Shown here: piece after piece, positions 1 through 63,154 of the stretch
Numbering within the stretch: position 1 is the first letter of the stretch
How the letters are laid out: every line of letters begins with the position of its first letter
Assembly: GCA_943354905.1 (NCBI GenBank)
Contig: CALRDL010000003.1
Span: 1 to 63,154 of the forward strand
Reading direction: 5' to 3'
DNA length: 63,154 bases
Source: Candidatus Nomurabacteria bacterium
GTDB lineage: Bacteria; Patescibacteriota; Minisyncoccia; Phycocordibacterales; UBA9973
The notes under the pieces: generated by a model
Told to the model about the DNA's origin: nothing
Databases searched by the model: none
What the model saw: only the letters and a program-made list of their open reading frames with translations
Made by a program: the position numbers and the translations under genes

Positions 1-62
1 AATTCATTCGATCATAGAGGATTTGAAAAGTATTACTGATGCGAAGATTTTGAATAAAATAA

Positions 63-783
63 CTAACCAAATACAATTTGAGAGAGTTCGCGACTATGCA
101 AAAGTGAAGGATTTAGAAGAAATGTTGCACTAATGGCAGAAGTCGGGACCGCATCGGCAATACTGCTTTGATTCTTGTTAGTTACAGAATATAATACTCC
201 ACCATAAGAAGCTGTAAGAGCGCCAGCTGCTGCCAAAGTACTGGCAGCGCTAATTGATATAGCACATGGTACCAATATTATTCCGCCACCAGCCAATGAT
301 GCTGCACAAATTCCCGTGCCAGTAACTGCAACCATAGCGCCAGCCGCTGCCGCACCCCCACCACCAGTAATGGCAAGAACTGACATATATTGTACAGTAC
401 TATTGCCAGTTTGTCTGCCTAGTTGAAAAGGTAAGGAATTTATTTTATTAATATCGCTACCCATTATCTTGGAAGCATTAGAAGCCACATTAAACAGTGC
501 GGAGTCAACGATTTGATAGCTAGTTCCAGCTACGAAAAGAGTGCCACCTTTAACAGTATTTAAAATGCCAGGAACAGCATCAACAACATTTTTTGCAACA
601 TTAACTACCACTGTTTTTACTACTGTGCCAACTGTTTTTGCAATACTTCCCACCACCTTCCCTATCCCTACCACCACATTCTTGATGGCGGGCACTACTG
701 TGTTCACTACAGAAGTTGGAGCCTTGGGAACAGAGACAGCTGGCTTCGCAGGAGCATTCGTATTCGCCACAGCTTGCTTGGTG
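63..783 (-). pseudogene. Displaced, start-less polymorphic-toxin C-terminal cassette 2 (RHS junction homology plus Gly/Ala-rich membrane tail)
   Basis: ORF 63-770 opens only at a GTG. Nt 651-783 match 125/133 positions of 4494-4626 in the full-length RHS gene (shared peptide TNAPAKPAVSVPKAPTSVVNTVVPAIKNVVVGIGKVV). The sequence then diverges into ITGGGGAAAAGAMVAVTGTGICAASLAGGGIIL... The upstream leader box carries ATA instead of ATG, followed by a stop. Confidence 0.6.
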
Positions 784-784
784 A

Positions 785-795
785 AGGCAAGACCT
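785..795 (-). repeat. Copy of the 11-mer core aggtcttgcct (plus strand reads aggcaagacct) at the upstream edge of cassette-2 homology
   Basis: Exact 11-mer also present at 23518-23528, 33719-33729, 36726-36736 and 39237-39247. This copy is in the opposite orientation and lacks an extended stem. Confidence 0.5.
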
Positions 796-938
796 CATAA
801 GATAGTTATGAAAAGAACATCTGGACTTACATCACATCGACCTGAATGCCGTGGGGTTATCGTGAATGGTGGCTGACCTTATTAAATAAGGCTCGTCGGT
901 GTTGGACACCCGAAGTTACCCGAAGTTATTGGAGATTT

Positions 939-1343
939 TTATTTTAATTTAAAGCTAGTAATATTTTCTCTAAAGTAACTACCAAATGCTACTAACTCAA
1001 TACAATCAATATACCCGTTTTCCCCCCAGAGTAGTGTATCGCCACCAAGCTCAATATCATCTGATTCTATCTTTGGGCCATATATAGGAAACCCTTTTTT
1101 TATATCATTTTTTTTAACACCGAAACTAGAAACAACGAATTCTCTATTTGTAAAAATAGAAAAATCAATCGGTTTAAGATTGCGAGGGACCTTCAAAGTT
1201 ATATAAAAACCTACTTTAGTCCACTCTCTTTTTACAAGTTTAGCGGATTTTATCTGAGTAGTAAGGTTAAGATCTTTATAGTTTTCTATAAACCATTCTA
1301 AGATGGCTTTTTCTAGTTTGTTAAATTTAGTATCATTGTCCAT
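939..1343 (-). CDS. Putative immunity protein for toxin cassette 1
   Basis: Small ORF. Started at the internal ATG (MDNDTKFNKLEK...), it begins 16 nt after the cassette-1 stop, which is the position and size expected of a cognate immunity gene. No family recognised. Confidence 0.5.
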   Translation of the reverse strand: MDNDTKFNKLEKAILEWFIENYKDLNLTTQIKSAKLVKREWTKVGFYITLKVPRNLKPIDFSIFTNREFVVSSFGVKKNDIKKGFPIYGPKIESDDIELGGDTLLWGENGYIDCIELVAFGSYFRENITSFKLK

Positions 1344-1359
1344 AAACTTTAGATAAATT

Positions 1360-1917
1360 CTATTTAATAAACATTGTACTAAGTCGAGGAATCCCATCAA
1401 TTATTATTACTCGGGCAGTAACTATATAATTTCCAATTTTAATCGGCACGTCAGATACAATACTTTCTGGAATTTTTGAAGTAATACTATTTAATCCTTT
1501 TATAACAGCCTGTATCACATTTTCTTTACTCCCTAACTCTTTTACTAGAAGATCTAATTTATGACTTGGGTTACCGAAAATATGTATCATTTTGGTTGGA
1601 TCCTTTGTTACATAGTTCACAGCTTTATTTAATGCATCTTGAGAAAATTTCAAAGTCTGCACCGTCGGACTCTTACCAAACTTAGTAAGTATATCACTCA
1701 TTTTATAGCTTGCCCAAGTGACAGGACCGGCAATCGTTGTTATTACCACAGCTACAAATCCCACAGGACATGCAAAGTAACAAGCGACCACGCCTCCAAT
1801 TATCACCACAGTTCCGGCGATATAGGGGTGTTTCTTTACTACATTTCCTACCACCTTCCCTATCCCTACTGCCACATCTGAATGCCATGGGTTCTCATAA
1901 ATGGTGGCTGACCCCAT
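1360..1917 (-). CDS. Free-standing polymorphic-toxin-like protein (cassette 1): TM hairpin homologous to the RHS C-terminus plus an unrelated tail
   Basis: ATG at 1915-1917 is preceded by AGGAGG (reverse complement of 1930-1935, 12-nt spacing). GIGKVVGNVVKKHPYIAGTVVIIGGVVACYFACPVGFVAVVITTIAGPVTWASYKMSDILTKFG is colinear with RHS aa 1398-1468. A different tail of about 105 aa follows (IHIFGNPSHKLDLLVKELG...). Confidence 0.65.
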   Translation of the reverse strand: MGSATIYENPWHSDVAVGIGKVVGNVVKKHPYIAGTVVIIGGVVACYFACPVGFVAVVITTIAGPVTWASYKMSDILTKFGKSPTVQTLKFSQDALNKAVNYVTKDPTKMIHIFGNPSHKLDLLVKELGSKENVIQAVIKGLNSITSKIPESIVSDVPIKIGNYIVTARVIIIDGIPRLSTMFIK

Positions 1918-1985
1918 TAACCCCTTTATCCTCCTTTATCCTCTCGATTATTTTTTTAATGAGTGTTGCAACGGGATTCATATAT

Positions 1986-2762
1986 TTAAAATTCTACAGA
2001 GCTAATATACTCTCTAAACATTTTCACCTTCTTGCTATCTTCAGAGTTGATAAGGAAAGGTTCGATATCTTGAGCAAGGTCATTAAAATCAAGATCAGCT
2101 GTTTGTTCGAGCAGGGCCTTCTTTAGTTCATCTGCATTCTTAACACCGAGCTTTGCCTCAAGGTATGCATAATTTGGCTTTGTCTGTGGAATAAGGAAGA
2201 CGATATCAAAAAAGTCACGACCCTTTGCTCGCTTACGGTTTAGTGCCGCATAAATCTTTTGCGATAGAAGGATGTCGATAGGGGCGGTAAATATCTGAGT
2301 AAAAACATCAAACTTGTTGAGAATCTTGGTATCTTTCTTGTAGTCAAAAACCTGAGGGACCGTATCGATCTGAATCAGAATCTTTTCTTCCTGCATGTCG
2401 GACATATCATTATCAAAGAGTACCTTTGGCATCCTGATGTATGAACGATATGCACCCTTGAAAACATTTTTCATCTCTACCTCATAACCCTGGAGCTCGA
2501 GACCTTTCTTCACTTCATTTGCCAGGTCGGCGAACTGTTCTTCGGTAAGCTTGAAATTGTCAAAATCGAGATCCTCGGAGAACCTACTGTTGTTGTATAC
2601 GATTCGAAGAGTCGTGCCACCAAGGAATATGAGGTCCTGTGCATACTTTGAGTTGAAAATGATTTCAAGAATCTTGTACTGCAAATACTCTCTCAAGATA
2701 TTTCGCTTGAAAGGCTTTTGATTGTCAGGATAGTACTGTTCTATATTCTTGAGACTAAGCAT
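1986..2762 (-). CDS. AbiEii/DUF1814-type nucleotidyltransferase toxin
   Basis: 258 aa. The motif LIFLGGTTLRIVYNNSRFSEDLDFD is typical of AbiEii. It sits 2 nt downstream of an AbiEi-like gene. Confidence 0.75.
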   Translation of the reverse strand: MLSLKNIEQYYPDNQKPFKRNILREYLQYKILEIIFNSKYAQDLIFLGGTTLRIVYNNSRFSEDLDFDNFKLTEEQFADLANEVKKGLELQGYEVEMKNVFKGAYRSYIRMPKVLFDNDMSDMQEEKILIQIDTVPQVFDYKKDTKILNKFDVFTQIFTAPIDILLSQKIYAALNRKRAKGRDFFDIVFLIPQTKPNYAYLEAKLGVKNADELKKALLEQTADLDFNDLAQDIEPFLINSEDSKKVKMFREYISSVEF

Positions 2763-2764
2763 GA

Positions 2765-3388
2765 TTAGTTAATGGCTGTATTAATAAATTGTAAAAACTT
2801 CTTAGCGCGCTTTTCGAGAGCCTTGCTATGGAAAGCCTCTAGATACTTGTTGAACTTTTCCATATTTAGCCTCTCCTTTAATTCAGAAGTATTGAATCTC
2901 ATCCCTTCAAACGATTCATAGTCATTAATCTTTGAGTTAAAATATAAATAATCCAAAACAGCTTTTTCTACCTCAGCAATCTGATAATGATGACCACCAT
3001 GTTCTCTCAGATCATATCCAAACATAAGATCCGGCTGTACATGTCTGTAAATAAAGTCACCGACAGGGGTCTTTATGTTCTTTGTATTTTGAGATGTGAC
3101 TGAAGTGACTCCATATACAGCTTCAGGAATTAATCCGTAAATTGATAGGGCCATTTCAAGAGAGACGTACGAAGGCTCATAGATGCGATTGGCTATAGTA
3201 AATAGAATCTTTTCATCTATCTGTAGATCAGAAAATATATAAAAGCCTTGGCGGATCTTCTTTACATAATCCTTCTTTTGCCATTCGCTCAATCTCTGCT
3301 TATGGAACGACGAATCAACCTTTTCAATATCCTTTATTGAAAAAACTAGAAAGTCTTTTAGTTGGCTCTTTAGGTCTAAATATTGCAT
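2765..3388 (-). CDS. AbiEi-type transcriptional antitoxin
   Basis: 207 aa, directly upstream of the AbiEii-like gene. Size and gene order fit type IV TA AbiE. Confidence 0.6.
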   Translation of the reverse strand: MQYLDLKSQLKDFLVFSIKDIEKVDSSFHKQRLSEWQKKDYVKKIRQGFYIFSDLQIDEKILFTIANRIYEPSYVSLEMALSIYGLIPEAVYGVTSVTSQNTKNIKTPVGDFIYRHVQPDLMFGYDLREHGGHHYQIAEVEKAVLDYLYFNSKINDYESFEGMRFNTSELKERLNMEKFNKYLEAFHSKALEKRAKKFLQFINTAIN

Positions 3389-3548
3389 ATTATCTTCAAG
3401 TCTTCCGTTTTTTAGGAATACTTAGCGATATTATAGCATAAGCCTATTTGGACGACAACTCACTTTTACGGAGCAAGATTGTGTACAAGGATAAAGAACT
3501 TACACTAATTAATTAAGAATGTGGAAAGAAGTTTTTTCATATCGCTAC

Positions 3549-3932
3549 CTATTTATAATTTTTAAGTCGAGATTTACCTGTAATTTCAAACCCAATCAAA
3601 ACCTTACCCATAAAATTATTCCTAGCAAAATTAAACAATTCTTTTGATTCATATAATCCTTCAAAAATCTCAACATAAAATAGATCAAGAGATTTTGGGT
3701 CACTATCTGAATCTTCAAATAATTCATTAGTGAATACTATAAATTTTTTTATTATTGGATCTTTTTCACCATTATTTTCCAAAATCTTTTTAATAAAATC
3801 AGTAAAATAGCCATAAACCACATGTGGTAACTCTAGATCACTTTCAGCTCTTTTAAATTCTTCGGAATCTTTGAATTCTGGAAATCTCTTAAGCGTAATC
3901 TTTATTATATCTTCATATTTATAAGTATTCAT
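3549..3932 (-). CDS. Putative immunity protein of the main RHS toxin
   Basis: 127-aa acidic ORF starting 7 nt after the RHS stop (intergenic gap of 6 nt). No signal peptide and no recognised family. Confidence 0.5.
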   Translation of the reverse strand: MNTYKYEDIIKITLKRFPEFKDSEEFKRAESDLELPHVVYGYFTDFIKKILENNGEKDPIIKKFIVFTNELFEDSDSDPKSLDLFYVEIFEGLYESKELFNFARNNFMGKVLIGFEITGKSRLKNYK

Positions 3933-3938
3933 AAATAG

Positions 3939-6900
3939 TTATTTAATTAAACTCACAGCATTTTTAAGTTGTTTTAATAATAAATTAGCTATTTCAATAT
4001 CACTTTGAGAAAGGCCTGGGCTCATAAGAATTTTTTCTAGGCTAGTAATTCGTTCCGTTGCAGTAATTATGTGAGTTGATCCCCCAACTAATTTTCCAGT
4101 TTCAGCATAAAACTTAACAGCTCCTGCTGTACCACCAGGCAACTCATCAGTTATTTTATATAAATAACTGAAACCATCTTTAAGTTTTTGATTCTGTATT
4201 ACATTAGCAATTATTTCTCTTTCAGGTGTTGTAAGTAATTTTGTAGATGCACCATTTAAAAGTCTAGTTGCGTTTGCAATTAAACTACTCCCCACATTCC
4301 CAAACTTCGCCACTATATCAGCTATTTTAGCACTCGCCCAAGTAACCCCTGTACCAACAGTCGTAACCACACCAGCAACAAATCCTGGAGGACACCAAGC
4401 GACACAAGACGCGACACCGGCAATGACCACCACAGTGCCAGCGACATAGGGGTGTTTCTTCACTGCATTTACTACCGTGCCAACCCCTCCCATCACCACC
4501 TTCCCTATCCCTACCACCACATTCTTGATGGCAGGCACTACTGTATTCACCACAGAAGTTGGAGCTTTAGGAACAGAGACAGCTGGTTTTGCAGGAGCAT
4601 TCGTAGTCGCCACAGCTTGCTTGGTGGTGGCTACGGCGAGAGTGGTGAGGGCGTTAGATACTTTATTTACAGCCAGAGATAATACTCTGGTGGCGGTTTT
4701 ACCTAGAGCGTCGGTTACTTTCAGGGTGAAGGATGATGAAGTGATACTTGTCGATTTACCAGATAGAGTACCACCGGTTGTCAAAGATACTCCTCTCGGC
4801 AGAGAACCGCTTTCCAGAGTGACCTTATATGGTGCTTTGCCTCCTTGGATGGCAACAGATTGCGAGTAAGTCGTATTTTGCTTAGCGAAAGGGAGAGAAA
4901 TGGTACTAATAGAGAGAATTGGCGCAATTGGGATTGGAGGCGCATTAACTATCGGATTGGGAATAGTAGGTTTTTTGGGAGTTGGTTGGATAACAGGCTT
5001 ACTTAATAGTGTTGGTTTAATTATTGGCGCTGGAACTGGCTTAACCTTGACCACAGGTGCTGGTATAGATTTGATAACAGGTGCTGGAACTGGTTTAACA
5101 ATAGGCGCTGGAGATGGTTTAGGAGCTGGCGCTCTAGGTGCTGGCGCTGGTTTAGGTGCTGGCGCTGGAGCACGTCTGGGCGCTGCATGTGCGGTTTTAA
5201 TGGTAAAGAAACCAAAAATATTTTTCAGTAATTTTGAACGCATTGAGGTCTTGTCTTTGGTCTGGACTTCATCTGTTTTCTGTGAATTGGGGATAGTGGA
5301 TGGCTCCGCCACAGGGATGTTAACCGAGGATTCGTAGGTATCAGTTTTAATTAATTCGCGGTCGTCTTGATTGAGTAATTGGTAAGCTGCGTCAGCTCCA
5401 GTGTGTATTTCTATCACAGCATTAAACTGATTTTGAAGTAAGTTGTTTTTATCATCTCTTGCTTGTCGACGCTCGGATACGTCAGCGGAAACTTGAGCTG
5501 GTTGTTCCACTCTTACAGTTGAATCTTCATTGGCATAGACATTTACCAACTTAAAACCAAACCAGCCAAAAATCTTATTTTTCAACCATGAAACCGGGTC
5601 CGTGGGGTCAGTGGTAGAAGTTGGCTTATCAATCAGCCGTTGATCTTCTTGCGTCCGCTCGGGAAGAGTTGTGGATTCTTCTCCTGGCGGGGATTGATTT
5701 AAGTTTGCCGGTAGTGCTTGATGCAGAGAAGATGAGGTCGAAGTTATTGCTTCTTGCGCTTTCGCGGTTGCGTTGGCAACCAGCAGTCTTTCCACCTGCT
5801 TTTGGTTGTAAGCAATCAAGTCGTCAATTAAACTATTAGTTCTGTCAATTGCGGCCACAGTTAAATCATAAGCCAATTCTAGACGCTGACGATCCTCGTT
5901 GGTAATAACATTGGCCAGGCGGTCAACAGCATTAGCGGCTAACTGTTGTAAATCGGCAATAGTTTCGGTCGCAGAAGCCAAGATTGCACGGATAGACATA
6001 CCTTGATTTGATTTCTCTGCGGCATGGCCAGTGGGATCACTGAAATTAATCGGATCATTCAGACCATAGATGTATTCATTTTGAGTGAGTGTATTTTCCA
6101 GTTCTCCCGGTAATGGATCCTTACTGTAAAATCTTCCAAGGGCGGGGTCATAGGCCCGAGGTCCGAGGAGATAAAGTTGTGCTTCCTGGTCATAGAAATA
6201 TCCAGCATAAAGAAAATCCGAATATATGGAATTATCAAGAGATGATTTCTGAGCGCCAAATTCATCATAGGAGAATTTGGCGACGATGTTTGAGTTATCA
6301 TCCACCAGAGCGACAATGGAGTTATGGCTATCGCGAGTTACGGTATAGACTTTTTTGTCTACCGCCATAGCGATTATTTTTCCTTTGGCGTCATAGAAAT
6401 ACTGGCGGATAATTTTTCCACTGCCATCTTTGACTGTGGTCATATTTTGGCCGTCATAAGTGAAGTTCAGAGTGTTGTTGCTCGTTTCTCTTTTTATCCT
6501 GCGATGCAGAGAATCTAGAGTGTATGAAATCACTTTGCCATCTGGTAGGATGATAGAATTTATATATCCAAATGCGTCATAGCCGTACCCTGTCTCGCTC
6601 TTGGTGTCGCCTTTGATATCTGTTTTCTTCACCAGTTGGCCAGCCTTGTCGTGTTCATAAATTGTCGCTGATCCGTCCGGATATACTGTCCTGGTTAGCT
6701 GATTGCCATCATATTCGTAAGTGATGCGGCCAGAAACACCTTCCTTCACCATTCGATTGCCCCGTTCATTATGGGTATAGCTGGTGATTACACCAGTGCT
6801 GTCAGTCACTTTACTCAATTGATTTGACTCATCATAAGTAAATTTGTTCTTTTGGCCAAAACTATCCGAGCGGGAAGAATATTGTTTACTGGATGTATAA

Positions 6901-8702
6901 GCGTAATTCACCGAGTAAATATCGACGCCAGCACGCGAAATAACTCGTAACCCCAGAGGACTATCGCTAGAATCATAGTCATAAAATGTTTCCTCGCCCT
7001 TTTGATTCACCGAAGAACGGAGTACTCCCAGAGAATCGTAAGTGTTTTTTACTTCAATCTTCTTTTGAACCTTTTTGACTTTGGTCTCCGGTTTGACTGG
7101 TGCCTCTAAAGTCTCTTTGGGTGGAGGAGGTAGTTCTAGTATGTTTATCTCGGGAGCGGGAATGAAAACTTCTGCAGATTCGGCGCTAGTTTCACCTTCG
7201 GCAAAAGCGTAGGATAGATTCCTCTCCCAGATTCCAATCAATTTATTTTGCAGCCAAGAGATTGGACCACTCACAGTTTCGGGCGCTTCTTTTATTTCTG
7301 TTTTTGCTTCCTCTACTATTACTTCTTTCACTTCTGTCTTTACTTCCGTCTTTACTTCTGTCGTCGTTTCCTCTACTTTTGTCTTTGTTCTTTCTTCCTT
7401 TACTTCTTCTGCTATCGTTTCCTTTACTTCTACCTTCACTTCCGTCTTTACTTCTGCTTTCACTTCTTCTACTGTCACTTCCTCTTCAAACGGCAAGGTA
7501 ATGGAAAGACCGCTCGGGTTATTATTTTTGTCATATGAAACTTTTGTCTCTTGGGTGACGGAAGAAGTATTAGCAAAGGCGATCAACTTGGCGCCTCGGT
7601 ACAGAGAGGCCACTTTTGACTTTATTTTTCTAAAAATGGAGTGAAAAAGAGAAACACTACCCATCTCCTTGGTGGAGTTGTCTCTTTCTATAACTTCTGA
7701 CTTTTTCTCTACCATAGCGCTTTTCTCTAAAATCTTCGTTCCAATCACACTGCCCAATTCATCATACTGATACTGAATCTCATTATCATCGTCATTGAAC
7801 TGCCCTACTAGGTTACCAGCCTCATCATATTGAAATCTTGTTTCGCTGTCATTTGTGGCGATGCGTTCTATCTCCCCGCCCTCGGAATAGGCAAGGTTTA
7901 CTTGTTTGGCACTTTCGTCGGCAAAAGCAAAGTTTAAGAGAGGATATATAGTACGTTCCAAAAAGGAAAGCTTGCTGGTGTCCACTGGCCTTTCCACATA
8001 CATACTGGTAAGTCGGCCCTTGGCATCATAGGCATAGTAAGTGATACTGCCATCGGGTTTGGTAATCTTGATGGGCTCGCCAGCCTCGTTGTATTCAGCC
8101 AGGGTGGCATTACCCCTCTCGTCTGCTACAATAATCGGCCGGTCCTCTTCATTGAGAGTGATTTTCTCTATTTCGCTTTTGGTATCCGTGATGATAAGAG
8201 TATTGTTCTGTTCGTTGTAAACCACCCCGTCGTATTTATCCGCTAGCTTCACACCTAGAGTGGCTGGGGCGGATGCTCCGCCTCCTTCACCCCAAGTGGA
8301 AGTTTGTGCTTGAGCTATTTCTTTGTTTTCCTGATTTTCTGTCTGGGCGACTTCCTCATTCTTTTCTGTAATTTTTTCCGCTATTTCTTCAAAATTTTCT
8401 TTGACTGCTTCTAAAAGACCGGCCGGGGTTTCAGTTTTTAGTTTAAGGGCCGCATTTTTTAATACTTTTTTAGACTTTTGAGCGATGGTACTTTCTGCAG
8501 TTCTATCTTTATCTTTATTTGCGTATTCTGAAAGATATCTCTGTTTGGCATTTTCTTTCTTAAAAACGGTTTCCCGGCCAGAGAAGTCTAGGAATTCAGG
8601 GATTAGCGGTTGGAGAGGAGCGAAGATCATTATGAAAATAACCAGCCCAGAGATAAAATTGGGTAGTAATTTACTCCATTTATATTTATTCTTTTTTTTC
8701 AT
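3939..8702 (-). CDS. Membrane-anchored RHS/YD-repeat polymorphic toxin with a long post-core C-terminal extension
   Basis: N-terminal TM (LVIFIMIFAPL). Many YD repeats (YDAKGRLTS, YQYDELGSV, FTYDESNQLSKVTD, YEYDGNQLTRTVYPDGS, YEHDKAGQLVKKTD). RHS core end YDPALGRFYSKDP...YIYGLNDPINFSDPTGH, with the DPTGH codons at nt 6024-6038. This is followed by about 695 aa: a helical region, a PAPAPKP linker, a He_PIG-like Ig domain, two TM helices and a tail. Confidence 0.85.
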   Translation of the reverse strand: MKKKNKYKWSKLLPNFISGLVIFIMIFAPLQPLIPEFLDFSGRETVFKKENAKQRYLSEYANKDKDRTAESTIAQKSKKVLKNAALKLKTETPAGLLEAVKENFEEIAEKITEKNEEVAQTENQENKEIAQAQTSTWGEGGGASAPATLGVKLADKYDGVVYNEQNNTLIITDTKSEIEKITLNEEDRPIIVADERGNATLAEYNEAGEPIKITKPDGSITYYAYDAKGRLTSMYVERPVDTSKLSFLERTIYPLLNFAFADESAKQVNLAYSEGGEIERIATNDSETRFQYDEAGNLVGQFNDDDNEIQYQYDELGSVIGTKILEKSAMVEKKSEVIERDNSTKEMGSVSLFHSIFRKIKSKVASLYRGAKLIAFANTSSVTQETKVSYDKNNNPSGLSITLPFEEEVTVEEVKAEVKTEVKVEVKETIAEEVKEERTKTKVEETTTEVKTEVKTEVKEVIVEEAKTEIKEAPETVSGPISWLQNKLIGIWERNLSYAFAEGETSAESAEVFIPAPEINILELPPPPKETLEAPVKPETKVKKVQKKIEVKNTYDSLGVLRSSVNQKGEETFYDYDSSDSPLGLRVISRAGVDIYSVNYAYTSSKQYSSRSDSFGQKNKFTYDESNQLSKVTDSTGVITSYTHNERGNRMVKEGVSGRITYEYDGNQLTRTVYPDGSATIYEHDKAGQLVKKTDIKGDTKSETGYGYDAFGYINSIILPDGKVISYTLDSLHRRIKRETSNNTLNFTYDGQNMTTVKDGSGKIIRQYFYDAKGKIIAMAVDKKVYTVTRDSHNSIVALVDDNSNIVAKFSYDEFGAQKSSLDNSIYSDFLYAGYFYDQEAQLYLLGPRAYDPALGRFYSKDPLPGELENTLTQNEYIYGLNDPINFSDPTGHAAEKSNQGMSIRAILASATETIADLQQLAANAVDRLANVITNEDRQRLELAYDLTVAAIDRTNSLIDDLIAYNQKQVERLLVANATAKAQEAITSTSSSLHQALPANLNQSPPGEESTTLPERTQEDQRLIDKPTSTTDPTDPVSWLKNKIFGWFGFKLVNVYANEDSTVRVEQPAQVSADVSERRQARDDKNNLLQNQFNAVIEIHTGADAAYQLLNQDDRELIKTDTYESSVNIPVAEPSTIPNSQKTDEVQTKDKTSMRSKLLKNIFGFFTIKTAHAAPRRAPAPAPKPAPAPRAPAPKPSPAPIVKPVPAPVIKSIPAPVVKVKPVPAPIIKPTLLSKPVIQPTPKKPTIPNPIVNAPPIPIAPILSISTISLPFAKQNTTYSQSVAIQGGKAPYKVTLESGSLPRGVSLTTGGTLSGKSTSITSSSFTLKVTDALGKTATRVLSLAVNKVSNALTTLAVATTKQAVATTNAPAKPAVSVPKAPTSVVNTVVPAIKNVVVGIGKVVMGGVGTVVNAVKKHPYVAGTVVVIAGVASCVAWCPPGFVAGVVTTVGTGVTWASAKIADIVAKFGNVGSSLIANATRLLNGASTKLLTTPEREIIANVIQNQKLKDGFSYLYKITDELPGGTAGAVKFYAETGKLVGGSTHIITATERITSLEKILMSPGLSQSDIEIANLLLKQLKNAVSLIK
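7293..7490 (-). repeat. In-frame tandem E/V/K/T-rich repeat inside the RHS gene
   Basis: The DNA shows reiterated cttctgtcttta/cttccgtcttta-type units. The protein reads EEVKAEVKTEVKVEVKE...TEVKTEVKTEVKE (aa 405-470). Confidence 0.8.
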
Positions 8703-8730
8703 TTATATACTGATGAGTAATAATACAAAA

Positions 8731-8758
8731 GCCACCCGGACTAGAGGTGGCTTTTTTT
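8731..8758. terminator. GC-rich hairpin with flanking A/T runs between tatD and the RHS gene
   Basis: gccacc-cggactaga-ggtggc, followed by T7 on the plus strand and preceded by A4. It could terminate the tatD transcript on the minus strand. Confidence 0.4.
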
Positions 8759-8974
8759 AATAAATACTAAAAGAGAAAAAATGATTGCAAAATAAACATT
8801 TTGGGGACTTTTTAGCCCCAAGAGTTTGCTAAGCGGGAGTTCAATTGGAATTGATTGAACCATATATCCCAACCCTAACAAATCAGAAATTAAATGTCAA
8901 TAGTTTTTTTATTTTTTTATCAAGGGGCAACCCATATTCACCTCCCCTGACAAGGGGAGACTGGAGGGGTTGAA

Positions 8975-9847
8975 TTATATTCCAAAGACTCGCTTGGCAT
9001 TGGCTACGATAGCTTCGGCTACTTCTTCTTCTCTCAAACCTTTTATTTCAGCAATCTTTTTGACTATCTCTTTTACATAAACAGGCTCATTTCGCTTGCC
9101 TCTATGGGGTACAGGCGACACATAAGGTGAATCAGTCTCCGACATTATCCTGTCTAAGGGCGTATTTCTAATAACTTCATCGTAATCATGAGTAAATGTG
9201 ATAACTCCAGTAAAAGACAATGTGAAACCAAAATCCAAAAATGCTTTAGCTTCTTCTAGCCCTCCCGCAAAAAAATGGACATCACCTCGAACTTTTGAAT
9301 ATTGTTTCAAAATTTCTAATGCATCAAAATATGCGTTTCGGATTGCTTGTGGTGAGCTTGCTTGCCCTAAACTTGTTGAAGGAGTCGAACCATTGCGTAT
9401 ATGCAACATAAGAGGTTTGTTAAATTCATTAGCAAGTTCTATCTGGCTTATAAAGTCTTCCTTTTGTTTTTTCATAGACGCTTCGTCGCATCTAAAATAA
9501 TCCAACCCACACTCTCCTACCCCCACTACTTTTGGATCTTTCAAAAGCTCTCGATATTTTTCTTTATCAAAATTTTCTCCACGAGAAGTAAATCCCACTC
9601 CACCAACGCCCAATTCTTTTTCATCATGAAAAGAAGCTCCAGTGTGGATCGGATGAAGTCCGATGATAGCGTAAACACCTTCTTCATATTTATTGGCAAG
9701 CTCTATCGCACTCCTCGAAGTGTCTATTTGTGTCCCAACATTGATAACCCAAGTATTATTATCCAAAGCACGTCGAATCACCTCGTCTCGATCCTCGTCG
9801 AAAGCTTTAAAATTCACATGGCTATGGATGTCGATGTATTTTGGCAT
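8975..9847 (-). CDS. tatD: TatD-family metal-dependent hydrolase/DNase
   Basis: The start MPKYIDIHSHVNF, GECGLDYF and the overall layout fit TatD. About 18 extra aa (STPSTSLGQASSPQ) map to a GC-rich patch. Confidence 0.85.
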   Translation of the reverse strand: MPKYIDIHSHVNFKAFDEDRDEVIRRALDNNTWVINVGTQIDTSRSAIELANKYEEGVYAIIGLHPIHTGASFHDEKELGVGGVGFTSRGENFDKEKYRELLKDPKVVGVGECGLDYFRCDEASMKKQKEDFISQIELANEFNKPLMLHIRNGSTPSTSLGQASSPQAIRNAYFDALEILKQYSKVRGDVHFFAGGLEEAKAFLDFGFTLSFTGVITFTHDYDEVIRNTPLDRIMSETDSPYVSPVPHRGKRNEPVYVKEIVKKIAEIKGLREEEVAEAIVANAKRVFGI

Positions 9848-9910
9848 GTTGTTTATTATAATAATACCACTTTTCTACTATCCAACATTATAAATTATAC
9901 CCCCACCTCG

Positions 9911-9932
9911 CCTCCCCCTACTTAGGGGGAGG
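9911..9932. repeat. GC-rich palindromic element, family A (cctcccccta-ct-tagggggagg)
   Basis: Perfect 10-bp arms. Near-identical copy at 37380-37401. Confidence 0.85.
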
Positions 9933-9976
9933 AAAAATCTCTACATAGCAATATGCCATGAATTTGTATTTCTTAG

Positions 9977-10000
9977 CCCTCACCCTATGTAGGGGGAGGG
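9977..10000. repeat. Family A palindrome variant (ccctcaccct-atgt-agggggaggg)
   Basis: One arm mismatch. Lies 13 nt downstream of the metG stop. Confidence 0.7.
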
Positions 10001-10013
10001 TTGGGTGGGGGTA

Positions 10014-11459
10014 TTATTCCTTCCTCATAAACAAAGGTTTCTCTGGTTTTTTATTTTCTTTAATTAATTTTTTTAATAAAATATTTGTCTCTGGCATTAT
10101 TGGATTAAGCATCCGAGTGATACGATACAAACGTACAACCATACTTGTTATGAATTCTTTTCCCTTTTTTTCGTCCACTTTAATAACTTTAAATGGTTCA
10201 GTTTCTTGAATAAATTTATCTAACTCGCCTATTTCGTGCCAAACAATATCCACCGCTTGTTTAATATCAAATTTTTCAAAAAAACTAAAATATTCTGTAA
10301 AATCATCGTCCTCTCTAATCTCTGGACACTTTTCTAAATATTTCTCTGAAAGAGTCAAAATTCGTGAAGCTAAATTCCCCAATCCATTCGCAAGTCCTGC
10401 ATTGTATGCTTCTTTAAATCTCTCCATAGTAAAAGGACTGTCCTCGAAATTAGAAATTTCTTTCGCTAAAAAAAATCGGAGTGCATCTGTGCCATATTCT
10501 TTCACCACTTCCACGGGATCTATAACATTTCCTAATGTTTTTGACATTTTTATTCCACCTTCGGCTGTGATAAATCCATCGATAATTATTTGATAGGAAT
10601 TTGGCAGACCGGCAGCCATAAGCATGGATTGCCACATCGCAGATTGAAAACGCAGATTGTCTTTACCGCAATATTGAGTCGGAGTTCCATTTTTCCAATA
10701 TTTATCAAAAGTTTCTACATCGTCCGGCCATCCTAAGGTCGAAATGTAACTTGTAAGTGCATCAAACCAGACATACATAACGTGATTCGGATCTCCAGGA
10801 ACTTCTATTCCCCAAGGCATTTTGGATTTCAAGCGCGAAATAGAAAAGTCCTGCAAACCCCTTTCAACAAAAGCTTTTATTTCATTAAATCGAAAATCAG
10901 GAACAACAAAACTTGGGTTTTCTGCATAAAATTTTAATAATTTTTCTCCGAATTCAGAATATTTAAAAAAATAATTTTCTTCTTCGATAATTTCAAGTTC
11001 ACGACTTGTGTGAATAGAACATTTCCCATCAACTAATTCAGAATCACTCTTACTCTCTTCGCAGCCAACGCAATACTTAGCTTGATAATTCTTCTTGTAA
11101 ATATACCCATTGTCGAAAACTCTTTTCCAAAATTCCAGAGCTGTTTTTACATGTTTTTCTTCTGTGGTACGAATAAAACGAAGATCTGGATCCATGCCGA
11201 AAATTTTTACAGATTCTTTGAAATGCAAAAAACTCTCATCAACAAATTCCTGCGGAGTTTTACTGAGAGATGTAGCTTTTTCGTGGATTTTCATACCATG
11301 CTCATCTGTGCCTGTGTTAAAGAACACGTCAAACCCTATAAGTTTTTTGTAACGTACAACAATATCTGCTCGAATAAATTCGAGAGCATGGCCCATATGA
11401 AGATCGGCGTTAACGTAAGGAAGTGTAGTTGTCAGGTAAAAACTTTTCTTGTCAGTCAT
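10014..11459 (-). CDS. metG: Methionyl-tRNA synthetase
   Basis: PYVNADLHMGHALE (HIGH) and KMSKTLGN (KMSKS) motifs; 481 aa. Confidence 0.9.
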   Translation of the reverse strand: MTDKKSFYLTTTLPYVNADLHMGHALEFIRADIVVRYKKLIGFDVFFNTGTDEHGMKIHEKATSLSKTPQEFVDESFLHFKESVKIFGMDPDLRFIRTTEEKHVKTALEFWKRVFDNGYIYKKNYQAKYCVGCEESKSDSELVDGKCSIHTSRELEIIEEENYFFKYSEFGEKLLKFYAENPSFVVPDFRFNEIKAFVERGLQDFSISRLKSKMPWGIEVPGDPNHVMYVWFDALTSYISTLGWPDDVETFDKYWKNGTPTQYCGKDNLRFQSAMWQSMLMAAGLPNSYQIIIDGFITAEGGIKMSKTLGNVIDPVEVVKEYGTDALRFFLAKEISNFEDSPFTMERFKEAYNAGLANGLGNLASRILTLSEKYLEKCPEIREDDDFTEYFSFFEKFDIKQAVDIVWHEIGELDKFIQETEPFKVIKVDEKKGKEFITSMVVRLYRITRMLNPIMPETNILLKKLIKENKKPEKPLFMRKE

Positions 11460-11471
11460 AACAGTTTAAAA

Positions 11472-12563
11472 TTATTTAATATTGGTTCTCGCCAAATTTT
11501 TATTCTTTTCAATATCACTCAAGAATTCCATCACGATGACAGCGACTGGGATAGAAAGAATTATGCCCCAAATACCACCGAGTTCAAAGCCAATCAAAGC
11601 CGACAAGATGATGACTATCGGAGAGAGACCAACTATTTTTTTAATAATAAGTGGAGAAAAGAGGAAAACTTCAAATTGATGCACTATGATATAAGCCCCA
11701 GTCGCCATCAAAGCGCTCTCGATTCCTCCAGAAAGGTAAGAAAAAGAAAAAGCAGGAATGAGTGCCACCAAAATACCATAAGGTACTAGCTCCATTATCC
11801 CAGCAATAATAGCGAGCAAAAGAGCGTATTTTATTCCTATCAGAGAAAGAATTAGGTATATTAAAACAGCCACGATCAGCCCGAGAAGCATTTGACCCTT
11901 GACCCAGAGAGCAATCTTTTTACTGGAACGATCCCATAAATCCACCACATAATCTTCGTACTGAATCGGAAAAACAATGCGCAGGAAATTTTCTATCCCC
12001 TTTTCTTGGATTGATAAATAAAACGAAACGAGGATGATGGTCACAAAGTTAAAAATACTTCCAAAGGCCACGGAAACTGTTTGGAAAAATCCTCCAGACA
12101 AATTGGAGACGAATGTTTTAGATACTTCGAGAAGAGCTGCTAATGAAAAATTATTTGAAAGAGTCCCGACAATATCCTTGGCTCCAGCAAAAGATTCACT
12201 TTGAAAATAATTCAAAAATGAAGAACTCGGAATATATGAAGAAAAGAAGGTTGAGAAATTATAAATTTCGGTAATGAGTAATGGGGCAAAAAGATAAAAC
12301 ATACCAACAAGTCCCAGTAACCAAAAAGTATATAAAATAACTATTCCAAAAACTCGACCGATCCCTATGCGTGCAAAAGTCGGGACAGAAGACTCTACAA
12401 AAGAAGCTATGACGATGGAAGTCAAAACAACTAAAAGTAAATCACGCAAAACCCACAATAGAAAAACACCCAGACAAACCAATACAGCCCGGATCATGGT
12501 GCTAGTAGATATAGAAAAAGGATTTGTTGTGTTAGCACTGAACATAAAAATATAATACCACAA
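11472..12563 (-). CDS. AI-2E/PerM (UPF0118) family membrane transporter
   Basis: 363 aa and polytopic, with the composition typical of the family. Confidence 0.65.
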   Translation of the reverse strand: MWYYIFMFSANTTNPFSISTSTMIRAVLVCLGVFLLWVLRDLLLVVLTSIVIASFVESSVPTFARIGIGRVFGIVILYTFWLLGLVGMFYLFAPLLITEIYNFSTFFSSYIPSSSFLNYFQSESFAGAKDIVGTLSNNFSLAALLEVSKTFVSNLSGGFFQTVSVAFGSIFNFVTIILVSFYLSIQEKGIENFLRIVFPIQYEDYVVDLWDRSSKKIALWVKGQMLLGLIVAVLIYLILSLIGIKYALLLAIIAGIMELVPYGILVALIPAFSFSYLSGGIESALMATGAYIIVHQFEVFLFSPLIIKKIVGLSPIVIILSALIGFELGGIWGIILSIPVAVIVMEFLSDIEKNKNLARTNIK

Positions 12564-12593
12564 AGAAGCCCGAAATACCTAGAGAGGTTTCGT

Positions 12594-13862
12594 TTATAAT
12601 TTTAATATTTTTAGAAATCTTGCTTTTTCTTTAAACGGACCAATTAAAGCCAGATTCAGCTTTTTATTTTGAAAAATTTCTTTGGCTAGAGTTTGGATTT
12701 GCAAAGCTGTAACTTTACGAATATCTTTTGCTTTTTCATCAGCACTTTTTATTTCTTTCTTGAGTAATTCTTGTCCACCATAAAAGTTTGCAATGTCGTC
12801 AGAAGACTCGAGAGTGAGTTTCATATTTCCGATCAGACATTCTTTAACTTTATTTAATTCTTCTTCAAGAACTATCTCATCTTTAAGTTTTTTGCATTCG
12901 AGAAGAACAGCACGCAAGACTTCGTCAATCCTTTTATTATCTACTCCCGCAGATATCTGGAAAAATCCGTGATCAGTATATGCATCGTTGTAAGCACGGA
13001 CATAATATCCGACTCCCATCTCTTCCCGCAATTTCACAAAAAGTCTAGAGCTCATTCCTCCTCCAAGAATTCCACCCAAAACAGAAAGGACTGCGTTATT
13101 TTTATAAAATAAATCATAACTACGCACACCGAGAACGAAATGCGTCTGATCTGTCTTTTTATAATTCACAAGAACCTCCGGTTTATTTTGTTTTTCCTCC
13201 ACTTTTATTTTATTTCCCTTCTTGCCACGAGATACGAAGCCAAAAATCTTTTTCACTTCATTCATGACTTCTTTTTCAGTCACAGATCCGGCCACCACTA
13301 GAGTCGTCGCTTCCGGAAGATAATGCTCGCTTTTATATTTCACAAAATCATCTCGCTTCATCGCTAAAATATTTTTCTTTTCTCCGGCAATGTTCCAACC
13401 AGCTGGTTGGTCGCCATATAACAATTTCATAAACAAATCTTGCACATGCCTAGAAGGCATATCTTCGTACATATTGATCTCCTCGATTATCACCCCTTTT
13501 TCCCGTTGCATTTCTATTTCAGGAAAAGTAGAATTTAAATAAATGTCTGAAACAATATCGAAAATTTGTCTGAAATGTCTAGCATCTGATTTTGCATAAT
13601 ACCCTGTATATTCTTGAGCGGTGAAAGCGTTATACTGGCTACCGAGGGCGTCTAATTCCTTTGAAATATCGACACCCTTTGGTCTTTTTAGAGTTCCTTT
13701 GAAACACATATGCTCCAAGAAGTGAGAAATACCGTTCACCTTTTTTTCTTCATATTTTGACCCAGCTTCGACAAGCACCAAGACCGTCACCGTCGGATTA
13801 TCTTTCATCGGCACAGTAATCACCCGCAAACCATTTTTTAAAATTTTTTTTATGTATTTCAT
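12594..13862 (-). CDS. M16 (pitrilysin/insulinase) family zinc peptidase
   Basis: HFLEHMCFKGT inverted zinc motif (HxxEH); 422 aa. Confidence 0.85.
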   Translation of the reverse strand: MKYIKKILKNGLRVITVPMKDNPTVTVLVLVEAGSKYEEKKVNGISHFLEHMCFKGTLKRPKGVDISKELDALGSQYNAFTAQEYTGYYAKSDARHFRQIFDIVSDIYLNSTFPEIEMQREKGVIIEEINMYEDMPSRHVQDLFMKLLYGDQPAGWNIAGEKKNILAMKRDDFVKYKSEHYLPEATTLVVAGSVTEKEVMNEVKKIFGFVSRGKKGNKIKVEEKQNKPEVLVNYKKTDQTHFVLGVRSYDLFYKNNAVLSVLGGILGGGMSSRLFVKLREEMGVGYYVRAYNDAYTDHGFFQISAGVDNKRIDEVLRAVLLECKKLKDEIVLEEELNKVKECLIGNMKLTLESSDDIANFYGGQELLKKEIKSADEKAKDIRKVTALQIQTLAKEIFQNKKLNLALIGPFKEKARFLKILKL

Positions 13863-13868
13863 ATTATT

Positions 13869-14204
13869 TTATAATTTAGTAAAAAAATTAATTAATTTAT
13901 TTTTTAGAACAATTTTATTATCTTTACTTAAAAAACCAATTTTTTTTAAAATTAAACTTTTATGTAAAATATTTATTTTCCAGATTTTAACGACAGAATC
14001 GACAGCCAAGTTATTGATATTATCCCTTCTAAGAATAAAATCGTGCCCGGATTCTTTATTTAATTGTGAACTTATAAATATCACTAACACATCTTGTTCG
14101 TGTTCTTTTAGTATCAAACAGGGTCTTCTTTTAAAAGAAGTTAGATCTGAAAATGGAAAAGAAACTAACACTATATCTCCAAAACTGAATTTAGTAGTTT
14201 TCAT
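13869..14204 (-). CDS. mazF: PemK/MazF-family type II toxin
   Basis: GDIVLVSFPFSDLTSFKRRPCLIL N-terminus. Overlaps the upstream antitoxin by 14 nt. Confidence 0.75.
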   Translation of the reverse strand: MKTTKFSFGDIVLVSFPFSDLTSFKRRPCLILKEHEQDVLVIFISSQLNKESGHDFILRRDNINNLAVDSVVKIWKINILHKSLILKKIGFLSKDNKIVLKNKLINFFTKL

Positions 14205-14532
14205 ATAGATCCGGCTCTTTTTTCAAAAAATCCAAAGACTTATTGGAAGATAAAAATCTAATATTTTCAACTAAACCCTCATAATTATTCCTCCAATAAC
14301 TGTCTTCACCTCCGAGGTCTTCCAATGAATGATCGGCGTCTTTGTTTTTTATTGACATTTTTAAAGATGCCTCAGATTTTACTTTTATAATTTTAACAGG
14401 CTTTAGTAAAAGATACCTGCCATATTTTTCAAATTCCAATCCAGCCCCATCTTCAATACGCAAATAATTTGATAACTGTTTTGGTATTCGTACAGCCAGA
14501 CTATTGCCCCATTTTGTTGCTTTTGTAATCAT
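14191..14532 (-). CDS. mazE: AbrB/MazE/SpoVT-family antitoxin
   Basis: TKWGNSLAVRIPKQL swapped-hairpin motif. Confidence 0.75.
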   Translation of the reverse strand: MITKATKWGNSLAVRIPKQLSNYLRIEDGAGLEFEKYGRYLLLKPVKIIKVKSEASLKMSIKNKDADHSLEDLGGEDSYWRNNYEGLVENIRFLSSNKSLDFLKKEPDLYENY

Positions 14533-14539
14533 GATTTAA

Positions 14540-14559
14540 GTATATACACATGTATATAC
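14540..14559. promoter_or_regulatory. Candidate MazE operator: two copies of the self-complementary octamer gtatatac
   Basis: gtatatac at 14540-14547 and 14552-14559, located 8-27 nt upstream of the mazE start. Confidence 0.45.
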
Positions 14560-14576
14560 ATTGTCAACATAATTAA

Positions 14577-15008
14577 TTATTTCAATTTATCTTTATATAA
14601 CTCTAAAAATTTAGGAAGTTGGGAATGAATAGGACTAGGCATATTTCCTAAAGTAAACCATCTTACATCATCTAATTTATGCGGTTCACCATTCTTTACT
14701 TTATCTTTATCGACAAGAACTTTAAAATCAAGAATTAACCAATGCGTCTTTTTTCCATTTTGTTCTCGAAAAACATCTCTGTATCCTAAAAATTCATAGT
14801 CCAATACATCTGTACAATATTCTTCTTTGATTTCTTTTCTTAAAGTATCAATTATAGTGTCTCCGAATTCAACACCCCCACCTCCAACATCCCAATTTCC
14901 GTGTTCATCTTTTGTATTTATTCCCCTTTTACCAAAAACAACATTCCCCTTACCATCGTGACAGAAAAAAATGACCGCACTTCCTATATAATCAATTCCT
15001 TTTTGCAT
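14577..15008 (-). CDS. NUDIX hydrolase
   Basis: GGGVEFGDTIIDTLRKEIKEEY Nudix box. Confidence 0.8.
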   Translation of the reverse strand: MQKGIDYIGSAVIFFCHDGKGNVVFGKRGINTKDEHGNWDVGGGGVEFGDTIIDTLRKEIKEEYCTDVLDYEFLGYRDVFREQNGKKTHWLILDFKVLVDKDKVKNGEPHKLDDVRWFTLGNMPSPIHSQLPKFLELYKDKLK

Positions 15009-15017
15009 AAATTTTAT

Positions 15018-15215
15018 TTAAATTTCAATATATTTTTTATTTTTATAGGTAAACTTAAACTTTTTGGTATCATTTTCAAGCCAAGATTTTTCCTGTCTAG
15101 ATTTAAAATCTTTTAAACTCACATAACAATGCCCAATGATTTTATTCTTTCCACTTTTGGTTTTTTCAAAATAAATTTCTGCTAATTTATTATTAATTTT
15201 TGCAAAACACCACAT
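15018..15215 (-). CDS. Small hypothetical protein
   Basis: 65-aa ORF packed between the NUDIX gene and glyQS on the same strand. Confidence 0.35.
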   Translation of the reverse strand: MWCFAKINNKLAEIYFEKTKSGKNKIIGHCYVSLKDFKSRQEKSWLENDTKKFKFTYKNKKYIEI

Positions 15216-15222
15216 AAATTTT

Positions 15223-16611
15223 TTAATTTATCTTATCTTTTATATATTTTTGTAGCTCCATTACTTTGACTCGGGTTTGTTCTCCACTATCTCGATCTCG
15301 GACAGTCACCGCGTCATCAGTAAGAGTATCAAAATCTATAACTATACAAAATGGTGTACCAATCTCGTCCTGTCTCCTATATCTTTTACCGATATTACCG
15401 TTGTCATCAAACTCACATTTAAACTCTTTTTTAAGAGAATCGTACACTTGTCTAGCTTTTTCTACTAATTCTGGCTTATTCCTCAACAATGGAAAAACTG
15501 CTACTTTTATGGGAGAAAGCTTGGGGGAAATTTTCAAAACAACACGAGTATCCTCTCCGATCTTATCTTCGCAGTAAGAGTCGGTCAGAAATGCAAGAAA
15601 CATACGTCCCATACCAACAGAAGTTTCTAAAATCCAAGGAATATATTTTTCTCCAGTATGTGGGTCTGTATACTGCAGATCAGTACCGGAAAATTTCATA
15701 TGCTGAGTAAGATCATAGTCGGAACGATCATGAATACCTTCTAATTCATCAAAACCGGTGGCAAATTTATACTCAATATCCCAAGCATCTTTTGCATAAA
15801 AAACTAGATTTTCGTGTTGAACAAATCTCAAATTTTCAGCCTTAATACCGAGGTTTACGTACCAATCAAATCTATTTTTCTTTACCCGTTCATATTCTTC
15901 TTTGTTTTCATTTGGTCGCACAAAATATTGCGTATCGGCTTGTTCCATCTCACGCGTACGAAAAAGAAAATTACGTGGAGAAATTTCATTACGAAAAGCT
16001 TTTCCTATCTGAGCTATGCCAAAAGGTATATGCATACGAGTCGAATCAACAACATTTTTAAAATTCAAATAAATTCCTTGACAAGCTTCTCCCGGGAGAT
16101 AAACTGGATTCTTGCCCTCACCAGTAAAATCTCCAAGATTAGACTTTACTAATAAATTAAAAGATCGTGCTGGAGAAAAATCATGTGCACCACATTTCGG
16201 ACAAGAAATATTTTGTTTATTCTTTTCAAAAAGTTCTTGCAATTGCTTTTCAGGCATTTTTTCGTCTGCAGATATACCTATATTCTTTAATTCTTTATCG
16301 ACTCTAATACGAGTATTACATTTTCGACATTCAGAAAGAGGATCAGAAAATCCACCTACATGGCCTGACGCTTCCCAAACTCGTGGATCTTTAAACATTG
16401 CTGAATCTATGCCTACATAATCATCCCTAAATTGTACATGGGCTTTCCACCATTCATTTTTTAAATTATTTAAAAATTCTACACCATACGGACCAAAATC
16501 ATACAATCCCGCCATTCCCCCATATATCTCCGAACCTTGAAAAACAAACCCTCGCCTTTTGCAGAGTGAAACTATTTTTTCCATTAGATCATTTTGATTT
16601 TCTTTTTTCAT
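15223..16611 (-). CDS. glyQS: Glycyl-tRNA synthetase (dimeric class II type)
   Basis: RRGFVFQGSEIYGGMAGLYDFGPYG N-terminus; 462 aa. Confidence 0.9.
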   Translation of the reverse strand: MKKENQNDLMEKIVSLCKRRGFVFQGSEIYGGMAGLYDFGPYGVEFLNNLKNEWWKAHVQFRDDYVGIDSAMFKDPRVWEASGHVGGFSDPLSECRKCNTRIRVDKELKNIGISADEKMPEKQLQELFEKNKQNISCPKCGAHDFSPARSFNLLVKSNLGDFTGEGKNPVYLPGEACQGIYLNFKNVVDSTRMHIPFGIAQIGKAFRNEISPRNFLFRTREMEQADTQYFVRPNENKEEYERVKKNRFDWYVNLGIKAENLRFVQHENLVFYAKDAWDIEYKFATGFDELEGIHDRSDYDLTQHMKFSGTDLQYTDPHTGEKYIPWILETSVGMGRMFLAFLTDSYCEDKIGEDTRVVLKISPKLSPIKVAVFPLLRNKPELVEKARQVYDSLKKEFKCEFDDNGNIGKRYRRQDEIGTPFCIVIDFDTLTDDAVTVRDRDSGEQTRVKVMELQKYIKDKIN

Positions 16612-16620
16612 ATTTTTAAA

Positions 16621-18561
16621 TTATTCTACTACTATGCCTCCGCCCGACGGAAACAATGGCTCATTGTTTAATGTGATATTAAGCAAGTCCTTCTTGACCT
16701 TTATATCCACCTTAGCAAAATCATCATACCCAGTCAAAGTCGCTTCTTTGATAAGAATCGGACTAGAACCAAGCTGGGAAATTGATGGAGAAAATCCAAC
16801 TTGAAAAGAAACACTACGATCAACTCCGGAAACACCAGCACCTCTAGGGATAGAACCTGCATTCCAAATAATTTCACGTGTAGAAGAATTATAAACCAGA
16901 TCTTCAGTGGCTGGAGAAATAGTTCCCATAAATTTAATCCAAGTAGGTAAACTCGACGTCACGACACTTTTTGAAATATTATTTGCAGTATTAGAAAGAG
17001 ACCAAGTGATGGTATAAGTCGTTTCTTTTTCAACTTTTGGTGGAACAACACCCTTATTGGTGAAAGGTCCAGAATAATATAACGCTTTATTTGTAAATCC
17101 AACATCAGAAATAATCCGGATTGTTGAAGAAGAAAGATTGTCTAAATCCTTCGATGCATAATTCTCGATCAATTGTTTACCAGAGATAGAGACGTCAATA
17201 TTGACCACGGGATTGGAAAGTATCCCACTTCCAGCAGAAAACAATGAGATTGTAGAAAGTGTAAAATTCACATAACCAGAACCTCCTGGGTTAACTTCTT
17301 TAAACGAAGAAATAGAATTTTTATCCCAAACAATAGTATCAGAAGAAGAATTATAAAAACCTTGTTCGACATCAATACTTTTTTCATTTACAGCATTACC
17401 CTTAATTTTAGCTCGGATTTCTAAATCATTCACATTTGTATCTAAATTATTTATCCATTCTATTTTACCATTAATAGAATTCTTGGCAGAACTCACATAT
17501 TCTCGCCCAGCTATACCATTTATGAAAAGTCTGGCTTCAATAAATGGTTTTTGTATAGAGACGATATGTGAAGAAGAATTATATATTATATCAAACATAG
17601 ATTTATCAGAGAAAGATTGCGTTCCGCTCGAGACCTGAAATGCTTTTTGTTCACCATCAAAGACATCTAGCATCTTACCCAAGAGAGCAATATCTTTTTC
17701 TCCACCTGGGGCAATATCTCCCAGACTCCAAATATTATTTCCGAGTGATGGTGCTGGATTAGCAGAAATAAAAACAAAACCCACAGGATAATCTATCTTA
17801 ATTAAAGTTCTAGTAGCTGGTTTGAGCGAATTCAAAACAACTTTTATATTCATATTGATATCCTGATTTGGACTAATACTAGATGGTGCATCTACGGAAA
17901 TATTAAGAGGTGTAGAACTAATAGTCACCTCATATGGTTTTTCTTTTACAAAAATAGCATTTGAGCCCTCTACTCTATATTCCAGAGAAATTTTTATAGA
18001 ACGTAAGCTTCCTTGCTCACCAAAGAGAATCAATTTTATATTTTCATTATGGATTTCTCCAGCGGAAATCCCCCCAATTGAAGTGCGACTTCTTTCAGTA
18101 GAATTTACACCTGAAATACTAGAACTTTTTGGATACTCAACAATAAGATCAACTAGATCGAGGGAAGAACTATTTCTATTTTTTATTTCAACAATAAAAG
18201 AAAAATCTTCTCCCCCCGCAACAAAATTACTTCCAATAACTGATATGTCTATATTTTCATTAGAAACAGTATTGCCTCCTTTGAAGAACATAAAAGAAGC
18301 GTAGCTAAGTGTTAGAACAAAAAATACTAGAGAAAAGTAAAAGAAATTTTTAAATACGGAAGTTTTCATAAAAAAGTTTTTAGAAGAATCCTGAGATGAA
18401 GCTGATGTATAGTTTTCGTCACCCCAACTATCTTTAATTTCTTTAACTCGAATCTCAGTAAACTTATCATGATGCTCTATTTTTTGTTCGTAATTTTTAC
18501 TGAAAAGTTTATTTTTTAATTCTTCTAATCTATTTAATTTATCTTTATCACCTACAGCCAT
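16621..18561 (-). CDS. Large membrane-anchored, beta-rich extracytoplasmic protein (hypothetical)
   Basis: 646 aa. A cytoplasmic N-terminus and one TM helix (FFYFSLVFFVLTLSYASFMFF) are followed by repetitive S/N/I-rich beta-like segments. Confidence 0.6.
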   Translation of the reverse strand: MAVGDKDKLNRLEELKNKLFSKNYEQKIEHHDKFTEIRVKEIKDSWGDENYTSASSQDSSKNFFMKTSVFKNFFYFSLVFFVLTLSYASFMFFKGGNTVSNENIDISVIGSNFVAGGEDFSFIVEIKNRNSSSLDLVDLIVEYPKSSSISGVNSTERSRTSIGGISAGEIHNENIKLILFGEQGSLRSIKISLEYRVEGSNAIFVKEKPYEVTISSTPLNISVDAPSSISPNQDINMNIKVVLNSLKPATRTLIKIDYPVGFVFISANPAPSLGNNIWSLGDIAPGGEKDIALLGKMLDVFDGEQKAFQVSSGTQSFSDKSMFDIIYNSSSHIVSIQKPFIEARLFINGIAGREYVSSAKNSINGKIEWINNLDTNVNDLEIRAKIKGNAVNEKSIDVEQGFYNSSSDTIVWDKNSISSFKEVNPGGSGYVNFTLSTISLFSAGSGILSNPVVNIDVSISGKQLIENYASKDLDNLSSSTIRIISDVGFTNKALYYSGPFTNKGVVPPKVEKETTYTITWSLSNTANNISKSVVTSSLPTWIKFMGTISPATEDLVYNSSTREIIWNAGSIPRGAGVSGVDRSVSFQVGFSPSISQLGSSPILIKEATLTGYDDFAKVDIKVKKDLLNITLNNEPLFPSGGGIVVE

Positions 18562-18580
18562 TTTGATATTATATCACAAA

Positions 18581-19162
18581 TTACAAATGTGTTTCTTTTA
18601 GGGCATTGTTGATCTCAACAAGAATTATTTTTCTATCTTTTCTAGCTTTAAATATTAAATCTTTTTCAAATGGCGATTTGATAAAATTCTCTAAGACATC
18701 ATGACTTCCTATGTATCCTAAGTTGTTTATAATCCGCAAAACTAGAATAGCTTCTATGTTTTGCAAATCCTCTTTTGTCTCCGTTTTCTCCAGCAACAGC
18801 AAGCCATCGAGTAGATCTATAAATAATTCTCTATTTGGCTCAACACCGGCGAGTAAACGCCGAAGCAAACGTGCAATACTAGCGAAAACTTTTAGATTGA
18901 CAGATTTTTTAGTTATCTCCTCTAAAATATTTGTCTTCTCAGCAGTCGTGATCCGCCAAAAATCTTTACCTTGAACTAAATCAATCTTTAGGTATGCAAA
19001 ATCTTGCAAAACAAAACGAAGCTTTGAGGAAATCTTGCGAACACCTTGAGCACTAGCATAGATCATCCCAAGATCGCGAGTAAAAATAAAATAATACTTC
19101 CCCGCCTCGCCAGAATTCTTACTTCCTAATATTATCCCCTCCGTGTGATGAATGTGGTGCAT
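18581..19162 (-). CDS. recO: DNA repair protein RecO
   Basis: TEGIILGSKNSGEAGKYYFIFTRDLGMIYASAQGVRK OB-fold N-terminus. Confidence 0.75.
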   Translation of the reverse strand: MHHIHHTEGIILGSKNSGEAGKYYFIFTRDLGMIYASAQGVRKISSKLRFVLQDFAYLKIDLVQGKDFWRITTAEKTNILEEITKKSVNLKVFASIARLLRRLLAGVEPNRELFIDLLDGLLLLEKTETKEDLQNIEAILVLRIINNLGYIGSHDVLENFIKSPFEKDLIFKARKDRKIILVEINNALKETHL

Positions 19163-19800
19163 TAAAATTCTTCTTCTTTGCCTATTTCTAAATTTTTGAA
19201 ACTAATACCCAATTCTTTCAAGAAATTTTCTGGATTTTTCCAGATGAATGATGCCCAACTATGAATAAAACCATCGTGCACAGGAAAAACTATTCTTGGA
19301 TTAATATTTTTTGCATAATTAATCGCCTCCCCTATTTTCATCCACGGACCAGCCGTAGGAAGAGCGAGAATATCCACATCATGATCTGGGTAGTTAAAAG
19401 CATCTCCGGCATAGCACAAATTATCTATCATATAACCTGTATTCTGAACCTGTTTCATTGTGATATAAGTTTCTGCATGCAAATTACCAAAACCCACAAT
19501 CTGTACATCTTTAAAATCGTACTTCTGTCCCTCCTCTACTTTTGTATATTTAATATTTATTTCATCAAGTATTTTTCCAACAGCAGTATTTGTTATTATT
19601 GTGGCAGTAGGGTTATTTTCTAAAACTATCTTCAATGAGTCTATGTGCAAGTGATCAGGATGTTCATGAGTAATCAAAACTAGATCAATGTTCTTTTCTT
19701 CATTTTGTAGAGTTGAAAAAGAACCAGGATCAGTCATAACCCTCACCCCTATTTTAGGCTCCACCACAAAACAACAATGCCCAAGCTTTTTAATCTTCAT
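19162..19800 (-). CDS. MBL-fold metallo-hydrolase
   Basis: ITHEHPDHLH motif. ATGA overlap with the ileS stop. Confidence 0.8.
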   Translation of the reverse strand: MKIKKLGHCCFVVEPKIGVRVMTDPGSFSTLQNEEKNIDLVLITHEHPDHLHIDSLKIVLENNPTATIITNTAVGKILDEINIKYTKVEEGQKYDFKDVQIVGFGNLHAETYITMKQVQNTGYMIDNLCYAGDAFNYPDHDVDILALPTAGPWMKIGEAINYAKNINPRIVFPVHDGFIHSWASFIWKNPENFLKELGISFKNLEIGKEEEF

Positions 19801-22800
19801 ATTTTTATTTTAGCAATTTCTACTTTGAATACCAAATTGTCTACTTTAACTTCCTGCCCGCCATTACCTTTGAATTCTATTTTAGAAACTAGAACAGTTT
19901 TTTTCATATCTGCTTCAAATTTTTGAATCAATTCTTTGCCTTTTCCATCGGTTTCAAAAGAAATAGACACTATTTCACTCGGAGTCAATCCGAAATTCTT
20001 TCGCATATCTTGCAAAGCTCGCACAAGCTCGCGATAATTTCCTTCTTGTTTTAATTCAAAAGTTATTTCATCATCAAGCAAGACTTTTGATTCAAGATTT
20101 TTATTTTCTTTAACTTCTTTTACATTTAATTCGTCTTTAATTAGTTCTATGTATTCTATGCCTAGTGAAAAATCTTTTATTTCTAATTTGGAAAGTGGTT
20201 GACGAACGGCTATTTTAGCTTTTTGTCTAGCTTCGAGACCTAGAGAAACGACATCTCTCACAATCTGCATATTTTTCAATATTGCGTCTTCTTTGTGGCC
20301 AAAAATATCAAAAATACTTTTTGATATTTTTGGCCACTCTGCCAAGTGCACACTCTGTGTGTCACTTTCATTTTTTAATTTCAACCAAATATCCTCAGCA
20401 GTAAATGGAGCAAATGGAGCAAATAATTTTGCAAGAGTTTTCAAAACAAAATACAAAGTTTGTTTTGCCTCTACGTCTCCTTCTTTGATTCTTTCACGAG
20501 AACGACGCAGATACCAAGTCGAAAGATCTCCAATAAAATCTCGTACCGCACGAACTGGTTCGAGAAGTTTATAACTATCCAAATTTTCGGTAGAAATTTT
20601 TATAAGTTCATTTAGTCTAGCCACAATCCAAGCATCTAAAATGTTTTCTGACTTTTTATATTCCAACTTTTCTAATTCTTGATCTCGATATAATTCATAA
20701 AACGCCAAGACGTTATAAAGCAAGCTAAAAACTTGCTGTTGAAGAAGAGAGACAGTTTTCTCATCAAAGTTTTTTGATTCACCGGGTTGATTCACAGAAT
20801 ACATCCAGAGACGTAAAGTGTCGACACCATATTTATTCATCATCTCCCAAGGATCAACAATATTTCCTATGGATTTAGACATTTTCTTGCCTTGAGCATC
20901 AAGCAAATGCCCAAGACAAATCACATTTTTATACGCCTTTCCTCGACCAACAAGCACTCCAATCGCATGCAAAGTGTAGAACCAGCCACGAGTTTGGTCT
21001 ATAGCTTCTGAGATAAAATCCGCGGGAAAACCCGACCCATCTACCCATTTTTTATTTTCAAAAGGATAATGATCCTGAGCAAAAGGCATACAACCAGAAT
21101 CAAACCAGACATCCATCACTTCTTTTGTGCGGGTCATATCGCCACCACAACTACACTCTAAATTAATTTCATCAATAAATGGTTTGTGTAAATCTAATTC
21201 GTATTCAACATTATGTGGAAGGGGAATAAATTCATGTTCTCGGTGAAGTTCTCCTGTTTTATTTTTTATTTTCGAATGGAAAATTTCTAAAGAGCGAGCT
21301 TTATCAGCACCTTCAATCACGGCTGGAATTAATTCCAACGACAAACCATGCGAAACAATCAAAATAGTTTCATTTTTATATTTTTGATCGATATCATACA
21401 AAAATTCTCCAAAACGTCTCTTACCATCTTGAAAACTCTCCCCTCCTGGAATTTTAGTATCGAAAGTCCAAGTCTTACCCTCCATAAAATCCCAATAGTC
21501 TTGCACCGGACGTTCTCCGAATTCTCCAAATTCAAGTTCGTGTAGACGTTCATCAATAATGATATTTTCTTTTGGAAATCCTATTTTTTCTGCCACTATA
21601 TCTGCCGTTTCACGAGTTCGTAAAAATGGGGAACAGAAAATTTGAGTTATTTTTTCCTGCCTGCGCAGGCAGGTATTTTTCAAATGTTCCACAGTCTCGT
21701 GCACTTGCGATTTACCTTTTTCTGTCAAGTGATTTTTATTCCGATCGGAAGAATAAATATTTTTAGCATTATTTTCAGCTTCCCCATGACGCATCACGAA
21801 ATATTTATTTTTAGATTTCTTTGATTTATTTTTTAAATCTTCCAAACTTCCTACTACATGTCTCTTCTCGCACTTGCCGCAAATCCAAACAGGTAGTGGA
21901 GTTCCCCAATATCTCTCACGCGATATAGCCCAATCTTTTATTTCACGTAGCCATTCGCCAAAACGCCCATCTCGGATGTATGCTGGCTCCCAATTGATCG
22001 TCTTATTTTCTTCGATCATTTCTTTTTTTATTTTCGGATCCGACATACGGATATACCAAGAATCACGCGCATAGTATATGAGCGCAGTTTTGCAACGCCA
22101 ACAATGCGGGTAGCTATGTTTATAATTTTCTTGTTTAAAAAATAAATTTCGCTTTTTTAGATCTTCGATGATGTCTAGAGCTAGGGTTGGCTTACCCGGC
22201 CCACCAACAATACCGCCATCAACTTCTTTAACAAATCTACCTTCTAAAAATCCAGTGCCCGATAAAAATTTTCCATCAAGGCCGACGAGATGGTGTTTTG
22301 GTAAACCAACCTCTGTGCCTAACACAAAATCGTCCTGTCCATACATAACAGCTGTATGCACGATTCCCGTACCATCGGTAGTATTCACAAAATTTGCAGT
22401 ATAGACTTTATAAGCCTTATCCATTTTTGTTTTTTCACTTTCAGAAATAGTCTCTGCGAGATACGGAAAAAGTGGTTCGTATTCTAGCCCGACTAGATCT
22501 TTACCCTTAAATTCTGAAATTAATTCATAATTTTCTAGTAGAGATAATTTAGATTTTGCAAGAATATACACACCTCCAGACGATCTATAAATTCCATGGT
22601 CTTGTGGGGCATTTAAAACGACCACTATCTTTTCTCTTACTTTTACATAATCTATATCTTCCCCCACAGCCAAAGCAACATTCCCCGGCAATGTCCATGG
22701 TGTCGTCGTCCACGCAAGAATGTAAGTATTATCTTGTCCTTTTAATTTGAATTTAACATAAACCGATAAATCTTTCACATCTTCATATCCCTGAGCGAGT

Positions 22801-23384
22801 TCATGACTAGACAAAGCCGTCCCACATCTCGGACACCAAGGCACAACTTTATAATCTTTATACAAAAGTTTTTGTTCGTCGATTTTTTTTACCACACTCC
22901 AAAGAGATTCAATATAGTCGTTATGATAAGTAACATAAGCATTTTCTTGATCAGCCCAATATCCCATTCTTTGAGTAAAATCTTTCCATAAATCTATAAA
23001 TTCCCAAACACTGTCTTTGCAAAGTTTATTAAAAGCGGCTATGCCATAATTCTCGATATCATTTTTTGACTTAAAGCCAAGTTTTTTTTCTATTTGTAAT
23101 TCCACCGGAAGTCCGTGTGTATCCCAACCACCCTTCCTGTGTGCATGGAAGCCTTGCATAGTTTTGTATCTAGGTATTACATCTTTAAAAGAAAACGGCA
23201 CCATGGTGTGAAGAACCGGTTTAGAATTTGCTGTAACCGGTCCATCGTAAAAAACAAATTCCTTACCGCCCTCACGATTTTTAACTGATTTCTTAAAAAT
23301 TTTATTCTCACGCCAAAATTCCAAAACACGCTCTTCTCGAAGAGCTACCTCACTTTTGTTATTTTTTACATTTTCGTCTTGCAT
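19797..23384 (-). CDS. ileS: Isoleucyl-tRNA synthetase (type 2-like) with an inserted histidine-phosphatase domain
   Basis: KMSKS (GKKMSKSIGN), WCPRCGTAL, WAISRERYWGTPLP and DVWFDSG motifs. The likely start is MQDENVK at 23384. Aa 541-735 form a PGAM-like insert (MRHGEAENN...CSPFLRTRETA...IVSHG). Confidence 0.9.
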   Translation of the reverse strand: MQDENVKNNKSEVALREERVLEFWRENKIFKKSVKNREGGKEFVFYDGPVTANSKPVLHTMVPFSFKDVIPRYKTMQGFHAHRKGGWDTHGLPVELQIEKKLGFKSKNDIENYGIAAFNKLCKDSVWEFIDLWKDFTQRMGYWADQENAYVTYHNDYIESLWSVVKKIDEQKLLYKDYKVVPWCPRCGTALSSHELAQGYEDVKDLSVYVKFKLKGQDNTYILAWTTTPWTLPGNVALAVGEDIDYVKVREKIVVVLNAPQDHGIYRSSGGVYILAKSKLSLLENYELISEFKGKDLVGLEYEPLFPYLAETISESEKTKMDKAYKVYTANFVNTTDGTGIVHTAVMYGQDDFVLGTEVGLPKHHLVGLDGKFLSGTGFLEGRFVKEVDGGIVGGPGKPTLALDIIEDLKKRNLFFKQENYKHSYPHCWRCKTALIYYARDSWYIRMSDPKIKKEMIEENKTINWEPAYIRDGRFGEWLREIKDWAISRERYWGTPLPVWICGKCEKRHVVGSLEDLKNKSKKSKNKYFVMRHGEAENNAKNIYSSDRNKNHLTEKGKSQVHETVEHLKNTCLRRQEKITQIFCSPFLRTRETADIVAEKIGFPKENIIIDERLHELEFGEFGERPVQDYWDFMEGKTWTFDTKIPGGESFQDGKRRFGEFLYDIDQKYKNETILIVSHGLSLELIPAVIEGADKARSLEIFHSKIKNKTGELHREHEFIPLPHNVEYELDLHKPFIDEINLECSCGGDMTRTKEVMDVWFDSGCMPFAQDHYPFENKKWVDGSGFPADFISEAIDQTRGWFYTLHAIGVLVGRGKAYKNVICLGHLLDAQGKKMSKSIGNIVDPWEMMNKYGVDTLRLWMYSVNQPGESKNFDEKTVSLLQQQVFSLLYNVLAFYELYRDQELEKLEYKKSENILDAWIVARLNELIKISTENLDSYKLLEPVRAVRDFIGDLSTWYLRRSRERIKEGDVEAKQTLYFVLKTLAKLFAPFAPFTAEDIWLKLKNESDTQSVHLAEWPKISKSIFDIFGHKEDAILKNMQIVRDVVSLGLEARQKAKIAVRQPLSKLEIKDFSLGIEYIELIKDELNVKEVKENKNLESKVLLDDEITFELKQEGNYRELVRALQDMRKNFGLTPSEIVSISFETDGKGKELIQKFEADMKKTVLVSKIEFKGNGGQEVKVDNLVFKVEIAKIKI
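21656..21677. repeat. GC-rich palindromic element, family B (cctgcctgcgcaggcagg+tatt) inside ileS
   Basis: Perfect 18-nt palindrome. The identical 22-mer recurs at 34393-34414. Confidence 0.9.
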
Positions 23385-23406
23385 GTTTTTATAAATTTTT
23401 ATAAAT

Positions 23407-23590
23407 AAAAAAAACCCGTCCACATACAACAATAATAAAATTGTTATACAAGGACGAGTTTTTGACCCGTGGTACCACCTTTGTTACTTCTCATTTAATG
23501 GGTTCTACTTTCGACTAGGTCTTGCCTAGCGATTTCTTCCCGAAGCATGCCCACCATATTGGAGGACTCAGGAGTGATAACTCCTTCAAC
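23407..23590 (-). promoter_or_regulatory. T-box leader (tRNA-sensing riboswitch) of ileS with an intrinsic terminator
   Basis: The minus strand reads AACAAAGGUGGUACCACGG (reverse complement of 23467-23482), close to the T-box consensus. A long terminator hairpin with U8 follows (23407-23458). An upstream hairpin AGGAGU-UAUC-ACUCCU (23570-23585) contains an Ile AUC codon. Confidence 0.6.
23512..23531. repeat. Family C hairpin (stem-agg tcttg cct-stem) inside the T-box leader
   Basis: cgactagg-tcttg-cctagcg. Confidence 0.6.
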
Positions 23591-23658
23591 GCTTATTTAT
23601 AAATATACCACAAAAAAACAAAAATGGACAATTTTTTAAAATATCTTATGATTACAAT

Positions 23659-23928
23659 ATGGAACAAGAACCAAAAAGAGAAGTTATAGAAAGGATAGAA
23701 AAGGCCGCTGTTAGAACTCCAGATGGTAAAATCTATGCTCGTCAGACACATGAAGACGTCTACGCTTGGAATCCACAAGCCAGCACTGAGGGTAGAGAAG
23801 AAGGATTTATCACAAACACTGGAAGGTTTATATCTAGAGAAAAAGCGGGAGAAATCGCTTTCAAAGCAGGACAAACAAAAGAAAGGAAAAACTCTTTAAC
23901 CAGTCCAGATATTTTTGATTTAAGATAA
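23659..23928 (+). CDS. Small hypothetical protein
   Basis: 89 aa with protein-like composition (VRTPDGKIYARQTHEDVY...GFITNTGRFISREKAGEIAFKAGQ). The overlapping minus-strand ORF is F/S/C-rich and less plausible. Confidence 0.5.
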   Translation: MEQEPKREVIERIEKAAVRTPDGKIYARQTHEDVYAWNPQASTEGREEGFITNTGRFISREKAGEIAFKAGQTKERKNSLTSPDIFDLR

Positions 23929-23930
23929 CT

Positions 23931-25325
23931 CTATTTTTTCTTTCCGGACACCTTTCCTCCAAAAGATGTTACAAAATCATCATGCATTTTTTTGAGTTCG
24001 GTTGTGGAAAGTTTACCGAACACGACCTGCGCCTCTTCTGAATTTTTTTTAAAATAAATATCTTTTTCTAAAATTTCGGGATGAACTTTGAATGCATGGT
24101 CATTAATACCGAGTAGATAAAGTCCAGAAAGTCTCCGTACCCGAGAAAGAGCTACATATCCCTGACCAAATTCAAAGACTTGTGAGAGATCCATCACGGC
24201 AGCATCTAGACTCATACCCTGACTCTTGTGGACGGTCATAGCCCAAGCCAAGCGAAGAGGAATCTGGGTGATCTGGGCTCGACTCTTTCCATTTTCTTCC
24301 ACACTCCAATCCATAGGTGCCACAGTAATGCTGTAACCATTTTTGGTTTTAATTACTGGGTGACCACTAAATTCATCAAACTCAGTCACAACACCAAGTG
24401 TACCATTCACAAATCTTTCTTTTTGATTATTTTTAGTACACATAACCACTGCTCCAATTTTTAATTCTAAATTTTCTGGTGACAGACATCCTTTTTTTAA
24501 AGTCTCAATCATTTTTTCATTACCATCTCCCGACATTTGAAAACATTTCACTTCATCTTCGAGTTTAGCAAGCTCGGTATTGTTCACTCGATCTACATCC
24601 AAATTATGCGAATATAGTTTGGTAATATTTTCCGGCATATCGCCCCAATCTATTTGTCTTTCTTTTATATGTTTAAAATGTTTTTCAGAAATATTATTAC
24701 TCCGAATAGCCGAAAGAACTGAGAGAAGATCCTTGTCATCTTGGCGATGCTGTTCAGACAAATAACACACCACAAACCTAGCCCTGTCCCAAGCTCCGCT
24801 ATTGTATGCAAAATTCCCCACAAGTCCGACTTGTGGGATAAGTGAATTTTGTTTTTCACTATATTCCTTCTCTCTAAAATCTTTTTTAACAATCGGTGGT
24901 AATTGAAAAAAATCTCCAACAAGAACAACTTGCATCCCGCCAAAGGCTTCGCTTTTTTGTTTTATTTCTCGACAAACTAGATCAACCATATCCAGCATGC
25001 CATGAGAAAGCATAGAAACTTCATCAATAATTAAAACTTTTGTGCGATTAACTCTCTTTACAATATATTCACTGCTAGCAATTTTATCTAGATCGTATTT
25101 ATCTAATTTATTTTTTATTCCAATACCACTCCACGAATGGATAGTCATACCCCCGATATGGGTAGCAGCAATACCAGTCGAAGCTGTTACAGCTAAATCT
25201 ATATCACGATCACGCAAATAATTCACCAAATTATTTATCGTGTGAGTTTTCCCAGCACCGGGTTCACCAGTCAAGAAAACATTCGCACCAGTTTTTAAAA
25301 TGTTCAAAGCTTGCTCTTGAGTCAT
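23931..25325 (-). CDS. PIF1/RecD-like superfamily 1 DNA helicase
   Basis: Walker A FLTGEPGAGKTH, LIIDEVSM and VHKSQG motifs. Confidence 0.8.
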   Translation of the reverse strand: MTQEQALNILKTGANVFLTGEPGAGKTHTINNLVNYLRDRDIDLAVTASTGIAATHIGGMTIHSWSGIGIKNKLDKYDLDKIASSEYIVKRVNRTKVLIIDEVSMLSHGMLDMVDLVCREIKQKSEAFGGMQVVLVGDFFQLPPIVKKDFREKEYSEKQNSLIPQVGLVGNFAYNSGAWDRARFVVCYLSEQHRQDDKDLLSVLSAIRSNNISEKHFKHIKERQIDWGDMPENITKLYSHNLDVDRVNNTELAKLEDEVKCFQMSGDGNEKMIETLKKGCLSPENLELKIGAVVMCTKNNQKERFVNGTLGVVTEFDEFSGHPVIKTKNGYSITVAPMDWSVEENGKSRAQITQIPLRLAWAMTVHKSQGMSLDAAVMDLSQVFEFGQGYVALSRVRRLSGLYLLGINDHAFKVHPEILEKDIYFKKNSEEAQVVFGKLSTTELKKMHDDFVTSFGGKVSGKKK

Positions 25326-25338
25326 GTAACATATATTA

Positions 25339-27015
25339 CTACATTTTCTCCGGTGACTCTATTCCAAGAAGATGTAGGCCTTTTTTCATTACAAAAGTAA
25401 AAGCAAATGTAAGAGCCACAAAGTAACCAGAATTTTTATCTTCTTTATTTACTATGACATTGTTGCCATAAAAGCTATTGAAAGATCTTGCAATTTCGAT
25501 CAAATAATTTGCTATATAGTGGGGTTCATATTCACGTACTCCTCGTTCTACAACCTCCGGGAATCTATATAAAAGTTTTTCTATTTCAAATATTTCAGTA
25601 GAATCAGAATGTGGATCTGGTAAAATATTTTCCTTAGTTGCTCTCTCCAAGACTGACCTCGCTCGAGCATAAGAGTATTGTAAGTATGGACCAGAGTCAC
25701 CTTCGAAAGAAATCGAAGTTTCAAAATCATAAGCAATATCTCCCACAGTAGATTGTTTTAAAATGGAATATTTAATAGCTGAAACTCCGACTTGCTGTGA
25801 AATTTTCTTCTTGAAATCTTCATCCCAATCACGATCTTTCACTTTTTCGGAAACCAGAGCGATAGTGTCATTGATAAGCAATTCACCAGTCACAATATTT
25901 CCTTTTCGGGAACCCATTTTTCCAGTTGCAAAACGCATCATACCATGGGTTATGTGTTTCATCTTATCTGTGTATTCTGGATAGATAAGATAAATAGCTT
26001 TAGTGACGACACGCATATAGTCGAGTTGTTCATTTGCTGTGACAACAACAGAAAGATTCATATCGGGTTTTATTTTAAATTTTTCTACTGTAAGTCCTAG
26101 TTCTTTGGTCTCATAAGTCGGCAAGTCTTGTGAAGTTATAAAAACCCGAGTATGAAGTTTCGGCTGATTTTCTTTGTTATATTCTTCAGCTTTGAAAACT
26201 ATCGCCCCTTCTGATTCTTGAAATATTTTTTTATTTTCTTTAACTATCTCTAAACCAAAATCGGCAACTTTACTTTCTAAAAAATAATAGTCAAACTTTG
26301 TCCCCAGCAATTTATAAAAATCCTCAAATGCCTCCATAGTCACTTTGAATCCCCAGTCGTAGATAGAATTTATTTTGTCATCACTTCGATGATATATTTT
26401 TTTATTTATTTCATCGATTTCTTTCTTGGCTTCAGGATTATCTTCGTAAGCTCCTGCACCAAAGACATAGGCATTGCCTATGTTGCTCGCCTGCACATCG
26501 TGAGATCCTACTTGCTCTTGTAAATTTTCATTTTTCAAAAGTCCGTATATAGCTCTAGCCACATGAAGCCCGACATCACCTTGATAATTTGCCCTGAAAA
26601 CTTCTGCGCCAGAAACCTCTAAAATTCTAGCGACTGATTCACCGATAGTATTCGTCATTAGATGTCCGATGTGAAATGGCTTGAAAGGATTTGGGTCAGT
26701 ATATTCCACCATTATTTTCTTTCCAAGATATAAATTATTCTTTCCAAAATTCTTATTATTTAAAATCTCTTCAACACTCCCATGAAAAAATTTGGGTGAT
26801 AAATAGAAATTTATAAATCTTCCTGCCACTTCTATTTTTCCGATTTGTTCTCGCAAATCGCCCTGAGCTTGTCGAAGGGTCTCAGCATCTTTCTCTGCGT
26901 TTTCTGGAGACACAACAAAAGCGTAGTCGCCATTTTTTATATCTTTTGGATGCATCAAAACAACATCCTTGATATCTAAAATTTCCTTTATCCAATTTTT
27001 AATTTTATTTTGCAT
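25339..27015 (-). CDS. argS: Arginyl-tRNA synthetase
   Basis: DPNPFKPFHIGHLM (HIGH), a C-terminal anticodon-binding region and a terminal M. The start is taken at MQNKIKNW. Confidence 0.9.
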   Translation of the reverse strand: MQNKIKNWIKEILDIKDVVLMHPKDIKNGDYAFVVSPENAEKDAETLRQAQGDLREQIGKIEVAGRFINFYLSPKFFHGSVEEILNNKNFGKNNLYLGKKIMVEYTDPNPFKPFHIGHLMTNTIGESVARILEVSGAEVFRANYQGDVGLHVARAIYGLLKNENLQEQVGSHDVQASNIGNAYVFGAGAYEDNPEAKKEIDEINKKIYHRSDDKINSIYDWGFKVTMEAFEDFYKLLGTKFDYYFLESKVADFGLEIVKENKKIFQESEGAIVFKAEEYNKENQPKLHTRVFITSQDLPTYETKELGLTVEKFKIKPDMNLSVVVTANEQLDYMRVVTKAIYLIYPEYTDKMKHITHGMMRFATGKMGSRKGNIVTGELLINDTIALVSEKVKDRDWDEDFKKKISQQVGVSAIKYSILKQSTVGDIAYDFETSISFEGDSGPYLQYSYARARSVLERATKENILPDPHSDSTEIFEIEKLLYRFPEVVERGVREYEPHYIANYLIEIARSFNSFYGNNVIVNKEDKNSGYFVALTFAFTFVMKKGLHLLGIESPEKM

Positions 27016-27445
27016 TTGATTTAGAGCCAGTCGAACCAAACCCCCCTCGGCTACTAGAATCCATAGTATCAGTTTCTATCCATTCTGCAATTTCTATTTT
27101 TATAAAAACACCTTGTCCAAGTCTTTCACCTTTTTCAACTTTTACATCTTCATTTGTTAAATTATAAACTTGTAATAATATCTCATCTGTTTCTCCGCAA
27201 TAATCATTGTCTATATATCCAGTACTAACCAAAAGTCCTTTCTTTTTCAAAGTACTTGATCTGTCCTTGATTTCAAGCATATAGCCCTTTGGCGTAGCAA
27301 TGATGACATTTGTCGGCAAACGCTCCAAGGTTTTCGGAGGAATACTGACATCCACCCGAGAATATAAATCAAAAGCCACAGCTCCACTGGTCTGGTATTC
27401 TGGTAAAGGCAATGTCTTATCTATGCGTTTAATTTTTATTTTCAT
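27005..27445 (-). CDS. dut: dUTP diphosphatase
   Basis: GAVAFDLYS, GYIDNDYCGE and the C-terminal RGGFGSTG motif. Confidence 0.85.
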   Translation of the reverse strand: MKIKIKRIDKTLPLPEYQTSGAVAFDLYSRVDVSIPPKTLERLPTNVIIATPKGYMLEIKDRSSTLKKKGLLVSTGYIDNDYCGETDEILLQVYNLTNEDVKVEKGERLGQGVFIKIEIAEWIETDTMDSSSRGGFGSTGSKSNAK

Positions 27446-27446
27446 A

Positions 27447-27929
27447 TTATTTGAATAAATCGTAATATTTTTTAAAACCCGATACAAACATCTCGGGTTG
27501 TTCTTTTAAAAGTTTTTCTAGTTCATTTTTTGTGAACCATTTAATACTTTCAACTTCTTCGTCTTGTTTCTTGAATGGATAGTCGTGATCAATGCTGGCA
27601 ATAAACCATTGACCGAAAAATTCATGACTTGCCGACGCCCTAATTTTAGGACCTGCAATAGGTTTTAGTCCAATCAATCCTATTTCTTCTTCGGCTTCTT
27701 TTATTATATTTGATTCATAAGTCTCTCCTTCCTCTACCGTTCCCGCCGCAGAAGGTCCCCACAAACCAGGACTTTTTTTCTTACGAAATGACCTTTGAGC
27801 AAGCAAGACATTACCTTCTCTATCTTTCAACCAAAGACCAGTAATCCGTGAAATATCTTTTGGATTTTTTCCCTCTCGCTCTTTATATCCTATTATCTCA
27901 TCCTGCTCATTTACAATTGGAATTTTCAT
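27447..27929 (-). CDS. NUDIX hydrolase
   Basis: GTVEEGETYESNIIKEAEEEIGL Nudix box. Confidence 0.8.
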   Translation of the reverse strand: MKIPIVNEQDEIIGYKEREGKNPKDISRITGLWLKDREGNVLLAQRSFRKKKSPGLWGPSAAGTVEEGETYESNIIKEAEEEIGLIGLKPIAGPKIRASASHEFFGQWFIASIDHDYPFKKQDEEVESIKWFTKNELEKLLKEQPEMFVSGFKKYYDLFK

Positions 27930-27930
27930 A

Positions 27931-28623
27931 TTATTTTTTTAGAATTACCTTCACCTCCTCATAAATCTTTTCGTGAATATTTTCTCTTGTATCTATTTTA
28001 CCATTTTTAGTACAATCTATTTTAACCCAACCCTTTTGGGTCTTAGCCAACCAAAGTGCGCTTTTTATAGAATTTTTCTTAAACTCCACATCCGTCTCGT
28101 GAACATCTTTTTTATTCCCAGCATATGCACGCACAGATTTTTTATTCCTTTCTTTTAATAAAACTTCTACAAATTTTAATGGCAAAGATAAATACAAAAT
28201 TATATCTGGACGAGGAATTTTAAAAACTCCATATTCCATCTCATCCAGCCATTCCAAAAAACTTGCTCGTTTTTTTAAATTCTTGATTTTTCCTCCTTGA
28301 TGAATTTGATTCGCACTGACGTATCTATCGAGCACCACTACATAATCTTGGTCTAAATATTTCTTTATTTCTGCTGAAGATTCAAAGCGATCTGCGGCAT
28401 AAAGCACAGAAACTATTTTTGGATGTACTTTAATAAAATTATAATATTGTTCCGTTAAACAATGCCCGATAAATCCGCCAAAGAAATTTTCGTAGTGCGG
28501 AAAGTGAATATTTTTAACCTTTAAACCCTCTTTTTTAAGTCTTTCCGTTAACAGATCCATCTGCGTACTTTTCCCTGATCCATCCATCCCGTCTATAACT
28601 ATGAGTTTACCTTTTTTTACCAT
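27931..28623 (-). CDS. tmk: Thymidylate (dTMP) kinase
   Basis: IVIDGMDGSGKSTQ P-loop. Confidence 0.85.
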   Translation of the reverse strand: MVKKGKLIVIDGMDGSGKSTQMDLLTERLKKEGLKVKNIHFPHYENFFGGFIGHCLTEQYYNFIKVHPKIVSVLYAADRFESSAEIKKYLDQDYVVVLDRYVSANQIHQGGKIKNLKKRASFLEWLDEMEYGVFKIPRPDIILYLSLPLKFVEVLLKERNKKSVRAYAGNKKDVHETDVEFKKNSIKSALWLAKTQKGWVKIDCTKNGKIDTRENIHEKIYEEVKVILKK

Positions 28624-28635
28624 ATGAGAAATATA

Positions 28636-29046
28636 TCACAAAATGTACTTTTCAAAAACTTCTTTCGCGTATTGATCTATTCCTTCGTGAGTTTTTACTT
28701 CTTCCTTAGTGAGCCACTTAAAAGAACTATGGTCTTCGTCTAAGATAGGTTCACCTTCGATTTGCCCGACATAAGTCAGCCGGACGACATGTTTATCTGG
28801 TCGTAAAATATCTTGAGCAGCTAGCAATTTTGGCTCATCAATTAAGGTTAATTTTGTCTCTTCAAAAACTTCTCTTTTTAAATTTTCCAAAAGTGGAATT
28901 CCGATATCTATGCGCCCACCAACAATATCCCAAGAATTATCTTTCTTGACCTCGGGATATTTTTCCAGATTTCTATGTAATAATAAAAATTTCCCTTCTT
29001 TGTTTTGTAATAAAATCTTCACCCCGACTTGTAATTGTAATTCCAT
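28636..29046 (-). CDS. NUDIX hydrolase
   Basis: GGRIDIGIPLLENLKREVFEETKL Nudix box. Confidence 0.8.
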   Translation of the reverse strand: MELQLQVGVKILLQNKEGKFLLLHRNLEKYPEVKKDNSWDIVGGRIDIGIPLLENLKREVFEETKLTLIDEPKLLAAQDILRPDKHVVRLTYVGQIEGEPILDEDHSSFKWLTKEEVKTHEGIDQYAKEVFEKYIL

Positions 29047-29054
29047 AAAATTAT

Positions 29055-29333
29055 TTAGATAATTCTTTTATAAATTAATTTATAAGCAATAGAACGATGT
29101 CCTATTAATACAACAAAAACTTCATTCTTAGATTCGATAGAAAAAATTATTCTATAATCTCCCACTCTTAAACTTCTCAGTGGATACAAACTCCCATTTA
29201 AATATTTCCCAAAACGAACTGGATCTATGGTAATTTTTTCTTTAAGAATTTTTTGTATTCTTAAAGAATCATCTTTGGATAACTTTGGTATATCGACATC
29301 TACGACTTTCTGATGATAAGTTATCTTGTACAT
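29055..29333 (-). CDS. RelE/ParE-family type II toxin
   Basis: LRSLRVGDYRIIFSI...VFVVLIGHR signature; 92 aa. Confidence 0.75.
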   Translation of the reverse strand: MYKITYHQKVVDVDIPKLSKDDSLRIQKILKEKITIDPVRFGKYLNGSLYPLRSLRVGDYRIIFSIESKNEVFVVLIGHRSIAYKLIYKRII

Positions 29334-29336
29334 ATA

Positions 29337-29561
29337 TTACAGACCCCAAGCCTTTTCATGACTGATATATTTTGATTTTTCTTTATATCTAGTATCAGCT
29401 AACCTCGCCCAAACACTGTCTTCTTCTACCAAAAGAGCACTCTGTAGAAGCTCGGCTGCCTTGGTCGCTTCTGGGACATTATCACGCTTGGCTATTTTAG
29501 ACAAAGCCCAATCTAAGTCCGGAGAGAGAGTAATATTTAATCTTCTTTTTGTTGTTGCCAT
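29337..29561 (-). CDS. Ribbon-helix-helix antitoxin
   Basis: KRRLNITLSPDLDWALSKIAKRDNVP RHH N-terminus. Sits 3 nt upstream of the toxin. Confidence 0.7.
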   Translation of the reverse strand: MATTKRRLNITLSPDLDWALSKIAKRDNVPEATKAAELLQSALLVEEDSVWARLADTRYKEKSKYISHEKAWGL

Positions 29562-29567
29562 ATTTTA

Positions 29568-29587
29568 AGTGTATCAAAAGTGTATCA
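29568..29587. promoter_or_regulatory. Candidate RHH-antitoxin operator (direct repeat agtgtatca x2)
   Basis: agtgtatca at 29568-29576 and 29579-29587, located 7-26 nt upstream of the antitoxin start. Confidence 0.45.
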
Positions 29588-29683
29588 CCCATGTCAAGGA
29601 AAATTTATTTCCCCAATTCTTTTAATGCTTCCTCGGCGTAAAAGCGTACATTTGGGACTAGATCCATTGTATCAAGTTCTTCT

Positions 29684-30106
29684 TTATTTACCCATCAATT
29701 TTAATCCTGTTTCTTCATCATACTTTCTAGTAATTTTCTCTCCCAACCAATCCACTACTACTTCCCCTGTCGCTGAAATTATAAGCTGGTTTATGTGCCC
29801 ACCGAAAGTTTCATATTTTTCATTTGAAAAAATCCCATGCATATGAGGCAAAATTTCTTCTTCTAGAAAAGCAATATTGCCAGTCACCGAAACTATTTCT
29901 ATATGTTTTTGGTCAAAAACCTTACTTTGGTATTTTTTATTTTTCAAATCGTAATATGAAAGATCAACCATAGAGCAAGCTCCAATAATAGAAAAAGTAA
30001 AAGATTTGTCCCGTTTTTTGGCAAAAGTTTGCAAAACTTCAAAACAATCTTCACCTTTGTCCAGCCTTACGATACTTTTTTCTTTTGAGTCAAAGATAAT
30101 TTGCAT
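29684..30106 (-). CDS. PPC/DUF296 domain protein
   Basis: Pattern VRLDKGEDCFEVLQTFAKK...IIGACSMVDLSYYD...HMHGIF. Confidence 0.65.
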   Translation of the reverse strand: MQIIFDSKEKSIVRLDKGEDCFEVLQTFAKKRDKSFTFSIIGACSMVDLSYYDLKNKKYQSKVFDQKHIEIVSVTGNIAFLEEEILPHMHGIFSNEKYETFGGHINQLIISATGEVVVDWLGEKITRKYDEETGLKLMGK

Positions 30107-30111
30107 AATTT

Positions 30112-31356
30112 TTACACAAACTTCTTAGGTATCGGAAACTTTTTGGCTAATTTTATTATTTCTTTATGCACTACATCTTTTACTTTTTTATTATCTTTAT
30201 TTTTTAAAACTTTAATCATCAATTCTGCGACCATTTTACAATCTTTCTCTTTAAATCCACGAGTAGTAATCGCTGGTGTGCCAAAACGAATTCCCGAAGG
30301 GTCCATAGGACGCCTTGTATCATCTGCAATAGAATTCATATTTAATGTAATACCAACTTCATCGAGTACAGTTTGAGCTTCTTTGCCTGTGACTCCGAGA
30401 GAGCCGAATACATCTGCTAAGATAAGATGATTATCAGTGCCGCCGCCAATCATACGAATTTTTTCTTTATGGAAAACTTTTTCCATCGCTTTGGCATTTT
30501 TTAAAATTTGTTTTGCATAAGTTTTAAATTTTGGTGTCATTGCTTCACCAAAAGCTACGGCTTTGGCCGCGATAGTGTCCATATGCGGTCCACCTTGAAT
30601 ACCCGGGAAAATAGCTTTATCAATTTTCTTGGCAATATCTTCATTTTCTCGAGTCAAAATAAGTCCACCTCTTGGACCTCGCAATGTCTTGTGGGTAGTA
30701 GAAGTGATAATATCAAAACCATCGTCAAATGGATTACGAAGGACGCCGGCGGCAATGAGTCCAGCAATATGTGCCATATCTGCCATAGTGACTGCTCCCA
30801 CCTCGCGAGCAATCTCTACGAACTTTTTATAATCAAGGGTTCTAGAATAAGCCGAGAATCCAGCTAAAATTATTTTGGGTTTATGTTCCAGCGCCACACG
30901 GCGAAGATCTTCGTAATCTATCTCGCCTGTTTCTGGATCTTTCATCTTATAAGTAACAAATTTATAAATCTTGGCCGGTAAAGTCATCGGATGTCCGTGA
31001 GTCAAATGCCCTCCATGTGACAAATCCATACCGAGAACTGTATCTCCGGGTTCTAAAAGAGCAGCGTACACAGCCAGGTTTGCTGGCGCGCCAGAGTGTG
31101 GTTGTACATTCGCAAATTTACATTTGAAAAGTTTACAAGCACGCCCTATGGCGAGTGTCTCAATCTGATCTGTAAACTCTTGCCCACCGTAATATCTTCT
31201 GCCCGGGTACCCTTCGGAATATTTATTTGTAAACACCGAACCATTAGCTTTTAATACATCCTCGGAAACATAATTCTCGGAAGGAATAAGCTCCAAACCC
31301 TCTCTCTGCCTCTTCTCCTCGCCTTTTATTAAAGCTTCTACTTTTTTATCATACAT
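30112..31356 (-). CDS. glyA: Serine hydroxymethyltransferase
   Basis: LELIPSENY, VQPHSGAPAN and TSTTHKTLRGPRGG (PLP lysine) motifs. Confidence 0.95.
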   Translation of the reverse strand: MYDKKVEALIKGEEKRQREGLELIPSENYVSEDVLKANGSVFTNKYSEGYPGRRYYGGQEFTDQIETLAIGRACKLFKCKFANVQPHSGAPANLAVYAALLEPGDTVLGMDLSHGGHLTHGHPMTLPAKIYKFVTYKMKDPETGEIDYEDLRRVALEHKPKIILAGFSAYSRTLDYKKFVEIAREVGAVTMADMAHIAGLIAAGVLRNPFDDGFDIITSTTHKTLRGPRGGLILTRENEDIAKKIDKAIFPGIQGGPHMDTIAAKAVAFGEAMTPKFKTYAKQILKNAKAMEKVFHKEKIRMIGGGTDNHLILADVFGSLGVTGKEAQTVLDEVGITLNMNSIADDTRRPMDPSGIRFGTPAITTRGFKEKDCKMVAELMIKVLKNKDNKKVKDVVHKEIIKLAKKFPIPKKFV

Positions 31357-31371
31357 GGTTTTAGTATATCA

Positions 31372-32019
31372 TTATTTTAATTTTTGATTATTTTGTCTTT
31401 TAAAATTTTTATTTGAAACTACTGAACGCTTAAGTTGTTTTTCTAAATTTTTCCTAGCAACTCCTGCTACATTGCCACCTCTTTTTGCATCTTGTTTAAG
31501 TTTAACTACACCTTTGGAATTTTCATTTTTATGAATTTCAGTCGTTGATCTCTCGCCGAGCATATTAAATATCAATTCAAAATCATCCATATGATCTCGT
31601 AAATTTTCTCTTTTTAAACCTTTTAATTTATATAAAATTCTAGTGCGTTTTGTTGCCAACTCCGGATTTTCAATCTCTTGCACTCGCTCATAGCCAACTT
31701 TAGCAAGCCATCTTTTAAAAGGTTCAGCTTTAGATGATGGAATCGATTGTATAATACGAAATATACCTTCAGTGTCTGCGCAGTCAGTTTCTCGCATCTT
31801 GCCATCAGGGGCCAGCAATTTCAACTGTCGACAAATTGTCGACAGTTGAAACTCGTCTTCGCCTTTAACACGAACCTTGAGACGATACCAATAATCATTA
31901 GCATCAGCGCTATCAGTAAGTACTTCAATAACATCGACAACCGAAAACCACCATTCATTATTGAATAATGTTTTCCTTATTTTTTTACCCTTAAATAAAG
32001 CAATTTGCACTGTTTCCAT
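31372..32019 (-). CDS. Bro-N/antirepressor-like DNA-binding domain protein
   Basis: NNEWWFSVVDVIEVLTDS...KAEPFKRWLAKVGYERVQE resembles the Bro-N/DinD family. Confidence 0.6.
   Translation of the reverse strand: METVQIALFKGKKIRKTLFNNEWWFSVVDVIEVLTDSADANDYWYRLKVRVKGEDEFQLSTICRQLKLLAPDGKMRETDCADTEGIFRIIQSIPSSKAEPFKRWLAKVGYERVQEIENPELATKRTRILYKLKGLKRENLRDHMDDFELIFNMLGERSTTEIHKNENSKGVVKLKQDAKRGGNVAGVARKNLEKQLKRSVVSNKNFKRQNNQKLK
31819..31851. repeat. Perfect 33-nt palindrome inside the Bro-N gene
   Basis: tttcaactgtcgacaa-a-ttgtcgacagttgaaa. It has 16-bp arms and two GTCGAC sites, and encodes FQLSTICRQLKL. Confidence 0.95.
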
Positions 32020-32092
32020 ATTTAAAATATATCACAAAAACCAAGAAAAAAGAAAACTGTAGACGTCGGACGTCTCCAAGTAAGAAAGATCT

Positions 32093-32104
32093 CCCCCCCC
32101 CCCC
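32093..32104. repeat. C12 homopolymer in a divergent intergenic region
   Basis: 12 consecutive C, counted across the line break 32093-32104. The tract lies between the Bro-N start (32019) and the plus-strand membrane gene (32235). Confidence 0.95.
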
Positions 32105-32234
32105 AACCCTATGCGTAAGATTCGCTTTTGGATTTTTGGCGGTCGGCTAAAATGTGATAAAATTGACAATATCTGATATACTGAATCTACAAAGTCGAGA
32201 TGATAATGTATTTTATCAAAAATAATCACACTTT

Positions 32235-32723
32235 ATGGAAACAGACAAAAGACCTTTTTATATTTGGATAATGGTGCTACTTATAAACATTGGCACAGTG
32301 CTTTCTATTGTGTTAATAAACATTCCTGATTCAGGTTGGGGTAATTTTGGATGGTACACCTTATTAGAAGATCTGTCAATTAATTTGATTATTCTAGGTA
32401 TTTCTCTTTTTGTGTCAATCGTTTCAATCCTTATTGCTAAATCAAATAGTAGATTGAAGAATTACTTTGGATACGGCATTCCAGTTTTACTATTACTACC
32501 ACTTCCATATTTTATTCAGGATTACTTCATATGTACTGGTAAATTCTGCCAACTTGGTGCAATCATTTTCGGCTTTGGCTTTGGATTATCAGCAGTTATT
32601 TTTGCTATTTTCTACACCATAGGTATATACGCTAGAAAATTGAATATAAAATTTATTTTGTCTGTAATATGGATTGAAATAATTTTGTTTATAGGTTCTG
32701 CTTTATACTTTGGTTTGAATTAA
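32235..32723 (+). CDS. Polytopic membrane protein (hypothetical)
   Basis: 162 aa with about 5 hydrophobic helices. Confidence 0.6.
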   Translation: METDKRPFYIWIMVLLINIGTVLSIVLINIPDSGWGNFGWYTLLEDLSINLIILGISLFVSIVSILIAKSNSRLKNYFGYGIPVLLLLPLPYFIQDYFICTGKFCQLGAIIFGFGFGLSAVIFAIFYTIGIYARKLNIKFILSVIWIEIILFIGSALYFGLN

Positions 32724-32729
32724 AAATTA

Positions 32730-33398
32730 TCATTGGATATGATACCCAATAATTTCAAAATCATCTGGATTATTTACAGTTGCCCAAAATAAATAATCAG
32801 GTGTAATTATTTTTGGCACATTTTCAGCACTAATAATTTTTTCATCAAGTAATTGTTTGAAAATAAGGTCAGCACAAGTTGCTCTTTTATACCCTTGCTT
32901 TGGAAGTCCAAATATATAATCTGGATCTTCTGCTATATTTCTTAAGTTGATTTTTATAATATCTAATTTTGAAGAATAATTTTTAGGTCTAATGATAACG
33001 AAACTGTCTATATCATTATTGAACCAATCACTTTTTGATAATGTTACAAGTTGAATATCATCCTCGGGATTTTTTTCTGTACCAACAGCTTCCACGATCT
33101 GATCACTGCCTAAATAAAAAGCAGAGTGTGTAAAGTAAGGATTAACTAATTTATCAACAAGCCCTGTGCGTGAAGTGATATATCTGCGGATTAAAATATC
33201 ACCGGGCAATAATTTACAATCACTTATTTTTTTACATTGAAGCTTGGTGTCGACCAAAGAGCTAGAAATTTCATCTGACGATAATCGAAAAATACCATTG
33301 TAAAATAGATAACCTATGTAAAGACTATGTATAATGAAAAATGAAATACTTCCAATTATAACTATTAGTAATAATTTTAAAATAAATTTTTTAGACAT
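32730..33398 (-). CDS. Membrane-anchored protein, possibly a YiiX/permuted-papain (NlpC/P60-like) hydrolase
   Basis: N-terminal TM helix. The pattern LLPGDILIRR...THSAFYLG...EAVG...ATCADLIF resembles the permuted C92 family. The call is weak. Confidence 0.35.
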   Translation of the reverse strand: MSKKFILKLLLIVIIGSISFFIIHSLYIGYLFYNGIFRLSSDEISSSLVDTKLQCKKISDCKLLPGDILIRRYITSRTGLVDKLVNPYFTHSAFYLGSDQIVEAVGTEKNPEDDIQLVTLSKSDWFNNDIDSFVIIRPKNYSSKLDIIKINLRNIAEDPDYIFGLPKQGYKRATCADLIFKQLLDEKIISAENVPKIITPDYLFWATVNNPDDFEIIGYHIQ

Positions 33399-33461
33399 TT
33401 TCTATATTATAAATGAATTTATATAATTTCCAAAGGTTATATGAAAACGGAAGAAATGAGT

Positions 33462-34349
33462 TTATTTCTGAAAAATAAAACTTTCTTTTTTGCCATCAGA
33501 TTTCATAATAATCGTCCCCAACAGATCTGTGCGTAAAACTTTTACACCAAATTTAGCTAAAGTGTTTAGAGTTTCTCTGTGCGGATGACCGTATTTGTTG
33601 TCCTTGCCATTTGAAACGATGGCATAAGTAGGTGCCACGGCCTTAACAAAAGAATCCGAGGTAGAAGTTCGCGATCCATGATGCCCGACTTTTAAAATAG
33701 TGCTTTTTATTCCTGCAAGGTCTTGCCTAGCAGTTTTTTTATGATTATCTAAAATTATTTTCTCTGTTTTACTAGTCGAATCACCAGTGAGCATTATAGA
33801 AGTCTGTCCGTATGACAATTTAGCCACAATCGATCCATCATTTGTATCCCACGTAGAAACGTCTTGATCCGGAAACAAAATATCTATCACCGCTCCACCA
33901 CCGATATCTATTCTCATTCCCTTTTTTACTAAAATGTTTTGAATTTTTTTATTTTTTATTTCTGCCTCTAGATTTTTAGATACTTTCGAATCATTTATTG
34001 TACCCGGCTCAAAAACCATATCCACATTATAAGTTTTTAAAATATCATTAAACCCTCCAATATGGTCAGCGTCTGGATTAGTGATGACGATCGCATCTAT
34101 ATGCCTATCAAACGGAGACATGACTCGTGCAAGTCCACTCAAAATTTTTCTTGGTGGGCCAACATCGAACAATATTTGTGTACCAGTCGGAGACTCTATG
34201 AATAATGCGTCGCCCTGTCCGACATCTAGTATTGCGAAAATTAGATCTTTTTTTGAACTTTTAAAATCTAGGTAAAAAAGATAGGTTGTACTTACTAAAA
34301 GTAAGCAAGTAAAAATGAATAGGCCATAACTTTGTTTCCTTGGAATCAT
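33462..34349 (-). CDS. ComEC-type MBL-fold domain protein (stand-alone, TM-anchored)
   Basis: ILDVGQGDALFIESPTGTQILFDVG and VGHHGS motifs, as in the ComEC C-terminal beta-lactamase domain. Confidence 0.75.
   Translation of the reverse strand: MIPRKQSYGLFIFTCLLLVSTTYLFYLDFKSSKKDLIFAILDVGQGDALFIESPTGTQILFDVGPPRKILSGLARVMSPFDRHIDAIVITNPDADHIGGFNDILKTYNVDMVFEPGTINDSKVSKNLEAEIKNKKIQNILVKKGMRIDIGGGAVIDILFPDQDVSTWDTNDGSIVAKLSYGQTSIMLTGDSTSKTEKIILDNHKKTARQDLAGIKSTILKVGHHGSRTSTSDSFVKAVAPTYAIVSNGKDNKYGHPHRETLNTLAKFGVKVLRTDLLGTIIMKSDGKKESFIFQK
33713..33733. repeat. Family C hairpin inside the comEC-MBL gene
   Basis: ctgcaagg-tcttg-cctagcag (one mismatch). Encodes ARQDLAG. Confidence 0.6.
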
Positions 34350-34363
34350 GCTATAATAGTACC

Positions 34364-34975
34364 ATGAAAAAATTTGAAGAATTAAAATTTAACCTGCCTG
34401 CGCAGGCAGGTATTGTCAGTCTAAAAGGTATCTCGGCAAAAAACATAGAGGAACACCTCAAGCTTTATGCAGGGTATGTCACTCATAGCAATCTTGTGTT
34501 AGAAAAAATAGAAGAATTGTCTACTGATCCAGAAAAAAATATGCCCATTTTGAGCGGACTACAAAAAAGATTTGGGTTCGAATATAATGGTATGCGAAAT
34601 CATGAAGTTTATTTCTCCTCTCTTTCTGGAGAACCAAAGAATCTTTCTATTGAAAGCGAACTTAAAAAAAACATTTCGGAAGAATGGATTTCATTTGAAA
34701 AATGGTTAACATTATTTAAGACTATTGCGACGACTCGTGGTGTAGGCTGGGCAATGCTCTACTACGACAGAAAAGAAAAAAGACTACTCAATGCTTGGGT
34801 AGATGAGCAACATTTAGGTCAACTTCAAGATTGTACACTCATTTTAGCCTTAGATATGTGGGAACATGCGTATGTTTATGATTACTCTACTTCTGAAAAG
34901 AAAAAATATATAGAAGCATTTTTCGAAAATCTAAATTGGGAAATAGTTGAAGAGAATTTCAAGAAGGCTATCTAG
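34364..34975 (+). CDS. Fe/Mn superoxide dismutase family protein
   Basis: DMWEHAYVYDY signature and NHEVYF. The start is taken at MKKFEELKF, with TATAAT at 34352-34357. Confidence 0.7.
   Translation: MKKFEELKFNLPAQAGIVSLKGISAKNIEEHLKLYAGYVTHSNLVLEKIEELSTDPEKNMPILSGLQKRFGFEYNGMRNHEVYFSSLSGEPKNLSIESELKKNISEEWISFEKWLTLFKTIATTRGVGWAMLYYDRKEKRLLNAWVDEQHLGQLQDCTLILALDMWEHAYVYDYSTSEKKKYIEAFFENLNWEIVEENFKKAI
34393..34414. repeat. Family B palindromic element inside the SOD-like gene
   Basis: The 22-mer cctgcctgcgcaggcaggtatt is identical to 21656-21677. Encodes LPAQAGI. Confidence 0.9.
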
Positions 34976-36435
34976 GAATTTTGAATACTTCTCCAAAAAA
35001 GTATATAAAAAAAATATACATAAATTAGTATTACAAAAATAAGCGGAAAGTCTGGAAAAACAATAGAAGCAAAAGAAAGCTTGGAGAAGAAATCTATAAC
35101 TCCAAGTTCATAATGCAAAAATAAATACGAGATAAATCCCAGTGGCACAGAAAATCCATACCAAAATAGCCCAGCAAATCCAGTCAAAAATCCGAGAAGC
35201 ATTGTGAAAGGTATAAATGGCAAAATTAAAAAATTTGCGGGCAAAGCAACTAAAGAAAGATTCCCCATCTTATAAAGTATAAACGGAGTTACAAATACAT
35301 AAGCCGAGAAAGTAACCGAAGCTATCTCGCGAAGAGCAAAATTTTTAGGAACCCATAAGAAATATTTTTCAATTCTTGGAGTTAAAAATATCACCGCAAT
35401 AGTCGCTAGAAATGAAAGTTGGAAAGAAACATCAAAGACTAAGACGAAAGGATTTATTAAAATCATAAAAACCCCAGCGAGGACAAGAGCTCGTGCGACA
35501 TCATAATTTCGCCCTGTCGCGCGAGCGAAGAGTGTAAGAGTGGCCATGATTCCAGCACGTATCGCAGTCGAACCAAAACCAGTCATTAAAATAAAAAGCC
35601 AAACTAGAAAAATTCCAGCCCCAATACTAGCACTCAAAGAGAAAATTTTAGAGAAACTTAAAAATTTCATAAACCATTCAGCTACTATGGTAACGTTATA
35701 ACCCGAGAGAGCGACGATATGGATAGTCCCAGTATTTATAAAATTATTTCGAAGCTCAGAACTAAAAGCAGCCTTCTCTCCTAGGATGAGTCCACCCATG
35801 AGTAAATTTTCTGGATTCGCAATATTCAAATCAATATTTCGCAAAAATTTCTTTTTAAAAGAAAATAAAATACTTTTTACAAAATTCCCATTATCACGAG
35901 AAACAATTTCTGCAGTTACGTAATTCATGACGTAATATATTCCATCTTTGCGCAAATAGTTTATATAATCAAATTCTTTCCCTTGATCAGTTATGAAATT
36001 TTCTGGCTTTTGCAGAATACCCTTAAAATTTATTTCGTCACCGTATTTAAATTCTTCACCAAAAGGAACAGTGACTAAAATTTTCGTGGTGGAAGGAGCC
36101 ACCAACACTGTTAATTTCTGATTATTCTCCGTGATATCTGGCTGGTCCACAATCTCTCCAGATAAAGTTACTTTCCCTCCCACTTGTGATTCGAAAAATT
36201 CCGGATTTGGTTTATCAACCATATCAAATCTCAAAATACCAAGCGAAAAAAATAAAATAAGACATGAGATGATTAATCCCATTCCAAAATTCTTTACTAT
36301 ACAGAAAAACAAAATAACCAATAGAGCTACAACTCCAAACCAGATAACTAAATATAAATTTACAAAAACAAAAGACCGCAACAACACTCCAAAAATAAAT
36401 CCAAAACAAGATGAGTAAAATATTTTATCTTGCAT
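34972..36435 (-). CDS. comEC: ComEC/Rec2 competence channel (DUF4131 + Competence domains, without MBL)
   Basis: 487 aa and polytopic, with an OB-like segment (KVTLSGEIVDQP...LTVL) followed by multiple TM helices. Confidence 0.75.
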   Translation of the reverse strand: MQDKIFYSSCFGFIFGVLLRSFVFVNLYLVIWFGVVALLVILFFCIVKNFGMGLIISCLILFFSLGILRFDMVDKPNPEFFESQVGGKVTLSGEIVDQPDITENNQKLTVLVAPSTTKILVTVPFGEEFKYGDEINFKGILQKPENFITDQGKEFDYINYLRKDGIYYVMNYVTAEIVSRDNGNFVKSILFSFKKKFLRNIDLNIANPENLLMGGLILGEKAAFSSELRNNFINTGTIHIVALSGYNVTIVAEWFMKFLSFSKIFSLSASIGAGIFLVWLFILMTGFGSTAIRAGIMATLTLFARATGRNYDVARALVLAGVFMILINPFVLVFDVSFQLSFLATIAVIFLTPRIEKYFLWVPKNFALREIASVTFSAYVFVTPFILYKMGNLSLVALPANFLILPFIPFTMLLGFLTGFAGLFWYGFSVPLGFISYLFLHYELGVIDFFSKLSFASIVFPDFPLIFVILIYVYFFYILFWRSIQNS

Positions 36436-36454
36436 TTTTAATCAAAATTAAATT

Positions 36455-36967
36455 TTATTTCTTTAACTCCACTGGTTCGCCTTCTGCAAAACTTGTAGCG
36501 ATCACGTCGGCTCGTTCGTTCCACTCATGACCATTGTGTCCTTTGACATAAGTCCATTTTGGTTTTAATTCTTCTGTAAGTTTATACAATTCTTCCCAAA
36601 GTTCACGATTTACTACTGGCTTTTTGGCTGCATTTCGCCAATTATTTTTCTGCCAATTAAAAATCCATTCGGTGATTCCCAAAATCACATATTTGGAATC
36701 AGAGACTACTTCGATATCTTGCGTTAGGTCTTGCCTAACGCAATATTTCAAAGCTTCTATGGGTGCAGTTAGTTCCATCTGATTGTTAGTAGCATGCTCT
36801 TTACTACCACCTATTTCTATCACTTTCAACTTTTCACTTTCAACTTTCAACTTGTCATTATGGAACATAATAATCGCGCCCCAGCCAGCTTTCCCCGGGT
36901 TCCCCTTCGCCGCTCCGTCTGTATAAATTGTAATTTTTTCTTTAGTCATTTGATTTAGCGAAATCAT
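36455..36967 (-). CDS. rnhA: Ribonuclease HI
   Basis: IYTDGAAKGNPG, NNQMEL, SDSKYV and VKGHNGHEWNERAD motifs. Confidence 0.9.
   Translation of the reverse strand: MISLNQMTKEKITIYTDGAAKGNPGKAGWGAIIMFHNDKLKVESEKLKVIEIGGSKEHATNNQMELTAPIEALKYCVRQDLTQDIEVVSDSKYVILGITEWIFNWQKNNWRNAAKKPVVNRELWEELYKLTEELKPKWTYVKGHNGHEWNERADVIATSFAEGEPVELKK
36719..36743. repeat. Family C hairpin inside rnhA
   Basis: ttgcgttagg-tcttg-cctaacgcaa with a perfect 10-bp stem. Encodes CVRQDLTQ. Confidence 0.8.
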
Positions 36968-36997
36968 GCAGAGAAATCGTCAATTAAAGTATTGCTA

Positions 36998-38707
36998 TTA
37001 ATAAATATCCTCTATCCTCAATCTTAACTCTTCTTTCCCCCGAAACCTAGACAAGTCGAAAGTGGCTAGTAAATTTACGTTAATCCCTTCTTCTAGAACT
37101 TTACTAAAAGAATCCAGCCCAGAAAAAAAGGAAATCGCCACGACTTTTGTATTTGTATTTTCATCTCCCTCTTGATTTTTATTGGAAAAAATAATTTCCA
37201 AATGTTCGCCTGAACCATTCTTGCCGAACTTTTTTAATTTTTCTATTTTTACATTTTCAAAAAGAAATATCGGCTTGGGATTAGCAAGACCAAATGGTGT
37301 CATCTTTTCTATTTCTCGCCAATTTTTCATATTCACAGCGTTCAGAGTAAATTTTATATCAAAATTTACTCCCATCGTTCCTCCCCCTACATAGGGGGAG
37401 GTGCCGAAGGCGGAGGGGGTAAGTTTCTTAAATGAAAGTGATAAAGCCTCTTCCAAGAAATGCACTTTCTCAGTATGCACAGTGAAACCTCCGGCCAGCT
37501 CGTGCCCACCAAAATCCAAAAAGAATTCTTTCGTTTCTGTCATGAGTTCGACTATAGAGACAGATCCAGGCGAACGACAAGAACCCTTGATGCAATCATT
37601 TTCATCTTTTCCCCAAACAAAAACAGGCTTGTTGTATTCATCCATGATTTTTCCAGCTACAAGTCCGAGCACCCCAACTCTCCAATTCGGATTCCCGACG
37701 ACGATCACTTCATTCATTTCTCTCAAAGGACTATTGCTGAAAGTTTTTCCTACATCACGCATTATCCCCTTCACGATGTTTTTTCTTTCATCGTTTATTT
37801 TTGATAAATGGATAGCCAAATTATCACCCTCGACTTCATCAATGGTGGAAAGAAGTTCGAATGCTCGCATAGGGTCGTCCATTCGAGAAGCAGCGTTTAT
37901 GCGGGGTGTTAACATGAATCCAACATCATCTTCAGATAAATATTTTTGATCAATATTCATTTTAGCTAAAAGTTTTTGTAACCCCGGACGTGGAGATTTG
38001 CGTAAAACTTTCATCCCAAAATAGGCAATGGCTCTATTTTCCCCCGTAAGGGGGACCATATCTGAAAGAGTGGCCAATCCAGCCATATCGAGACTCCATT
38101 TTTCCCAACCATTAGTAATCTTAAAAAATTCACCATATTTTTTTACAAAACCTTGCACGAATTTGAACATGACTCCCGAACCACAAAGCATCTTCTCGGG
38201 ATAATCATCAACTTTAGGATTCAAAATAGCAAAAGCTCTCGGCAATGTCTCATGTGGTAAGTGATGATCTGTGATTATCACGTCTATGCCAGCAATTGAG
38301 GCTTCCGCTACTTCTTCTACTGCTGTGATACCCAGATCTATCGTAATAATAAGCTGGACTCCACTTTTTATAAATTTCCCAATTGCAATTAAGTTTAATC
38401 CATAACCTTCAGAGTTTCTTTGTGGGATATAAACTTCATAGTTTTTATAATTTATTTTTTTTAGTAAATCACTCAAGATCACTGCCCCTGGAATCCCGTC
38501 ACAATCATAGTCTGCATAAATAATTATCTTTTCATTATTGTCGATCGCTTGATAAAGTCGTACACAAGCACGTTCCATATCACGCATCAAAAAAGGATCG
38601 TGAAGATCCCGATCATAGTCTGGATTTAAAAAAGCGTTTATTTCTTGATCATTTTTAAGCCCGCATTTTAAAAGTAATTCTTTCAATAATTCTCCACTTT
38701 GGTGCAT
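36998..38707 (-). CDS. recJ: Single-stranded-DNA-specific exonuclease RecJ
   Basis: DHH motifs (IYADYDCDG, ITDHH), DHHA1 and GGHELAGG. The start is taken at MHQSGELL. Confidence 0.85.
   Translation of the reverse strand: MHQSGELLKELLLKCGLKNDQEINAFLNPDYDRDLHDPFLMRDMERACVRLYQAIDNNEKIIIYADYDCDGIPGAVILSDLLKKINYKNYEVYIPQRNSEGYGLNLIAIGKFIKSGVQLIITIDLGITAVEEVAEASIAGIDVIITDHHLPHETLPRAFAILNPKVDDYPEKMLCGSGVMFKFVQGFVKKYGEFFKITNGWEKWSLDMAGLATLSDMVPLTGENRAIAYFGMKVLRKSPRPGLQKLLAKMNIDQKYLSEDDVGFMLTPRINAASRMDDPMRAFELLSTIDEVEGDNLAIHLSKINDERKNIVKGIMRDVGKTFSNSPLREMNEVIVVGNPNWRVGVLGLVAGKIMDEYNKPVFVWGKDENDCIKGSCRSPGSVSIVELMTETKEFFLDFGGHELAGGFTVHTEKVHFLEEALSLSFKKLTPSAFGTSPYVGGGTMGVNFDIKFTLNAVNMKNWREIEKMTPFGLANPKPIFLFENVKIEKLKKFGKNGSGEHLEIIFSNKNQEGDENTNTKVVAISFFSGLDSFSKVLEEGINVNLLATFDLSRFRGKEELRLRIEDIY
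37380..37401. repeat. Family A palindrome inside recJ
   Basis: cctcccccta-ca-tagggggagg, followed by gccgaaggcgg/ggagggggt. Encodes SAFGTSPYVGGG. Confidence 0.85.
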
Positions 38708-38745
38708 AGCAACAATTTTAACATAATGTACTATAATATACTCAT

Positions 38746-39204
38746 ATGGAAGATTGCATTTTTTGCAAAATAGTAAAAGGAGAAGCTCCTTCTTATAAAA
38801 TTTGGGAAGATAAAGAACATTTAGCTTTTCTAACACCCTTCCCAAATACTGAAGGATTTAGTGTTGTAATAACAAAACAACATTATCCTAGCTATGCTTT
38901 TCATTTACCAGATAATATTTTGAAGAAATTAATTATTGCTTCTAAAAAAGTGGGGAAGCTCTTAGATTCCAAACTTGAAGATGTTGGAAGAACCGGAATG
39001 ATTTTCGAAGGTTTCGGCGTAGATCATGTACACGCAAAACTTTTCCCTATGCATGGAACCAAAAATAAAAAATGGAGACCCAGAAATTCTAATGTGAAAA
39101 AATATTTTAAAAAGTATGAAGGTTATATTTCATCTCACGATTATAAAAAAGAAAGTGATGAAAAACTAAAAAAGACGGCAAGAAAAATTGCCTCAAGGCT
39201 TTAA
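38746..39204 (+). CDS. HIT-family nucleotide hydrolase/transferase
   Basis: CIFCKIVKGE N-terminus and VDHVHAKLFP (the third His of HxHxH is replaced by K). Confidence 0.7.
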   Translation: MEDCIFCKIVKGEAPSYKIWEDKEHLAFLTPFPNTEGFSVVITKQHYPSYAFHLPDNILKKLIIASKKVGKLLDSKLEDVGRTGMIFEGFGVDHVHAKLFPMHGTKNKKWRPRNSNVKKYFKKYEGYISSHDYKKESDEKLKKTARKIASRL

Positions 39205-39225
39205 AGTGTTGTAAAAGTCGCCATT

Positions 39226-39258
39226 AGAAAACGACTAGGTCTTGCCTAGTCGTTTTCT
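39226..39258. terminator. Bidirectional hairpin between convergent hit and pgk (family C core)
   Basis: agaaaacgactagg-tcttg-cctagtcgttttct with a perfect 14-bp stem. It overlaps the last codons of pgk. Confidence 0.7.
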
Positions 39259-40472
39259 AAAAGTGGTATAAGTGCAGGCAAAGTTTTTCCTGCCAAAAAT
39301 TCTAGTGTCGCTCCTCCAGCTAGACTAATGTATGAATAATCTTCTAGATTTGTATATTTACGTGCAACATTTATAGTATCTCCACCAGCTAATATGGTTT
39401 TTCCCGTATGATTTTTAGTAATATCCATCATTGCTTCCAAAATAAACTTAGAACCTTCCCTAAATTTTTCATTTTCAAACTTACCCATTGGGCCACTCAA
39501 AAAAACTGTTTTTGAACTTCTAATAATTTCTGAAAAAGTTTCTCTAGTCTTCGGGCCAATATCAAAAGCACCCCAGTCATTTGGTATACTTTCTGTATTA
39601 ATGTCTAAAATTCTACTCGAAATCCCATCTGAAATCACAACATCAGACGGATATACAATTTTTTCTTTATATTTTTCTAAAATTTCCTTAGCATAAACTA
39701 TCCAATCCTTTTTTTCACGCCTTTTTTCATCTACAAAAACATCTTCCATAAAAGAAATACCGAGTTCTACTCCTTCGGCCTTTAAAAATACATTAGCTAC
39801 AGCTCCACCGACTAAAACTTTGTCAGCTATTTTTAACAAATTATTTACAGAATCCACCTTATCAGAAATCTTCGCCCCTCCGATTAAAACAGTAAAGGGT
39901 CGTGCTGGATTTTCTAAAAGATTTGTCAGCATCTCTACTTCTTGCCTTAAATAAAGACCTGCAACCGAAGGTAGGTGCCTCTCGATTCCAGTTGTTGAGG
40001 AATGGACTCTGTGTGCCTGAGGAAAACCGTCAAAAACTAAAATATCTTTTCCTAAACAAAGTTTTTTTGCAAATTCATCATCGTCTATCATCTCTTCTTT
40101 GTAAAATCTAACGTTTTCGAGCATTAAAATATCACCGTTTTTCATTTCAGAGATTTTTTCTTCCACTAGTGGACCAATACAATCATCTATTTTTGAAACT
40201 GGATGCCCTAAAAGTTCAGCTAGTCTTTCGGCGTGCGGATTTGTGCGAAGTTTTTCTATCACCACCCCATCTGGTCGACCCACATATGTGAGAATTACAA
40301 TTTTGCAATTTTCTTTTAGTAAATATTCCAAAGTCGCTAAAGTCATTTTGATTCTCATGTCATCTGACAGCTCTAGTATGCCATCAATATCCCTTACTTC
40401 AATATCATACGGTGCTCGATAAAGAATAGTTTTTTCTTTTAGATTAATATCTTCAAGTTTTTTTAGTTTCAT
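39246..40472 (-). CDS. pgk: Phosphoglycerate kinase
   Basis: 408 aa with LENVRFYKEE, GGAKISDK and GGGATLEF motifs. Confidence 0.9.
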   Translation of the reverse strand: MKLKKLEDINLKEKTILYRAPYDIEVRDIDGILELSDDMRIKMTLATLEYLLKENCKIVILTYVGRPDGVVIEKLRTNPHAERLAELLGHPVSKIDDCIGPLVEEKISEMKNGDILMLENVRFYKEEMIDDDEFAKKLCLGKDILVFDGFPQAHRVHSSTTGIERHLPSVAGLYLRQEVEMLTNLLENPARPFTVLIGGAKISDKVDSVNNLLKIADKVLVGGAVANVFLKAEGVELGISFMEDVFVDEKRREKKDWIVYAKEILEKYKEKIVYPSDVVISDGISSRILDINTESIPNDWGAFDIGPKTRETFSEIIRSSKTVFLSGPMGKFENEKFREGSKFILEAMMDITKNHTGKTILAGGDTINVARKYTNLEDYSYISLAGGATLEFLAGKTLPALIPLLEND

Positions 40473-41251
40473 AAATTCTCTGCTATTTTTACTATCCCCC
40501 CAAATTTTTTAGCATCCAAACTCACCTGACCAGGAAGCAAACCGTCCACTCCACCATTTGTTAAAAATTCTCCGGCGTTTCGCTCTGTTACCGACCCACC
40601 ATAGATAATCCTCGGTAGTTCTGTCTTAACTCCAAATTTATCAGAAAGTATTTTTTTTATAAAGATAGCCATCTCGAGACAGTCCGCAGGAGTCGCATCT
40701 TTTCTATTCACAGTCGAAGACAGAGCCCAGACAGGTTCATAGGCAATAATTATTTTTGAAATTAAATTTTTAGAAATCCCATCCAAGCAAATTTCGATTT
40801 GTTCTTTGACCACATTAAAATACGAATGATTTCCATCTCTCTCATTTTCTCCGACACAAAAAACTGGTACAAGACCTGAGGCAAGGGCGGATTTTATTTT
40901 TTTATTTATACTGTTATTATTTTCCCCAAGAGTTCGCCTTTCAGAATGACCCAAAATCACATATTTAACCCCAATATTAGCGAGCATTTCTGGAGAAATT
41001 TCTCCCGTAAAAGGACCGACGTCGCCAACGAAAGCATCTTGAGCGCCAAGAGATACTTTCTGATTAGATCTAGATAATTTTTTTATATTTTCTAAATATA
41101 TAAATGGAGGACAAACTATAATTTCTGTTTTTTTATTCCCTAAAAGTTCCTTCATTATATTTCTGAAGAGCTTCTCCGCGTCTTTTAAAGTTATTGGATT
41201 CATTTTCCAGTTCCCGATAATTATTTTTTTTACTCTATTCCTTGTTTGCAT
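40469..41251 (-). CDS. tpiA: Triose-phosphate isomerase
   Basis: GNWKMN, ILGHSERR, AYEPVWA and GGS motifs. Confidence 0.9.
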   Translation of the reverse strand: MQTRNRVKKIIIGNWKMNPITLKDAEKLFRNIMKELLGNKKTEIIVCPPFIYLENIKKLSRSNQKVSLGAQDAFVGDVGPFTGEISPEMLANIGVKYVILGHSERRTLGENNNSINKKIKSALASGLVPVFCVGENERDGNHSYFNVVKEQIEICLDGISKNLISKIIIAYEPVWALSSTVNRKDATPADCLEMAIFIKKILSDKFGVKTELPRIIYGGSVTERNAGEFLTNGGVDGLLPGQVSLDAKKFGGIVKIAENL

Positions 41252-41288
41252 ATAGCAAATTATATCATAATACGTTAAAATATCGATA

Positions 41289-42608
41289 ATGACTTCTCGC
41301 GGGTTTACTTTAGTGGAAACAGTAGTTGGTAGCGCAATATTTTTGCTAGTGGCTTTATCTTCTTACAAAGCTTTTAGTACACTGATGAGCGCTGTTTTAT
41401 CATCTCAAGCAAAAATAGCGGCAACATCTATTGCTAATGAAAAATTTGAAATCATGCGCAATCTCACCTACACTGACGTAGGAATAATAGGAGGATTACC
41501 ATCAGGTAAAATAGCAAAAAATCAAACTGTAACGCGTGGAACTTATACTTTTAACATAACAAATACAGTGAGAAGTATAGATGATCCGTTTGATGGAACT
41601 ATTGAAGGAAGTCCAAATGATACTTCGCCAGCGGATTACAAATTGGTCGACCTCGACATAACTTGCATTAATTGCAAATTACTTTCTCCGTTAAAATTCA
41701 CTACTTTGTTTGCCCCTCGAGCACTTGAGACTGATCTTGCCAATGGCGCATTATACATTCAAGCTTTAAATGCTAATGGCATAGGGGTGTCTGGAGTTTC
41801 TGTGCACATAGTAAACACAGAAGCCAACCCAGACATTGTCGTAGATGATGTTACAGATAATGCTGGCTGGCTTCGAATAGTCGACGCTGTACCTGGAACA
41901 AATGCATACAACATCACAGTCACAAAATCTGGATACTCACAAGATCAAACTTACACAGACGGTGGTGTAGCTGGGCTAAACCCAATAAAGAGAGATTCGA
42001 CTGTGGTCGTTCAACAAGTAACTCAAGCGAGTTTTTCCATAGACATGTTGAGTTCTCTAACTATAAATACAGTTGATGCTTTATGTGTAGCTACACCAAA
42101 TCTTGGTTTTTCCCTAACAGGTACAAAGTTGATCGGAACGCCTTTAGTCTTGAAATATCCTGTCAAAAATTTTACAACAAATACACTAGGAACATACACG
42201 ATCCAAAACCTAGAATGGGATACATATAACGCTCTACTCACATCCACATCGTATGATTTAGCTGGAACTACTCCATTGCCTTCTTTTTCAATAAACCCAA
42301 ACGAAACTAAAACCTTACAGATGCTAACAGTCCCCCATTTAAATTACGCACTCTTAGTTTCAGTAAAAGATTCAAATAACTTCCCCATAGATGGAGCAAT
42401 AGTGACTCTCCAAAAAACTCCTTTTAATGAAAATAAAACTACTGGTGGTGAAGTAGCTTGTCCTACTCCCGGACAAGTATTTTGGAATGGACTTGCGAAT
42501 GGTAAATATATTCTGACTGTTTCAAAAGCAGGTTATCAACCATACATTAATGCCAATCTCGACATTACTAGCAACTGGCAAAATCAAACTATTACTTTGA
42601 TACCTTAA
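41289..42608 (+). CDS. Large prepilin-type (pseudopilin/minor pilin) protein
   Basis: SRGFTLVETVVGSAIFLLV class III signal. Long beta-rich body with carboxypeptidase-regulatory-like segments. Confidence 0.7.
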   Translation: MTSRGFTLVETVVGSAIFLLVALSSYKAFSTLMSAVLSSQAKIAATSIANEKFEIMRNLTYTDVGIIGGLPSGKIAKNQTVTRGTYTFNITNTVRSIDDPFDGTIEGSPNDTSPADYKLVDLDITCINCKLLSPLKFTTLFAPRALETDLANGALYIQALNANGIGVSGVSVHIVNTEANPDIVVDDVTDNAGWLRIVDAVPGTNAYNITVTKSGYSQDQTYTDGGVAGLNPIKRDSTVVVQQVTQASFSIDMLSSLTINTVDALCVATPNLGFSLTGTKLIGTPLVLKYPVKNFTTNTLGTYTIQNLEWDTYNALLTSTSYDLAGTTPLPSFSINPNETKTLQMLTVPHLNYALLVSVKDSNNFPIDGAIVTLQKTPFNENKTTGGEVACPTPGQVFWNGLANGKYILTVSKAGYQPYINANLDITSNWQNQTITLIP

Positions 42609-42618
42609 ATTTATATTT

Positions 42619-43242
42619 ATGCAAAAAGATAAGATGAATAAATTAAAAAATAAAAGAAATGGGTTTACTTTAGTCGAAACACTTTTTGGAATTTCTATTT
42701 TTATTTTGATATGTCTAGTTCTCACCCTACTAGCTAGGAATATTTGGAAATATAACTCTTTTATTTCTTTAGGACTCACAAATTCAGACAATATAAGACC
42801 AGTCTTGAAGACAATGACTGCTGAGATACGCACAGCGTCTTCGGCCAATACTGGTGCTTACACCATAAGTGAGGCAAATTCTACTTCTTTCATATTTTAT
42901 TCCGATATAGATGACAATGAATTAAAAGAAAGGGTGCGTTATTTTTTAAATGGAAATCTTTTACAAAGAGGAATAACAGTTCCAACAGGAAGTCCTCTAA
43001 TTTACAACCTAGCCACAGAAAAAATAAATACTTTACTCACAGATGTGACGAGTTCATTAATTTTTGATTACTATAATAGTAGTTATGATGGAACTACCGC
43101 TCCACTTCCCTCGCCTATAGATATTGCTGCTATTCGTTTAATAAAAATTACCGTAGTGGTCGATAAAGATCTAAACAACCCTCCTGCCGCAGTTACATTT
43201 TCAACTCAAATCTCCATCAGAAATTTGAAAGACAATTTGTAA
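42619..43242 (+). CDS. Prepilin-type minor pilin (PulJ/PilW-like)
   Basis: KRNGFTLVETLFGISIFIL class III signal. Confidence 0.7.
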   Translation: MQKDKMNKLKNKRNGFTLVETLFGISIFILICLVLTLLARNIWKYNSFISLGLTNSDNIRPVLKTMTAEIRTASSANTGAYTISEANSTSFIFYSDIDDNELKERVRYFLNGNLLQRGITVPTGSPLIYNLATEKINTLLTDVTSSLIFDYYNSSYDGTTAPLPSPIDIAAIRLIKITVVVDKDLNNPPAAVTFSTQISIRNLKDNL

Positions 43243-43252
43243 TAAATAAAAT

Positions 43253-44752
43253 ATGAAAATTTTTAAAAATAAAAAAGAAAATGGGATGATAATAATACAG
43301 ACGATAGTGTTTAGTTCCGTTGCTGTGATAATAATCGGAGCCCTCTCAAGCTGGGCAGGTAATACTATAAAATCTGGAAGAGTAGCCTTTAATCGAGAAC
43401 AGGCGCTCCAGTCAGCTGAAGCCGGAATAGAATATTATCGTTGGCATCTAGCTCATGCTCCATCGGATTATCAAGACGGAACAGGAGGAGCAGGACCTTA
43501 TATCCACTCTCTTAAAGATAAAATGGGAAACACTGTTGGGCAATTTTCTTTAACTATAACTCCTCCATCTTCTGGTTCCACATTAGTAAAAATTAAATCT
43601 AGTGGAACATCTTCTCTAGATTCATCTTTTTCAAGAAAAATATTGAGCCAAGTAGCCAAGCCTTCTATCGCTGAAAATGCTTTTGTGGGCAATGATGCAA
43701 TGCGTTTTGGAGAGGGTACAGAAATTTTTGGAAGCATTCACTCAAATGGTGGAATTCGTTTTGATGGCTATACCCACAATGTAGTCTCGAGTGGATTTAG
43801 GATCTATGATGATGCCGATCACTTTGGTTTAGCTGAAATCGGCGTACATACTCACGTGCGAGTTCCACCAGCAACTGGAGTAAATGATGGCGTCACCAGT
43901 GAAACAAACGCTAACTCTATACCAAACAGAACAGATGTTTTCGCAGCCGGACGCAGAATCGAACAACCGACTATAGATTTTTCAGGATTTACCGGAGACA
44001 TAGCCAATCTAAAAACTGCATCCCAATCATCTGGTGGATTTTATCGAGACATATCTGATAGTGGTTTCGATACTAGTTTCGTCGGGTATCACATAGTTTT
44101 AAAAACCGATGACACTTTTGATCTATATAAAATAAATAGCTGGGTCAGCATGAGTGATAATGGATGTATTACTTTGTCACCAAATAATTCCAGCTGGAGC
44201 ATAGACACCCAAACCTTGCAAGGCAATTATGCATTTCCAGCAAATGGAATAATATTTTTAGAAGATCACGTAGTGGTAGATGGTCAGATAGATAACGCTA
44301 GGCTTACTATTGTCGCTGCTTCATTACCAGAACCTTCGGATGCCTCTCAATATAAAAATATTATTATCAACAACGATCTTTTATATACAAATTATAATGG
44401 TACAGACTCTCTGGGGCTTGTGGGGCAGGGTGGAGTGATGGTGGGTATGATTAGCGAAGATAATTTAAAAATAGACGGAGCGTTGATGGCTCAGCGCAAC
44501 AAAGTAGGGAGATTTTATTATGGTAATGGTTTTGGTAATAAAAAGAATTGTGTGTATAAGAATCGAAATATAGTAACTCTCTATGGAATGATCGCTTCTT
44601 ATGCCAGATATGGATTTACTTTTACAAACGGTACTGGCTATACGACCAGAAATATAAATTATGATGGAAATCTTCTTTACGCTCCGCCACCATTATTTCC
44701 CCTCACTTCCGATCAATATAAAATTCTCTCTTGGCAAGAAGTAAGAAATTAA
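43253..44752 (+). CDS. PilX-like large pilus-associated protein
   Basis: N-terminal hydrophobic helix GMIIIQTIVFSSVAVIIIGAL. 499 aa, third gene of the pilin cluster. Confidence 0.55.
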   Translation: MKIFKNKKENGMIIIQTIVFSSVAVIIIGALSSWAGNTIKSGRVAFNREQALQSAEAGIEYYRWHLAHAPSDYQDGTGGAGPYIHSLKDKMGNTVGQFSLTITPPSSGSTLVKIKSSGTSSLDSSFSRKILSQVAKPSIAENAFVGNDAMRFGEGTEIFGSIHSNGGIRFDGYTHNVVSSGFRIYDDADHFGLAEIGVHTHVRVPPATGVNDGVTSETNANSIPNRTDVFAAGRRIEQPTIDFSGFTGDIANLKTASQSSGGFYRDISDSGFDTSFVGYHIVLKTDDTFDLYKINSWVSMSDNGCITLSPNNSSWSIDTQTLQGNYAFPANGIIFLEDHVVVDGQIDNARLTIVAASLPEPSDASQYKNIIINNDLLYTNYNGTDSLGLVGQGGVMVGMISEDNLKIDGALMAQRNKVGRFYYGNGFGNKKNCVYKNRNIVTLYGMIASYARYGFTFTNGTGYTTRNINYDGNLLYAPPPLFPLTSDQYKILSWQEVRN

Positions 44753-45012
44753 AAAAATCTATAAATGTCTTTATGGTGGCCTATAAAAAGAAAGGTTACC
44801 TGTTCACCTTCAAAATGAAAGACTACTCTGTAAGTTTGATCCACACGAAAACTCCAAAGACTATTTTTCTTCGGCATCAATTTTTCTGTATTAAGAGAAG
44901 GATAAAAAAGATTTTCCTTAAAGATTTTTTCCTGTCTTTCTGCTTTGATTTTTATAATGTTAGGAAGCTTTTTATACAGAGAAACAAATTTCCGTGTATA
45001 AAATATTTTCAT
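44749..45012 (-). CDS. RelE/ParE-superfamily toxin
   Basis: WSFRVDQTYRVVFHFEGEQVTFLFIGHHKDIY signature. Confidence 0.65.
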   Translation of the reverse strand: MKIFYTRKFVSLYKKLPNIIKIKAERQEKIFKENLFYPSLNTEKLMPKKNSLWSFRVDQTYRVVFHFEGEQVTFLFIGHHKDIYRFF

Positions 45013-45019
45013 AGAAAAA

Positions 45020-45217
45020 TTATCTAAAATCTTTTAAGCTACTTGCTTTTACAATCTTTCTGGATTTCATATCGCGTAGAGATTCATCAATATCTTGTAG
45101 AAATTTTGGCTGAAAAAGACCAAGTGAATTAGCAATGCGTTCAAGAGCTGATAAATCTACATTTACAGAGTATTTTCTAGTATTAGGATTTTTAGTTGTT
45201 ATCGTCATTAAATTCAT
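45020..45217 (-). CDS. Putative cognate antitoxin
   Basis: 65-aa ORF 7 nt upstream of the toxin. Confidence 0.5.
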   Translation of the reverse strand: MNLMTITTKNPNTRKYSVNVDLSALERIANSLGLFQPKFLQDIDESLRDMKSRKIVKASSLKDFR

Positions 45218-45270
45218 AACTACATGATATCAAATTTTACAAAAAATGCAATGCTAAATCCATAAAGACT

Positions 45271-45364
45271 ATTGAATACTATCTAACACAGAATAGAGTG
45301 GCGAGATCATAGAGATGGCGAAGAATCCGACCCCAGCACCGATGATGATCATTAAAACTGGTTC
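45271..45364 (-). pseudogene. Duplicated 3' end of pilC (31 codons plus stop); direct repeat copy A
   Basis: 93/94 nt identical to 46724-46817. Translates to [31 protein letters not shown]. Confidence 0.9.
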
Positions 45365-45376
45365 CTTTTTTAAATA

Positions 45377-46561
45377 TTAATTAATTGTTGATGGAGGAGT
45401 TGAATTTGGAACAATATTAGCAATCGTTGCTTTCTTTTTATTTTTAATCACGATAAAGAAAGCTATGAGTACCCCAACAGTAACGACAAGGGCGATAATA
45501 AGTGCGATAAGACTATGTAAGAGCATTGAGATGAAAATAGTAACAATACTCAACACAAACGCAACTAAGAACGTTATTCCCCCAATCAACGAACGACTTA
45601 TTGTGCCAAAAATTGGTAAGATGTCTGCTAGAACACTGATTGGTCTAAACAAAATCGACAAACCAAGCCACATCAACAAAAATCCAAGCAATCGCAAAAT
45701 CCAAAGCAATGTCGTGTATTCTGTGTGGAGCGTGGCGATTCCTTGATCACGTGTACCAATGAATACGCGATAAAGATTATTTCCGTCTTGGTCAGAATAC
45801 GGATCAATTTTACTTTCGCTCAATTTTCCAAAAATTGTACCGTCAAACCCCGGACGTAAAACGTGATAACTTATACGTAAATCTCCAACTTGCGGACTAT
45901 CGAAAGTACCACTTTCGCTTTCTTTAATAAAGAGATAACTATCATCTGCTAAAGTCGCACCGCCACTCAAAGCTGTGTTTTGAGAATTAAGCGTAAGTTG
46001 AGAAAAACTTGGAAGCGTGACACTTTGCGGGTCAAAATTGTAAGCTCCGATTGTTGCGATAGTAACTTTATTGGTATAATTGTCCAAACTTTTCTGGGGA
46101 TTTTCGTGTTCTTCGGGGTATTTGAAATCACTTGTGGACTCTGGATTTTCTTCCCAACCTTTTGAGTAAGTGTAGGTTGTTTCAGTTGTCTCTGAACCGC
46201 CAGTACTTGTTTTACTACGAGATTCTGATTTTTCTATCCATGAGTACATTTCCACCTCACGCTCTACAGCGATAAATTTATCTGGATTCAAAAATAAATT
46301 ATCCCCAATAATTTGATCAGAGTTTACAACACCAGTTGTAGAAATAAGTTTTCCATCTAGTGATGAGTCGGTACCAACAACAGCAGAACTTATCTCGGTA
46401 GCAGTTTTTGCAATATTTGATAAATCAACTCGCCCCTCATTAGAATAGAGCAAACCAAAAGAAACAACAAAAAAAATTAGTCCGGCGACAACACCTTTTA
46501 TCGAGTCAATAATTCGGCTACCGTATCCTGTTGTCGTTGTTTCTGAAAATGAATCAGGCAT
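45377..46561 (-). CDS. TMEM43/DUF1625-family membrane protein
   Basis: An N-terminal TM helix is followed by LLYSNEGRV (the family pattern is LxWNEGR), a large beta-rich domain and about 3 C-terminal TM helices. Confidence 0.6.
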   Translation of the reverse strand: MPDSFSETTTTGYGSRIIDSIKGVVAGLIFFVVSFGLLYSNEGRVDLSNIAKTATEISSAVVGTDSSLDGKLISTTGVVNSDQIIGDNLFLNPDKFIAVEREVEMYSWIEKSESRSKTSTGGSETTETTYTYSKGWEENPESTSDFKYPEEHENPQKSLDNYTNKVTIATIGAYNFDPQSVTLPSFSQLTLNSQNTALSGGATLADDSYLFIKESESGTFDSPQVGDLRISYHVLRPGFDGTIFGKLSESKIDPYSDQDGNNLYRVFIGTRDQGIATLHTEYTTLLWILRLLGFLLMWLGLSILFRPISVLADILPIFGTISRSLIGGITFLVAFVLSIVTIFISMLLHSLIALIIALVVTVGVLIAFFIVIKNKKKATIANIVPNSTPPSTIN

Positions 46562-46721
46562 ATATTTTTATTTTTATTTTTAAAAGTTAATTAATTAATT
46601 TTCGACGTGCTTATAGTTTACTCCCCCGTCCAAATTTTTACAATAGCTAATTCTAAATACTCCAAATAAACTTGTTTATATTACAACACAAATATATTCT
46701 CTGCCTAAGCCAGCTTGGAGA

Positions 46722-47939
46722 TTATTGAATACTATCTAACACAGAATAAAGTGGCGAGATCATAGAGATGGCGAAGAATCCGACCCCAGCACCGATGATG
46801 ATCATTAAAACTGGTTCGATGATAGTAGAAAGATTTTTAGTTTTATTTTCAATTTCTTCTTCGTAAAATAAAGCAATCTGGAGCAACATATCCGAAAGTT
46901 TCCCTGTCTCTTCTCCGACCTGAATCATCTCTGACATCATAACTGGATAAAGATCGGAATGAGCTTTAAAAACTTCAGAAAATGGAGAGCCATGTTCGAT
47001 AGAAGTTTTGGCTTCATTTAAAACTTTTTTGAAATAAATATTTTGCACCACATCTTCAGTTATTTCAACGGCTCGGATAATAGAAACACCAGAAAGTAAA
47101 AGGGATGCAAGGGTTCGCGCAGTACGAGCAGTATTTAATTCTTTGACAATCGTCCCAATAATCGGAAGTTTCAAAATAGTATAATGGATATATTTCGCCA
47201 TAAATTTTGCCCGAAAAATAGAATAAAAAGCTCCAGCCAAGCCAATAAGTAAAACAAAAGTAAGAATCAAGTTATTTGAAAAAAAATTTCCAAAATAAAT
47301 AATAATCCGAGTAGATATGGGCAGCATAACGCCCAATTCTTTAAATGTACTGGCTAAAGTCGGTACAACAAAAGCAAACATAAGCACACCGATCACCACC
47401 ATAGCTCCGAGGATAACTCCGGGATAAATGAGAGCACTTTTGACTTTCTTAGTTAGAGAGTTTGTTTTTTCCAAATTGCCACTAATATCAGAAAGCGCTC
47501 CAGCTAAATTCCCCGATTCCTCGCCGGCCTTGGTCATGGATACGAAAAGTTTGGAAAATACATCTGGAAATTTTGAGAGACTGGAAGAAAAAGTCTCGCC
47601 AGAATTTATATCACTAGACAATGATTTTAAAATTTTATTTAAAGTAACATTTTTTGTTTGTTTTTCGAGCACAGATAAAGCTCTCGAAAGAGAAAGCCCG
47701 GCCTTGAGCATTCCGCTCAAATTTTTAGTAAAAATTATTTGCTCATTAATACTTATTTTAAAAAAAATATTTCTAATCTTTGCTATATTTTCAGAAAAAT
47801 TATTTTTTTTTTCTGAAATCGATATAGGTGTATATCCCCGAGAACGTAGCTCGTGAGCTATAGAGAATCGATCGATAGATTCTAGTGCGCCTTCGAGAAT
47901 CTCACCTGTTTTTGTTTTAGCTTTGTAAAAAAATAGCAT
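46722..47939 (-). CDS. pilC: Type IV pilus platform protein PilC (GspF family)
   Basis: Two GspF repeats and the C-terminus [25 protein letters not shown]. Confidence 0.9.
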   Translation of the reverse strand: MLFFYKAKTKTGEILEGALESIDRFSIAHELRSRGYTPISISEKKNNFSENIAKIRNIFFKISINEQIIFTKNLSGMLKAGLSLSRALSVLEKQTKNVTLNKILKSLSSDINSGETFSSSLSKFPDVFSKLFVSMTKAGEESGNLAGALSDISGNLEKTNSLTKKVKSALIYPGVILGAMVVIGVLMFAFVVPTLASTFKELGVMLPISTRIIIYFGNFFSNNLILTFVLLIGLAGAFYSIFRAKFMAKYIHYTILKLPIIGTIVKELNTARTARTLASLLLSGVSIIRAVEITEDVVQNIYFKKVLNEAKTSIEHGSPFSEVFKAHSDLYPVMMSEMIQVGEETGKLSDMLLQIALFYEEEIENKTKNLSTIIEPVLMIIIGAGVGFFAISMISPLYSVLDSIQ

Positions 47940-47949
47940 CTTATTTAAT

Positions 47950-49701
47950 TTATTCGGAAACCACACGAAATACTTCTTCTAAAGAAGTCACCCCGAGCAC
48001 TGCCTGAAAAACTCCATCTTCAAGCATAGTCATCATTCCTTCTTTCTTGGCTTGCACTTCTACTTCATCTTGAGAACTTCCTTTGATGATCATATCTCGT
48101 ATAGTAGAAGTTACTTTTAAAACTTCGTGCATACCGATACGATTTGAATATCCATCTGGGAACTCAGTAGTTTTCACTGGTTTGTAAAAAGGAATTTTAT
48201 CCCAAGTATCATGCTCGCCGACGATTTTTTCTATTTTTAGTAAAGTAAGCATACGATCGATGTCGACAATCTTGGCTAAATTCTTTTTTTCAGCTTCGGA
48301 TAAAAAGTATTTTTCTTTAGCTGGCGTAAGTCTTCGTATCAATCTCTGAGCGATAATAGTCTTGACTGTAGCTGTAATCAAAAAAGGTTCGACTCCCATG
48401 TCTATCATTCTAGGTACGGCCCCAGAAGCTGAGTTCGTGTGGATAGTAGACAAAACCAAGTGACCAGTGAGTGAAGCGTTGACGGCTAATCCTGCTGTCT
48501 CGCTATCACGCACCTCTCCGACCATGATGATATCTGGATCTTGTCGGAGGAGTGAACGAAGTCCGTTAGCAAAAGTAAGTCCTATCTCCGGTTTGACTTG
48601 AGTCTGATTCACTCTCGGCATTTGATATTCAATAGGATCTTCAACAGTAGAAATATTTACTTCTGGTTTGTTTAAAATCTCGAGCATAGTATAAAGCGTC
48701 GTCGTCTTACCCGAACCAGTCGGTCCAGTCGCTAGGATCATCCCAGTTCTTTGTTTTAAAGAATCATGAATTCGCTCGAGAGCTTCACCGTGAAACCCTA
48801 GAGTTTCCAAAGTATAACCATGAGAATTTTCTTTGAGTAATCGAATAACAGTTTTTTCTCCAAAAAAAGTTGGCAAAATAGAAACACGAAAAGAAATCTT
48901 TTCTCCATTATCTTCTTTTTTAAATCTTCCATCTTGTGGCAATCTTTTTTCGTCAAGTTTCAAATTTGCGAGAACTTTAATACGAGCGGTGATACCGGAG
49001 GCCGCGCTTTTGTCGAGCACCATCGCGTCATGCAATATGCCATCTATACGATAACGAATAGTCAGATCTTTTTCTCCTGGCTCAATATGAATATCTGAAG
49101 CATTTTGTAAAATAGCGTGAAAAACAAGTGAATCAACTATCTTTATAACTGGCAAATCTTCCGCCATTTCTTTTAATTCAGTCGCTGACTTTTCTTTATC
49201 CTCCACTTTATTTGATTCTTTAATATTATTTGATTCTTTTTGAATAATATTATCAAATTCTACTTGTAAACTTTTCCTGTACTGAACAAGCACTGCCTTG
49301 ATAGAAACAGTGTCTGTAAGACGAGATAAAATTTTAAAACCAGAACGTTTTTTTATAAAATCAATAACTGGAAGATCATCTACATCAAGCATGGCTACTT
49401 CGAGAGTGTCCCCATTTTTATTATAAGCTACAATATTATAATTTCTGGCTATGGGTTCTGGGATGAGAGAGAGTATGGTGAAATCTATCTTTTGACCTAC
49501 TAAACTTACAAAAGGAATACCTAAAACAAAAGCCTCCATGCGTTTTAGATCAGTTTCGGATATTTTACCTTCTGACAAAAGCACGTTGCCAAATTTTTGT
49601 TTCTTCTCTTGTGCTTTTTTAGCCACATCATCAAAATCAGAACGTTTTACAAGTCCTGAATCTAGGATAAATTTCTTTAACTGTTCTTCGTCTATTTGCA
49701 T
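47950..49701 (-). CDS. pilB: Type IV pilus assembly ATPase PilB (GspE family)
   Basis: Walker A GPTGSGKTTT, Asp/His boxes and an N-terminal GSPII_E_N-like domain. Confidence 0.9.
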   Translation of the reverse strand: MQIDEEQLKKFILDSGLVKRSDFDDVAKKAQEKKQKFGNVLLSEGKISETDLKRMEAFVLGIPFVSLVGQKIDFTILSLIPEPIARNYNIVAYNKNGDTLEVAMLDVDDLPVIDFIKKRSGFKILSRLTDTVSIKAVLVQYRKSLQVEFDNIIQKESNNIKESNKVEDKEKSATELKEMAEDLPVIKIVDSLVFHAILQNASDIHIEPGEKDLTIRYRIDGILHDAMVLDKSAASGITARIKVLANLKLDEKRLPQDGRFKKEDNGEKISFRVSILPTFFGEKTVIRLLKENSHGYTLETLGFHGEALERIHDSLKQRTGMILATGPTGSGKTTTLYTMLEILNKPEVNISTVEDPIEYQMPRVNQTQVKPEIGLTFANGLRSLLRQDPDIIMVGEVRDSETAGLAVNASLTGHLVLSTIHTNSASGAVPRMIDMGVEPFLITATVKTIIAQRLIRRLTPAKEKYFLSEAEKKNLAKIVDIDRMLTLLKIEKIVGEHDTWDKIPFYKPVKTTEFPDGYSNRIGMHEVLKVTSTIRDMIIKGSSQDEVEVQAKKEGMMTMLEDGVFQAVLGVTSLEEVFRVVSE

Positions 49702-50040
49702 TTAATATATTATAACAAAAAAAACTAATTAAAAGTATGGTTTTCATTGCTAGATAAATAATTTCTAATATTATTCCGCATCTCATTAAGTAGAATGACC
49801 TACTAGGACAATGCGAGAGTATTCTATACCAAGTATTTTCTTTTTTTAAAGAGTTCCATAAATCCTCCGCAATAAGCCTTAACCGATCACGTTCTCAATT
49901 TATGTCTGCCAGCATGGTATCGGGAAATCATAACCGCCCGAAGAAACCAAACTTAAGTAAGTACACCAGAAAAATAAAAACCCAAATGATCAAAGGATCC
50001 AAAAATCAAAAAAGATTTAAAGATACAAAAATTTAAAGCA

Positions 50041-52119
50041 TCAACTTGCTAGACGGAAGACAAACTCAGTCTCGGGATCCAACTTGTCCCTAGGATCCGC
50101 CCAATCGTCGTTCAGCCACAGACCGCCACCACGGCGCCCGAGGTTGAAGACGCCCAAGTAGCCACCCCGACCAGCTATTTGTTTCATAGCTATTCGGTAC
50201 CATTCATTAAATGGCTGATCTTTATCTTTCAATCTTTGATAAAGTCCGACTTCGGGTGGACATAATTCCAAGCCCAATTCTCTGGCTTTATCATAAATTT
50301 GATCTGTATTGGCACTTTCAGTAAACCCCAGATCTTTGATTTTCAACCTCACTAATTTTATATTTTCTTTATTTTCTAATGTAATAAAATCAGGACTATC
50401 GATCATATATTCAACCTCAGGACTAGTTTTTATTCCATTTTCTCTCAATTCTTTTTTAAGCTCTTCTTTAGTCTTACCACCGATTTCTAAGCTACTACGC
50501 CTAATCCCAACTTCTGGAAGTGAGATACAAATATGCTCAACATGGTCTGGTAATTTTACAAACATGCTTGGTTCAAGTTTCCCAAGATACATCTTGGTAT
50601 TTATATTTATCTGGGCAAGATTTCTTGCAATTTGTTCCGGAAGAATTTTTAATCCTGAGGTAGCCTGTATAACTTTTACAGCATCTAGGTTCGACACCTT
50701 GTCCACATCTTCTATCGTTCCTATTTTTAGAACAAAATCGTCCGGATTGAATTCCGAAATGGCAACTTCTCCCCGTTCGGTCAACACATGATAATCTTTC
50801 ACTAAAATATTTTCAAGTTCACTCGGAGCAATTTTTTTGAAATCACGAAGTTCTCCTGTATCAGTTTTAGTCCCGCGCAACTTACTGAGTGCATCCACCA
50901 CATCACTAAAAAACGGATCATTCGTACTTATATATTCATTATTAGATTTTTTAATCTGTTCTATGACTTTAGTTTTTAGATTGTATTCAATTGTGATAAT
51001 CGGTATATCTTGTTCAAGTTTTTGAGTTTTAGGATTAATTTTAGGAACCTGACGAAAAGATAAAATTTCAACTTCGCCTCGCTTTATCCTGTTTATGTAC
51101 GAATCGCTGGTTCCGATACAATGTTTCATATATTCTGACTCTTCTTCTAAGTGTGGCATATTTAGTAATCGAGCCACATAATATTTCCCAGATTTTGTTT
51201 CAAAAAGATTTTCGTACGGATTTAGAGATTCTTTGCCAGTAATGAGAGCTCTTTGTTTCCTAATTTCTGCGATTTTTTGCAACGTTTTCTCTTCATGAAC
51301 TTCAAATAATCTATAGAAAGAACCCTTGTCTGTGTCTAAAAATTTAGGACTTTCTATAACTGCATCAAAAAGAGTGTTGCTATCGCAAGTTTCGTTATTT
51401 TGTAAATGTCGTGCCAATTTTAATTTTAGTATTATTTTCTGCCTGTCGCTAAATTTGAAATCAGTTTGACTTTGCAAGCGCATGCTTAAATTTTGAAAAT
51501 ATTCAGTAATTAATCTTTCTTTTAAAGGACGAACTTCTCCGCCAAAAGTTAATAGAGTTTTTTGATATTCTTCAGTTACTCTTTTTATATACTTTATCTC
51601 GAAAGCATTTGCTCTTTCTTTTTCGATTTCCTCTGAAGATTTTTGTTCTACCAATACTTTTTCGTAAAAATCAACTGAAAAGCCTCCCATACTGTCAGTT
51701 TTAATCCGCTTAAATCCATACCTCTCTAAAACATGATTCAAGCGGTCATTCCAACCATGAAAATTTAATTTAGTATATCCTTGATTCTTTGCATACTCCA
51801 AAAATGCTGGTATTTCAGTAAATAAATTACGCCCAGCTTGCTTGTTTGTACCAAGATATTTTATATATGCTTCATGGGGAACGAAATCTTCACAAGCTAT
51901 GTATCCTATCATCTCTCCTTTTGTATCAGTAATAATCCGATTTAATGGGTGCCCATTTTCAAGAGTTTGAACCACATCCTCTTGGGCCATAGAACGGATA
52001 TTTTCATCGACCTCTTCAATCCCGAGAGTTATGTTGCGAACAGAATTTTTTTGTTCAGAAGTTAGAGAAATTGGTTCTTTTTTCTTTTCTGGAGTATATA
52101 TTGTTTCGGTATTTGCCAT
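50041..52119 (-). CDS. Multidomain hypothetical protein (GNAT-like N-terminus, PcfJ-like core, unknown GC-rich C-terminus)
   Basis: GYIACEDF...AGRNLFTEIPAFLEYAKNQGYTKLNFHGWN...ERYGF (GNAT-like). EESEYMKHCIGTSDSYINRIKRGEVEILSFR (PcfJ-like). Confidence 0.5.
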   Translation of the reverse strand: MANTETIYTPEKKKEPISLTSEQKNSVRNITLGIEEVDENIRSMAQEDVVQTLENGHPLNRIITDTKGEMIGYIACEDFVPHEAYIKYLGTNKQAGRNLFTEIPAFLEYAKNQGYTKLNFHGWNDRLNHVLERYGFKRIKTDSMGGFSVDFYEKVLVEQKSSEEIEKERANAFEIKYIKRVTEEYQKTLLTFGGEVRPLKERLITEYFQNLSMRLQSQTDFKFSDRQKIILKLKLARHLQNNETCDSNTLFDAVIESPKFLDTDKGSFYRLFEVHEEKTLQKIAEIRKQRALITGKESLNPYENLFETKSGKYYVARLLNMPHLEEESEYMKHCIGTSDSYINRIKRGEVEILSFRQVPKINPKTQKLEQDIPIITIEYNLKTKVIEQIKKSNNEYISTNDPFFSDVVDALSKLRGTKTDTGELRDFKKIAPSELENILVKDYHVLTERGEVAISEFNPDDFVLKIGTIEDVDKVSNLDAVKVIQATSGLKILPEQIARNLAQININTKMYLGKLEPSMFVKLPDHVEHICISLPEVGIRRSSLEIGGKTKEELKKELRENGIKTSPEVEYMIDSPDFITLENKENIKLVRLKIKDLGFTESANTDQIYDKARELGLELCPPEVGLYQRLKDKDQPFNEWYRIAMKQIAGRGGYLGVFNLGRRGGGLWLNDDWADPRDKLDPETEFVFRLAS

Positions 52120-52189
52120 GTTGTTATGATAACACAACTAACAAAAATTGCATTAAAACGTAATATATGATACTATTGTTAGTGTATAA

Positions 52190-52216
52190 GTCCTGTCGCA
52201 ACAGGGCTTTTTATTT
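52190..52216 (+). terminator. Terminator-like hairpin in the nusA leader (possible attenuator)
   Basis: gtcctgt-cgca-acagggc followed by tttttatttt, ending 17 nt before the nusA ATG. Candidate promoter TTGCAT-17-TACTAT at 52148-52176. Confidence 0.4.
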
Positions 52217-52232
52217 TAAAAAACTAAATCAT

Positions 52233-53429
52233 ATGTTAGATCTAAAAACATTCAAATCAGCATTGGAGCAATTAGAAGAAGAGAAAAAGATTCCAAAAGA
52301 AAAAATATTGGACGCCATCGAACAAGCTATGGCGGCAGCTTATAAAAAAGATTACGGTAAAAAGGGTCAGATAATTCGGGCTAAATTTGACCTTGAAACT
52401 GGTAAAACAGACTTTTTTCAAATTAAAATCGTAGTTGATGATACTATCGCTATCATCGACCAAGAAATGGAGAACAAAGAATATTCTGTAAATAAAAACA
52501 ATGCCTTGATGGATATTGTACTACATGATTCTGCAGAATCAGACGAGCGTGTGCATTTTAATAGTGAACACCATATCATGCTCGAAGATGCGCAGAAAAT
52601 AAAAAAAGGTATAGAGCTAAATGATGAAATAATATTTCCACTAGAAGCCAAAGATGACTATGGGCGTATAGCTGCTCAAACAGCAAAACAAGTCATTATA
52701 CAAAAGATCCGTGAAGCAGAACGCACTTCTATCATAGATGAATATGGCACAAAAGAAGGAGAAATAATCTCTGGAGTAGTACAGAAAGTAGAACGAGGCA
52801 ATGTCTATGTTGATTTTAATCGTGCTACAGGCATCCTACCAGTCGAAGAACAAATCCCAGGTGAATATTTTGTTCGTGGACAGAGAATTCGTGCTTATCT
52901 CTTTTCAGTTGAAGATTCTCCACGAGGTATAAACCTTCGCCTTTCTCGGACACATCCTAAATTCATAGAGAAACTTTTCCGAGTTGAAGCCCCAGAAATA
53001 GAAAATGGTATTGTGGAAATAAAATCTATAGCCAGAGAAGCTGGTGCTCGTTCAAAAATAGCCGTCCATTCAAATGATGAACATATTGATGCAGTTGGTT
53101 CATGTGTCGGACAAAAAGGAACTCGCGTAAACACTGTCACAAATGAACTCGGAGGAGAAAAGATAGATATTATCCCTTGGTCAGTAGATCCGAAAATATT
53201 TGTAACCAATTCTCTCTCTCCAGCAAAAGTATTATCTATAGAAATAGAAGAGCAAGACCATAAAGCAATAGTAGAAGTAGCTGATGATCAACTTTCTCTA
53301 GCCATAGGAAAAGGTGGTCAAAATGTACGCTTAGCCGCTAAACTCACAGGTTGGAGAATAGACATAAAAGGCGATGGCACAATCACTGAAGAAAAAGAAG
53401 CTCCCATGGTTGAAAAAAAGGAAGAATAG
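52233..53429 (+). CDS. nusA: Transcription termination/antitermination factor NusA
   Basis: N-terminal domain, S1 (GEIISGVVQKVERGNVYVDF) and two KH domains (GxxG: GQKGTRV, GKGGQNV). Confidence 0.9.
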   Translation: MLDLKTFKSALEQLEEEKKIPKEKILDAIEQAMAAAYKKDYGKKGQIIRAKFDLETGKTDFFQIKIVVDDTIAIIDQEMENKEYSVNKNNALMDIVLHDSAESDERVHFNSEHHIMLEDAQKIKKGIELNDEIIFPLEAKDDYGRIAAQTAKQVIIQKIREAERTSIIDEYGTKEGEIISGVVQKVERGNVYVDFNRATGILPVEEQIPGEYFVRGQRIRAYLFSVEDSPRGINLRLSRTHPKFIEKLFRVEAPEIENGIVEIKSIAREAGARSKIAVHSNDEHIDAVGSCVGQKGTRVNTVTNELGGEKIDIIPWSVDPKIFVTNSLSPAKVLSIEIEEQDHKAIVEVADDQLSLAIGKGGQNVRLAAKLTGWRIDIKGDGTITEEKEAPMVEKKEE

Positions 53430-53444
53430 ACTTATACTATACTT

Positions 53445-54041
53445 ATGGCAAATATAAATCATAAACCTTCAAAATACATGCTAAATTTATTGCATGTTCT
53501 TCCCGCTTTTATAAATGAAGATAACAGTGAGAAAAATGACGTAATAAACTCTATAATAGAGATCAACAAAGGTTCAATAAATAAATACGAAACCATCACA
53601 GAATCAGGTCAACTCAAACTCGACCGAGTTGGATATTCTTCACTCGCCTACCCTTTTGCTTATGGTGCTATTCCCAAGACTTGGGATTATGATGGTGATC
53701 CACTCGATGTCGAGATCGTAAATGTCATGGAGCCACTAATCCCCGGCTGTCTTGTTGAAGCTCGAGTTATTGGAGTAATGAAATTCGTTGATGGCGGAGA
53801 AGTAGATGACAAAATCATCGCTGTTTTGGCTGATGATAAAAGAAGTGAACATATTCAGTCCATCGAAGACCTCGGTGAACAATTTAAAAAAGAAACTACT
53901 TATTTCTGGGAACATATAAAATATCTAAAAAAACCAGGAACAGGTATAACTAAAGGATTTTTTGACAAAGACGAAGCTATTAAAGTCATCAAAGAATGCG
54001 AAGAAAGATACAAAGAAATCTACTTGAAGAATTTTGAATAG
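53445..54041 (+). CDS. ppa: Inorganic pyrophosphatase (family I)
   Basis: IEINKGSINKYE...YGAIPKTWDYDGDPLDV motif. Confidence 0.85.
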   Translation: MANINHKPSKYMLNLLHVLPAFINEDNSEKNDVINSIIEINKGSINKYETITESGQLKLDRVGYSSLAYPFAYGAIPKTWDYDGDPLDVEIVNVMEPLIPGCLVEARVIGVMKFVDGGEVDDKIIAVLADDKRSEHIQSIEDLGEQFKKETTYFWEHIKYLKKPGTGITKGFFDKDEAIKVIKECEERYKEIYLKNFE

Positions 54042-54128
54042 TCTCTAAATAATCTTGTTGTACAAATAGACTTCATAGGGTGTATAATAAACCCAGGTCA
54101 GCATTATAATAATTAATATATAAAAATT

Positions 54129-54854
54129 ATGAAAAAATATTTAGGTTTTTTGATTATTGTGGGTTTATTGAGTTTTGTGGGTTTAGTTCAAGCTGAGAAA
54201 GAATTGGATAATTCTGATACAATTTGTACCCAAGATGCTAAACAATGCCCCGATGGATCTTATGTTAGTAGAACAGGTCCAAGATGTGAATATACAGCAT
54301 GCCCCGGAGAAGCTCCAAGAAATTCTAAAGAACGTGAAAGAAAAGAAGAAATGATGAAAAAAACAAGAAAAGAAGTCTTTCTCACGGATATAAAAAAAGA
54401 TAGAGAAAGCTTTTTGACTGAATTAAAAACTAAAAAAGAAGAATGGAAAACTGCTGATACTGAAAAGAAAAAAGACTTTTGTGAAAAAGCAAAAGAGATG
54501 GTTACTAAAAAATTCGAGGTTGCTACAACCGAACTCGAAAAGTCTCAGACTAGAATTGGAATAGTGATCGAAAAATTAAAAAAAGAAGGTAAGAATACTA
54601 CTCTTGCACAGGAATCTTTAGACTTATCAAAACAAAAATTAGCCGAAGCAAAAACCAAATTGACTGAAGTGAGAGCTTTAATACCGACTGATTGTATAAC
54701 GATAACACCAGAAATCTTTGAAAAAATAAAACTTGGCGCTAGAGTTGCCAAAGACCTATTAAAAGAATCTAAGGACAGTCTGCATCAAGCTATAAAAGAA
54801 ATAAAGAACTTGCGTGGTGAAAATGTAAAAAAAGAGGAAAAAGAAGTAGAATAA
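54129..54854 (+). CDS. Secreted coiled-coil protein with an N-terminal Cys-rich motif
   Basis: Signal peptide, then CTQDAKQCPDGSYVSRTGPRCEYTACPGE, then a K/E-rich helical region. Confidence 0.6.
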   Translation: MKKYLGFLIIVGLLSFVGLVQAEKELDNSDTICTQDAKQCPDGSYVSRTGPRCEYTACPGEAPRNSKERERKEEMMKKTRKEVFLTDIKKDRESFLTELKTKKEEWKTADTEKKKDFCEKAKEMVTKKFEVATTELEKSQTRIGIVIEKLKKEGKNTTLAQESLDLSKQKLAEAKTKLTEVRALIPTDCITITPEIFEKIKLGARVAKDLLKESKDSLHQAIKEIKNLRGENVKKEEKEVE

Positions 54855-54880
54855 AACATTATTAAACTAATAATAAAAAT

Positions 54881-55099
54881 ATGGAACCAGAACAAAAATC
54901 AAATGGAGCCTTAGTAGGATTAATTGTTATCATCACAATCCTGATCCTAGGTGGAGTATATCTTTGGAATCAAAACCAAAAGAATAACTCCGAGTTAGAA
55001 AAAAAAATAAGCGAGACTTCGACTAGTGATGAAAACACTACAGAAATGCAGGCAAATTTAAATAGTGTGGATCTCGAAAATTTAGACAGTGCAATATAA
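54881..55099 (+). CDS. Small single-pass membrane protein
   Basis: 72 aa with TM helix GALVGLIVIITILILGGVYLW. Confidence 0.45.
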   Translation: MEPEQKSNGALVGLIVIITILILGGVYLWNQNQKNNSELEKKISETSTSDENTTEMQANLNSVDLENLDSAI

Positions 55100-55125
55100 A
55101 AAGCAATAAGAAACTACCAAAAAAA

Positions 55126-55152
55126 GCCCCGAGATATATCGGGGCTTTTTTT
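55126..55152 (+). terminator. Rho-independent terminator
   Basis: gcccc-gagatatatc-ggggc followed by T7. Confidence 0.8.
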
Positions 55153-55186
55153 GACAAAACCACTTTAACAATATAAACTGGAAAAC

Positions 55187-56347
55187 ATGAAAATAACTAT
55201 AAAAAAATTACCGAAAAGCATCATAGAGATCGAAGGAGAAATCGATGTTGATATTTTCGAAACTTATTTCAACACAGCTTTAAAGAAAATCGGAGAAAAT
55301 GTAAAATTAGATGGATTCAGGAAAGGCAAAATTCCAGAAAATGTACTTCTTTCTAATGTTCCAGAAATAACCATATTAGAAGAGATGGCTCAAATGGCTT
55401 TGAATGATCATTATCCGAAAATTATTGCAGGAGAAATGGGCAATGAGAAAATTGATGCTATCAGTCGACCAGAAATTTCAATCACAAAGTTGGCTCGCAA
55501 AAACCCACTCGGATTCAAAATCCAAACTGCAGTCTTACCCGAGATCACTCTCCCCGACTATAAAAATATTGCCAAAATTATAATTTCAAAAATCACCGAC
55601 GCAGAAAAAAATACAGATGTTACTGAGGAAGATTTAGAAAATACTATTCTCGATATCAGGAAATCTCGAGCTCCAAAAGTAAAGATGGCGGACGCAACCC
55701 CTCCCAACCTGTCTGAGCAGGCAGACATCCCATTATCAGGAGAGGAAAATGGACTTCCCCCTGACAAGGAGGAAAATAAGGAGGCTGAGCCAGAACCCGC
55801 CCGAACGACTGAAGACGTTCAGTCGGGCGGGTTGCCCATTTTTGACGATGCTTTTGTTCAGGCTCTTGGGCCCTTTACAGATATCGCCGACTTTAAAACC
55901 AAACTCCGAGAAAATATAAAGATAGAAAAAGAAAATCTAGCCAAAGAAAAGACTCGTTTACAGATTATTGAAAAAATAATCGAAGACAGTACACTTGAAG
56001 TTCCAGAAATTCTGATTGAAATAGAATTAAATAAAATATTACAGAGAATGGAGTCTGATATCACTCAGATGGGGCTCAAGTTTGACGATTACTTGAAACA
56101 TTTGAATAAAACTATTGATGATTTAAAGAAAGATTTTCGAACTGATGGCGAGAAAAAAGCAAAATTAGCTCTAATTTTAAACGAGATAGCTAAAGTCGAA
56201 AAAATTCTCGCCGATGAAGAACAAGTTGCTAAAGAAGTCGCCCATATACTCGAACACTACAAAGATGCCGACCCCGAGCGCGCGCGGATGCATGCAGAGA
56301 ACGTCCTCACGAACGAAAAGATTTTTCAATTCTTAGAAAATCTTTAA
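55187..56347 (+). CDS. tig: Trigger factor lacking the FKBP/PPIase domain
   Basis: The N-terminal ribosome-binding motif GFRKGKIP and the C-terminal arm domains are present. The middle section is a GC-rich repeat-derived segment instead of a PPIase domain. Confidence 0.8.
   Translation: MKITIKKLPKSIIEIEGEIDVDIFETYFNTALKKIGENVKLDGFRKGKIPENVLLSNVPEITILEEMAQMALNDHYPKIIAGEMGNEKIDAISRPEISITKLARKNPLGFKIQTAVLPEITLPDYKNIAKIIISKITDAEKNTDVTEEDLENTILDIRKSRAPKVKMADATPPNLSEQADIPLSGEENGLPPDKEENKEAEPEPARTTEDVQSGGLPIFDDAFVQALGPFTDIADFKTKLRENIKIEKENLAKEKTRLQIIEKIIEDSTLEVPEILIEIELNKILQRMESDITQMGLKFDDYLKHLNKTIDDLKKDFRTDGEKKAKLALILNEIAKVEKILADEEQVAKEVAHILEHYKDADPERARMHAENVLTNEKIFQFLENL
55793..55832. repeat. 40-nt GC-rich hairpin inside tig
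   Basis: aacccgcccga pairs with tcgggcgggtt (11-bp outer stem), with an inner ctgaa/ttcag stem. Confidence 0.85.
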
Positions 56348-56380
56348 GGACTTGAAAAAAACTTAAATAAGATATATTAT

Positions 56381-56983
56381 ATGGTTATGTTAATACCAAC
56401 TGTCATAGAAAAGTCTCAATTTGGTGAACGAGCTTACGATATTTATTCACGTCTGCTTCGTGAGCGCATAGTGTTCTTAGCTGGACCGATAGATGACCAG
56501 ACTGCCAACATTATCATTGCTCAACTTCTATTCTTAGAATCCGAAGATTCCAAAAAAGATATCTATTTGTATATAAACTCTCCAGGTGGGTCAGTCACTT
56601 CCACCTTGGCCATAGTCGATACTATGAACCATATCCGTCCGGATGTCTCCACTTTCTGTGTTGGAATAGCTGCTTCCGGTGCGGCGATGGTTTTGTCGTC
56701 TGGGAAAAAAGGAAAAAGATTTATTCTCCCAAATGCCGAAGTAATGATCCATCAACCTTTAGGTGGAGTCGAAGGCCAAGCGACAGACATAGCCATCAGT
56801 GCTAAACACATATTGAAAACAAGAGATAATCTAAATAAATTACTTGCAAAAAATACTGGCAAGTCTTTACCTCAAATAGAAAAAGATGTAGAACGAGACT
56901 TCTTTATGGACGCCCCGGAAGCAAAAACTTATGGAATAATAGATGAAATAGTCACAAAGTCCAAAGCTCCAGAGAAAAAATAA
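56381..56983 (+). CDS. clpP: ATP-dependent Clp protease proteolytic subunit
   Basis: [21 protein letters not shown] (catalytic Ser) and MIHQP motifs. Confidence 0.95.
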
Positions 56984-56987
56984 ACTT

Positions 56988-57290
56988 ATGGACAAAAAAT
57001 TTTTTAATATATACAATTATGAAACAAAAACTCGAGCCAAAGAAGCTCTGCGTAGTGCTAATGCCGAAAGAGAGAGAATTAAAAAAATATATTTAGAAGC
57101 AATTAAAAAATTTTATGAAGAGAGTAGATCAAGTGATCCTAATTTCAAACTCTCTCTCAAAAATTTAGATACATATATTAAGAACAATAAAGAAATTTTC
57201 TTAGGTTTAAATTCGGCAGGCAGTGTTTTACAATACTTTAACTGCATGATAAGTTCTTTAGAGATTGCACTAGGTATTAAAAGTGTGTAA
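56988..57290 (+). CDS. Hypothetical helical protein
   Basis: 100-aa ORF 4 nt after clpP, in the slot where clpX usually follows. Confidence 0.45.
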   Translation: MDKKFFNIYNYETKTRAKEALRSANAERERIKKIYLEAIKKFYEESRSSDPNFKLSLKNLDTYIKNNKEIFLGLNSAGSVLQYFNCMISSLEIALGIKSV

Positions 57291-57333
57291 TTAATTAGCA
57301 AGATTCCAATTTGGATATAGAATTTCCCAATAC

Positions 57334-57639
57334 CTAAGCCAACTCAACTTCTTTGTTAAATACTTTGGCAATTCTATTTAAAGTGCCAAGAGAAAAACCA
57401 TGTGTACCGCTTTCAATTCGAGCAATTACGGATTGTGGCATTTGAGCTTTTCCTGCAACATCCTTTTGTGTAAGATGTTTTTCCAAACGAATTTTTTTGA
57501 TTTTGCTAGAAAGTCTTAACCGTACAATTTCCTCATTATAAGCATCTTGAAAAACCCTAGACTTTGAAGCTTTTTTAAAAACTTCTTTAGGTGTATAAAG
57601 TTTTAATATTTCATTTTTACCAACTTTTATTATTTTCAT
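57334..57639 (-). CDS. XRE-family HTH antitoxin (HigA-like)
   Basis: LTQKDVAGKAQMPQSVIARIESG HTH motif. Confidence 0.7.
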   Translation of the reverse strand: MKIIKVGKNEILKLYTPKEVFKKASKSRVFQDAYNEEIVRLRLSSKIKKIRLEKHLTQKDVAGKAQMPQSVIARIESGTHGFSLGTLNRIAKVFNKEVELA

Positions 57640-57643
57640 TTTT

Positions 57644-57967
57644 TTATTGATTATTTATAATTTTCAGTATCTTTTTATATAGTTTTTCAGCATTTTTTAT
57701 TTCTATTTTTGGGGTTTTGGCAGTTTTTTTAATAAAAGCTCTCATAAAGTAAAATGTGTTTTTATGAATAAAGAAAACAAATCTATATTTTTTTATTATT
57801 AATTCTTTGATCGATGTTTTAAGAGTTTTAATATAAAGAGATTTAAATTCTCCAGATTCTATTGCTGTGACAATACCATTTATTTTACCTTGATCTTCAT
57901 TTGGCAAGGTCGCAATAAAATTTTTTACATTATCAAAAAATAAAACAGAATATTGACTTTCCATCAC
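57644..57967 (-). CDS. RelE/HigB (Gp49-like) toxin, encoded upstream of its antitoxin
   Basis: IKELIIKKYRFVFFIHKNTFYFMRAFIKKTAKTP pattern with HigBA gene order. Confidence 0.6.
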   Translation of the reverse strand: MMESQYSVLFFDNVKNFIATLPNEDQGKINGIVTAIESGEFKSLYIKTLKTSIKELIIKKYRFVFFIHKNTFYFMRAFIKKTAKTPKIEIKNAEKLYKKILKIINNQ

Positions 57968-57998
57968 TTAATTATAATACGACTACCCCACAAAACCA

Positions 57999-58020
57999 AG
58001 TATAGCAAAATTGCTATACT
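57999..58020. promoter_or_regulatory. Candidate operator palindrome upstream of the higBA-like pair
   Basis: agtatagcaa-aa-ttgctatact with perfect 10-bp arms. Lies next to TTGACA (reverse complement of 58023-58028). Confidence 0.45.
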
Positions 58021-58077
58021 ATTGTCAATAGTAAAACATCGAATTCTCATAGACACTAGAATCTTATCCAAAATTGC

Positions 58078-59967
58078 CTAAACTATTTTAATACTACCAC
58101 CACTATTTCCTGCCATTATATACTCCGCCACTTTATTTTCGACTATTTCTTCCATTGCTCGTTTGACCGGACGAGCACCAAAGTCAGGATCAAACCCAGC
58201 CAAGGCAACCTTATCAATGAGTGCCTCGGTAATTTCTAAATTTATTTTTTTATCAGCAAAAAGTCTTTCTTTAAATTCATTTAACATGATCATTGTAACC
58301 TTTCGAACTTCAGCAACCTTAAGAGGCTTAAAAAGAATAACACTATTGAATCTGTTTAAAAATTCTGGAGCAAAAATATTTTGACTTATCAATTGATTTA
58401 TCAAATTCTTTTTTTCTATATCTGGATTGAGAATGATATCTTTACTACCTGCGTTTGAGGTTGCGATTATGATAGCATTTTTAAAACTCGCTTCTCTACC
58501 AGAATTGCGGGTGATTCTCCCCTCGTCTAAAACTTGTAAAAGTAAATTGCGAATAAGTACGTTGGATTTTTCAAGTTCATCAAAAAATACAAGTGAAAGT
58601 GGGGCCTCTTCGATGGAGACAGCTAGTCTTTCGGTAAAATGCGTCACTGATTCTGGCAATGAAAATTCACTCATATCAAAACGAATCATGGCATTTTTTC
58701 TACCGAAATAACTCTCAGCTAATATTTTAGCAGTATAAGTTTTCCCAACACCAGTCGGCCCTAAAAATAAAAAGCTTCCTGCTGGTTTGCTATGATCGGA
58801 GATACCAGTACGCAAACGAATCAAGGCTTCAGATACATCATTTACTGCTTCATCTTGTCCAATAATCTTTTTTCTCATAGACACCTCGAGACCTCTTAAG
58901 ACCTCTCTCTCATCAGCGTTTATTTCTCCTATGGGTATATTTGTTTTATCAGAAATGATCTGTTGCACGTCGAACACAGTCACAGTTCTTCCCAAAGTCT
59001 GCAATTCTTCCAAGATTAAAAGCGATTTCAAAGGTTCGGATTGATTGTGGATCAGACGATCAGCCAGACGAACTATCTCCAATATTGCCTCATCTTCAAT
59101 GGATATCGAAAGTGCATAAGCTTCGTTTTGAATTATAGAAATTGTATCTTCTTGGTTTGTTCCTTCTATATCGATTTTTTCAAATTTAGAAAGAAATTCG
59201 GGATGATTTTTAAGAACCTTGTCATGGTTTAAAGAATCAGTCGTGACTATTATTCCTAAAGTTGAAGTCTCTAGATATGGCATCAATTTTTCATACGAAG
59301 ATTCATAGTTATGAATGTTTTCGATGACAATAATTACGTTACCGGCATTTACTCCTTCTGTTAGGCATCGTTCGAAATCCTCCAAGCTGATTCCTTCGAC
59401 AGACAATTCTACAACTCGATGATTACGAATACCAGAAAAAGAAAGTCCGGATTGTCCGAGACGTCCTAAATGAGAAATCAAGGTGGATTTACCACTTCCA
59501 GTATCTCCAACGAGTAAAATATTACGATTGGATTGTTTTGAAAGTCCGCGTTCAATCATTCGCAAAGCTTTTTCTTTTCCATAAATTTTCTGCCGAGAAG
59601 ATCCGACAATATTTCGTCCATGAATATTTAGACTCCAAGTGTCTCCATGAGAAAGTGAACTACCAAAACTTCCAAGATTTTGCAAATATTCCTGATTTAT
59701 TTTTATCGGTATGAAAAAAAAGACAGGAAAAGTTAGAATAACTAAAAAAGTAAATATAAGTCCTAGGATAATGAGAATCATGCGTACCACTAATCCTAAA
59801 ACTCGAGAGAAAATAGCGAAAACAAATTTTTCCAAAAGTCCTGCGTTTTCTCCGGCGTCCCGATCATTCTTCCAAGGAGAAAAAAGAGTATTTAAAAGAA
59901 GTGGGATCGAAAAAGCATTGAAAGCGTAAATCACAAGATTCTTCCATAATTGTAACCCAGAGTACAT
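58078..59967 (-). CDS. Membrane-anchored double AAA+ ATPase (ClpA/B/C-like)
   Basis: Two N-terminal TM segments. D1 Walker A is GDTGSGKS. D2 has IIGQDEAV...LFLGPTGVGKT, Walker B VFFDELEK and a C-terminal D2-small domain. Confidence 0.75.
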   Translation of the reverse strand: MYSGLQLWKNLVIYAFNAFSIPLLLNTLFSPWKNDRDAGENAGLLEKFVFAIFSRVLGLVVRMILIILGLIFTFLVILTFPVFFFIPIKINQEYLQNLGSFGSSLSHGDTWSLNIHGRNIVGSSRQKIYGKEKALRMIERGLSKQSNRNILLVGDTGSGKSTLISHLGRLGQSGLSFSGIRNHRVVELSVEGISLEDFERCLTEGVNAGNVIIVIENIHNYESSYEKLMPYLETSTLGIIVTTDSLNHDKVLKNHPEFLSKFEKIDIEGTNQEDTISIIQNEAYALSISIEDEAILEIVRLADRLIHNQSEPLKSLLILEELQTLGRTVTVFDVQQIISDKTNIPIGEINADEREVLRGLEVSMRKKIIGQDEAVNDVSEALIRLRTGISDHSKPAGSFLFLGPTGVGKTYTAKILAESYFGRKNAMIRFDMSEFSLPESVTHFTERLAVSIEEAPLSLVFFDELEKSNVLIRNLLLQVLDEGRITRNSGREASFKNAIIIATSNAGSKDIILNPDIEKKNLINQLISQNIFAPEFLNRFNSVILFKPLKVAEVRKVTMIMLNEFKERLFADKKINLEITEALIDKVALAGFDPDFGARPVKRAMEEIVENKVAEYIMAGNSGGSIKIV

Positions 59968-60192
59968 AAGAACATTCTAGCACAAAATGGACAAAAAGTG
60001 AGCAATTTGGTATACTAAAAATGTTGAATTTTAAAAATTAGAATTGAGTTTAGAGGAATATCCCATATATTATGAAGTTTACAAGAGAAAAAATAAGTGA
60101 AAAATTAAAATCCTTCCTACAAAGTATTTTCTTGGAAATAAAGCAACACCGAAAGTAATATACGGCACGTTCTTATAAGCTCACACAAGCTT

Positions 60193-61725
60193 ATGAACAT
60201 AACATTGGTAACAATACTTATGAGCGCAGGCGCGCTTGTTTTGGGTATTGTAATAGGATACTTCCTTCGCGTATTGATAGCGCTTGGAAAAAGAAGGTCC
60301 ATCGAGATAGATATCAAACAAATGATGGTAGGGGCAAAAGAAGAAGCTCAGAGGATAACTGATGAAGCCAAAAAGCTCTCAGAAACCAAGTTCCTAGAGT
60401 TAAAAGAAGAGGAAAAGAAGAAAGAACAAGAGTTTAAGGAAAAGGACGTAAGACTTATTAAAAAAGATGAATTCTTAGATGCGCGTCAAGTAGAAATAGA
60501 CAAAGAAGTAGACAGTATAAAATTAAAAGTAGAAGAAATAAAAAAAATCCAAGAAAAAGTCTTGAAGATAGAAGATGAAAAGAGAACTGAACTCGAAAGA
60601 GTTTCAAAGTTGTCCGAAAATGAAGCCAAAGAAGAATTGTTAAAAGATATTGAGAAGAAATACGAAGAAGATATCTTAGTTAGAATTCAAAAACTTGAAA
60701 ATACTAATGAGGAAAAACTAGATCGTCGAGCAAAAGACATCTTGGCGACAAGTATCCAACGTCTAGCTTCCAGTACAGCATCCGAACTCATGACTACTGT
60801 CGTTGCTATACCAAACAACGAAATCAAAGGCAAAATCATTGGGAAAGAAGGACGAAATATTCGCGCTTTTGAAAGAGCCTCTGGAGTTGAGCTCATTGTC
60901 GATGATACTCCGGGGTCTATTGTTATCTCTTCTTTCGATCCGATTCGCCGACAAGTCGCTCGCCTAGCCCTCGAGAATCTAATCCTAGATGGCAGAATTC
61001 AGCCAGCCAAAATAGAAGAATTAGTCGATAAAGCCAAAGAAGAAATAAATAAAATAATCAAAGAAAAAGGTGAGCAAGCTGTTTATGAATGTGGGATTTT
61101 CAACTTCGATCCACGCATAGTCGCCATAATCGGACGTCTATATTTTCGTACAAGTTACGGTCAAAATGTCCTCCAGCACTCCATCGAGATGACTCACATA
61201 GCTGGAATGCTCGCTGAAGAACTCGGTGCGGATGTAGCTATAGCCAAAGCTGGTGCATTGGTCCACGACATAGGTAAAGCTCTCGACCACGAAGTCCAAG
61301 GCACTCACATAGAGATAGGTATGAGAATTTTGCAGAAATTTGGGGCAGACGAACGCATAATCACGGCTATGAAGTCCCACCACGAAGATTATCCTTATGA
61401 AACAATAGAGTCAATCATTGTCCAGACAGCTGATGCTATATCTGGAGGCCGTCCTGGAGCTCGCCGAGATTCAGTAGAAAATTATTTAAAAAGATTACAA
61501 GAACTTGAAGCATTGGTAAACGCCTTCCCTGCTGTCGAAAAATCATACGCTCTTCAAGCTGGACGTGAAATAAGAATTTTTGTTACACCTGATAAAATTT
61601 CTGACGCTGAAGCTAAACTCATGGCTCGTGATATCGCTCTCAAAATAGAACAAGAATTAAAATACCCAGGTGAAATCAAAGTCACCATGATCCGCGAAAC
61701 TAGGATTATCGAATACGCGAGATAA
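60193..61725 (+). CDS. rny: Ribonuclease Y
   Basis: N-terminal TM helix, coiled coil, KH (GKIIGKEGRNIR) and HD domain (HDIGK). Confidence 0.9.
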   Translation: MNITLVTILMSAGALVLGIVIGYFLRVLIALGKRRSIEIDIKQMMVGAKEEAQRITDEAKKLSETKFLELKEEEKKKEQEFKEKDVRLIKKDEFLDARQVEIDKEVDSIKLKVEEIKKIQEKVLKIEDEKRTELERVSKLSENEAKEELLKDIEKKYEEDILVRIQKLENTNEEKLDRRAKDILATSIQRLASSTASELMTTVVAIPNNEIKGKIIGKEGRNIRAFERASGVELIVDDTPGSIVISSFDPIRRQVARLALENLILDGRIQPAKIEELVDKAKEEINKIIKEKGEQAVYECGIFNFDPRIVAIIGRLYFRTSYGQNVLQHSIEMTHIAGMLAEELGADVAIAKAGALVHDIGKALDHEVQGTHIEIGMRILQKFGADERIITAMKSHHEDYPYETIESIIVQTADAISGGRPGARRDSVENYLKRLQELEALVNAFPAVEKSYALQAGREIRIFVTPDKISDAEAKLMARDIALKIEQELKYPGEIKVTMIRETRIIEYAR

Positions 61726-61728
61726 ACC

Positions 61729-61749
61729 CATCAAGGTTAAACCTTGATG
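61729..61749. repeat. Hairpin repeat catcaaggt-taa-accttgatg (copy 1); also the rny terminator position
   Basis: 9-bp arms. Related copies at 62266-62282 and 62298-62316. Confidence 0.8.
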
Positions 61750-61797
61750 TTAAACGAAAGAAGCCCCGTGGCGACTTCCGTCTGCCACAGGGCCAGA

Positions 61798-62181
61798 TTA
61801 CTTTTCGATGCGAATCAAAAAAACGGTCTTCACCGTCCTCTGATTCGCGAGAAAAACGATTTCTCCTTTTTTTATGGGGAGGGAGAAACCCCCCAGAAGT
61901 TGTTTGCGCTCCACAACGCAAGCAACTTTAACTTCCCGCCAAACGGGAATGTTAACTCCAGTCCGGAGAGGAAAAATTCCCCCGAAGAAATCGATTCTCT
62001 TTACGATCACGCCCCCCTCAAACGAGAGGCGCAGTTTGCTGTTTACCCACTCGGCAGTGGGTTCGAGAAAGAATTCCTTCTTCTCGAGACGCACCCCCAT
62101 GCCGGACTCAGCATGGAAAGGATGAGTCTCCTGCCCGGACAAAATCCCGGGCAACAAAACCAAAATAAAAAGTCTCATCAT
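61798..62181 (-). CDS. Small secreted protein in a GC-rich islet
   Basis: ATG preceded by AAAGGAGG. Signal-peptide-like MMRLFILVLLPGILSG. Local GC is clearly above that of its neighbours. Confidence 0.6.
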   Translation of the reverse strand: MMRLFILVLLPGILSGQETHPFHAESGMGVRLEKKEFFLEPTAEWVNSKLRLSFEGGVIVKRIDFFGGIFPLRTGVNIPVWREVKVACVVERKQLLGGFSLPIKKGEIVFLANQRTVKTVFLIRIEK

Positions 62182-62265
62182 GCCACCTCCTTTCTTTTTA
62201 AATTTTTTGTACTACTCAAAAAGAGCATACACCAAACCACCTATAAATATCAAGTCTTTTCACCC

Positions 62266-62282
62266 TCAAGGTGAAACCTTGA
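62266..62282. repeat. Hairpin repeat tcaaggt-gaa-accttga (copy 2)
   Basis: Same arms as copies 1 and 3. Confidence 0.8.
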
Positions 62283-62297
62283 TCTTTTTTTCTTGTC

Positions 62298-62316
62298 ATC
62301 AAGGTGAAACCTTGAT
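62298..62316. repeat. Hairpin repeat atcaaggt-gaa-accttgat (copy 3), 6 nt upstream of the RAYT-like gene
   Basis: 8-bp arms. Confidence 0.8.
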
Positions 62317-62321
62317 ATGCT

Positions 62322-62993
62322 GTGGATATGCAAAGAAAAGTGAAATTTGAAACAGGAGAGATATATCACGTCTACAATCGTGGCGTTGAAAAAAGAATCC
62401 TCTTCCAAAACCATTATGAATACAGGAGATTTATGGCTTTGCTATATGTTTCGAACAGCACCAAGCAAATACATCTGAGTAACACAGCTCACAACGACAA
62501 CATCGAAAAAATATTTGAAAAAGAAAGAGGTGAGCCAATAGTCGCCATAGGAGCCTATTGCCTAATGCCAAACCATTTCCACCTTCTGCTCACTCCACTC
62601 GTCGAAGGCGGAATATCAAAGTTTATGCAAAAAGTCCAGACTGGGTATTCTATGTACTTCAATAAAAAACATTCTAGAGTTGGTTCTCTATTCCAAGGTA
62701 CATTCAAATCAAAACATATAAATAAAAATGAGTATTTGATGTATGTCTATTCCTATATTCACCTGAATCCTGCAAAATTAAAGAATAAAGAGTGGAAAAT
62801 ACAACCAAATTCTTTTATAAGTGATTTAAAAGATTTTATCAACGAATACCCCTACTCTAGTTTGCAAGAATATCTATTAAAAAAATATACACTCATTAAT
62901 TCAAAACCTTTTCCTATAACTCGAGATCAGATTTGTGACTATACTTCAATGCTAGATGACTATAATGAAGCTTTTTTACCTAAAAATAAATAA
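62322..62993 (+). mobile_element. REP-associated tyrosine transposase (RAYT)/IS200-like Y1 HUH transposase
   Basis: YHVYNRGVEKRILF, HUH motif CLMPNHFHLLL, and catalytic Tyr region YSYIHLNPAK. Confidence 0.8.
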
Positions 62994-63154
62994 CGAGGTG
63001 CGGGCCGTATGGCCTCATCTAATAATGTTACCAAGAATTAATCTGGGCGGATTAAGTTTTTAATACAAAAAGTATATCATAAATGCCATTTGGAAAGCTT
63101 TTGGATTTTGTGTACAAGCTCATCAATTTCTTTCCTGAGAGCAAATGGATCGAG

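Follow-up and report, generated by a model that had tools for sequence, protein, structure and literature searches.

Does a long reading frame with YD repeats, followed by a row of short genes and gene fragments, amount to a polymorphic toxin system when it lies in a CPR genome? The first-pass annotation of the window (by which we mean the whole stretch of 63,154 nucleotides that was analysed) had proposed so, reading the locus as a main gene plus an array of orphan modules, and this logic is supported by profile HMMs, by the family to which the C-terminal tail belongs, by linkage to DUF7674 and by DNA homology at the junction. We think it likely that the locus is a strain-specific island in a CPR genome, encoding a surface-exposed RHS/YD polymorphic toxin system with exchangeable tip and antidote. 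The main gene and its body, down to the Ig-like domain, are organized as follows:

3939..8702, minus strand: main rhs gene, 1587 aa, uninterrupted in the ORF list
8589..8678, minus strand: N-terminal hydrophobic segment, aa 9-38 (Kyte-Doolittle window 2.0-2.2)
7503..8255, minus strand: YD-repeat block 1, aa 150-400 (RHS_repeat / YD_repeat_2x, top stretch aa 204-234)
7038..7502, minus strand: E/K/V/T-rich low-complexity insert separating the YD blocks, aa 401-555 (from sequence)
6270..7037, minus strand: YD-repeat block 2, aa 556-811 (NF041261 RHS_core, stretch aa 548-781)
6024..6269, minus strand: RHS-associated core domain, aa 812-893, with C-terminal end NDPINFSDPTGH (TIGR03696)
5184..6023, minus strand: post-core region, aa 894-1173 (no Pfam match)
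4917..5183, minus strand: proline-rich linker, aa 1174-1262 (from sequence)
4665..4916, minus strand: He_PIG Ig-like domain, aa 1263-1346 (PF05345, 1.1e-08, 35.8 bits vs a cutoff of 24)

Profile searches show the 1587-aa ORF to be a bona fide RHS/YD protein with its core domain intact. PF05593 (RHS_repeat) matches it in five stretches with an E of 4e-28 (97.6 bits vs a cutoff of 22), TIGR01643 (YD_repeat_2x) at 6.4e-24, and TIGR03696 (Rhs_assc_core) spans aa 812-893, i.e. the full model length, at 2.4e-17 (63.2 bits vs a cutoff of 32.5); all three exceed curated cut-offs, and the RHS/YD nature claimed earlier for this ORF is thereby borne out. YxYD motifs are found at aa 223, 290 and 311 of block 1, and the motif YDPALGRF..DPINFSDPTGH occupies aa 851-893. 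Where characterised Rhs proteins have their aspartyl autoprotease motif (defined in PMC8636562), the window protein has NDPINFSDPTGH, with a terminal H instead of the L of PxxxxDPxGL; DPTGH recurs in two homologous loci, L086 and L088. We regard this stretch as a putative autoprotease site, of the form DPTGH and not the canonical DPxGL. Both homologs can be aligned with the window protein, post-core region included, at about 40-49% identity (41% for aa 536-901 against L086), and have a Pro/Val-rich insert where the window protein has its E/K/V/T-rich one, which contains tandem-like DNA repeats (7291-7485). DNA repeats are also found within the proline-rich linker (5025-5185), for which L088 has a longer counterpart in the matching place; the post-core region carries 2/5 internal amphipathic segments with AxA ends. 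At the N-terminus, aa 9-38 look like a Sec-type signal, or else a signal anchor, with a presumed role in export, and the I(F/L)APL(Q/P)P motif of this segment is also kept in L086. Pfam and NCBIfam scans of the protein found no PAAR or VgrG domain on it, and no cell-wall-binding repeats were detected.

The fragment that follows the core motif comprises 694 aa (73 kDa), and the YD region ~510 aa. The start of the variable part, at aa ~1404, is 510 aa downstream of DPTGH, and the tail starts 575 aa past the core motif; a toxin demarcated directly by this motif and small enough for encapsulation is not what we find. As far as sequence comparison can tell, the polymorphic boundary is a second junction ~500 aa downstream, and not the RHS core motif. 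Two metagenomic relatives have the same long-stalk layout, and in at least 40 members of the tail family the RHS core end (..NNP....DPxG) lies ~125-400 aa, mostly 150-270, from the C-terminus. The T6SS Rhs effectors (Rhs1, RhsA, Tse5; PMC8636562, PMC10684867) resemble the window protein in their YD shell, in their C-terminal aspartyl-protease plug domain and in having hydrophobic segments, which are proposed to aid toxin translocation across the target membrane. They differ in encapsulating toxins of ~15-16 kDa, with cavities of ~32,000-35,000 cubic angstroms (PMC10684867), in a barrel of ~840 residues (420-1262 in Rhs1; PMC8636562); in addition, the motif end here is DPTGH, and the hydrophobic module is C-terminal, beside the toxin, rather than N-terminal. 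Since the post-core fragment is so large and the YD region so short, most of the C-terminal region should lie outside the shell, where the helical region, the Pro-rich linker and the Ig domain probably form an external stalk presenting the toxin cassette. A C-terminal domain outside the YD shell is probably a feature shared with teneurins (PMC8636562), and the L086 homolog has a precomputed match to PF25023 (TEN_YD-shell), but teneurins, which serve signalling in eukaryotes, have neither immunity genes nor orphan cassettes.

The same layout could be that of a structural adhesin or host-attachment fibre, an explanation we hold to be quite improbable. The tail would then be a cytoplasmic or surface anchor and its partner gene product a chaperone or partner, the N-terminal anchor and a C-terminal TM hairpin both residing in the producer membrane. 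The helical region, linker and He_PIG domain do resemble parts of surface fibres, hydrophobic segments are present at both ends of the protein, the post-core fragment is too large for encapsulation, teneurins have their C-terminal domain outside the YD shell (PMC8636562), and the main tail resembles no known toxin. The tip of the protein and the gene that follows it are organized as follows:

4494..4664, minus strand: recombination junction (..TKQAVATTNAPAKP..VVPAIKNVVVGIGKVV), including the shared DNA repeat 4494-4631
4302..4493, minus strand: 'type A' hydrophobic pre-toxin module, aa 1404-1467, with two TM-like helices and KKHPYVAG..C..WC (Kyte-Doolittle)
3942..4301, minus strand: predicted main toxin tail, aa 1468-1587, basic (pI 9.3), six helices (AF2)
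3549..3932, minus strand: candidate cognate immunity gene, 127 aa, DUF7674 (PF24722)

Homology searches place the final 120 aa in a C-terminal domain family that is all-alpha, widespread and without a name: 693 cluster representatives were collected at E<=1e-3, with the domain nearly always at the extreme C-terminus and with G56 and H77 invariant. The AF2 model is all-alpha and confident (pLDDT 88.7, pTM 0.82). Neither the fold search (best E 0.69) nor the sequence search of the PDB gave a match, none of the 48 family members scanned had a Pfam match in this domain, and thus no relative of known activity was detected by these three routes. The scanned carriers include SpvB/FG-GAP/TcdB_midN/RHS proteins and one protein with a PT-TG pre-toxin domain. 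It is this distribution that speaks against an anchor: the tail ends unrelated carriers, PT-TG and Tc-like SpvB/TcdB_midN RHS proteins among them, and is also found as displaced or truncated orphans together with the partner gene, a pattern typical of toxin/immunity cassettes. Furthermore, the tail and its partner gene are distinct in GC (0.25-0.32, the tail alone 0.32) from the RHS body (0.42-0.47), the genome being at 0.35.

The small acidic ORF that had been noticed in the immunity position is indeed there: it starts 6 nt past the RHS stop codon, has a pI of 5.16 and is without a hydrophobic segment. The annotation had found no named family for any tail or immunity candidate; this holds for the tails and for the 134-aa ORF described below, but the 127-aa ORF is a DUF7674 protein, with a marginal pass of the PF24722 cutoff (27.7 bits vs 27). 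Precomputed PF24722 matches exist on the homolog P0006 and on the neighbouring genes in L167-L169. A DUF7674 gene comes directly after the tail in all eight contexts examined (the window, L002, L086, L087, L167, L168, L169 and L170); among these, distant members of the tail family are followed by DUF7674 in 4/4 loci tested. In L086 and L087, homologs of the 127-aa ORF with 72-83% identity come after the tail homologs; in L002, where the first 22 codons are 82% identical to those of the 127-aa ORF, the main toxin is CDI_toxin_EC869-like and is followed by the tail/DUF7674 pair as an orphan; and the RHS orphan array of L086 holds a shortened, 82-aa tail remnant with DUF7674. From this linkage we infer that the main tail and DUF7674 are a toxin-immunity pair.

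In which genome does this pair reside? The guess of a CPR-like genome was confirmed by the neighbouring MetRS, which is 70-80% identical to that of Candidatus Nomurabacteria, Paceibacterota or Patescibacteria MAGs. Of 80 relatives, 74-77 preserve the perm363-MetRS-TatD gene order, and none of the 80 has matches to RHS, immunity, AbiE or orphan genes in the 10 kb downstream of MetRS-TatD; the cassettes are therefore not conserved core genes. In the 10 closest relatives examined, except L032, TatD is followed by an rpsF-like gene and ssb within 30-214 nt, and these conserved genes are absent from the window. Given that the array is missing in relatives where TatD abuts rpsF-ssb, the gene order identifies a strain-specific island of at least 8.9 kb between TatD and rpsF-ssb in a Paceibacteria (Nomurabacteria-like, CPR) genome. 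We give very little credence to an assembly chimera in which an array from another organism was joined to Paceibacteria housekeeping genes. There is a GC step at the island boundary, the contig of a second assembly (ENA contig L001, with an identical rhs gene) breaks 8 nt before the RHS start, further breaks occur between the immunity gene and AbiE, and the window ends inside the array; strain heterogeneity, however, is expected to break contigs at island borders. Moreover, among the RHS relatives that come with flanking sequence the nearest is L086, and its bordering genes have homologs immediately behind TatD in L032, a Paceibacteria-type MAG locus; the tail and immunity gene are as low in GC as the host, and gene sizes as well as the short gaps between genes are those of a typical CPR genome.

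Downstream of the immunity gene and of the AbiE genes considered below, the array continues up to the contig end, which lies 62 nt beyond orphan 2:

1360..1917, minus strand: orphan 1, 185 aa, with GIGKVV junction, type A module and an unrelated basic tail of ~106 aa
939..1343, minus strand: 134-aa ORF, candidate immunity gene for orphan 1 (by position)
771..938, minus strand: decayed spacer upstream of orphan 2, with stop codons in every frame
63..788, minus strand: orphan 2, with junction (651-788), Gly/Ala-rich hydrophobic type B module and an unrelated 27-aa stub

Both orphans contain short stretches homologous to the 3′ part of the rhs gene, and at the DNA level this similarity is far beyond chance. 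Window positions 651-788 (orphan 2) match 4494-4631 (rhs) over 138 nt with 93% identity and sharp borders, and 1731-1852 (orphan 1) match 4355-4476 (rhs) over 122 nt with 72% identity; in the proteins, aa 1-31 of orphan 2 are 97% and aa 25-81 of orphan 1 63% identical to RHS. The VVPAIxNVxVGIG junction motif is kept in the L088 RHS. No junction relatives were found outside the window strain, and thus no actual swap has been observed. The type A module, whose Kyte-Doolittle values peak at RHS aa 1417-1443, is common to rhs and orphan 1 (57-63% aa identity) and is joined there to two different tails; the type B module is found in orphan 2 and L088. Comparable HP..G..hydrophobic..CxxxC modules stand just before the main-type tail in P0014, P0015 and P0017, and in P0007 an L086-type module is fused to it.

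Two modules sharing GIGKVV with unrelated tails had been described earlier. The shared DNA and the orphan 1 tail stand, but the supposed tail of orphan 2 is a conserved pre-toxin module: its aa 16-208 align at 48% identity (E 6e-51) with the pre-terminal module in the full-length L088 RHS, where a terminal domain of ~109 aa follows whose counterpart is missing in orphan 2. Orphan 2 has no terminal toxin domain and no recognisable ribosome-binding site, shortly before the homology begins there is a stop codon, and a metagenome scan found no relatives; lacking both domain and binding site, at least this part of the array is decaying. The spacer before it contains a ~55-nt remnant of an orphan 1-type leader (854-885 matches 1889-1920 with 84%). 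Orphan 1 has its own ATG and an upstream AGGAGG, and the small ORF reported behind it is present, starting 16 nt after its stop codon. A search of 5.8e9 proteins returned no homolog of orphan 1 except itself, and its AF2 model (helices, then three strands) is of low confidence (pLDDT 53) and gave no significant match in the fold search. The 134-aa ORF has no family match and no hydrophobic segment, and is weakly similar to a 114-aa ORF in the L086 orphan array (24% identity, pairwise E 0.002). As homologs are wanting for both, the two are paired by position.

Such arrays are known from the rhs loci of Enterobacteria (Salmonella, E. coli, Dickeya; PMC3150448, PMC3967940), which likewise have a YD-repeat protein with Rhs core and variable C-terminal tail, a small gene at once downstream, fragments homologous to the main 3′ end that could replace the tail by recombination, and a tail whose GC differs from the body. 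There the boundary is PxxxxDPxGL and here the VVPAIxNVxVGIG junction ~500 aa downstream; also, here no PAAR/VgrG was detected on the protein, the host is a CPR bacterium and AbiE lies inside the array. The entry-domain concept for CdiA-CT is said to go back to Willett et al. 2015. In cdi systems (PMC3150448), too, the variable region is bipartite, its upstream module being freely paired with different toxins, and orphan CT/immunity pairs lie downstream. Here, RHS takes the place of the two-partner-secretion filament as carrier, a VENN motif is absent and the upstream modules are strongly hydrophobic.

The array is split by a gene pair (1986-3388):

2765..3388, minus strand: AbiEi antitoxin/regulator (PADLOC AbiEi 8e-65; NF047376 8e-11)
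1986..2762, minus strand: AbiEii nucleotidyltransferase toxin (PF08843 1.4e-19; PADLOC AbiEii 3.9e-96)

The two genes are adjacent, 2 nt apart, as in AbiE systems (type IV TA / abortive infection), and a promoter-like TTGTCG-17-TATAAT (3458-3430) lies near AbiEi. This pair had been missed in the annotation, as had the 575-aa distance from core to tail and the want of a toxin domain in orphan 2. Another possibility, unlikely in our view, is that the whole island is a decaying relic of horizontal transfer, its system out of use and its orphans debris and not a reservoir. The AbiE insertion would fit this, together with the loss of the orphan 2 toxin domain, the stop codons before it, the decayed leader remnant at 854-885 and the absence of the island from the 80 relatives. 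Besides, the GC of the RHS body is like that of the higher-GC relatives L086 (0.466) and L088 (0.44), not the host's 0.35, and the RHS start lacks an obvious ribosome-binding site: no Shine-Dalgarno sequence can be seen before it, and a stable hairpin lies 25 nt upstream. Yet a 4.8-kb ORF is unlikely to stay free of stop codons unless it is under selection, further assemblies from three other samples yielded identical RHS, immunity and orphan 1 proteins, a gap of just 6 nt couples the immunity gene tightly to RHS, and orphan 1 and its partner are intact, with AGGAGG upstream.

Under the polymorphic toxin reading, the RHS protein would be exported by Sec via its N-terminal hydrophobic segment, and the tail would be a cytoplasmically acting toxin whose target cell may be a competitor or the episymbiont's host. 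The hydrophobic module before the tail, whether of type A or B, may aid passage of the toxin across the target membrane, while the DUF7674 protein, acidic and free of signal peptide and TM segments, would act in the producer cytoplasm to neutralise the basic tail. A stored toxin/immunity pair could take the place of the expressed one by homologous recombination, with the 138-nt junction or the type A module as the site. The AbiE pair could have entered the array as a TA/defence module in its own right, with a possible stabilising effect on the array. From the CPR literature, the organism presumably has an envelope without outer membrane; to our knowledge, a T6SS is not expected in CPR bacteria. 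WapA was reportedly described as a Sec-dependent RHS toxin by Koskiniemi et al. 2013. In Bacillus subtilis and Streptococcus suis, WapA proteins are Sec-dependent RHS toxins of monoderm bacteria (PMC12704120). Presumed Sec export and the lack of PAAR/VgrG on the protein would make the window system WapA-like: its RHS repeats, like those of WapA, would stand behind an N-terminal Sec-type signal, without T6SS, in a surface-associated protein with a putative C-terminal toxin and an adjacent candidate immunity gene. The WapA toxin, in contrast, comes directly after the RHS core, where the window protein has a 73-kDa region with Pro-rich linker, Ig domain and hydrophobic module; a further difference is that no cell-wall-binding repeats were detected in the window protein. 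In keeping with the toxin reading, both immunity candidates are free of hydrophobic segments, and the tails are basic.

In kind, the locus is an rhs array made of a main gene and orphans (PMC3150448, PMC3967940), with the following features:

8702..3939, minus strand: main rhs ORF, 1587 aa (ORF map)
3932..3549, minus strand: 127-aa ORF in the immunity position of the main gene (ORF map)
3388..2765, minus strand: AbiEi, 207 aa (PADLOC, 8e-65)
2762..1986, minus strand: AbiEii, 258 aa (PADLOC, 3.9e-96; PF08843, 1.4e-19)
1917..1360, minus strand: orphan 1, 185 aa (ORF map)
1343..939, minus strand: 134-aa ORF beginning 16 nt past the stop codon of orphan 1
770..63, minus strand: orphan 2, 235 aa (ORF map)

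The RHS/YD identity proposed in the first-pass annotation was borne out by profile scans: the 1587-aa protein matched RHS_repeat in Pfam (PF05593, 4e-28) and TIGR01643, NF041261 and TIGR03696 (Rhs_assc_core) in NCBIfam, the last at aa 812-893 with 63.2 bits for a cutoff of 32.5, and NDPINFSDPTGH closes the core at aa 893. Its two YD blocks, separated by a 155-aa low-complexity insert, add up to about 510 aa, and the core is followed by a 280-aa stretch without family match in Pfam/NCBIfam at E values up to 10, then by a Pro-rich linker and an Ig-like He_PIG domain (PF05345 in the Pfam scan, aa 1264-1346). In characterised Rhs proteins, a toxin of ~15-16 kDa comes directly after the PxxxxDPxGL motif and lies inside a barrel of ~840 residues (PMC8636562, PMC10684867), whereas here the fragment C-terminal of DPTGH amounts to 694 aa (73 kDa). 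Because a fragment of 73 kDa has to be set against a YD region of only ~510 aa, the bulk of the C-terminal region must lie outside any shell. Repeats, core domain and homology of the orphans to the main gene are all present, but the variable toxin does not abut the core motif. Export of WapA is Sec-dependent, and that of the window's protein probably is too. The coding sequence also contains two low-complexity tracts with internal DNA repeats, 7038-7502 (EVKTEVK-type, 7291-7485) and 4917-5183 (PAPAPKP-type, 5025-5185), which could vary in length from strain to strain.

The RHS protein further has five internal amphipathic, signal-peptide-like segments ending in AFA, VYA or AHA and followed by acidic or polar residues:

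RHS aa 240-261, window about 7920-7983, minus strand: amphipathic AxA segment 1
RHS aa 350-377, window about 7572-7655, minus strand: amphipathic AxA segment 2
RHS aa 478-501, window about 7200-7271, minus strand: amphipathic AxA segment 3
RHS aa 1034-1057, window about 5532-5603, minus strand: amphipathic AxA segment 4
RHS aa 1152-1173, window about 5184-5249, minus strand: amphipathic AxA segment 5

They have counterparts at homologous positions in the RHS proteins of two related loci, L086 and L088, and may be sites of processing or helices that interact with membranes. In both relatives the core likewise ends in DPTGH, and the post-core region recurs; L088 shares the Pro-rich linker as well, while a charged Lys/Ala-rich stretch replaces it in L086, and the He_PIG domain was seen in neither protein. 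It is conceivable, if on the whole unlikely, that the three proteins form a Paceibacteria-associated RHS subfamily with a delivery mode of its own, in which the toxin is uncaged, sits at the tip of a stalk and may act on the host. The helical region, the Pro-rich linker and, where present, the Ig domain would then make an external stalk of ~500 aa, bearing the toxin cassette at its tip, directly behind a membrane-inserting module and not caged in the YD shell, and the AxA segments would serve in processing or membrane interaction. Such a contact weapon would suit an episymbiont attached to another cell, with the host as a possible target. Little is known about how CPR/Patescibacteria episymbionts compete with one another or by what means they harm or control host cells, and our literature search found nothing specific on Rhs or polymorphic toxins in these bacteria. 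The locus offers an RHS layout whose toxin would sit far outside the shell; a specialist would be moderately surprised, since in kind it remains a main-plus-orphan array.

With the final 247 aa of the RHS protein as query, P0001 was the sole match, 57% identical over the tail (aa 1468-1587), and a full HMMER search with a tail profile retrieved 693 cluster representatives at E≤1e-3, of which 183 reach E≤1e-10. Almost always the matching part is at the extreme C-terminus; long members carry SpvB, FG-GAP, TcdB_toxin_midN or RHS domains, one has a PT-TG pre-toxin domain immediately ahead of the tail, and in at least 40 members the RHS core ends about 125-400 aa (mostly 150-270) from the C-terminus. 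AlphaFold2 gave a confident model of six helices (pLDDT 88.7, pTM 0.82), for which Foldseek found no fold match in the PDB (best E 0.69). In sequence searches of the PDB, neither the main tail nor orphan 1 nor a tail profile built from 48 members gave a match, and none of those 48 members hit a Pfam family. In tail numbering, G56 and H77, the latter being residue 1544 of the RHS protein, are invariant and G57, A61, T68, G69 and R84 nearly so; a HEPN-type RNase was rejected, the Rx4-6H motif being missing from the conserved columns. Pfam and NCBIfam scans at E values up to 10 with the three tails, the junction, the post-core region and the 134-aa ORF returned nothing credible, the sole match, PRANC (4.6e-4), being below threshold and judged spurious.

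The 127-aa protein belongs to DUF7674 (PF24722, 27.7 bits for a cutoff of 27), on which we found no literature. Its homologs P0005 and P0006 (83% and 72% identical) likewise come after tail homologs. P0001 lies in the related locus L002, as an orphan with a different junction ahead of it; the gene that follows starts MHTFKYEDIIDITLERFPEFKD, the window's protein starting MNTYKYEDIIKITLKRFPEFKD. Four distant members of the tail family (P0079, P0013, P0132 and P0045, the last a non-RHS protein) are all directly followed by a DUF7674 gene, so that tail and DUF7674 are linked in 8 of the 8 contexts examined. This conserved linkage supports putative toxin and immunity roles for the two; that the RHS protein is an adhesin with a non-toxin tail is less likely. 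The tail is basic (pI 9.3) and its partner acidic (pI 5.2) and devoid of hydrophobic segments, which is consistent with a putative toxin acting in the cytoplasm and neutralised there by the DUF7674 protein. The locus supplies a candidate toxin/antidote pair that can be cloned, DUF7674 plus a 120-aa all-alpha domain whose family (the 693 clusters) has no name, and the pairing gives DUF7674 a testable role.

Some of these contexts deserve a word of their own. Positions 1-1904 of L002 are an independent orphan array: the main toxin, upstream of P0001, ends in a CDI_toxin_EC869-like DNase domain (PF21111 CDI_toxin_EC869_like, 1e-10) and is followed by a 168-aa ORF with weak CdiI similarity, then by the window-type tail orphan behind the shared junction YLxKGDxxSAGASMxAIxPFxGT and by DUF7674. 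What L086 has of the tail is a truncated piece of 82 aa (73% identity across 71 aa), which lies within an array of ~10 small genes behind a 1376-aa RHS protein; four DUF805 membrane-protein genes scattered among the small ORFs of this array (7173-11035) possibly confer immunity to membrane-acting toxins. Two unrelated loci, L088 (5268-5816; CPR-type RHS) and L168 (9916-10575; SpvB/RHS protein P0013), have an IS200-like Y1 transposase (PF01797) just past their toxin-immunity pair.

The junction said to be common to the main gene and the two downstream modules is borne out at the DNA level: positions 651-788 match 4494-4631 (138 nt, 93% identity, borders sharp on both sides) and 1731-1852 match 4355-4476 (122 nt, 72%). 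The further claim, that both modules carry unrelated tails, has to be corrected for orphan 2, whose tail is a pre-toxin module. Orphan 1, which starts with ATG preceded by AGGAGG, shares with the main gene the GIGKVV junction and a two-helix hydrophobic module (KKHPY[VI]AG..C..C), followed by a basic 106-aa tail unrelated to the main tail. Neither it nor the 134-aa ORF had a family match in Pfam/NCBIfam scans, and a homolog search with orphan 1 returned nothing besides itself; three further assemblies contain the identical protein. Its tail was modelled by AlphaFold2 without alignment at pLDDT 53, and Foldseek matches to Nsp15 EndoU, MqsR and RelE (E about 1) are not evidence.

Orphan 2 has the 138-nt junction, preceded by stop codons, and a metagenome scan with orphan 2 found no relatives. 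Scanning metagenomes with the RHS core and the region that follows it recovered L088, whose 1541-aa RHS protein has the window's junction (VVPAITNVAVGIG) and a pre-terminal module 48% identical to aa 16-208 of orphan 2 (E 6e-51). In L088 a terminal domain of ~109 aa, a 119-aa ORF and the IS200-like transposase come after that module; in orphan 2 homology ends at aa 208, followed by 27 unrelated residues and a stop codon. Because the L088 terminal domain is lacking in the window, orphan 2 reads as a junction plus pre-toxin module without a toxin. A still conceivable reading of its Gly/Ala-rich part as a Tse5-like pore-forming toxin was set aside, since in L088 the module is followed by a terminal domain of its own and by an ORF in the immunity position. 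A leader-type element sits upstream of both orphans, decayed and out of frame ahead of orphan 2, where a remnant of ~55 nt between the 134-aa ORF and orphan 2 includes 854-885, matching 1889-1920 (32 nt, 84%). It is probably what is left of an earlier junction of the orphan 1 type that a subsequent insertion overwrote, and is a sign of layered displacement events; that the whole island is a decaying relic of horizontal transfer is less likely.

Past the junction, cassettes consist of a hydrophobic module and a terminal domain of about 110-120 aa, similar to the bipartite CdiA-CT (entry domain and toxin). The type A module, with two TM-like helices, bears two different tails, those of the main gene and orphan 1, and both orphan 2 and L088 have the Gly/Ala-rich type B module. 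P0007 contains the module of the L086 RHS protein, fused there to a main-type tail, and HP..G..hydrophobic..CxxxC segments precede main-type tails in P0014, P0015 and P0017, which start with the RHS core-end motif; a hydrophobic segment was present within 150 aa before the tail in 32 of the 74 longer family members. The locus is a natural case of two-level cassette shuffling, the pre-toxin module and the toxin domain moving independently. The hydrophobic module may help the toxin across the target membrane; alternatively, it could anchor the C-terminus in the membrane of the producer.

The main toxin-immunity pair is separated from the orphans by a complete AbiEi/AbiEii type IV toxin-antitoxin/abortive-infection pair with its own promoter-like site (3458-3430), best read as an independent TA/defence module inserted into the array.

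The window spans its contig completely. The genome had been called CPR-like, and MetRS (10014-11459) agrees: it shares 70-80% identity with the MetRS proteins of MAGs that carry the labels Candidatus Nomurabacteria, Paceibacterota or Patescibacteria, which by sequence places the genome in Paceibacteria (CPR). The perm363-MetRS-TatD order is retained in the loci of 74-77 of 80 relatives; the RHS protein, small ORFs, AbiE and orphans had no match within 10 kb in these 80 loci, which speaks against the cassettes being conserved core genes. Of the ten closest relatives examined, nine have conserved rpsF-like and ssb genes 30-214 nt after TatD, with efp, recA and ftsK-like genes next in six of the nine, and none of these genes is present in the window. 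Given this order in relatives, the array is an inserted island, at least 8.9 kb long, that separates TatD from rpsF, with the contig end inside it. The tenth relative, L032, has four unrelated genes between TatD and rpsF-like/ssb; its insertion (12348-16093) includes EamA, a 283-aa gene and HATPase. Because homologs of these three border the L086 RHS array (L086 12018-16358), the post-TatD site suggests an insertion hot spot, variable among Paceibacteria.

GC content is 0.42-0.47 in the RHS body, like that of L086 (0.466) and L088 (0.44), against 0.35 in the rest of the contig, 0.32 in the main tail and 0.25 in the 127-aa gene, so that one transcription unit is sharply heterogeneous (0.25-0.32 at 3549-4301 versus 4302-8702). 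An assembly chimera is a less likely account of the island. An Rfam scan of the window gave no RNA families, and a comparison of the TatD-RHS intergenic region with relatives showed only a likeness in the arrangement of a promoter-like element, which is not significant. No Shine-Dalgarno sequence is visible ahead of the RHS start codon, and in a second assembly (L001) the contig breaks 8 nt ahead of it. A strong 11-bp hairpin with a T-run after it (8727-8755, minus strand), only 25 nt upstream of that codon, could be a terminator, an attenuator or a mark of the island border.

Follow-up and report, generated by a model that had tools for sequence, protein, structure and literature searches.

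RHS/YD-repeat proteins are thought to cage an unfolded toxin, and the locus described here raises the question of where the toxin would lie when the chain that follows the Rhs core is several times longer than usual. The gene concerned lies on the reverse strand of the window (the whole stretch of 63,154 nucleotides that was analyzed). A sequence-only reading had taken its post-core region to be both too large and too membrane-embedded to be a shell cargo and had proposed a different delivery topology, in which a stalk on the cell surface would present a membrane-inserting toxin; our results support the anomalous size but not the argument from hydrophobicity. The gene and its segments up to the end of the Rhs core are as follows.

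3939..8702, minus strand: whole RHS polymorphic-toxin gene, 1587 aa (ORF list and translation)
8568..8702, minus strand: N-terminal basic and hydrophobic segment, aa 1-45, a putative Sec signal peptide or uncleaved signal-anchor
8238..8567, minus strand: charged stalk, aa 46-155, probably helical (composition, gravy -0.90)
7698..8237, minus strand: YD-repeat block 1, aa 156-335 (Pfam RHS_repeat and TIGR01643, best stretch aa 204-234)
7047..7697, minus strand: low-complexity insertion of 217 aa within the YD repeats, aa 336-552 (EVKTEVK repeats, copy 1 of a duplicated motif, a PPPP stretch)
6270..7046, minus strand: YD-repeat block 2, aa 553-811 (NF041261 RHS_core stretch aa 548-781)
6024..6269, minus strand: Rhs-associated core with autoproteolysis motif, aa 812-893 (R849, D862, D889; DPTGH at its end)

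The gene is a single unbroken ORF that holds every described part at the coordinates listed here, and all of the parts that had been placed after the core in the earlier reading were found where it had put them. Positions 3449-8710 of the window recur with 100% identity in a 5262-bp contig from another ENA assembly (ERZ27280224), which covers the entire RHS gene together with the immunity gene and encodes an identical 1587-aa product; an assembly error at 3939..8702, or a frameshift making the region after position 6024 a separate gene, is unlikely in view of this match. The G+C profile is uneven along the gene, and its annotated start lacks a Shine-Dalgarno sequence. Searches for rRNA, tRNA, and Rfam families returned zero matches in the window, and a full-protein search of GTDB genomes returned zero relatives.

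The RHS protein is probably anchored in the membrane at its N terminus, where a Kyte-Doolittle peak of 2.2-2.6 at aa 9-40 is preceded by MKKKNKYK; a Pfam scan placed no domain in the stalk (aa 46-155). The protein has the attributes of RHS/YD-repeat polymorphic toxins, namely, YD repeats, an Rhs core with PxxxxDPxG and the Arg/Asp/Asp residues, and a C-terminal toxin with a downstream immunity gene and an orphan cassette. RHS_repeat (PF05593) matched eight stretches (E=4e-28), TIGR01643 matched at E=6e-24, and the NCBIfam profile Rhs_assc_core (TIGR03696) matched aa 812-893 at E=2.4e-17. In an AF2 model of aa 150-1000 built from alignment A3, pLDDT exceeds 90 in block 2 from aa ~620. AF2 gave no confident model over block 1, which appears as β-hairpins of low confidence, or over the 217-aa insertion, where pLDDT is mostly <50. 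The DNA of this insertion contains tandem-like repeats (families D1 and D3), and canonical RHS rows bridge it in the MAFFT alignment.

Foldseek matched the model to Rhs, TcC, and teneurin shells (E=1e-20 to 1e-14; best, 2e-20). The YD region nevertheless aligns to just 350-480 columns of the ~1000-residue Rhs cores (target-normalized TM-score ~0.24), and there are only ~520 YD/core residues, ~40% of an Rhs core, suggesting an under-sized and interrupted shell less than half of the normal one. The FN-plug, NHL β-propeller, and ~900-residue YD shell by which teneurins and BiTLP are recognized were not found, the structural match extending to part of the shell only. Pfam detected no SpvB, TcdB_mid, or β-propeller half (Tc toxin BC component) in the RHS protein, and there was no TcB-like partner able to complete the shell among the window ORFs scanned. 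The core itself is well preserved: in alignment A3, R849, D889, and G892 are invariant and D862 is nearly so, and the spacing R-13-D-27-D is comparable to that of R2103/D2116/D2140 in BiTLP. Because these catalytic residues are conserved, the core is predicted to cut the chain at DPTG/H (DPTGH is aa 889-893, nt 6038-6024).

Behind this site, 694 aa remain, amounting to 73.2 kDa and ~88,500 Å3, whereas in ~80 RHS-linked copies of the same toxin (a partly redundant set) 116-391 aa follow the core, with a median of ~200. Published shell cavities measure ~25,000 Å3 in T6SS Rhs proteins (core of ~1060 aa), ~37,000 Å3 in Tc BC, and ~44,000 Å3 in BiTLP, and published cargo averages ~15 kDa for TLPs and reaches at most 38 kDa for T6SS Rhs proteins. 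Because the post-core piece exceeds both the cavities and the cargo sizes of known RHS proteins, in its entirety it cannot be encapsulated in any known RHS shell, and the comparison of volumes bears out the earlier view that it is too large. It is by size only that full enclosure in a closed YD cocoon is contradicted, and it is from size that we infer that most of the 73-kDa fragment is outside the shell. In metazoan teneurins, the post-core domains lie outside the shell; to date, this external arrangement has been reported from metazoan teneurins but not from any bacterial RHS toxin.

[quoted passage not shown]

4293..4520, minus strand: constant pre-toxin hydrophobic module ("hairpin"), aa 1395-1470 (Gly-rich segments, HPYVAGT, CVAWC-PPG; recombination homology region)
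3942..4292, minus strand: swappable C-terminal toxin domain, aa 1471-1587 (all-alpha; invariant GG...H at G1523, G1524, and H1544)
3549..3932, minus strand: cognate immunity candidate, a 127-aa soluble DUF7674 protein (PF24722, E=3e-6)
1360..1917, minus strand: orphan cassette, hairpin homology region with a different ~105-aa C-terminal domain (same sequence as P0013)
939..1343, minus strand: putative immunity gene of the orphan cassette, beginning MDNDTKFNKLEK, right after the orphan stop codon

The toxin/immunity cassette is ordinary and swappable; the novelty is the long post-core insertion, in a single example. The variable tail noted earlier was confirmed, although it begins only at ~aa 1471 (nt ~4290) and leaves the hairpin in the constant part. 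An exhaustive phmmer search gave 363 library matches to the toxin domain at E≤1e-3, always C-terminal, and the domain was found on RHS, SpvB, and TcdB scaffolds; a word-index search with the toxin tail gave one match. The closest relative found in genomes is in a Ca. Parcubacteria MAG (50% identity); this relative, like the gene content, is compatible with a CPR origin of the window. AF2 models the domain as all-alpha with pLDDT >95 (conservation from alignment A1); comparison with the PDB by sequence and by fold yielded nothing significant, and Pfam, NCBIfam, and a member-wise Pfam scan yielded no family. It is a well-supported prediction that the final ~117 aa constitute a toxin from an uncharacterized all-alpha family and have been exchanged horizontally.

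The DUF7674 gene starts 6 nt downstream of the toxin gene and scores 27.7 bits against a PF24722 cut-off of 27, with stronger matches at three other loci (L003, L012, and L023). A DUF7674 neighbor lies downstream of the toxin domain at 16 of the 21 genome loci found by a scan with the closer alignment set A4; the pairing crosses phyla, and in L002 the ORF that comes immediately after the toxin domain is DUF7674-like, with 18 of 22 residues identical. There is good support for the candidate being the protein that would neutralize the toxin tail.

GC3 falls from 0.46 in the hairpin to 0.13 in the toxin domain, with the break at nt ~4290, and is 0.16 in the immunity gene. The orphan cassette, 2 kb downstream, shares 63% aa and ~76% nt identity with the hairpin, and the homology ends at "KFG"; the G+C break coincides with the recombination junction common to this cassette. 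Because of the drop in GC3 and the existence of an orphan hairpin joined to an alternative toxin, exchange of the tail within the hairpin is well supported, and toxin/immunity pairs would be swapped in by recombination inside the conserved HP..TG..CxxxC segment. The ORF at 939..1343, which has no family match in Pfam, is presumably the immunity gene of the orphan cassette.

Two transmembrane helices had been proposed ahead of the tail. Two hydrophobic peaks are indeed present (Kyte-Doolittle 1.67 at aa 1395-1414 and 1.97 at aa 1417-1446), but the sequence consists of two to three Gly/Val-rich stretches around a CVAWC-PPG turn, and a two-helix hairpin is not proven. The PT-TG pre-toxin domain (PF14449) gave no match at E≤1, the segment here being a different HP..TG..CxxxC module, a pattern common to P0009, P0010, P0014, P0015, P0017, and L023. 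In relatives of the canonical RHS, SpvB-RHS, and TcB-like types, some of them from CPR bacteria, the same hydrophobic HP..TG..CxxxC segment and the toxin directly follow the core as cargo of normal size; moreover, the literature already describes YD shells holding a CTD with a predicted TM region (BiTLP) and hydrophobic or pore-forming cargo (Tse5), so that membrane embedding does not disqualify a cargo. Because the hairpin and toxin directly follow the core in the ~80 RHS-linked copies, the hairpin reads as normal RHS cargo and is no evidence for a new topology. With a soluble immunity protein, and with a hairpin that does not change when the tail is exchanged, the hairpin is less likely to be the toxic moiety itself than to serve a cytoplasm-acting toxin in translocation or as a pre-toxin element. 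In L023, a CPR protein without RHS, a signal peptide, a spacer, helical repeats, and a hydrophobic CxxC segment precede the same toxin, indicating that the toxin module also operates on scaffolds that are secreted by Sec and exposed.

What sets this protein apart is an insertion of ~500 aa (aa 894-1394), which separates the hairpin and toxin from the self-cleavage site. The order after the core is two long helices, a polar region, a spacer with 34% Pro, He_PIG, the Gly-rich hydrophobic segment with CxxxC, and the toxin tail; the insertion is made up of five segments.

5703..6023, minus strand: post-core helical segment, aa 894-1000 (AF2 helices)
5175..5702, minus strand: polar orphan region, aa 1001-1176 (motif copy 2 and the signal-peptide-like MRSKLLKNIFGFFTIKTAHA)
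4914..5174, minus strand: basic proline-rich spacer, aa 1177-1263 (34% Pro, pI 12)
4665..4913, minus strand: He_PIG Ig-like domain, aa 1264-1346 (PF05345, E=1.1e-8)
4521..4664, minus strand: Ala/Thr/Val/Pro-rich linker, aa 1347-1394 (composition only)

The helical segment expected at aa ~900-1000 corresponds to AF2 helices at aa 903-930 and 935-996 (pLDDT 73-81). Between these helices and the Pro-rich spacer lie ~175 aa of polar sequence that the sequence-only reading had passed over. This region holds the signal-peptide-like MRSKLLKNIFGFFTIKTAHA (aa 1153-1173) and the second copy (aa 1036-1062, nt 5517-5597) of a 27-aa motif whose first copy is at aa 480-506 (nt 7185-7265); the Smith-Waterman score of the pair, 51 versus 25.9 +/- 3.4 in 500 shuffles, is significant. 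A third copy of this W/F-rich motif was not statistically supported. Signal-peptide-like motifs inside the protein, one of which begins at Met1153, have AxA-like tripeptides at their ends, and AxA-like sites flank the inserted segments. Upstream of Met1153 there is no Shine-Dalgarno or promoter-like site, an absence that decides little given that the annotated start also has no Shine-Dalgarno sequence. These motifs suggest a history of gene fusion that is not necessarily adaptive, and the low-complexity stretch aa 1001-1176 could simply be a linker.

Of the TonB-like character once ascribed to the spacer, the Pro-rich composition holds; its DNA consists of degenerate repeats (families D2 and D5). 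TonB identity was rejected, as Pfam gave no TonB_C match (the TonB C-terminal domain) and only the composition is similar. The Ig domain had been recognized correctly: PF05345 matched over the whole domain (profile positions 4-96 of 96) with 35.8 bits against a gathering cut-off of 24, and BLASTP aligned it to the He_PIG repeats of P0001 with up to 45% identity (E=9e-16) and also to P0002. Except for this domain, the insertion has no homologues: aa 894-1172 had none in the protein collections by word-index search, JGI metagenomes contained no relatives of the insertion, and a word-index search with the entire post-core region returned He_PIG or low-complexity matches only.

We consider the best explanation, to which we assign a probability of about 0.5, to be a Sec-exported, anchored RHS toxin with a swappable toxin/immunity module, in which the 73-kDa post-core piece would lie mostly outside the shell and the extra ~500 aa would form a delivery arm; the arm is the most speculative element, and the insertion may act as a stalk or adhesin. 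The RHS protein would be exported by Sec with its N terminus in the membrane, and its core would cut at DPTG/H to yield a 73-kDa C-terminal fragment, which the helices of aa 894-1000 would tether to the shell or core. The spacer, a basic Pro-rich rod, could then cross the envelope, the He_PIG domain attach to the target surface, and the hydrophobic segment enter the target membrane and take the toxin to the cytoplasm, where the soluble immunity protein would meet it. Such a fragment would work in the manner of colicins or CdiA C-terminal regions, with a self-cleaving RHS module presenting or releasing it. The fully specified version, in which an N-terminally anchored, self-cleaving YD module presents or releases an uncaged colicin-like fragment (helical tether, wall-spanning Pro-rich rod, Ig adhesin, translocation segment, and toxin) in a teneurin-like topology, is offered tentatively, as less likely than not. 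Against the best explanation, the architecture is a single example, with no relative carrying the insertion in GTDB genomes, JGI metagenomes, or protein collections.

The insertion might instead be an evolutionary accident: an RHS gene would recently have fused in frame with at least one downstream gene encoding a Sec-secreted protein, the insertion would have no dedicated role in RHS delivery, and the protein may be impaired or decaying; aa 1153-1587 would then be a once stand-alone toxin with signal peptide, Pro-rich spacer, Ig domain, hairpin, and toxin. The internal signal-peptide-like motifs with their AxA-like ends, among them the one from Met1153, point this way, as do the significant duplication of the 27-aa motif, the parallel from M1153 onward with the non-RHS Sec toxin L023, the lack of homologues for aa 894-1172, and an architecture unique among ~80 relatives. 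Yet 694 codons have stayed open in frame, identically in the independent assembly, the He_PIG domain and toxin are intact, and the intact immunity gene and orphan cassette indicate an actively maintained locus; nothing promoter-like or resembling a Shine-Dalgarno signal before M1153 would keep a separate gene, and such an origin is in any case compatible with present function. We regard fusion without function as possible but doubtful.

Canonical encapsulation would require either that the hairpin and toxin be threaded back into the YD shell or that a second processing step remove aa 894-1394, delivery then proceeding as in an ordinary RHS or WapA protein. The hairpin and toxin alone are 19.9 kDa, a typical cargo size, they are the cargo in canonical relatives, and AxA-like sites mark the borders of the inserted segments. 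We nonetheless find this improbable: at aa 893 the chain comes out of the core within the shell, with 500 residues still to go before the cargo module, no RHS protein is known to take a distal domain back in, the YD region makes up less than half of what a normal shell contains, and Pfam finds no peptidase domain in the RHS protein. Least credible by a wide measure is an artefact, whether a mis-assembly or a hidden frameshift, joining the RHS gene to unrelated sequence. The uneven G+C content along the gene and the orphan character of the insertion could be read in that way; the identical ENA contig spanning gene and immunity gene, the uninterrupted ORF, and a G+C break that falls at the biologically expected junction shared with the orphan cassette speak against it.

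Recent structural work argues that the cavity limits bacterial cargo to ~15-40 kDa and that domains outside the shell occur only in metazoan teneurins. If the preferred reading, export with a largely external post-core fragment, is true, the YD/core module also serves as a self-cleaving presenter, as its intact cleavage motif, under-sized shell, and 73-kDa post-core piece would imply. If the fully specified version held, a small-genome, possibly CPR, bacterium would deliver an RHS toxin without encapsulating it, and the C-terminal domains that metazoan teneurins carry outside the shell would have a precedent among prokaryotes. The case also bears on how Sec-dependent RHS toxins of monoderm bacteria enter the target cytoplasm. 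The analysis also has two by-products: an all-alpha toxin family that is widespread but unannotated and whose candidate immunity family is DUF7674, and a conserved HP..TG..CxxxC pre-toxin segment that would serve as a recombination junction.

Among known systems, WapA-type RHS proteins (Bacillus subtilis WapA and Streptococcus suis WapA-like) have an export signal other than PAAR, VgrG, or TcA, YD repeats, a DPxG core, a C-terminal toxin with immunity, and orphan cassettes. They are Sec-dependent surface RHS proteins of monoderm bacteria, and these features recur here, the export signal as a putative one in a hydrophobic, basic N terminus; in contrast to them, the present protein has no cell-wall-binding repeats by Pfam or NCBIfam, a much shorter YD region with a 217-aa insert, and ~500 residues, including the Ig domain, between core and toxin. 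BiTLP (PDB 9ifo) and the T6SS Rhs proteins (RhsA, Rhs1, Tse5, Tse15, and S. bongori Rhs) are the best structural matches and share the YD shell and aspartyl autoprotease core, and hydrophobic or membrane-active cargo occurs among them (BiTLP CTD, Tse5). Their CTDs, however, are 15-38 kDa and fully enclosed by ~1000-residue shells, compared with 73 kDa and ~520 YD/core residues here. The Tc-toxin BC-type RHS proteins of CPR bacteria (L003, Ca. Parcubacteria, 1999 aa; L012, Patescibacteria, 1824 aa) have the toxin domain, the hydrophobic pre-toxin segment, and the DUF7674 neighbor in common with this locus, but they differ in their SpvB, FG-GAP, or TcdB_midN N-terminal halves and have 173-190 aa after the core, with no Ig or Pro-rich insertion.

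Metazoan teneurins, whose shell is among the top Foldseek matches, likewise have an N-terminal anchor, a YD shell outside the cell, and folded domains after the core and outside the shell. They are without the autoproteolytic DPxG dyad, whereas R/D/D is intact here; their FN-plug, NHL propeller, ABD, and Tox-GHH are undetected here by Pfam, and the external location proposed here comes from size only. CdiA C-terminal regions and colicins combine modular receptor binding, translocation, and toxin with a soluble immunity protein. Although they have no sequence or fold relationship to the present protein, in which Pfam detects no FHA, VENN, or colicin domains, the apparent order of spacer, binding domain, membrane-active segment, and swappable toxin with soluble immunity would resemble theirs.

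A single unbroken ORF (3939..8702, minus strand; 1,587 aa) carries all parts of the RHS protein. Good evidence supports reading its product as a Sec-type exported RHS polymorphic toxin whose toxin/immunity cassette can be swapped and which has an orphan cassette besides. The protein has a hydrophobic N-terminal segment, by which it appears to be anchored in a teneurin-like manner; a TcB-like partner was not encoded among the window ORFs scanned. Eight RHS-repeat stretches were identified with Pfam, and the Rhs-associated core occupies aa 812-893 (NCBIfam). R849 and D889 are invariant, and D862 nearly so, in the alignment with RHS relatives; the three are spaced as in bacterial teneurin-like proteins (BiTLP), which points to probable autoproteolysis at DPTG/H. 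The YD (RHS repeat) part is small (~520 residues, core included); an insert (aa 336-552) splits it, and aligned canonical RHS sequences span this insert. Within the YD/core part, the confident AlphaFold2 model is restricted to aa 620-889; Foldseek aligned 350-480 columns to Rhs cores, TcC, teneurin-like proteins (TLP), and teneurins, with a target-normalised TM-score of ~0.24 against cores of ~1000 residues. No obvious Shine-Dalgarno sequence precedes the start codon, and a strong terminator-like hairpin (8727-8755, minus strand; 11-bp stem, then a T run) lies ~25 nt upstream of it. The parts of the protein are as follows.

aa 336-552 (nt 7047-7697, minus strand): low-complexity insert in the YD region, 217 aa, EVKTEVK repeats and then a PPPP stretch
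aa 889-893 (nt 6038-6024, minus strand): DPTGH, by sequence position
aa 903-930 and 935-996: helices after the core (AlphaFold2, pLDDT 73-81)
aa 1177-1263: basic spacer with 34% Pro, by composition
aa 1264-1346: He_PIG Ig domain (Pfam, E=1.1e-8; the score exceeds the gathering cut-off and the whole profile is covered)
aa 1395-1446: Gly/Val-rich hydrophobic stretches, by hydrophobicity

The stretch after DPTGH measures 694 aa (73.2 kDa), and the helices, Pro spacer, Ig domain, hydrophobic stretches, and distinct tail that the sequence-only reading had listed there are all present, the Ig domain now matched by its HMM. This domain shares up to 45% identity with He_PIG repeats in unrelated proteins; the rest of aa 894-1394 had no homologues detectable in sequence searches. 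This insertion of ~500 aa is the real anomaly. Our literature search turned up no RHS protein described as having Ig or Pro-rich domains beyond the core.

In relatives, a hydrophobic segment (HP..TG, a Gly/Ala-rich stretch, then CxxxC) and the toxin directly follow the core. The residues after DPxG number 120-272 in 38 library proteins (391 in one more), 154-259 in 16 genome loci, and 116-234 in 22 metagenome loci, with three further loci canonical by eye; these sets are partly redundant and include CPR proteins. Among these CPR proteins are two with Tc-toxin BC-like architecture, from Ca. Parcubacteria (L003; 1999 aa) and Patescibacteria (L012; 1824 aa). With its 694 residues, the window protein is the sole outlier in this comparison. 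Because of this arrangement in relatives, the hydrophobic pre-toxin module (aa 1395-1470) is ordinary RHS cargo. Hydrophobic or pore-forming cargo has already been described in YD shells, namely, the BiTLP C-terminal domain with its predicted transmembrane region and Tse5, and the earlier argument that the region is too membrane-embedded for a shell thus falls.

The companion argument, that it is too large, holds. Published cavities measure ~25,000 Å3 (T6SS Rhs core of ~1060 residues), ~37,000 Å3 (Tc BC component), and ~44,000 Å3 (BiTLP), whereas the post-core piece needs ~88,500 Å3. The largest T6SS Rhs toxins reach 38 kDa, and TLP C-terminal domains average 15 kDa, a size that the authors of the BiTLP work take to be limited by the cavity. 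From size, we infer that most of the post-core region lies outside any shell formed.

With aa 1385-1587 as the query, exhaustive phmmer searching (E<=1e-3) matched 363 proteins of 80 to 2300 aa, C-terminally in every case; those of great length belong to the RHS, SpvB-RHS, or TcdB-like types. The conserved unit spans ~100 aa (N.KL+N.F..LY...D..PGGTAGA......TG.L.GGS.H..K), two Gly and a His (GG...H) being invariant across the alignment, and is modeled from it as confidently all-alpha (aa ~1475-1587; pLDDT above 95, AlphaFold2). The PDB gave nothing significant by fold or by sequence, and no Pfam or NCBIfam family matched; the toxin family is widespread and unannotated. Its closest relative found in genomes, at 50% identity, is from a Ca. 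Parcubacteria MAG. Immediately behind the toxin domain, a DUF7674-like ORF occurs in 16 of the 21 loci from GTDB genomes, which span Acidobacteriota, Gemmatimonadota, Gammaproteobacteria, Elusimicrobia, and three CPR MAGs, and also in a metagenomic orphan cassette (18/22 residues identical). Judged from this conserved adjacency, the two are a conserved, putative toxin/immunity pair of an undescribed family; we found no paper mentioning DUF7674. As the candidate immunity protein is soluble, a cytoplasmic target is implied. Three neighbouring ORFs concern us here.

3549..3932, minus strand: gene for the soluble DUF7674 protein, 127 aa, 6 nt downstream of the RHS gene
1360..1917, minus strand: orphan cassette, an ORF of 185 aa with the same sequence as P0013, a library match of the toxin search
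939-1343, minus strand: small ORF after the orphan cassette that, by position, may be its immunity gene

At nt ~4290 (aa ~1470), G+C drops from ~0.5-0.55 to 0.25-0.35, and GC3 falls from 0.46 in the hydrophobic module to 0.13 in the toxin, the immunity gene standing at 0.16. The first ~80 aa of the orphan cassette are 63% identical to that module (~76% at the DNA level); the homology ends at KFG, precisely where the composition breaks, and a different C-terminal domain of ~105 aa follows. The module is therefore a constant pre-toxin region and recombination junction, and the exchanged unit is limited to aa ~1471-1587 and the adjoining immunity gene. The region 1986-3388 (minus strand), which separates the RHS immunity gene from the orphan cassette, encodes a nucleotidyltransferase toxin of the AbiEii type (PF08843, E=1.4e-19), and a 207-aa ORF upstream of it could be its AbiEi partner.

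Elsewhere, the window encodes many aminoacyl-tRNA synthetases, ComEC (34972-36435), a type IV pilus ATPase, pilin-like proteins, and nucleotide salvage. A CPR origin would fit both this gene content and the Ca. Parcubacteria relative of the toxin. A 1211-aa isoleucyl-tRNA synthetase-like protein (19797-23432, minus strand) has a His_Phos_1 (histidine-phosphatase) domain inserted at aa 545-714. A type II/IV secretion ATPase (47950-49701) and, not far from it, pilin-like ORFs (41289.., 42619..; N-terminal GFTLVET) suggest that 41289-49701 is a type IV pilus cluster. No tRNA, rRNA, or Rfam family was found in the 63 kb, and all proteins looked up are singletons at 90% clustering, suggesting a poorly sampled lineage.

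A stalk or presenter role for the post-core region is plausible. Self-cleavage at DPTG/H would yield a 73-kDa C-terminal fragment that, to judge from its size, stays outside the shell; speculatively, the helices would tether it, the basic Pro-rich rod would span the envelope, the He_PIG domain would bind the target, and the hydrophobic segment would carry the toxin over the target membrane. The last step is backed indirectly by a Ca. Magasanikbacteria MAG (L023; 6135-8243, plus strand), where a 702-aa protein without an RHS part bears the same toxin domain behind a signal peptide, a Pro/Ser/Thr spacer, extended helical repeats, and a CxxC-bearing hydrophobic segment. A DUF7674 gene comes next in this locus, and the module therefore appears to work on exposed scaffolds too.

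The main alternative is that a gene-fusion accident made the long post-core region. A W/F-rich basic motif of ~27 aa (P.SWL.NK..G...) occurs in the YD insert (7185-7265, minus strand) and again after the core (5517-5597, minus strand), aa 1036-1062 duplicating aa 480-506 (Smith-Waterman 51 versus 25.9 +/- 3.4 in shuffles). A weaker, signal-peptide-like third copy (5184-5246, minus strand) starts at Met1153; the duplicated motifs and MRSKLLKNIFGFFTIKTAHA (aa 1153-1173) resemble the true N terminus and end in AxA-like tripeptides, and the protein from Met1153 on has the look of an entire Sec-toxin that could stand alone. On the other side, neither a promoter-like signal nor a Shine-Dalgarno sequence was found ahead of Met1153, and frame, domains, and locus are all intact. 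That the hydrophobic module and toxin alone are re-encapsulated is topologically unlikely, and an assembly artefact (frameshift or chimera) is unlikely because a contig from a separate ENA assembly, covering the gene and its downstream neighbour, shows 100% identity across 5262 bp.

The post-core architecture is truly unusual and bears on the question of how Sec-dependent RHS toxins of monoderm bacteria enter the target cytoplasm, but it is a single example. BiTLP and T6SS Rhs effectors have the same shell and core, but their cargo is enclosed and measures 15-38 kDa, unlike the post-core piece described here. WapA-type Sec-dependent RHS toxins follow the same logic; the window protein differs from them in its far longer post-core region, and Pfam and NCBIfam detected no wall-binding repeats in it. 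In metazoan teneurins, the uncleaved C terminus exits the shell, which is the topology inferred here, although the domains differ and teneurins are not cleaved.

What the first reader, a model, noticed from the sequence alone, without database searches (positions are those of the whole stretch)
21228..21812. Apparently intact histidine-phosphatase (PGAM-like) domain inserted within isoleucyl-tRNA synthetase
The insert lies between the IleRS segments [33 protein letters not shown] and [34 protein letters not shown]. As I recall it, type-2 IleRS has only about 15 aa between these segments. Here there are about 195 aa carrying all the hallmarks of the histidine phosphatase superfamily: FVMRHGEAENN (RHG), CSPFLRTRETA, LHELEFGEFG, GGESF and IVSHG. 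The reading frame is continuous and the flanking synthetase motifs (KMSKS and others) are intact. I do not know of an aaRS with an embedded phosphatase. Candidate roles are hydrolysis of a phosphorylated or adenylated intermediate or alarmone, or regulatory dephosphorylation.
Basis: partly seen in the sequence, partly recalled or inferred. Interest (0 to 1): 0.75.

Follow-up and report, generated by a model that had tools for sequence, protein, structure and literature searches.

The report
Active phosphatase domain embedded inside IleRS
The enzyme that loads isoleucine onto its tRNA in this uncultured, small-genome bacterium carries a complete and apparently active phosphatase inside its catalytic region; hundreds of related species keep this pairing, which I found in no paper and whose purpose is unknown.

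Summary
One continuous ORF (19797-23384, minus strand, 1195 aa) encodes a type-2 isoleucyl-tRNA synthetase. About 203 extra residues (nt 21219-21827) replace roughly 2 residues of reference IleRS2. They match Pfam His_Phos_1 (E 1e-28 to 1e-30) and fold confidently (pLDDT about 90).

It is not an assembly artefact. The same insertion occurs in over 120 protein clusters and in at least 557 GTDB species genomes, with the top 80 all Patescibacteria. The catalytic residues (Arg, His, Arg, Glu, Glu, His) are essentially invariant.

Three new results show that the phosphatase and IleRS are functionally linked:
- In 5 of 6 lineages sampled, the closest stand-alone homologue (about 195 aa) lies immediately upstream of an ileS gene that has no insert.
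- In Gracilibacteria/Peregrinibacteria-type IleRS the same domain sits at three other sites around the KMSKS segment, in up to four copies, all with catalytic residues kept.
- One of those sites can instead hold a HAD phosphatase, a GNAT, a serine hydrolase, DUF559 or a P-loop kinase.

The substrate is unknown. My best inference is that the domain removes a blocking phosphate from a nucleotide-type ligand at the aminoacylation site. I found no publication. Novelty: new variant of a known kind. Interest 0.78.

The parts
19797..23384 (-). ileS gene: type-2 isoleucyl-tRNA synthetase with an embedded phosphatase, 1195 aa plus stop
   Evidence: ORF. The start at the ATG at 23384 comes from orthologue alignment. 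TIGR00392 scores 857 bits. The best solved relatives are IleRS2 8c8v/8c8w.
21828..23384 (-). N-terminal part of IleRS (residues 1-519): first half of the catalytic HUP/Rossmann fold, CP1 with the editing domain, and the start of CP2
   Evidence: Aligns to 8c8w residues 5-476. The editing motifs TTTPWT (226), GTGIVH (338) and YGQDD (348) are present.
23205..23216 (-). Class I signature motif, non-canonical: VLHT (residues 57-60) in place of HxGH or G/AxHH
   Evidence: Of 120 orthologues, 35 share VLHT and most of the others read GIHH.
21870..21881 (-). First Cys pair (CGKC, C502/C505) of the CP2 zinc knuckle, just upstream of the insert
   Evidence: Cys is present in 116 of 120 orthologues.
21219..21827 (-). 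Inserted segment (residues 520-722, 203 aa): the whole histidine-phosphatase unit, including a basic N-terminal linker and a C-terminal helix plus strand that returns the chain to IleRS
   Evidence: Absent from reference IleRS2. AlphaFold pLDDT is mostly 87-96, falling to about 70 in the last two 10-residue blocks. Both its ends match the ends of stand-alone homologues (NKYYILRHGE... / ...GEVRELN).
21291..21800 (-). His_Phos_1 (PF00300) core as delimited by Pfam
   Evidence: E 1.4e-28. Fold match to 4ij6, 6e4b and 1h2e.
21786..21791 (-). Codons for R532-H533 of the RHG motif; H533 is the predicted phospho-acceptor
   Evidence: Invariant in 120 of 120. Coordinates checked.
21618..21620 (-). Codon for R589, the second phosphate-binding Arg
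   Evidence: Invariant in 120 of 120..
21537..21539 (-). Codon for E616, an invariant acidic residue of the family motif
   Evidence: Present in 120 of 120. E or D in nearly all other copies.
21438..21440 (-). Codon for E649 (GGES), the predicted proton donor
   Evidence: Present in 117 of 117 ungapped sequences..
21348..21350 (-). Codon for H679 (SHG), the second catalytic His
   Evidence: Invariant in 120 of 120..
21147..21155 (-). Second Cys pair (CSC, C744/C746) of the CP2 zinc knuckle, downstream of the insert
19797..21218 (-). C-terminal part of IleRS (residues 723-1195): rest of CP2, second half of the HUP fold (DVWFDSG 758, DQTRGWF 796, KMSKS 834), the anticodon-binding domain and the type-2 C-terminal domains
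   Evidence: Aligns to 8c8w from residue 479 onward. Pfam Anticodon_1 and DUF5915. Motif positions.
20871..20885 (-). KMSKS motif (residues 834-838), intact
   Evidence: Invariant in 120 of 120..

Best explanation
**Shown**
- The gene encodes a complete type-2 IleRS. A whole histidine phosphatase of about 200 aa (branch 1 of the superfamily) is inserted into the zinc knuckle of connective peptide CP2. This is the surface element that lies between two active-site strands (WxISRxRxWGxP and DxWFDSG).
- Every catalytic residue of the phosphatase is kept, so it should be an active phosphomonoesterase.
- Its closest free-standing relatives are encoded directly upstream of ileS genes that lack the insert. 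The pairing therefore came first, and the insertion is a later, tighter form of the same partnership.

**Inferred**
- The phosphatase works together with IleRS at or next to the aminoacylation site.
- I commit to this mechanism: it removes a phosphate from a nucleotide-type ligand that would otherwise block the site. The most likely ligand is a phosphorylated or pyrophosphorylated 3'-terminal adenosine of tRNA-Ile. An adenylate-like phosphorylated inhibitor is nearly as likely.
- The synthetase would thereby clear its own substrate or active site and keep charging tRNA-Ile.

**How sure I am:** about 0.85 that this is an active phosphatase functionally coupled to IleRS, but only about 0.25-0.3 for any one substrate.
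For: **Real and intact**
- Pfam, NCBIfam, PDB alignment and AlphaFold all agree.

**Under selection for catalysis**
- R532, H533, G534, R589, E616 and H679 are invariant in 120 of 120 orthologues, and E649 in all 117 ungapped ones. Yet the insert is only 50% identical on average, against 73% for the rest of the protein.
- The six catalytic residues tracked across copies (R, H, R, E, E, H) match exactly in 135 of 142, 13 of 17 (plus 3 with Glu to Asp) and 50 of 51 copies at the different sites.

**Widespread**
- More than 120 clusters at 90% identity carry it.
- At least 557 confirmed matches in GTDB species genomes, the top 80 all Patescibacteria.
- 67 of 80 loci hold one unbroken ORF.

**Functional coupling**
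- Stand-alone homologues P0267, P0299, P0315, P0288 and P0305 (34-39% identical to the insert where compared) stop 1-8 nt before, or overlap, the start of an insert-less ileS. The operon order is argS, phosphatase, ileS, recO.
- None of 80 insert-type loci has an extra stand-alone copy nearby.
- The domain occupies four different internal sites, all bracketing the KMSKS-bearing half of the catalytic fold. It is never a terminal fusion, and it reaches 2-4 copies.
- An unrelated HAD phosphatase fills one of these sites in P0450.

**Hints towards nucleotide or tRNA-end chemistry**
- A sub-clade adds a C-terminal HD phosphohydrolase, and others add AAA_33-type P-loop kinases. These are the same enzyme classes found in the HD domain of CCA-adding enzymes and in polynucleotide kinase-phosphatase (my knowledge).
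- Toxins that pyrophosphorylate the tRNA CCA end and so block charging do exist (10.1101/2021.04.30.441581; PMC11559606).
- Among the nearest solved folds, CobC acts on a nucleotide-type substrate, alpha-ribazole 5'-phosphate, and 9mmh on a riboflavin-pathway phosphate; PhoE is reported as a broad-specificity phosphatase (substrates from my knowledge).
Against: - There is no biochemical evidence, and the substrate is not identified.
- I could not read model coordinates, so the distance and orientation of H533 relative to the synthetic site, the KMSKS loop or A76 are not measured.
- The insert has no net positive charge (0; the mean over 152 embedded copies is about 0), which gives no support for RNA binding.
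- The best fold matches are all capped small-molecule phosphatases, and the HAD replacement is of the capped HAD_2 type. Both favour a small ligand over a macromolecule.
- No toxin that phosphorylates tRNA-Ile specifically is known, and no matching toxin was seen in the window.
- Nothing explains why only IleRS, and no other synthetase, carries the domain.
- PADLOC defence models give no hit.
Confidence: 0.45

Rival explanations
1. Resistance built into the drug target. The embedded domains inactivate small-molecule IleRS inhibitors, or toxic substrate analogues, at the enzyme they attack. The phosphatase would dephosphorylate a phosphorylated adenylate mimic or pro-drug.
For: - The variable slot between DxWFxSG and DQxRGWF holds GNAT, a serine alpha/beta-hydrolase, P-loop kinases, HAD and His_Phos. 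These are the classic families of antibiotic-modifying enzymes.
- From my knowledge, the GNAT MccE and the serine peptidase MccF detoxify aminoacyl-adenylate mimics, and mupirocin is inactivated by ester hydrolysis.
- IleRS is a favoured target of natural antibiotics.
- These same IleRS carry G/AxHH-type signature motifs, which are shown to give mupirocin hyper-resistance (PMC10485003).
- Fold neighbours are small-molecule phosphatases.
- Copy-number variation and fast sequence change fit an arms race.
Against: - I know of no natural IleRS inhibitor that carries a phosphomonoester.
- A kinase and a phosphatase in one protein would oppose each other on a single compound.
- DUF559 and Y1 transposase inserts do not fit this picture.
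- The phosphatase is nearly universal and ancient in Paceibacteria, which looks more like a core function than a response to one antibiotic.
Confidence: 0.2
2. Product clearance. The phosphatase hydrolyses AMP or pyrophosphate as it is released by IleRS, pulling aminoacylation forward in organisms with low energy charge or pyrophosphate-based metabolism.
For: - AMP and PPi are the only phosphorylated small molecules that IleRS itself produces.
- HAD_2 enzymes include pyrophosphatases and 5'-nucleotidases, and AAA_18/AAA_33 kinases include adenylate-kinase-like enzymes that also consume AMP (family contents from my knowledge).
- PhoE-type relatives are reported to accept nucleotides (substrate range from my knowledge).
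Against: - All twenty synthetases make the same products, yet only IleRS carries the domain.
- A diffusible product does not require an internal insertion at several sites, or multiple copies.
- Hydrolysing AMP wastes a nucleotide in organisms that must salvage them.
Confidence: 0.12
3. Protein phosphatase acting in cis. The domain removes an inhibitory phosphate placed on IleRS, for example on the Ser of KMSKS, by a HipA-like or other kinase.
For: - Kinase toxins are known to inactivate class I synthetases: HipA on GltX and HipT on TrpS (PMC6581861, PMC8262856).
- The four insertion sites bracket the KMSKS-bearing segment.
- The superfamily contains protein phosphatases such as SixA, PGAM5 and Sts-1 (my knowledge).
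- Some IleRS also carry a kinase domain, which would allow a reversible switch.
Against: - No kinase that targets IleRS is known.
- The SixA model scores below its cut-off, 44.7 against 74.5 bits.
- The best fold matches are small-molecule enzymes.
Confidence: 0.1
4. A fusion of convenience. This is a housekeeping phosphatase with an unrelated metabolic role (phosphoserine, cobalamin or riboflavin type, or a glycolytic mutase) that merely shares expression with ileS. CP2 would simply be a loop that tolerates insertions.
For: - Genome-reduced bacteria often fuse genes.
- The same IleRS regions also accept clearly unrelated inserts: DUF559, an IS200-like transposase domain and a MuF-like piece. 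This shows structural permissiveness.
- The weak top family hits are metabolic enzymes.
Against: - Terminal fusion would be far easier, yet the domain is always internal. It sits at four different sites close to the active site, with up to four copies.
- The operon adjacency is maintained in 5 of 6 lineages sampled.
- A non-homologous phosphatase occupies the same slot in P0450.
- It is not a mutase. NCBIfam dPGM scores are far below cut-off (91 against 225 bits), and the query shows no match to the chain's 'WRRS' or 'HGNS' stretches, which I take to be mutase-specific, in the alignment to 1fzt.
Confidence: 0.12
5. Artefact: an assembly chimera, a frameshifted pseudogene, or an intein-like selfish element.
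For: Some public long-read assemblies show the gene broken into pieces.
Against: - The frame is continuous here and there is no composition break.
- The same architecture appears in hundreds of independent assemblies at 35-85% insert identity.
- Pfam finds no Hint/intein domain.
- The catalytic residues are conserved.
Confidence: 0.01

Closest known systems
Bacterial type-2 isoleucyl-tRNA synthetase (IleRS2), e.g. Priestia megaterium IleRS2 (PDB 8c8v/8c8w) and Thermus thermophilus IleRS (1ile)
   Same: - Same domain order and fold: TM 0.83 to 8c8v and 0.92 to 1ile, normalised to the target.
- 31-35% identity.
- Same editing motifs, zinc knuckles, KMSKS and type-2 C-terminal domains.
- A signature motif of the non-canonical kind described for hyper-resistant IleRS2 (PMC10485003).
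   Different: - About 203 extra residues forming a phosphatase inside CP2, where the reference has about 2.
- The signature motif goes beyond the described G/AxHH: it reads VLHT, with Val first and Thr in place of the fourth His.
Branch-1 histidine phosphatases of the PhoE / CobC / PspA type (PDB 1h2e, 6e4b/6nru, 4ij5/4ij6)
   Same: - Same fold, TM about 0.7-0.76, rmsd 2.4-3.3 Å.
- The same catalytic Arg-His-Arg-His set with a Glu proton donor.
   Different: - Only 24-27% identical.
- Below every NCBIfam functional cut-off.
- Embedded in, or encoded next to, a tRNA synthetase rather than in a metabolic pathway.
- Substrate unknown.
NCBIfam NF040702 'ileS_w_GNAT' (isoleucine--tRNA ligase, N-acetyltransferase domain-containing)
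   Same: It shows that database curators already recognise IleRS with an embedded enzymatic domain. The GNAT-bearing IleRS I found in Gracilibacteria/Peregrinibacteria usually also carry His_Phos.
   Different: - The window protein has no GNAT and scores 315 bits against a cut-off of 1999.
- The model's name does not mention the phosphatase.
- I found no paper on either variant.
Bifunctional proteins that pair a branch-1 histidine phosphatase with another enzyme: PFK-2/FBPase-2 (P-loop kinase plus His_Phos) and mycobacterial RNase H/acid phosphatase (NF005567)
   Same: - A His_Phos domain is joined to a nucleotide- or nucleic-acid-handling enzyme.
- NF005567 gives a partial hit of 78-80 bits.
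- Some IleRS variants carry kinase plus His_Phos, as PFK-2/FBPase-2 does.
   Different: - Those are end-to-end fusions; here the domain is inserted inside the partner's catalytic region.
- The partner is a tRNA synthetase.
- Cut-offs are not met (326 bits for NF005567).
tRNA/RNA end-healing enzymes: the HD domain of bacterial CCA-adding enzyme, T4 or cellular polynucleotide kinase-phosphatase, and small alarmone hydrolases that reverse tRNA CCA pyrophosphorylation
   Same: This resembles how the system might work, not what family it belongs to: a phosphohydrolase attached to an enzyme that handles the tRNA 3' end. HD, HAD and AAA_33 kinase domains co-occur in IleRS variants. The blocking chemistry is documented (10.1101/2021.04.30.441581; PMC11782079).
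   Different: The phosphatase has a different fold. No activity on RNA ends has been shown. No sequence relationship exists.

Membership tests
Isoleucyl-tRNA synthetase (TIGR00392 ileS) | Whole-protein score above the curated equivalog cut-off | tested here: met
   857.1 bits against a cut-off of 621.4.
Isoleucyl-tRNA synthetase (class Ia) | KMSKS signature motif | tested here: met
   KMSKS at residues 834-838, invariant in 120 of 120 orthologues.
Isoleucyl-tRNA synthetase (class Ia) | Canonical HxGH signature motif | tested here: not met
   The motif reads VLHT. His is kept only at position 3, as in the G/AxHH variant, but position 1 is Val and position 4 is Thr. The G/AxHH variant is functional in IleRS2 (PMC10485003). 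Activity with VLHT is untested.
Isoleucyl-tRNA synthetase (class Ia) | CP1 editing domain with the Thr-rich and GTG-x-VH motifs | tested here: met
   TTTPWT at 226, GTGIVH at 338 and YGQDD at 348. T226-T228, P229, T231, G338, G340, H343 and D352 are invariant across 82 sequences.
Type-2 IleRS (IleRS2) | Type-2 C-terminal domains (no C-terminal zinc-binding domain), and closest to IleRS2 in sequence and fold | tested here: met
   Pfam DUF5915 at the C-terminus. Best PDB sequence hits are 8c8w/8c8u IleRS2 at E 1e-223, against IleRS1 at 1e-88. Foldseek gives the same order.
Histidine phosphatase superfamily, branch 1 (PF00300) | Profile score above the Pfam gathering threshold | tested here: met
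   100.4 bits in the whole protein and 105.8 bits for the insert alone, against a threshold of 21.7.
Histidine phosphatase superfamily, branch 1 | Catalytic core: RHG His nucleophile, two Arg, a second His and an acidic proton donor | tested here: met
   R532, H533, R589, H679 and E649 (plus E616) are present and invariant in orthologues. The pattern is exact in 198 of 210 embedded copies.
Histidine phosphatase superfamily, branch 1 | Alpha/beta phosphoglycerate-mutase-like fold | tested here: met
   Insert model pLDDT 92.7. TM 0.69-0.76 to 4ij6, 6e4b, 1h2e and 9mmh.
Histidine phosphatase superfamily, branch 1 | Phosphomonoesterase activity through a phospho-histidine intermediate | not testable with these tools
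   Needs enzyme assays with wild type and H533A.
Cofactor-dependent phosphoglycerate mutase (dPGM) | Equivalog score, and the mutase-specific residues that bind the second phosphate or carboxylate (WRRS and HGNS motifs, from my knowledge of the family) | tested here: not met
   NF038349 scores 91-93 bits against a cut-off of 225, and other dPGM models score lower still. In the alignment to 1fzt the query shows no identity to the chain's 'WrrS' or 'HGnS' stretches. The second is not conserved among orthologues.
Alpha-ribazole phosphatase CobC (TIGR03162) / phosphoserine phosphatase PspA (NF045917) / SixA (TIGR00249) | Score above the curated cut-off | tested here: not met
   80.8 against 162.9; 60.4 against 350; 44.7 against 74.5 bits.
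ileS_w_GNAT (NF040702) | IleRS with an embedded GNAT domain, scoring above the cut-off | tested here: not met
   315 bits against 1999. Pfam finds no GNAT domain in the window protein.
Mupirocin-resistance IleRS MupA / MupB (NF000257 / NF000258) | Score above the exception-model cut-off | tested here: not met
   764 and 743 bits against 1900.
Intein or other self-splicing insert | Hint/intein splicing domain and a homing endonuclease | tested here: not met
   Pfam reports no such domain in the protein. The whole insert is accounted for by the phosphatase fold.

The most novel reading that the evidence does not exclude
In Patescibacteria, IleRS has become a platform carrying a tethered enzyme toolkit. 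That toolkit nearly always includes a histidine phosphatase, plus in some lineages an HD hydrolase, a GNAT, a P-loop kinase, an esterase or a HAD phosphatase. On this reading the toolkit repairs a chemically blocked tRNA-Ile 3' end, or destroys IleRS-directed inhibitors, at the active site itself. That would be a previously unrecognised kind of self-protection or substrate repair built into a tRNA synthetase.
Probability: 0.3. Interest if true: 0.9.

Novelty: new variant of a known kind. Interest (0 to 1): 0.78.

Why it matters
Aminoacyl-tRNA synthetases are among the best studied enzymes, and the domains they have acquired (editing, tRNA-binding and signalling modules) have each revealed new biology. 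To my knowledge, and in nine of ten permitted full-text searches plus targeted reads of four IleRS papers, no one has described a catalytically intact phosphatase placed inside the catalytic region of a synthetase.

Here the pairing is ancient and is present in several hundred species of a major bacterial radiation. It has been re-created at four different sites, and it also exists as a two-gene operon. That is strong comparative evidence for a real, unknown functional link between phosphate removal and isoleucine charging.

Working out the substrate could reveal one of three things:
- a new way in which tRNA or a synthetase is blocked and rescued;
- a new class of natural IleRS inhibitors and the resistance to them;
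- a thermodynamic adaptation of translation in organisms with minimal metabolism.

The question is directly testable with recombinant protein. The adjacent-gene and inserted forms provide a natural experiment. The altered signature motif (VLHT) may also extend what is known about antibiotic-resistant IleRS.

Tried and rejected
- **Stand-alone relatives from the first search:** The 'stand-alone' phosphatase hits (P0085, P0072, P0043) turned out to be pieces of frameshifted ileS genes in long-read assemblies, not separate genes. True stand-alone relatives came only from the exhaustive representative search.
- **GTDB scan with a diverse alignment:** It was redone with a closer alignment.
- **Downstream MBL-fold hydrolase:** This gene (19162-19800) overlaps ileS by 4 nt and looked like a possible partner. 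It directly follows ileS in only 5 of 67 complete GTDB loci, so I dropped it from the system.
- **Net charge:** This was a proxy for RNA binding. It shows no basic bias.
- **Other libraries and scans:** PADLOC gives no hit. PHROGs gives only a generic family of unknown function. Rfam and tRNA scans of the window find nothing.
- **Glycolytic mutase, CobC, PspA and SixA assignments:** All rejected on curated cut-offs and missing motifs.
- **Insertion-site classifier:** My first regex put 44 window-type proteins in 'site 2', because their second Cys pair is spaced Cx(8-10)C. I corrected this using the DLHKxFxD landmark.
- **Relationships among copies:** Copies at different sites and stand-alone proteins are all about 33-45% identical to one another, so pairwise scores could not separate repeated capture from intragenic duplication.
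- **Geometry:** The tools do not expose model coordinates, so I could not measure the distance from the phosphatase pocket to the synthetic site.
- **Second ileS:** I could not test whether these genomes hold a second, insert-free ileS.


Full report
**1. The observation**

The window has one uninterrupted ORF on the minus strand, 19797..23432. Alignment with 120 orthologues puts the true start at the ATG at 23384, giving 1195 aa. I number residues from that Met.

- NCBIfam calls the protein ileS: TIGR00392, 857 bits against a cut-off of 621.
- Against solved structures the best match is Priestia megaterium IleRS2. Query 5-519 aligns to 5-476 and query 723-1115 to 479-869. So 203 residues (520-722, nt 21219-21827) stand where the reference has about two.
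- Base composition shows no break across the insert.

**2. The two parts are each intact**

The synthetase keeps these features:
- KMSKS (834-838);
- the editing-domain motifs;
- both zinc knuckles;
- the active-site strands [21 protein letters not shown] and DQTRGWF.

A full-length AlphaFold2 model built on 82 sequences has mean pLDDT 89.1 and pTM 0.85. It superposes on IleRS2 structures, with TM 0.83 to 8c8v and 0.92 to 1ile, normalised to the target.

The insert is well ordered in that model, with pLDDT mostly 87-96. Modelled alone it reaches pLDDT 92.7. Its nearest solved folds are branch-1 histidine phosphatases: PspA 4ij6, CobC 6e4b/6nru, PhoE 1h2e, the riboflavin-pathway phosphatase 9mmh and Rv2419c. 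TM is about 0.7-0.76 at 20-27% identity.

It reaches no curated functional cut-off for dPGM, CobC, PspA or SixA. In the alignment to 1fzt it shows no match to the chain's 'WRRS' and 'HGNS' stretches, which I take to be mutase-specific. It is therefore a phosphatase of unassigned specificity, not a glycolytic mutase.

By the published boundaries for P. megaterium IleRS2 (HUP core = residues 40-168 and 513-632), the insertion point (about Pm 476-479) lies in connective peptide CP2. It sits between the two Cys pairs of the CP2 zinc knuckle: C502/C505 upstream and C744/C746 downstream.

**3. It is not an artefact, and it is selected**

- A search with the full protein returned 120 clusters (62-77% identical, 1071-1365 aa), all carrying PF00300. 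Where named, they come from Nomurabacteria, Paceibacterota and Minisyncoccia.
The best 80 are all Patescibacteria: Nomura-, Zambryski-, Kaiser-, Vogel-, Taylor- and Campbellbacteria, and Paceibacterota.
- In 67 of those 80 loci the gene is one unbroken ORF. The other 13 are cut by contig ends or interrupted.
- Across the 120 orthologues the insert is only 50% identical on average, against 73% for the rest of the protein. Its length is nearly constant at about 197 aa.
- R532, H533, G534, R589, E616 and H679 are invariant, and E649 is present in all 117 ungapped sequences.

Strong conservation of just the catalytic residues on a fast-evolving background indicates selection for catalysis. No Hint/intein domain is present.

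**4. Stand-alone relatives sit next to ileS**

An exhaustive profile-free search with the insert alone found 724 representatives at E < 1e-10. Of the 138 newly retrieved proteins among the best 150, 74 are IleRS or IleRS fragments. The other 64 are small proteins or fragments of at most 418 aa. None is another large protein.

I looked up six of the small ones. Five (P0267, P0299, P0315, P0288 and P0305; 189-195 aa) lie directly upstream of an ileS gene that has no insert (931-984 aa where complete). The gap is 1-8 nt, or the genes overlap. The operon order is argS, phosphatase, ileS, recO.

I verified that these IleRS align to the window protein at 17-521 and from 733 onward, with about 12 residues in between. 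The phosphatases match the insert from its N-terminal 'NKY[FY]xxRHGE' to its C-terminal 'GE[LV]xRE' tail, at 34-39% identity and E 1e-28 to 1e-35. The sixth, P0269, lies elsewhere, among NERD, MazG and Schlafen-like helicase genes.

None of the 80 insert-type loci has an additional stand-alone copy on the same strand within 4 kb.

So the same phosphatase family is either the immediate neighbour of ileS or sits inside it. This is the classic comparative signature of a functional partnership, and it suggests that a whole neighbouring gene moved into CP2.

**5. Other lineages insert the same domain elsewhere, and other enzymes too**

Some hits carry 2-4 phosphatase domains. Mapping against core motifs shows four insertion sites:
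- **Site 1:** inside the CP2 knuckle, before the DLHKxFxD segment. This is the window type, with at least 107 of 204 full-length proteins.
- **Site 2:** after the second Cys pair (10 copies).
- **Site 3:** between DxWFxSG and DQxRGWF, inside the second half of the catalytic fold (17 copies).
- **Site 4:** after KMSKS and before the anticodon-binding domain (51 copies).

P0260 (1419 aa) uses sites 3 and 4. Its cluster has six members, all 1419 aa, on contigs of up to 1.06 Mb.

A search with P0260 shows that IleRS named Gracilibacteria, Peregrinibacteria and Peribacteria almost all carry PF00300. The catalytic pattern is exact in 135 of 142 copies at sites 1 and 2, in 13 of 17 at site 3 (plus 3 with Glu to Asp), and in 50 of 51 at site 4.

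Site 3 behaves as a variable slot. In different proteins it holds:
- His_Phos;
- a HAD_2 phosphatase with no His_Phos anywhere in the protein (P0450);
- a serine alpha/beta-hydrolase (P0440);
- DUF559 (P0402);
- a GNAT (P0401), as recognised by NCBIfam NF040702.

In P0451 an AAA_18/AAA_33 kinase follows a His_Phos copy ahead of the KMSKS segment. A Zeta-toxin-like kinase lies after the KMSKS segment in P0467, and an IS200-like domain lies in the editing region of P0473. A sub-clade close to the window protein adds a C-terminal HD domain of about 190 aa.

**6. How it most likely works**

Shown:
- The phosphatase has a complete catalytic apparatus.
- It is held on CP2, between two active-site strands.
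- Its association with IleRS is maintained in at least three genomic forms.

Inferred: it acts together with IleRS. My reasons are as follows.
- Simple co-expression would be met by an operon or a terminal fusion. Yet evolution has repeatedly placed the domain inside the catalytic half, at sites that bracket the KMSKS segment.
- It has multiplied the domain.
- In one lineage it has put an unrelated phosphatase fold in the same slot.

The family hydrolyses phosphomonoesters through a phospho-histidine intermediate (established knowledge). An aminoacyl-adenylate, which is a mixed anhydride, is therefore an unlikely substrate.

I commit to removal of a blocking phosphate from a nucleotide-type ligand at the entrance of the aminoacylation site. 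The first candidate is a 2'/3'-phosphorylated or pyrophosphorylated A76 of tRNA-Ile. Toxic alarmone synthetases are known to pyrophosphorylate tRNA CCA ends and stop charging, and HD-type hydrolases reverse this (10.1101/2021.04.30.441581; PMC11782079; PMC11559606). The HD and kinase domains seen in IleRS variants are of the classes used in RNA-end healing.

Almost as likely is inactivation of a phosphorylated adenylate-mimic inhibitor. The slot's other occupants (GNAT, esterase, kinase) are the classic drug-modifying families. These IleRS also carry signature-motif variants of the type shown to give mupirocin hyper-resistance (PMC10485003).

Against the tRNA version:
- the insert has no net positive charge;
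- all close fold relatives are capped small-molecule enzymes;
- the HAD substitute is of the capped HAD_2 type.

Nothing yet explains why IleRS alone is involved.

I give 0.85 to 'active phosphatase functionally coupled to IleRS' and 0.25-0.3 to any single substrate. Other rivals are product (AMP or PPi) clearance, cis-dephosphorylation of IleRS after attack by a HipA-like kinase (precedents for GltX and TrpS: PMC6581861, PMC8262856), and an uncoupled fusion.

**7. Comparison with what is known, and novelty**

The host enzyme is a bona fide IleRS2, except for its signature motif. The insert is a bona fide branch-1 histidine phosphatase that belongs to none of the characterised subfamilies.

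The sequences have been public since about 2015, and some are annotated only as 'class I tRNA ligase family protein' or 'isoleucine--tRNA ligase'. One JGI record even reads 'isoleucyl-tRNA synthetase/phosphohistidine phosphatase SixA/...GNAT'.

Full-text searches on several wordings found nothing on a phosphatase in IleRS. Neither the 2023 paper on IleRS2 signature motifs nor a 2026 preprint surveying about 96,000 IleRS sequences mentions Patescibacteria or such an insert. The library lacks most subscription-journal papers, so a prior description cannot be excluded.

I rate it a new variant of a known kind: a synthetase that has acquired an accessory domain. The unusual features are that the accessory is a catalytic phosphatase, that it is internal to the catalytic region, and that it recurs at several sites.

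**8. Verdict**

Its function is unknown but directly testable. Interest 0.78.

Noticed in passing
window 23205-23216 (-), IleRS residues 57-60: The class I 'HIGH' signature reads VLHT (context PVLHTMVPF). Of 120 orthologues, 35 share it and most others read GIHH. The published non-canonical IleRS2 motif is G/AxHH. Here position 1 is Val and the fourth His is Thr, so this may be a further step of signature-motif remodelling. Its effect on activity and mupirocin sensitivity is unknown.
   Followed up: partly
window 19162-19800 (-): An MBL-fold hydrolase gene (Lactamase_B_3, 212 aa) overlaps the ileS stop codon by 4 nt and so looks translationally coupled. It directly follows ileS in only 5 of 67 complete GTDB loci, so it is probably not part of the IleRS-phosphatase unit.
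   Followed up: yes
window 16621-19162 (-); loci L002, L003, L086, L089, L091: Synteny is conserved over wide distances in Patescibacteria: ileS, then recO, then a DUF11/CLIPPER-type protein of about 640 aa. RecO lies within 1.5 kb downstream in 49 of 67 loci. In many relatives argS lies upstream of ileS, but in this window a PIF1-like helicase (23931-25325) lies there instead.
   Followed up: partly
proteins P0147, P0151, P0152, P0156, P0184, P0197, P0201, P0211 (relatives; e.g. locus L011): A sub-clade of close orthologues (1324-1365 aa) has an extra C-terminal HD-domain phosphohydrolase (about residues 1140-1340) in addition to the internal phosphatase. It gives only weak hits to HDIG and 5'-deoxynucleotidase models.
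   Followed up: partly
proteins P0390-P0475 (Gracilibacteria/Peregrinibacteria-type IleRS, up to 1859 aa): IleRS in these lineages is a mosaic. It can carry up to three His_Phos copies plus GNAT, AAA_33/AAA_18/Zeta-toxin-like kinase, DUF559 nuclease-like, serine hydrolase, HAD, an IS200-like Y1 transposase domain and a MuF-C-like piece, some of them inside the editing-domain region. Whether all these proteins are still functional synthetases is unknown.
   Followed up: partly
loci L001, L002, L003: In several long-read metagenome assemblies the same ileS is split into 3-5 called genes. This produces spurious 'stand-alone' phosphatase and partial synthetase entries in protein databases. It looks like frameshift errors rather than real split genes, but this was not proven.
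   Followed up: partly
locus L005 (protein P0269): The one stand-alone relative that is not next to ileS sits among NERD, MazG-like, Schlafen-group-3 helicase and DUF3800 genes. That neighbourhood resembles a defence island.
   Followed up: no
window 1-63154: ARAGORN and Rfam, at gathering thresholds, find no tRNA gene and no Rfam family anywhere in the 63 kb window.
   Followed up: no
window 23659-23928 (+): An 89-aa ORF lies between ileS and the helicase gene, on the opposite strand, and has no Pfam match. The region shows a local reversal of GC and AT skew (AT skew +0.37).
   Followed up: no
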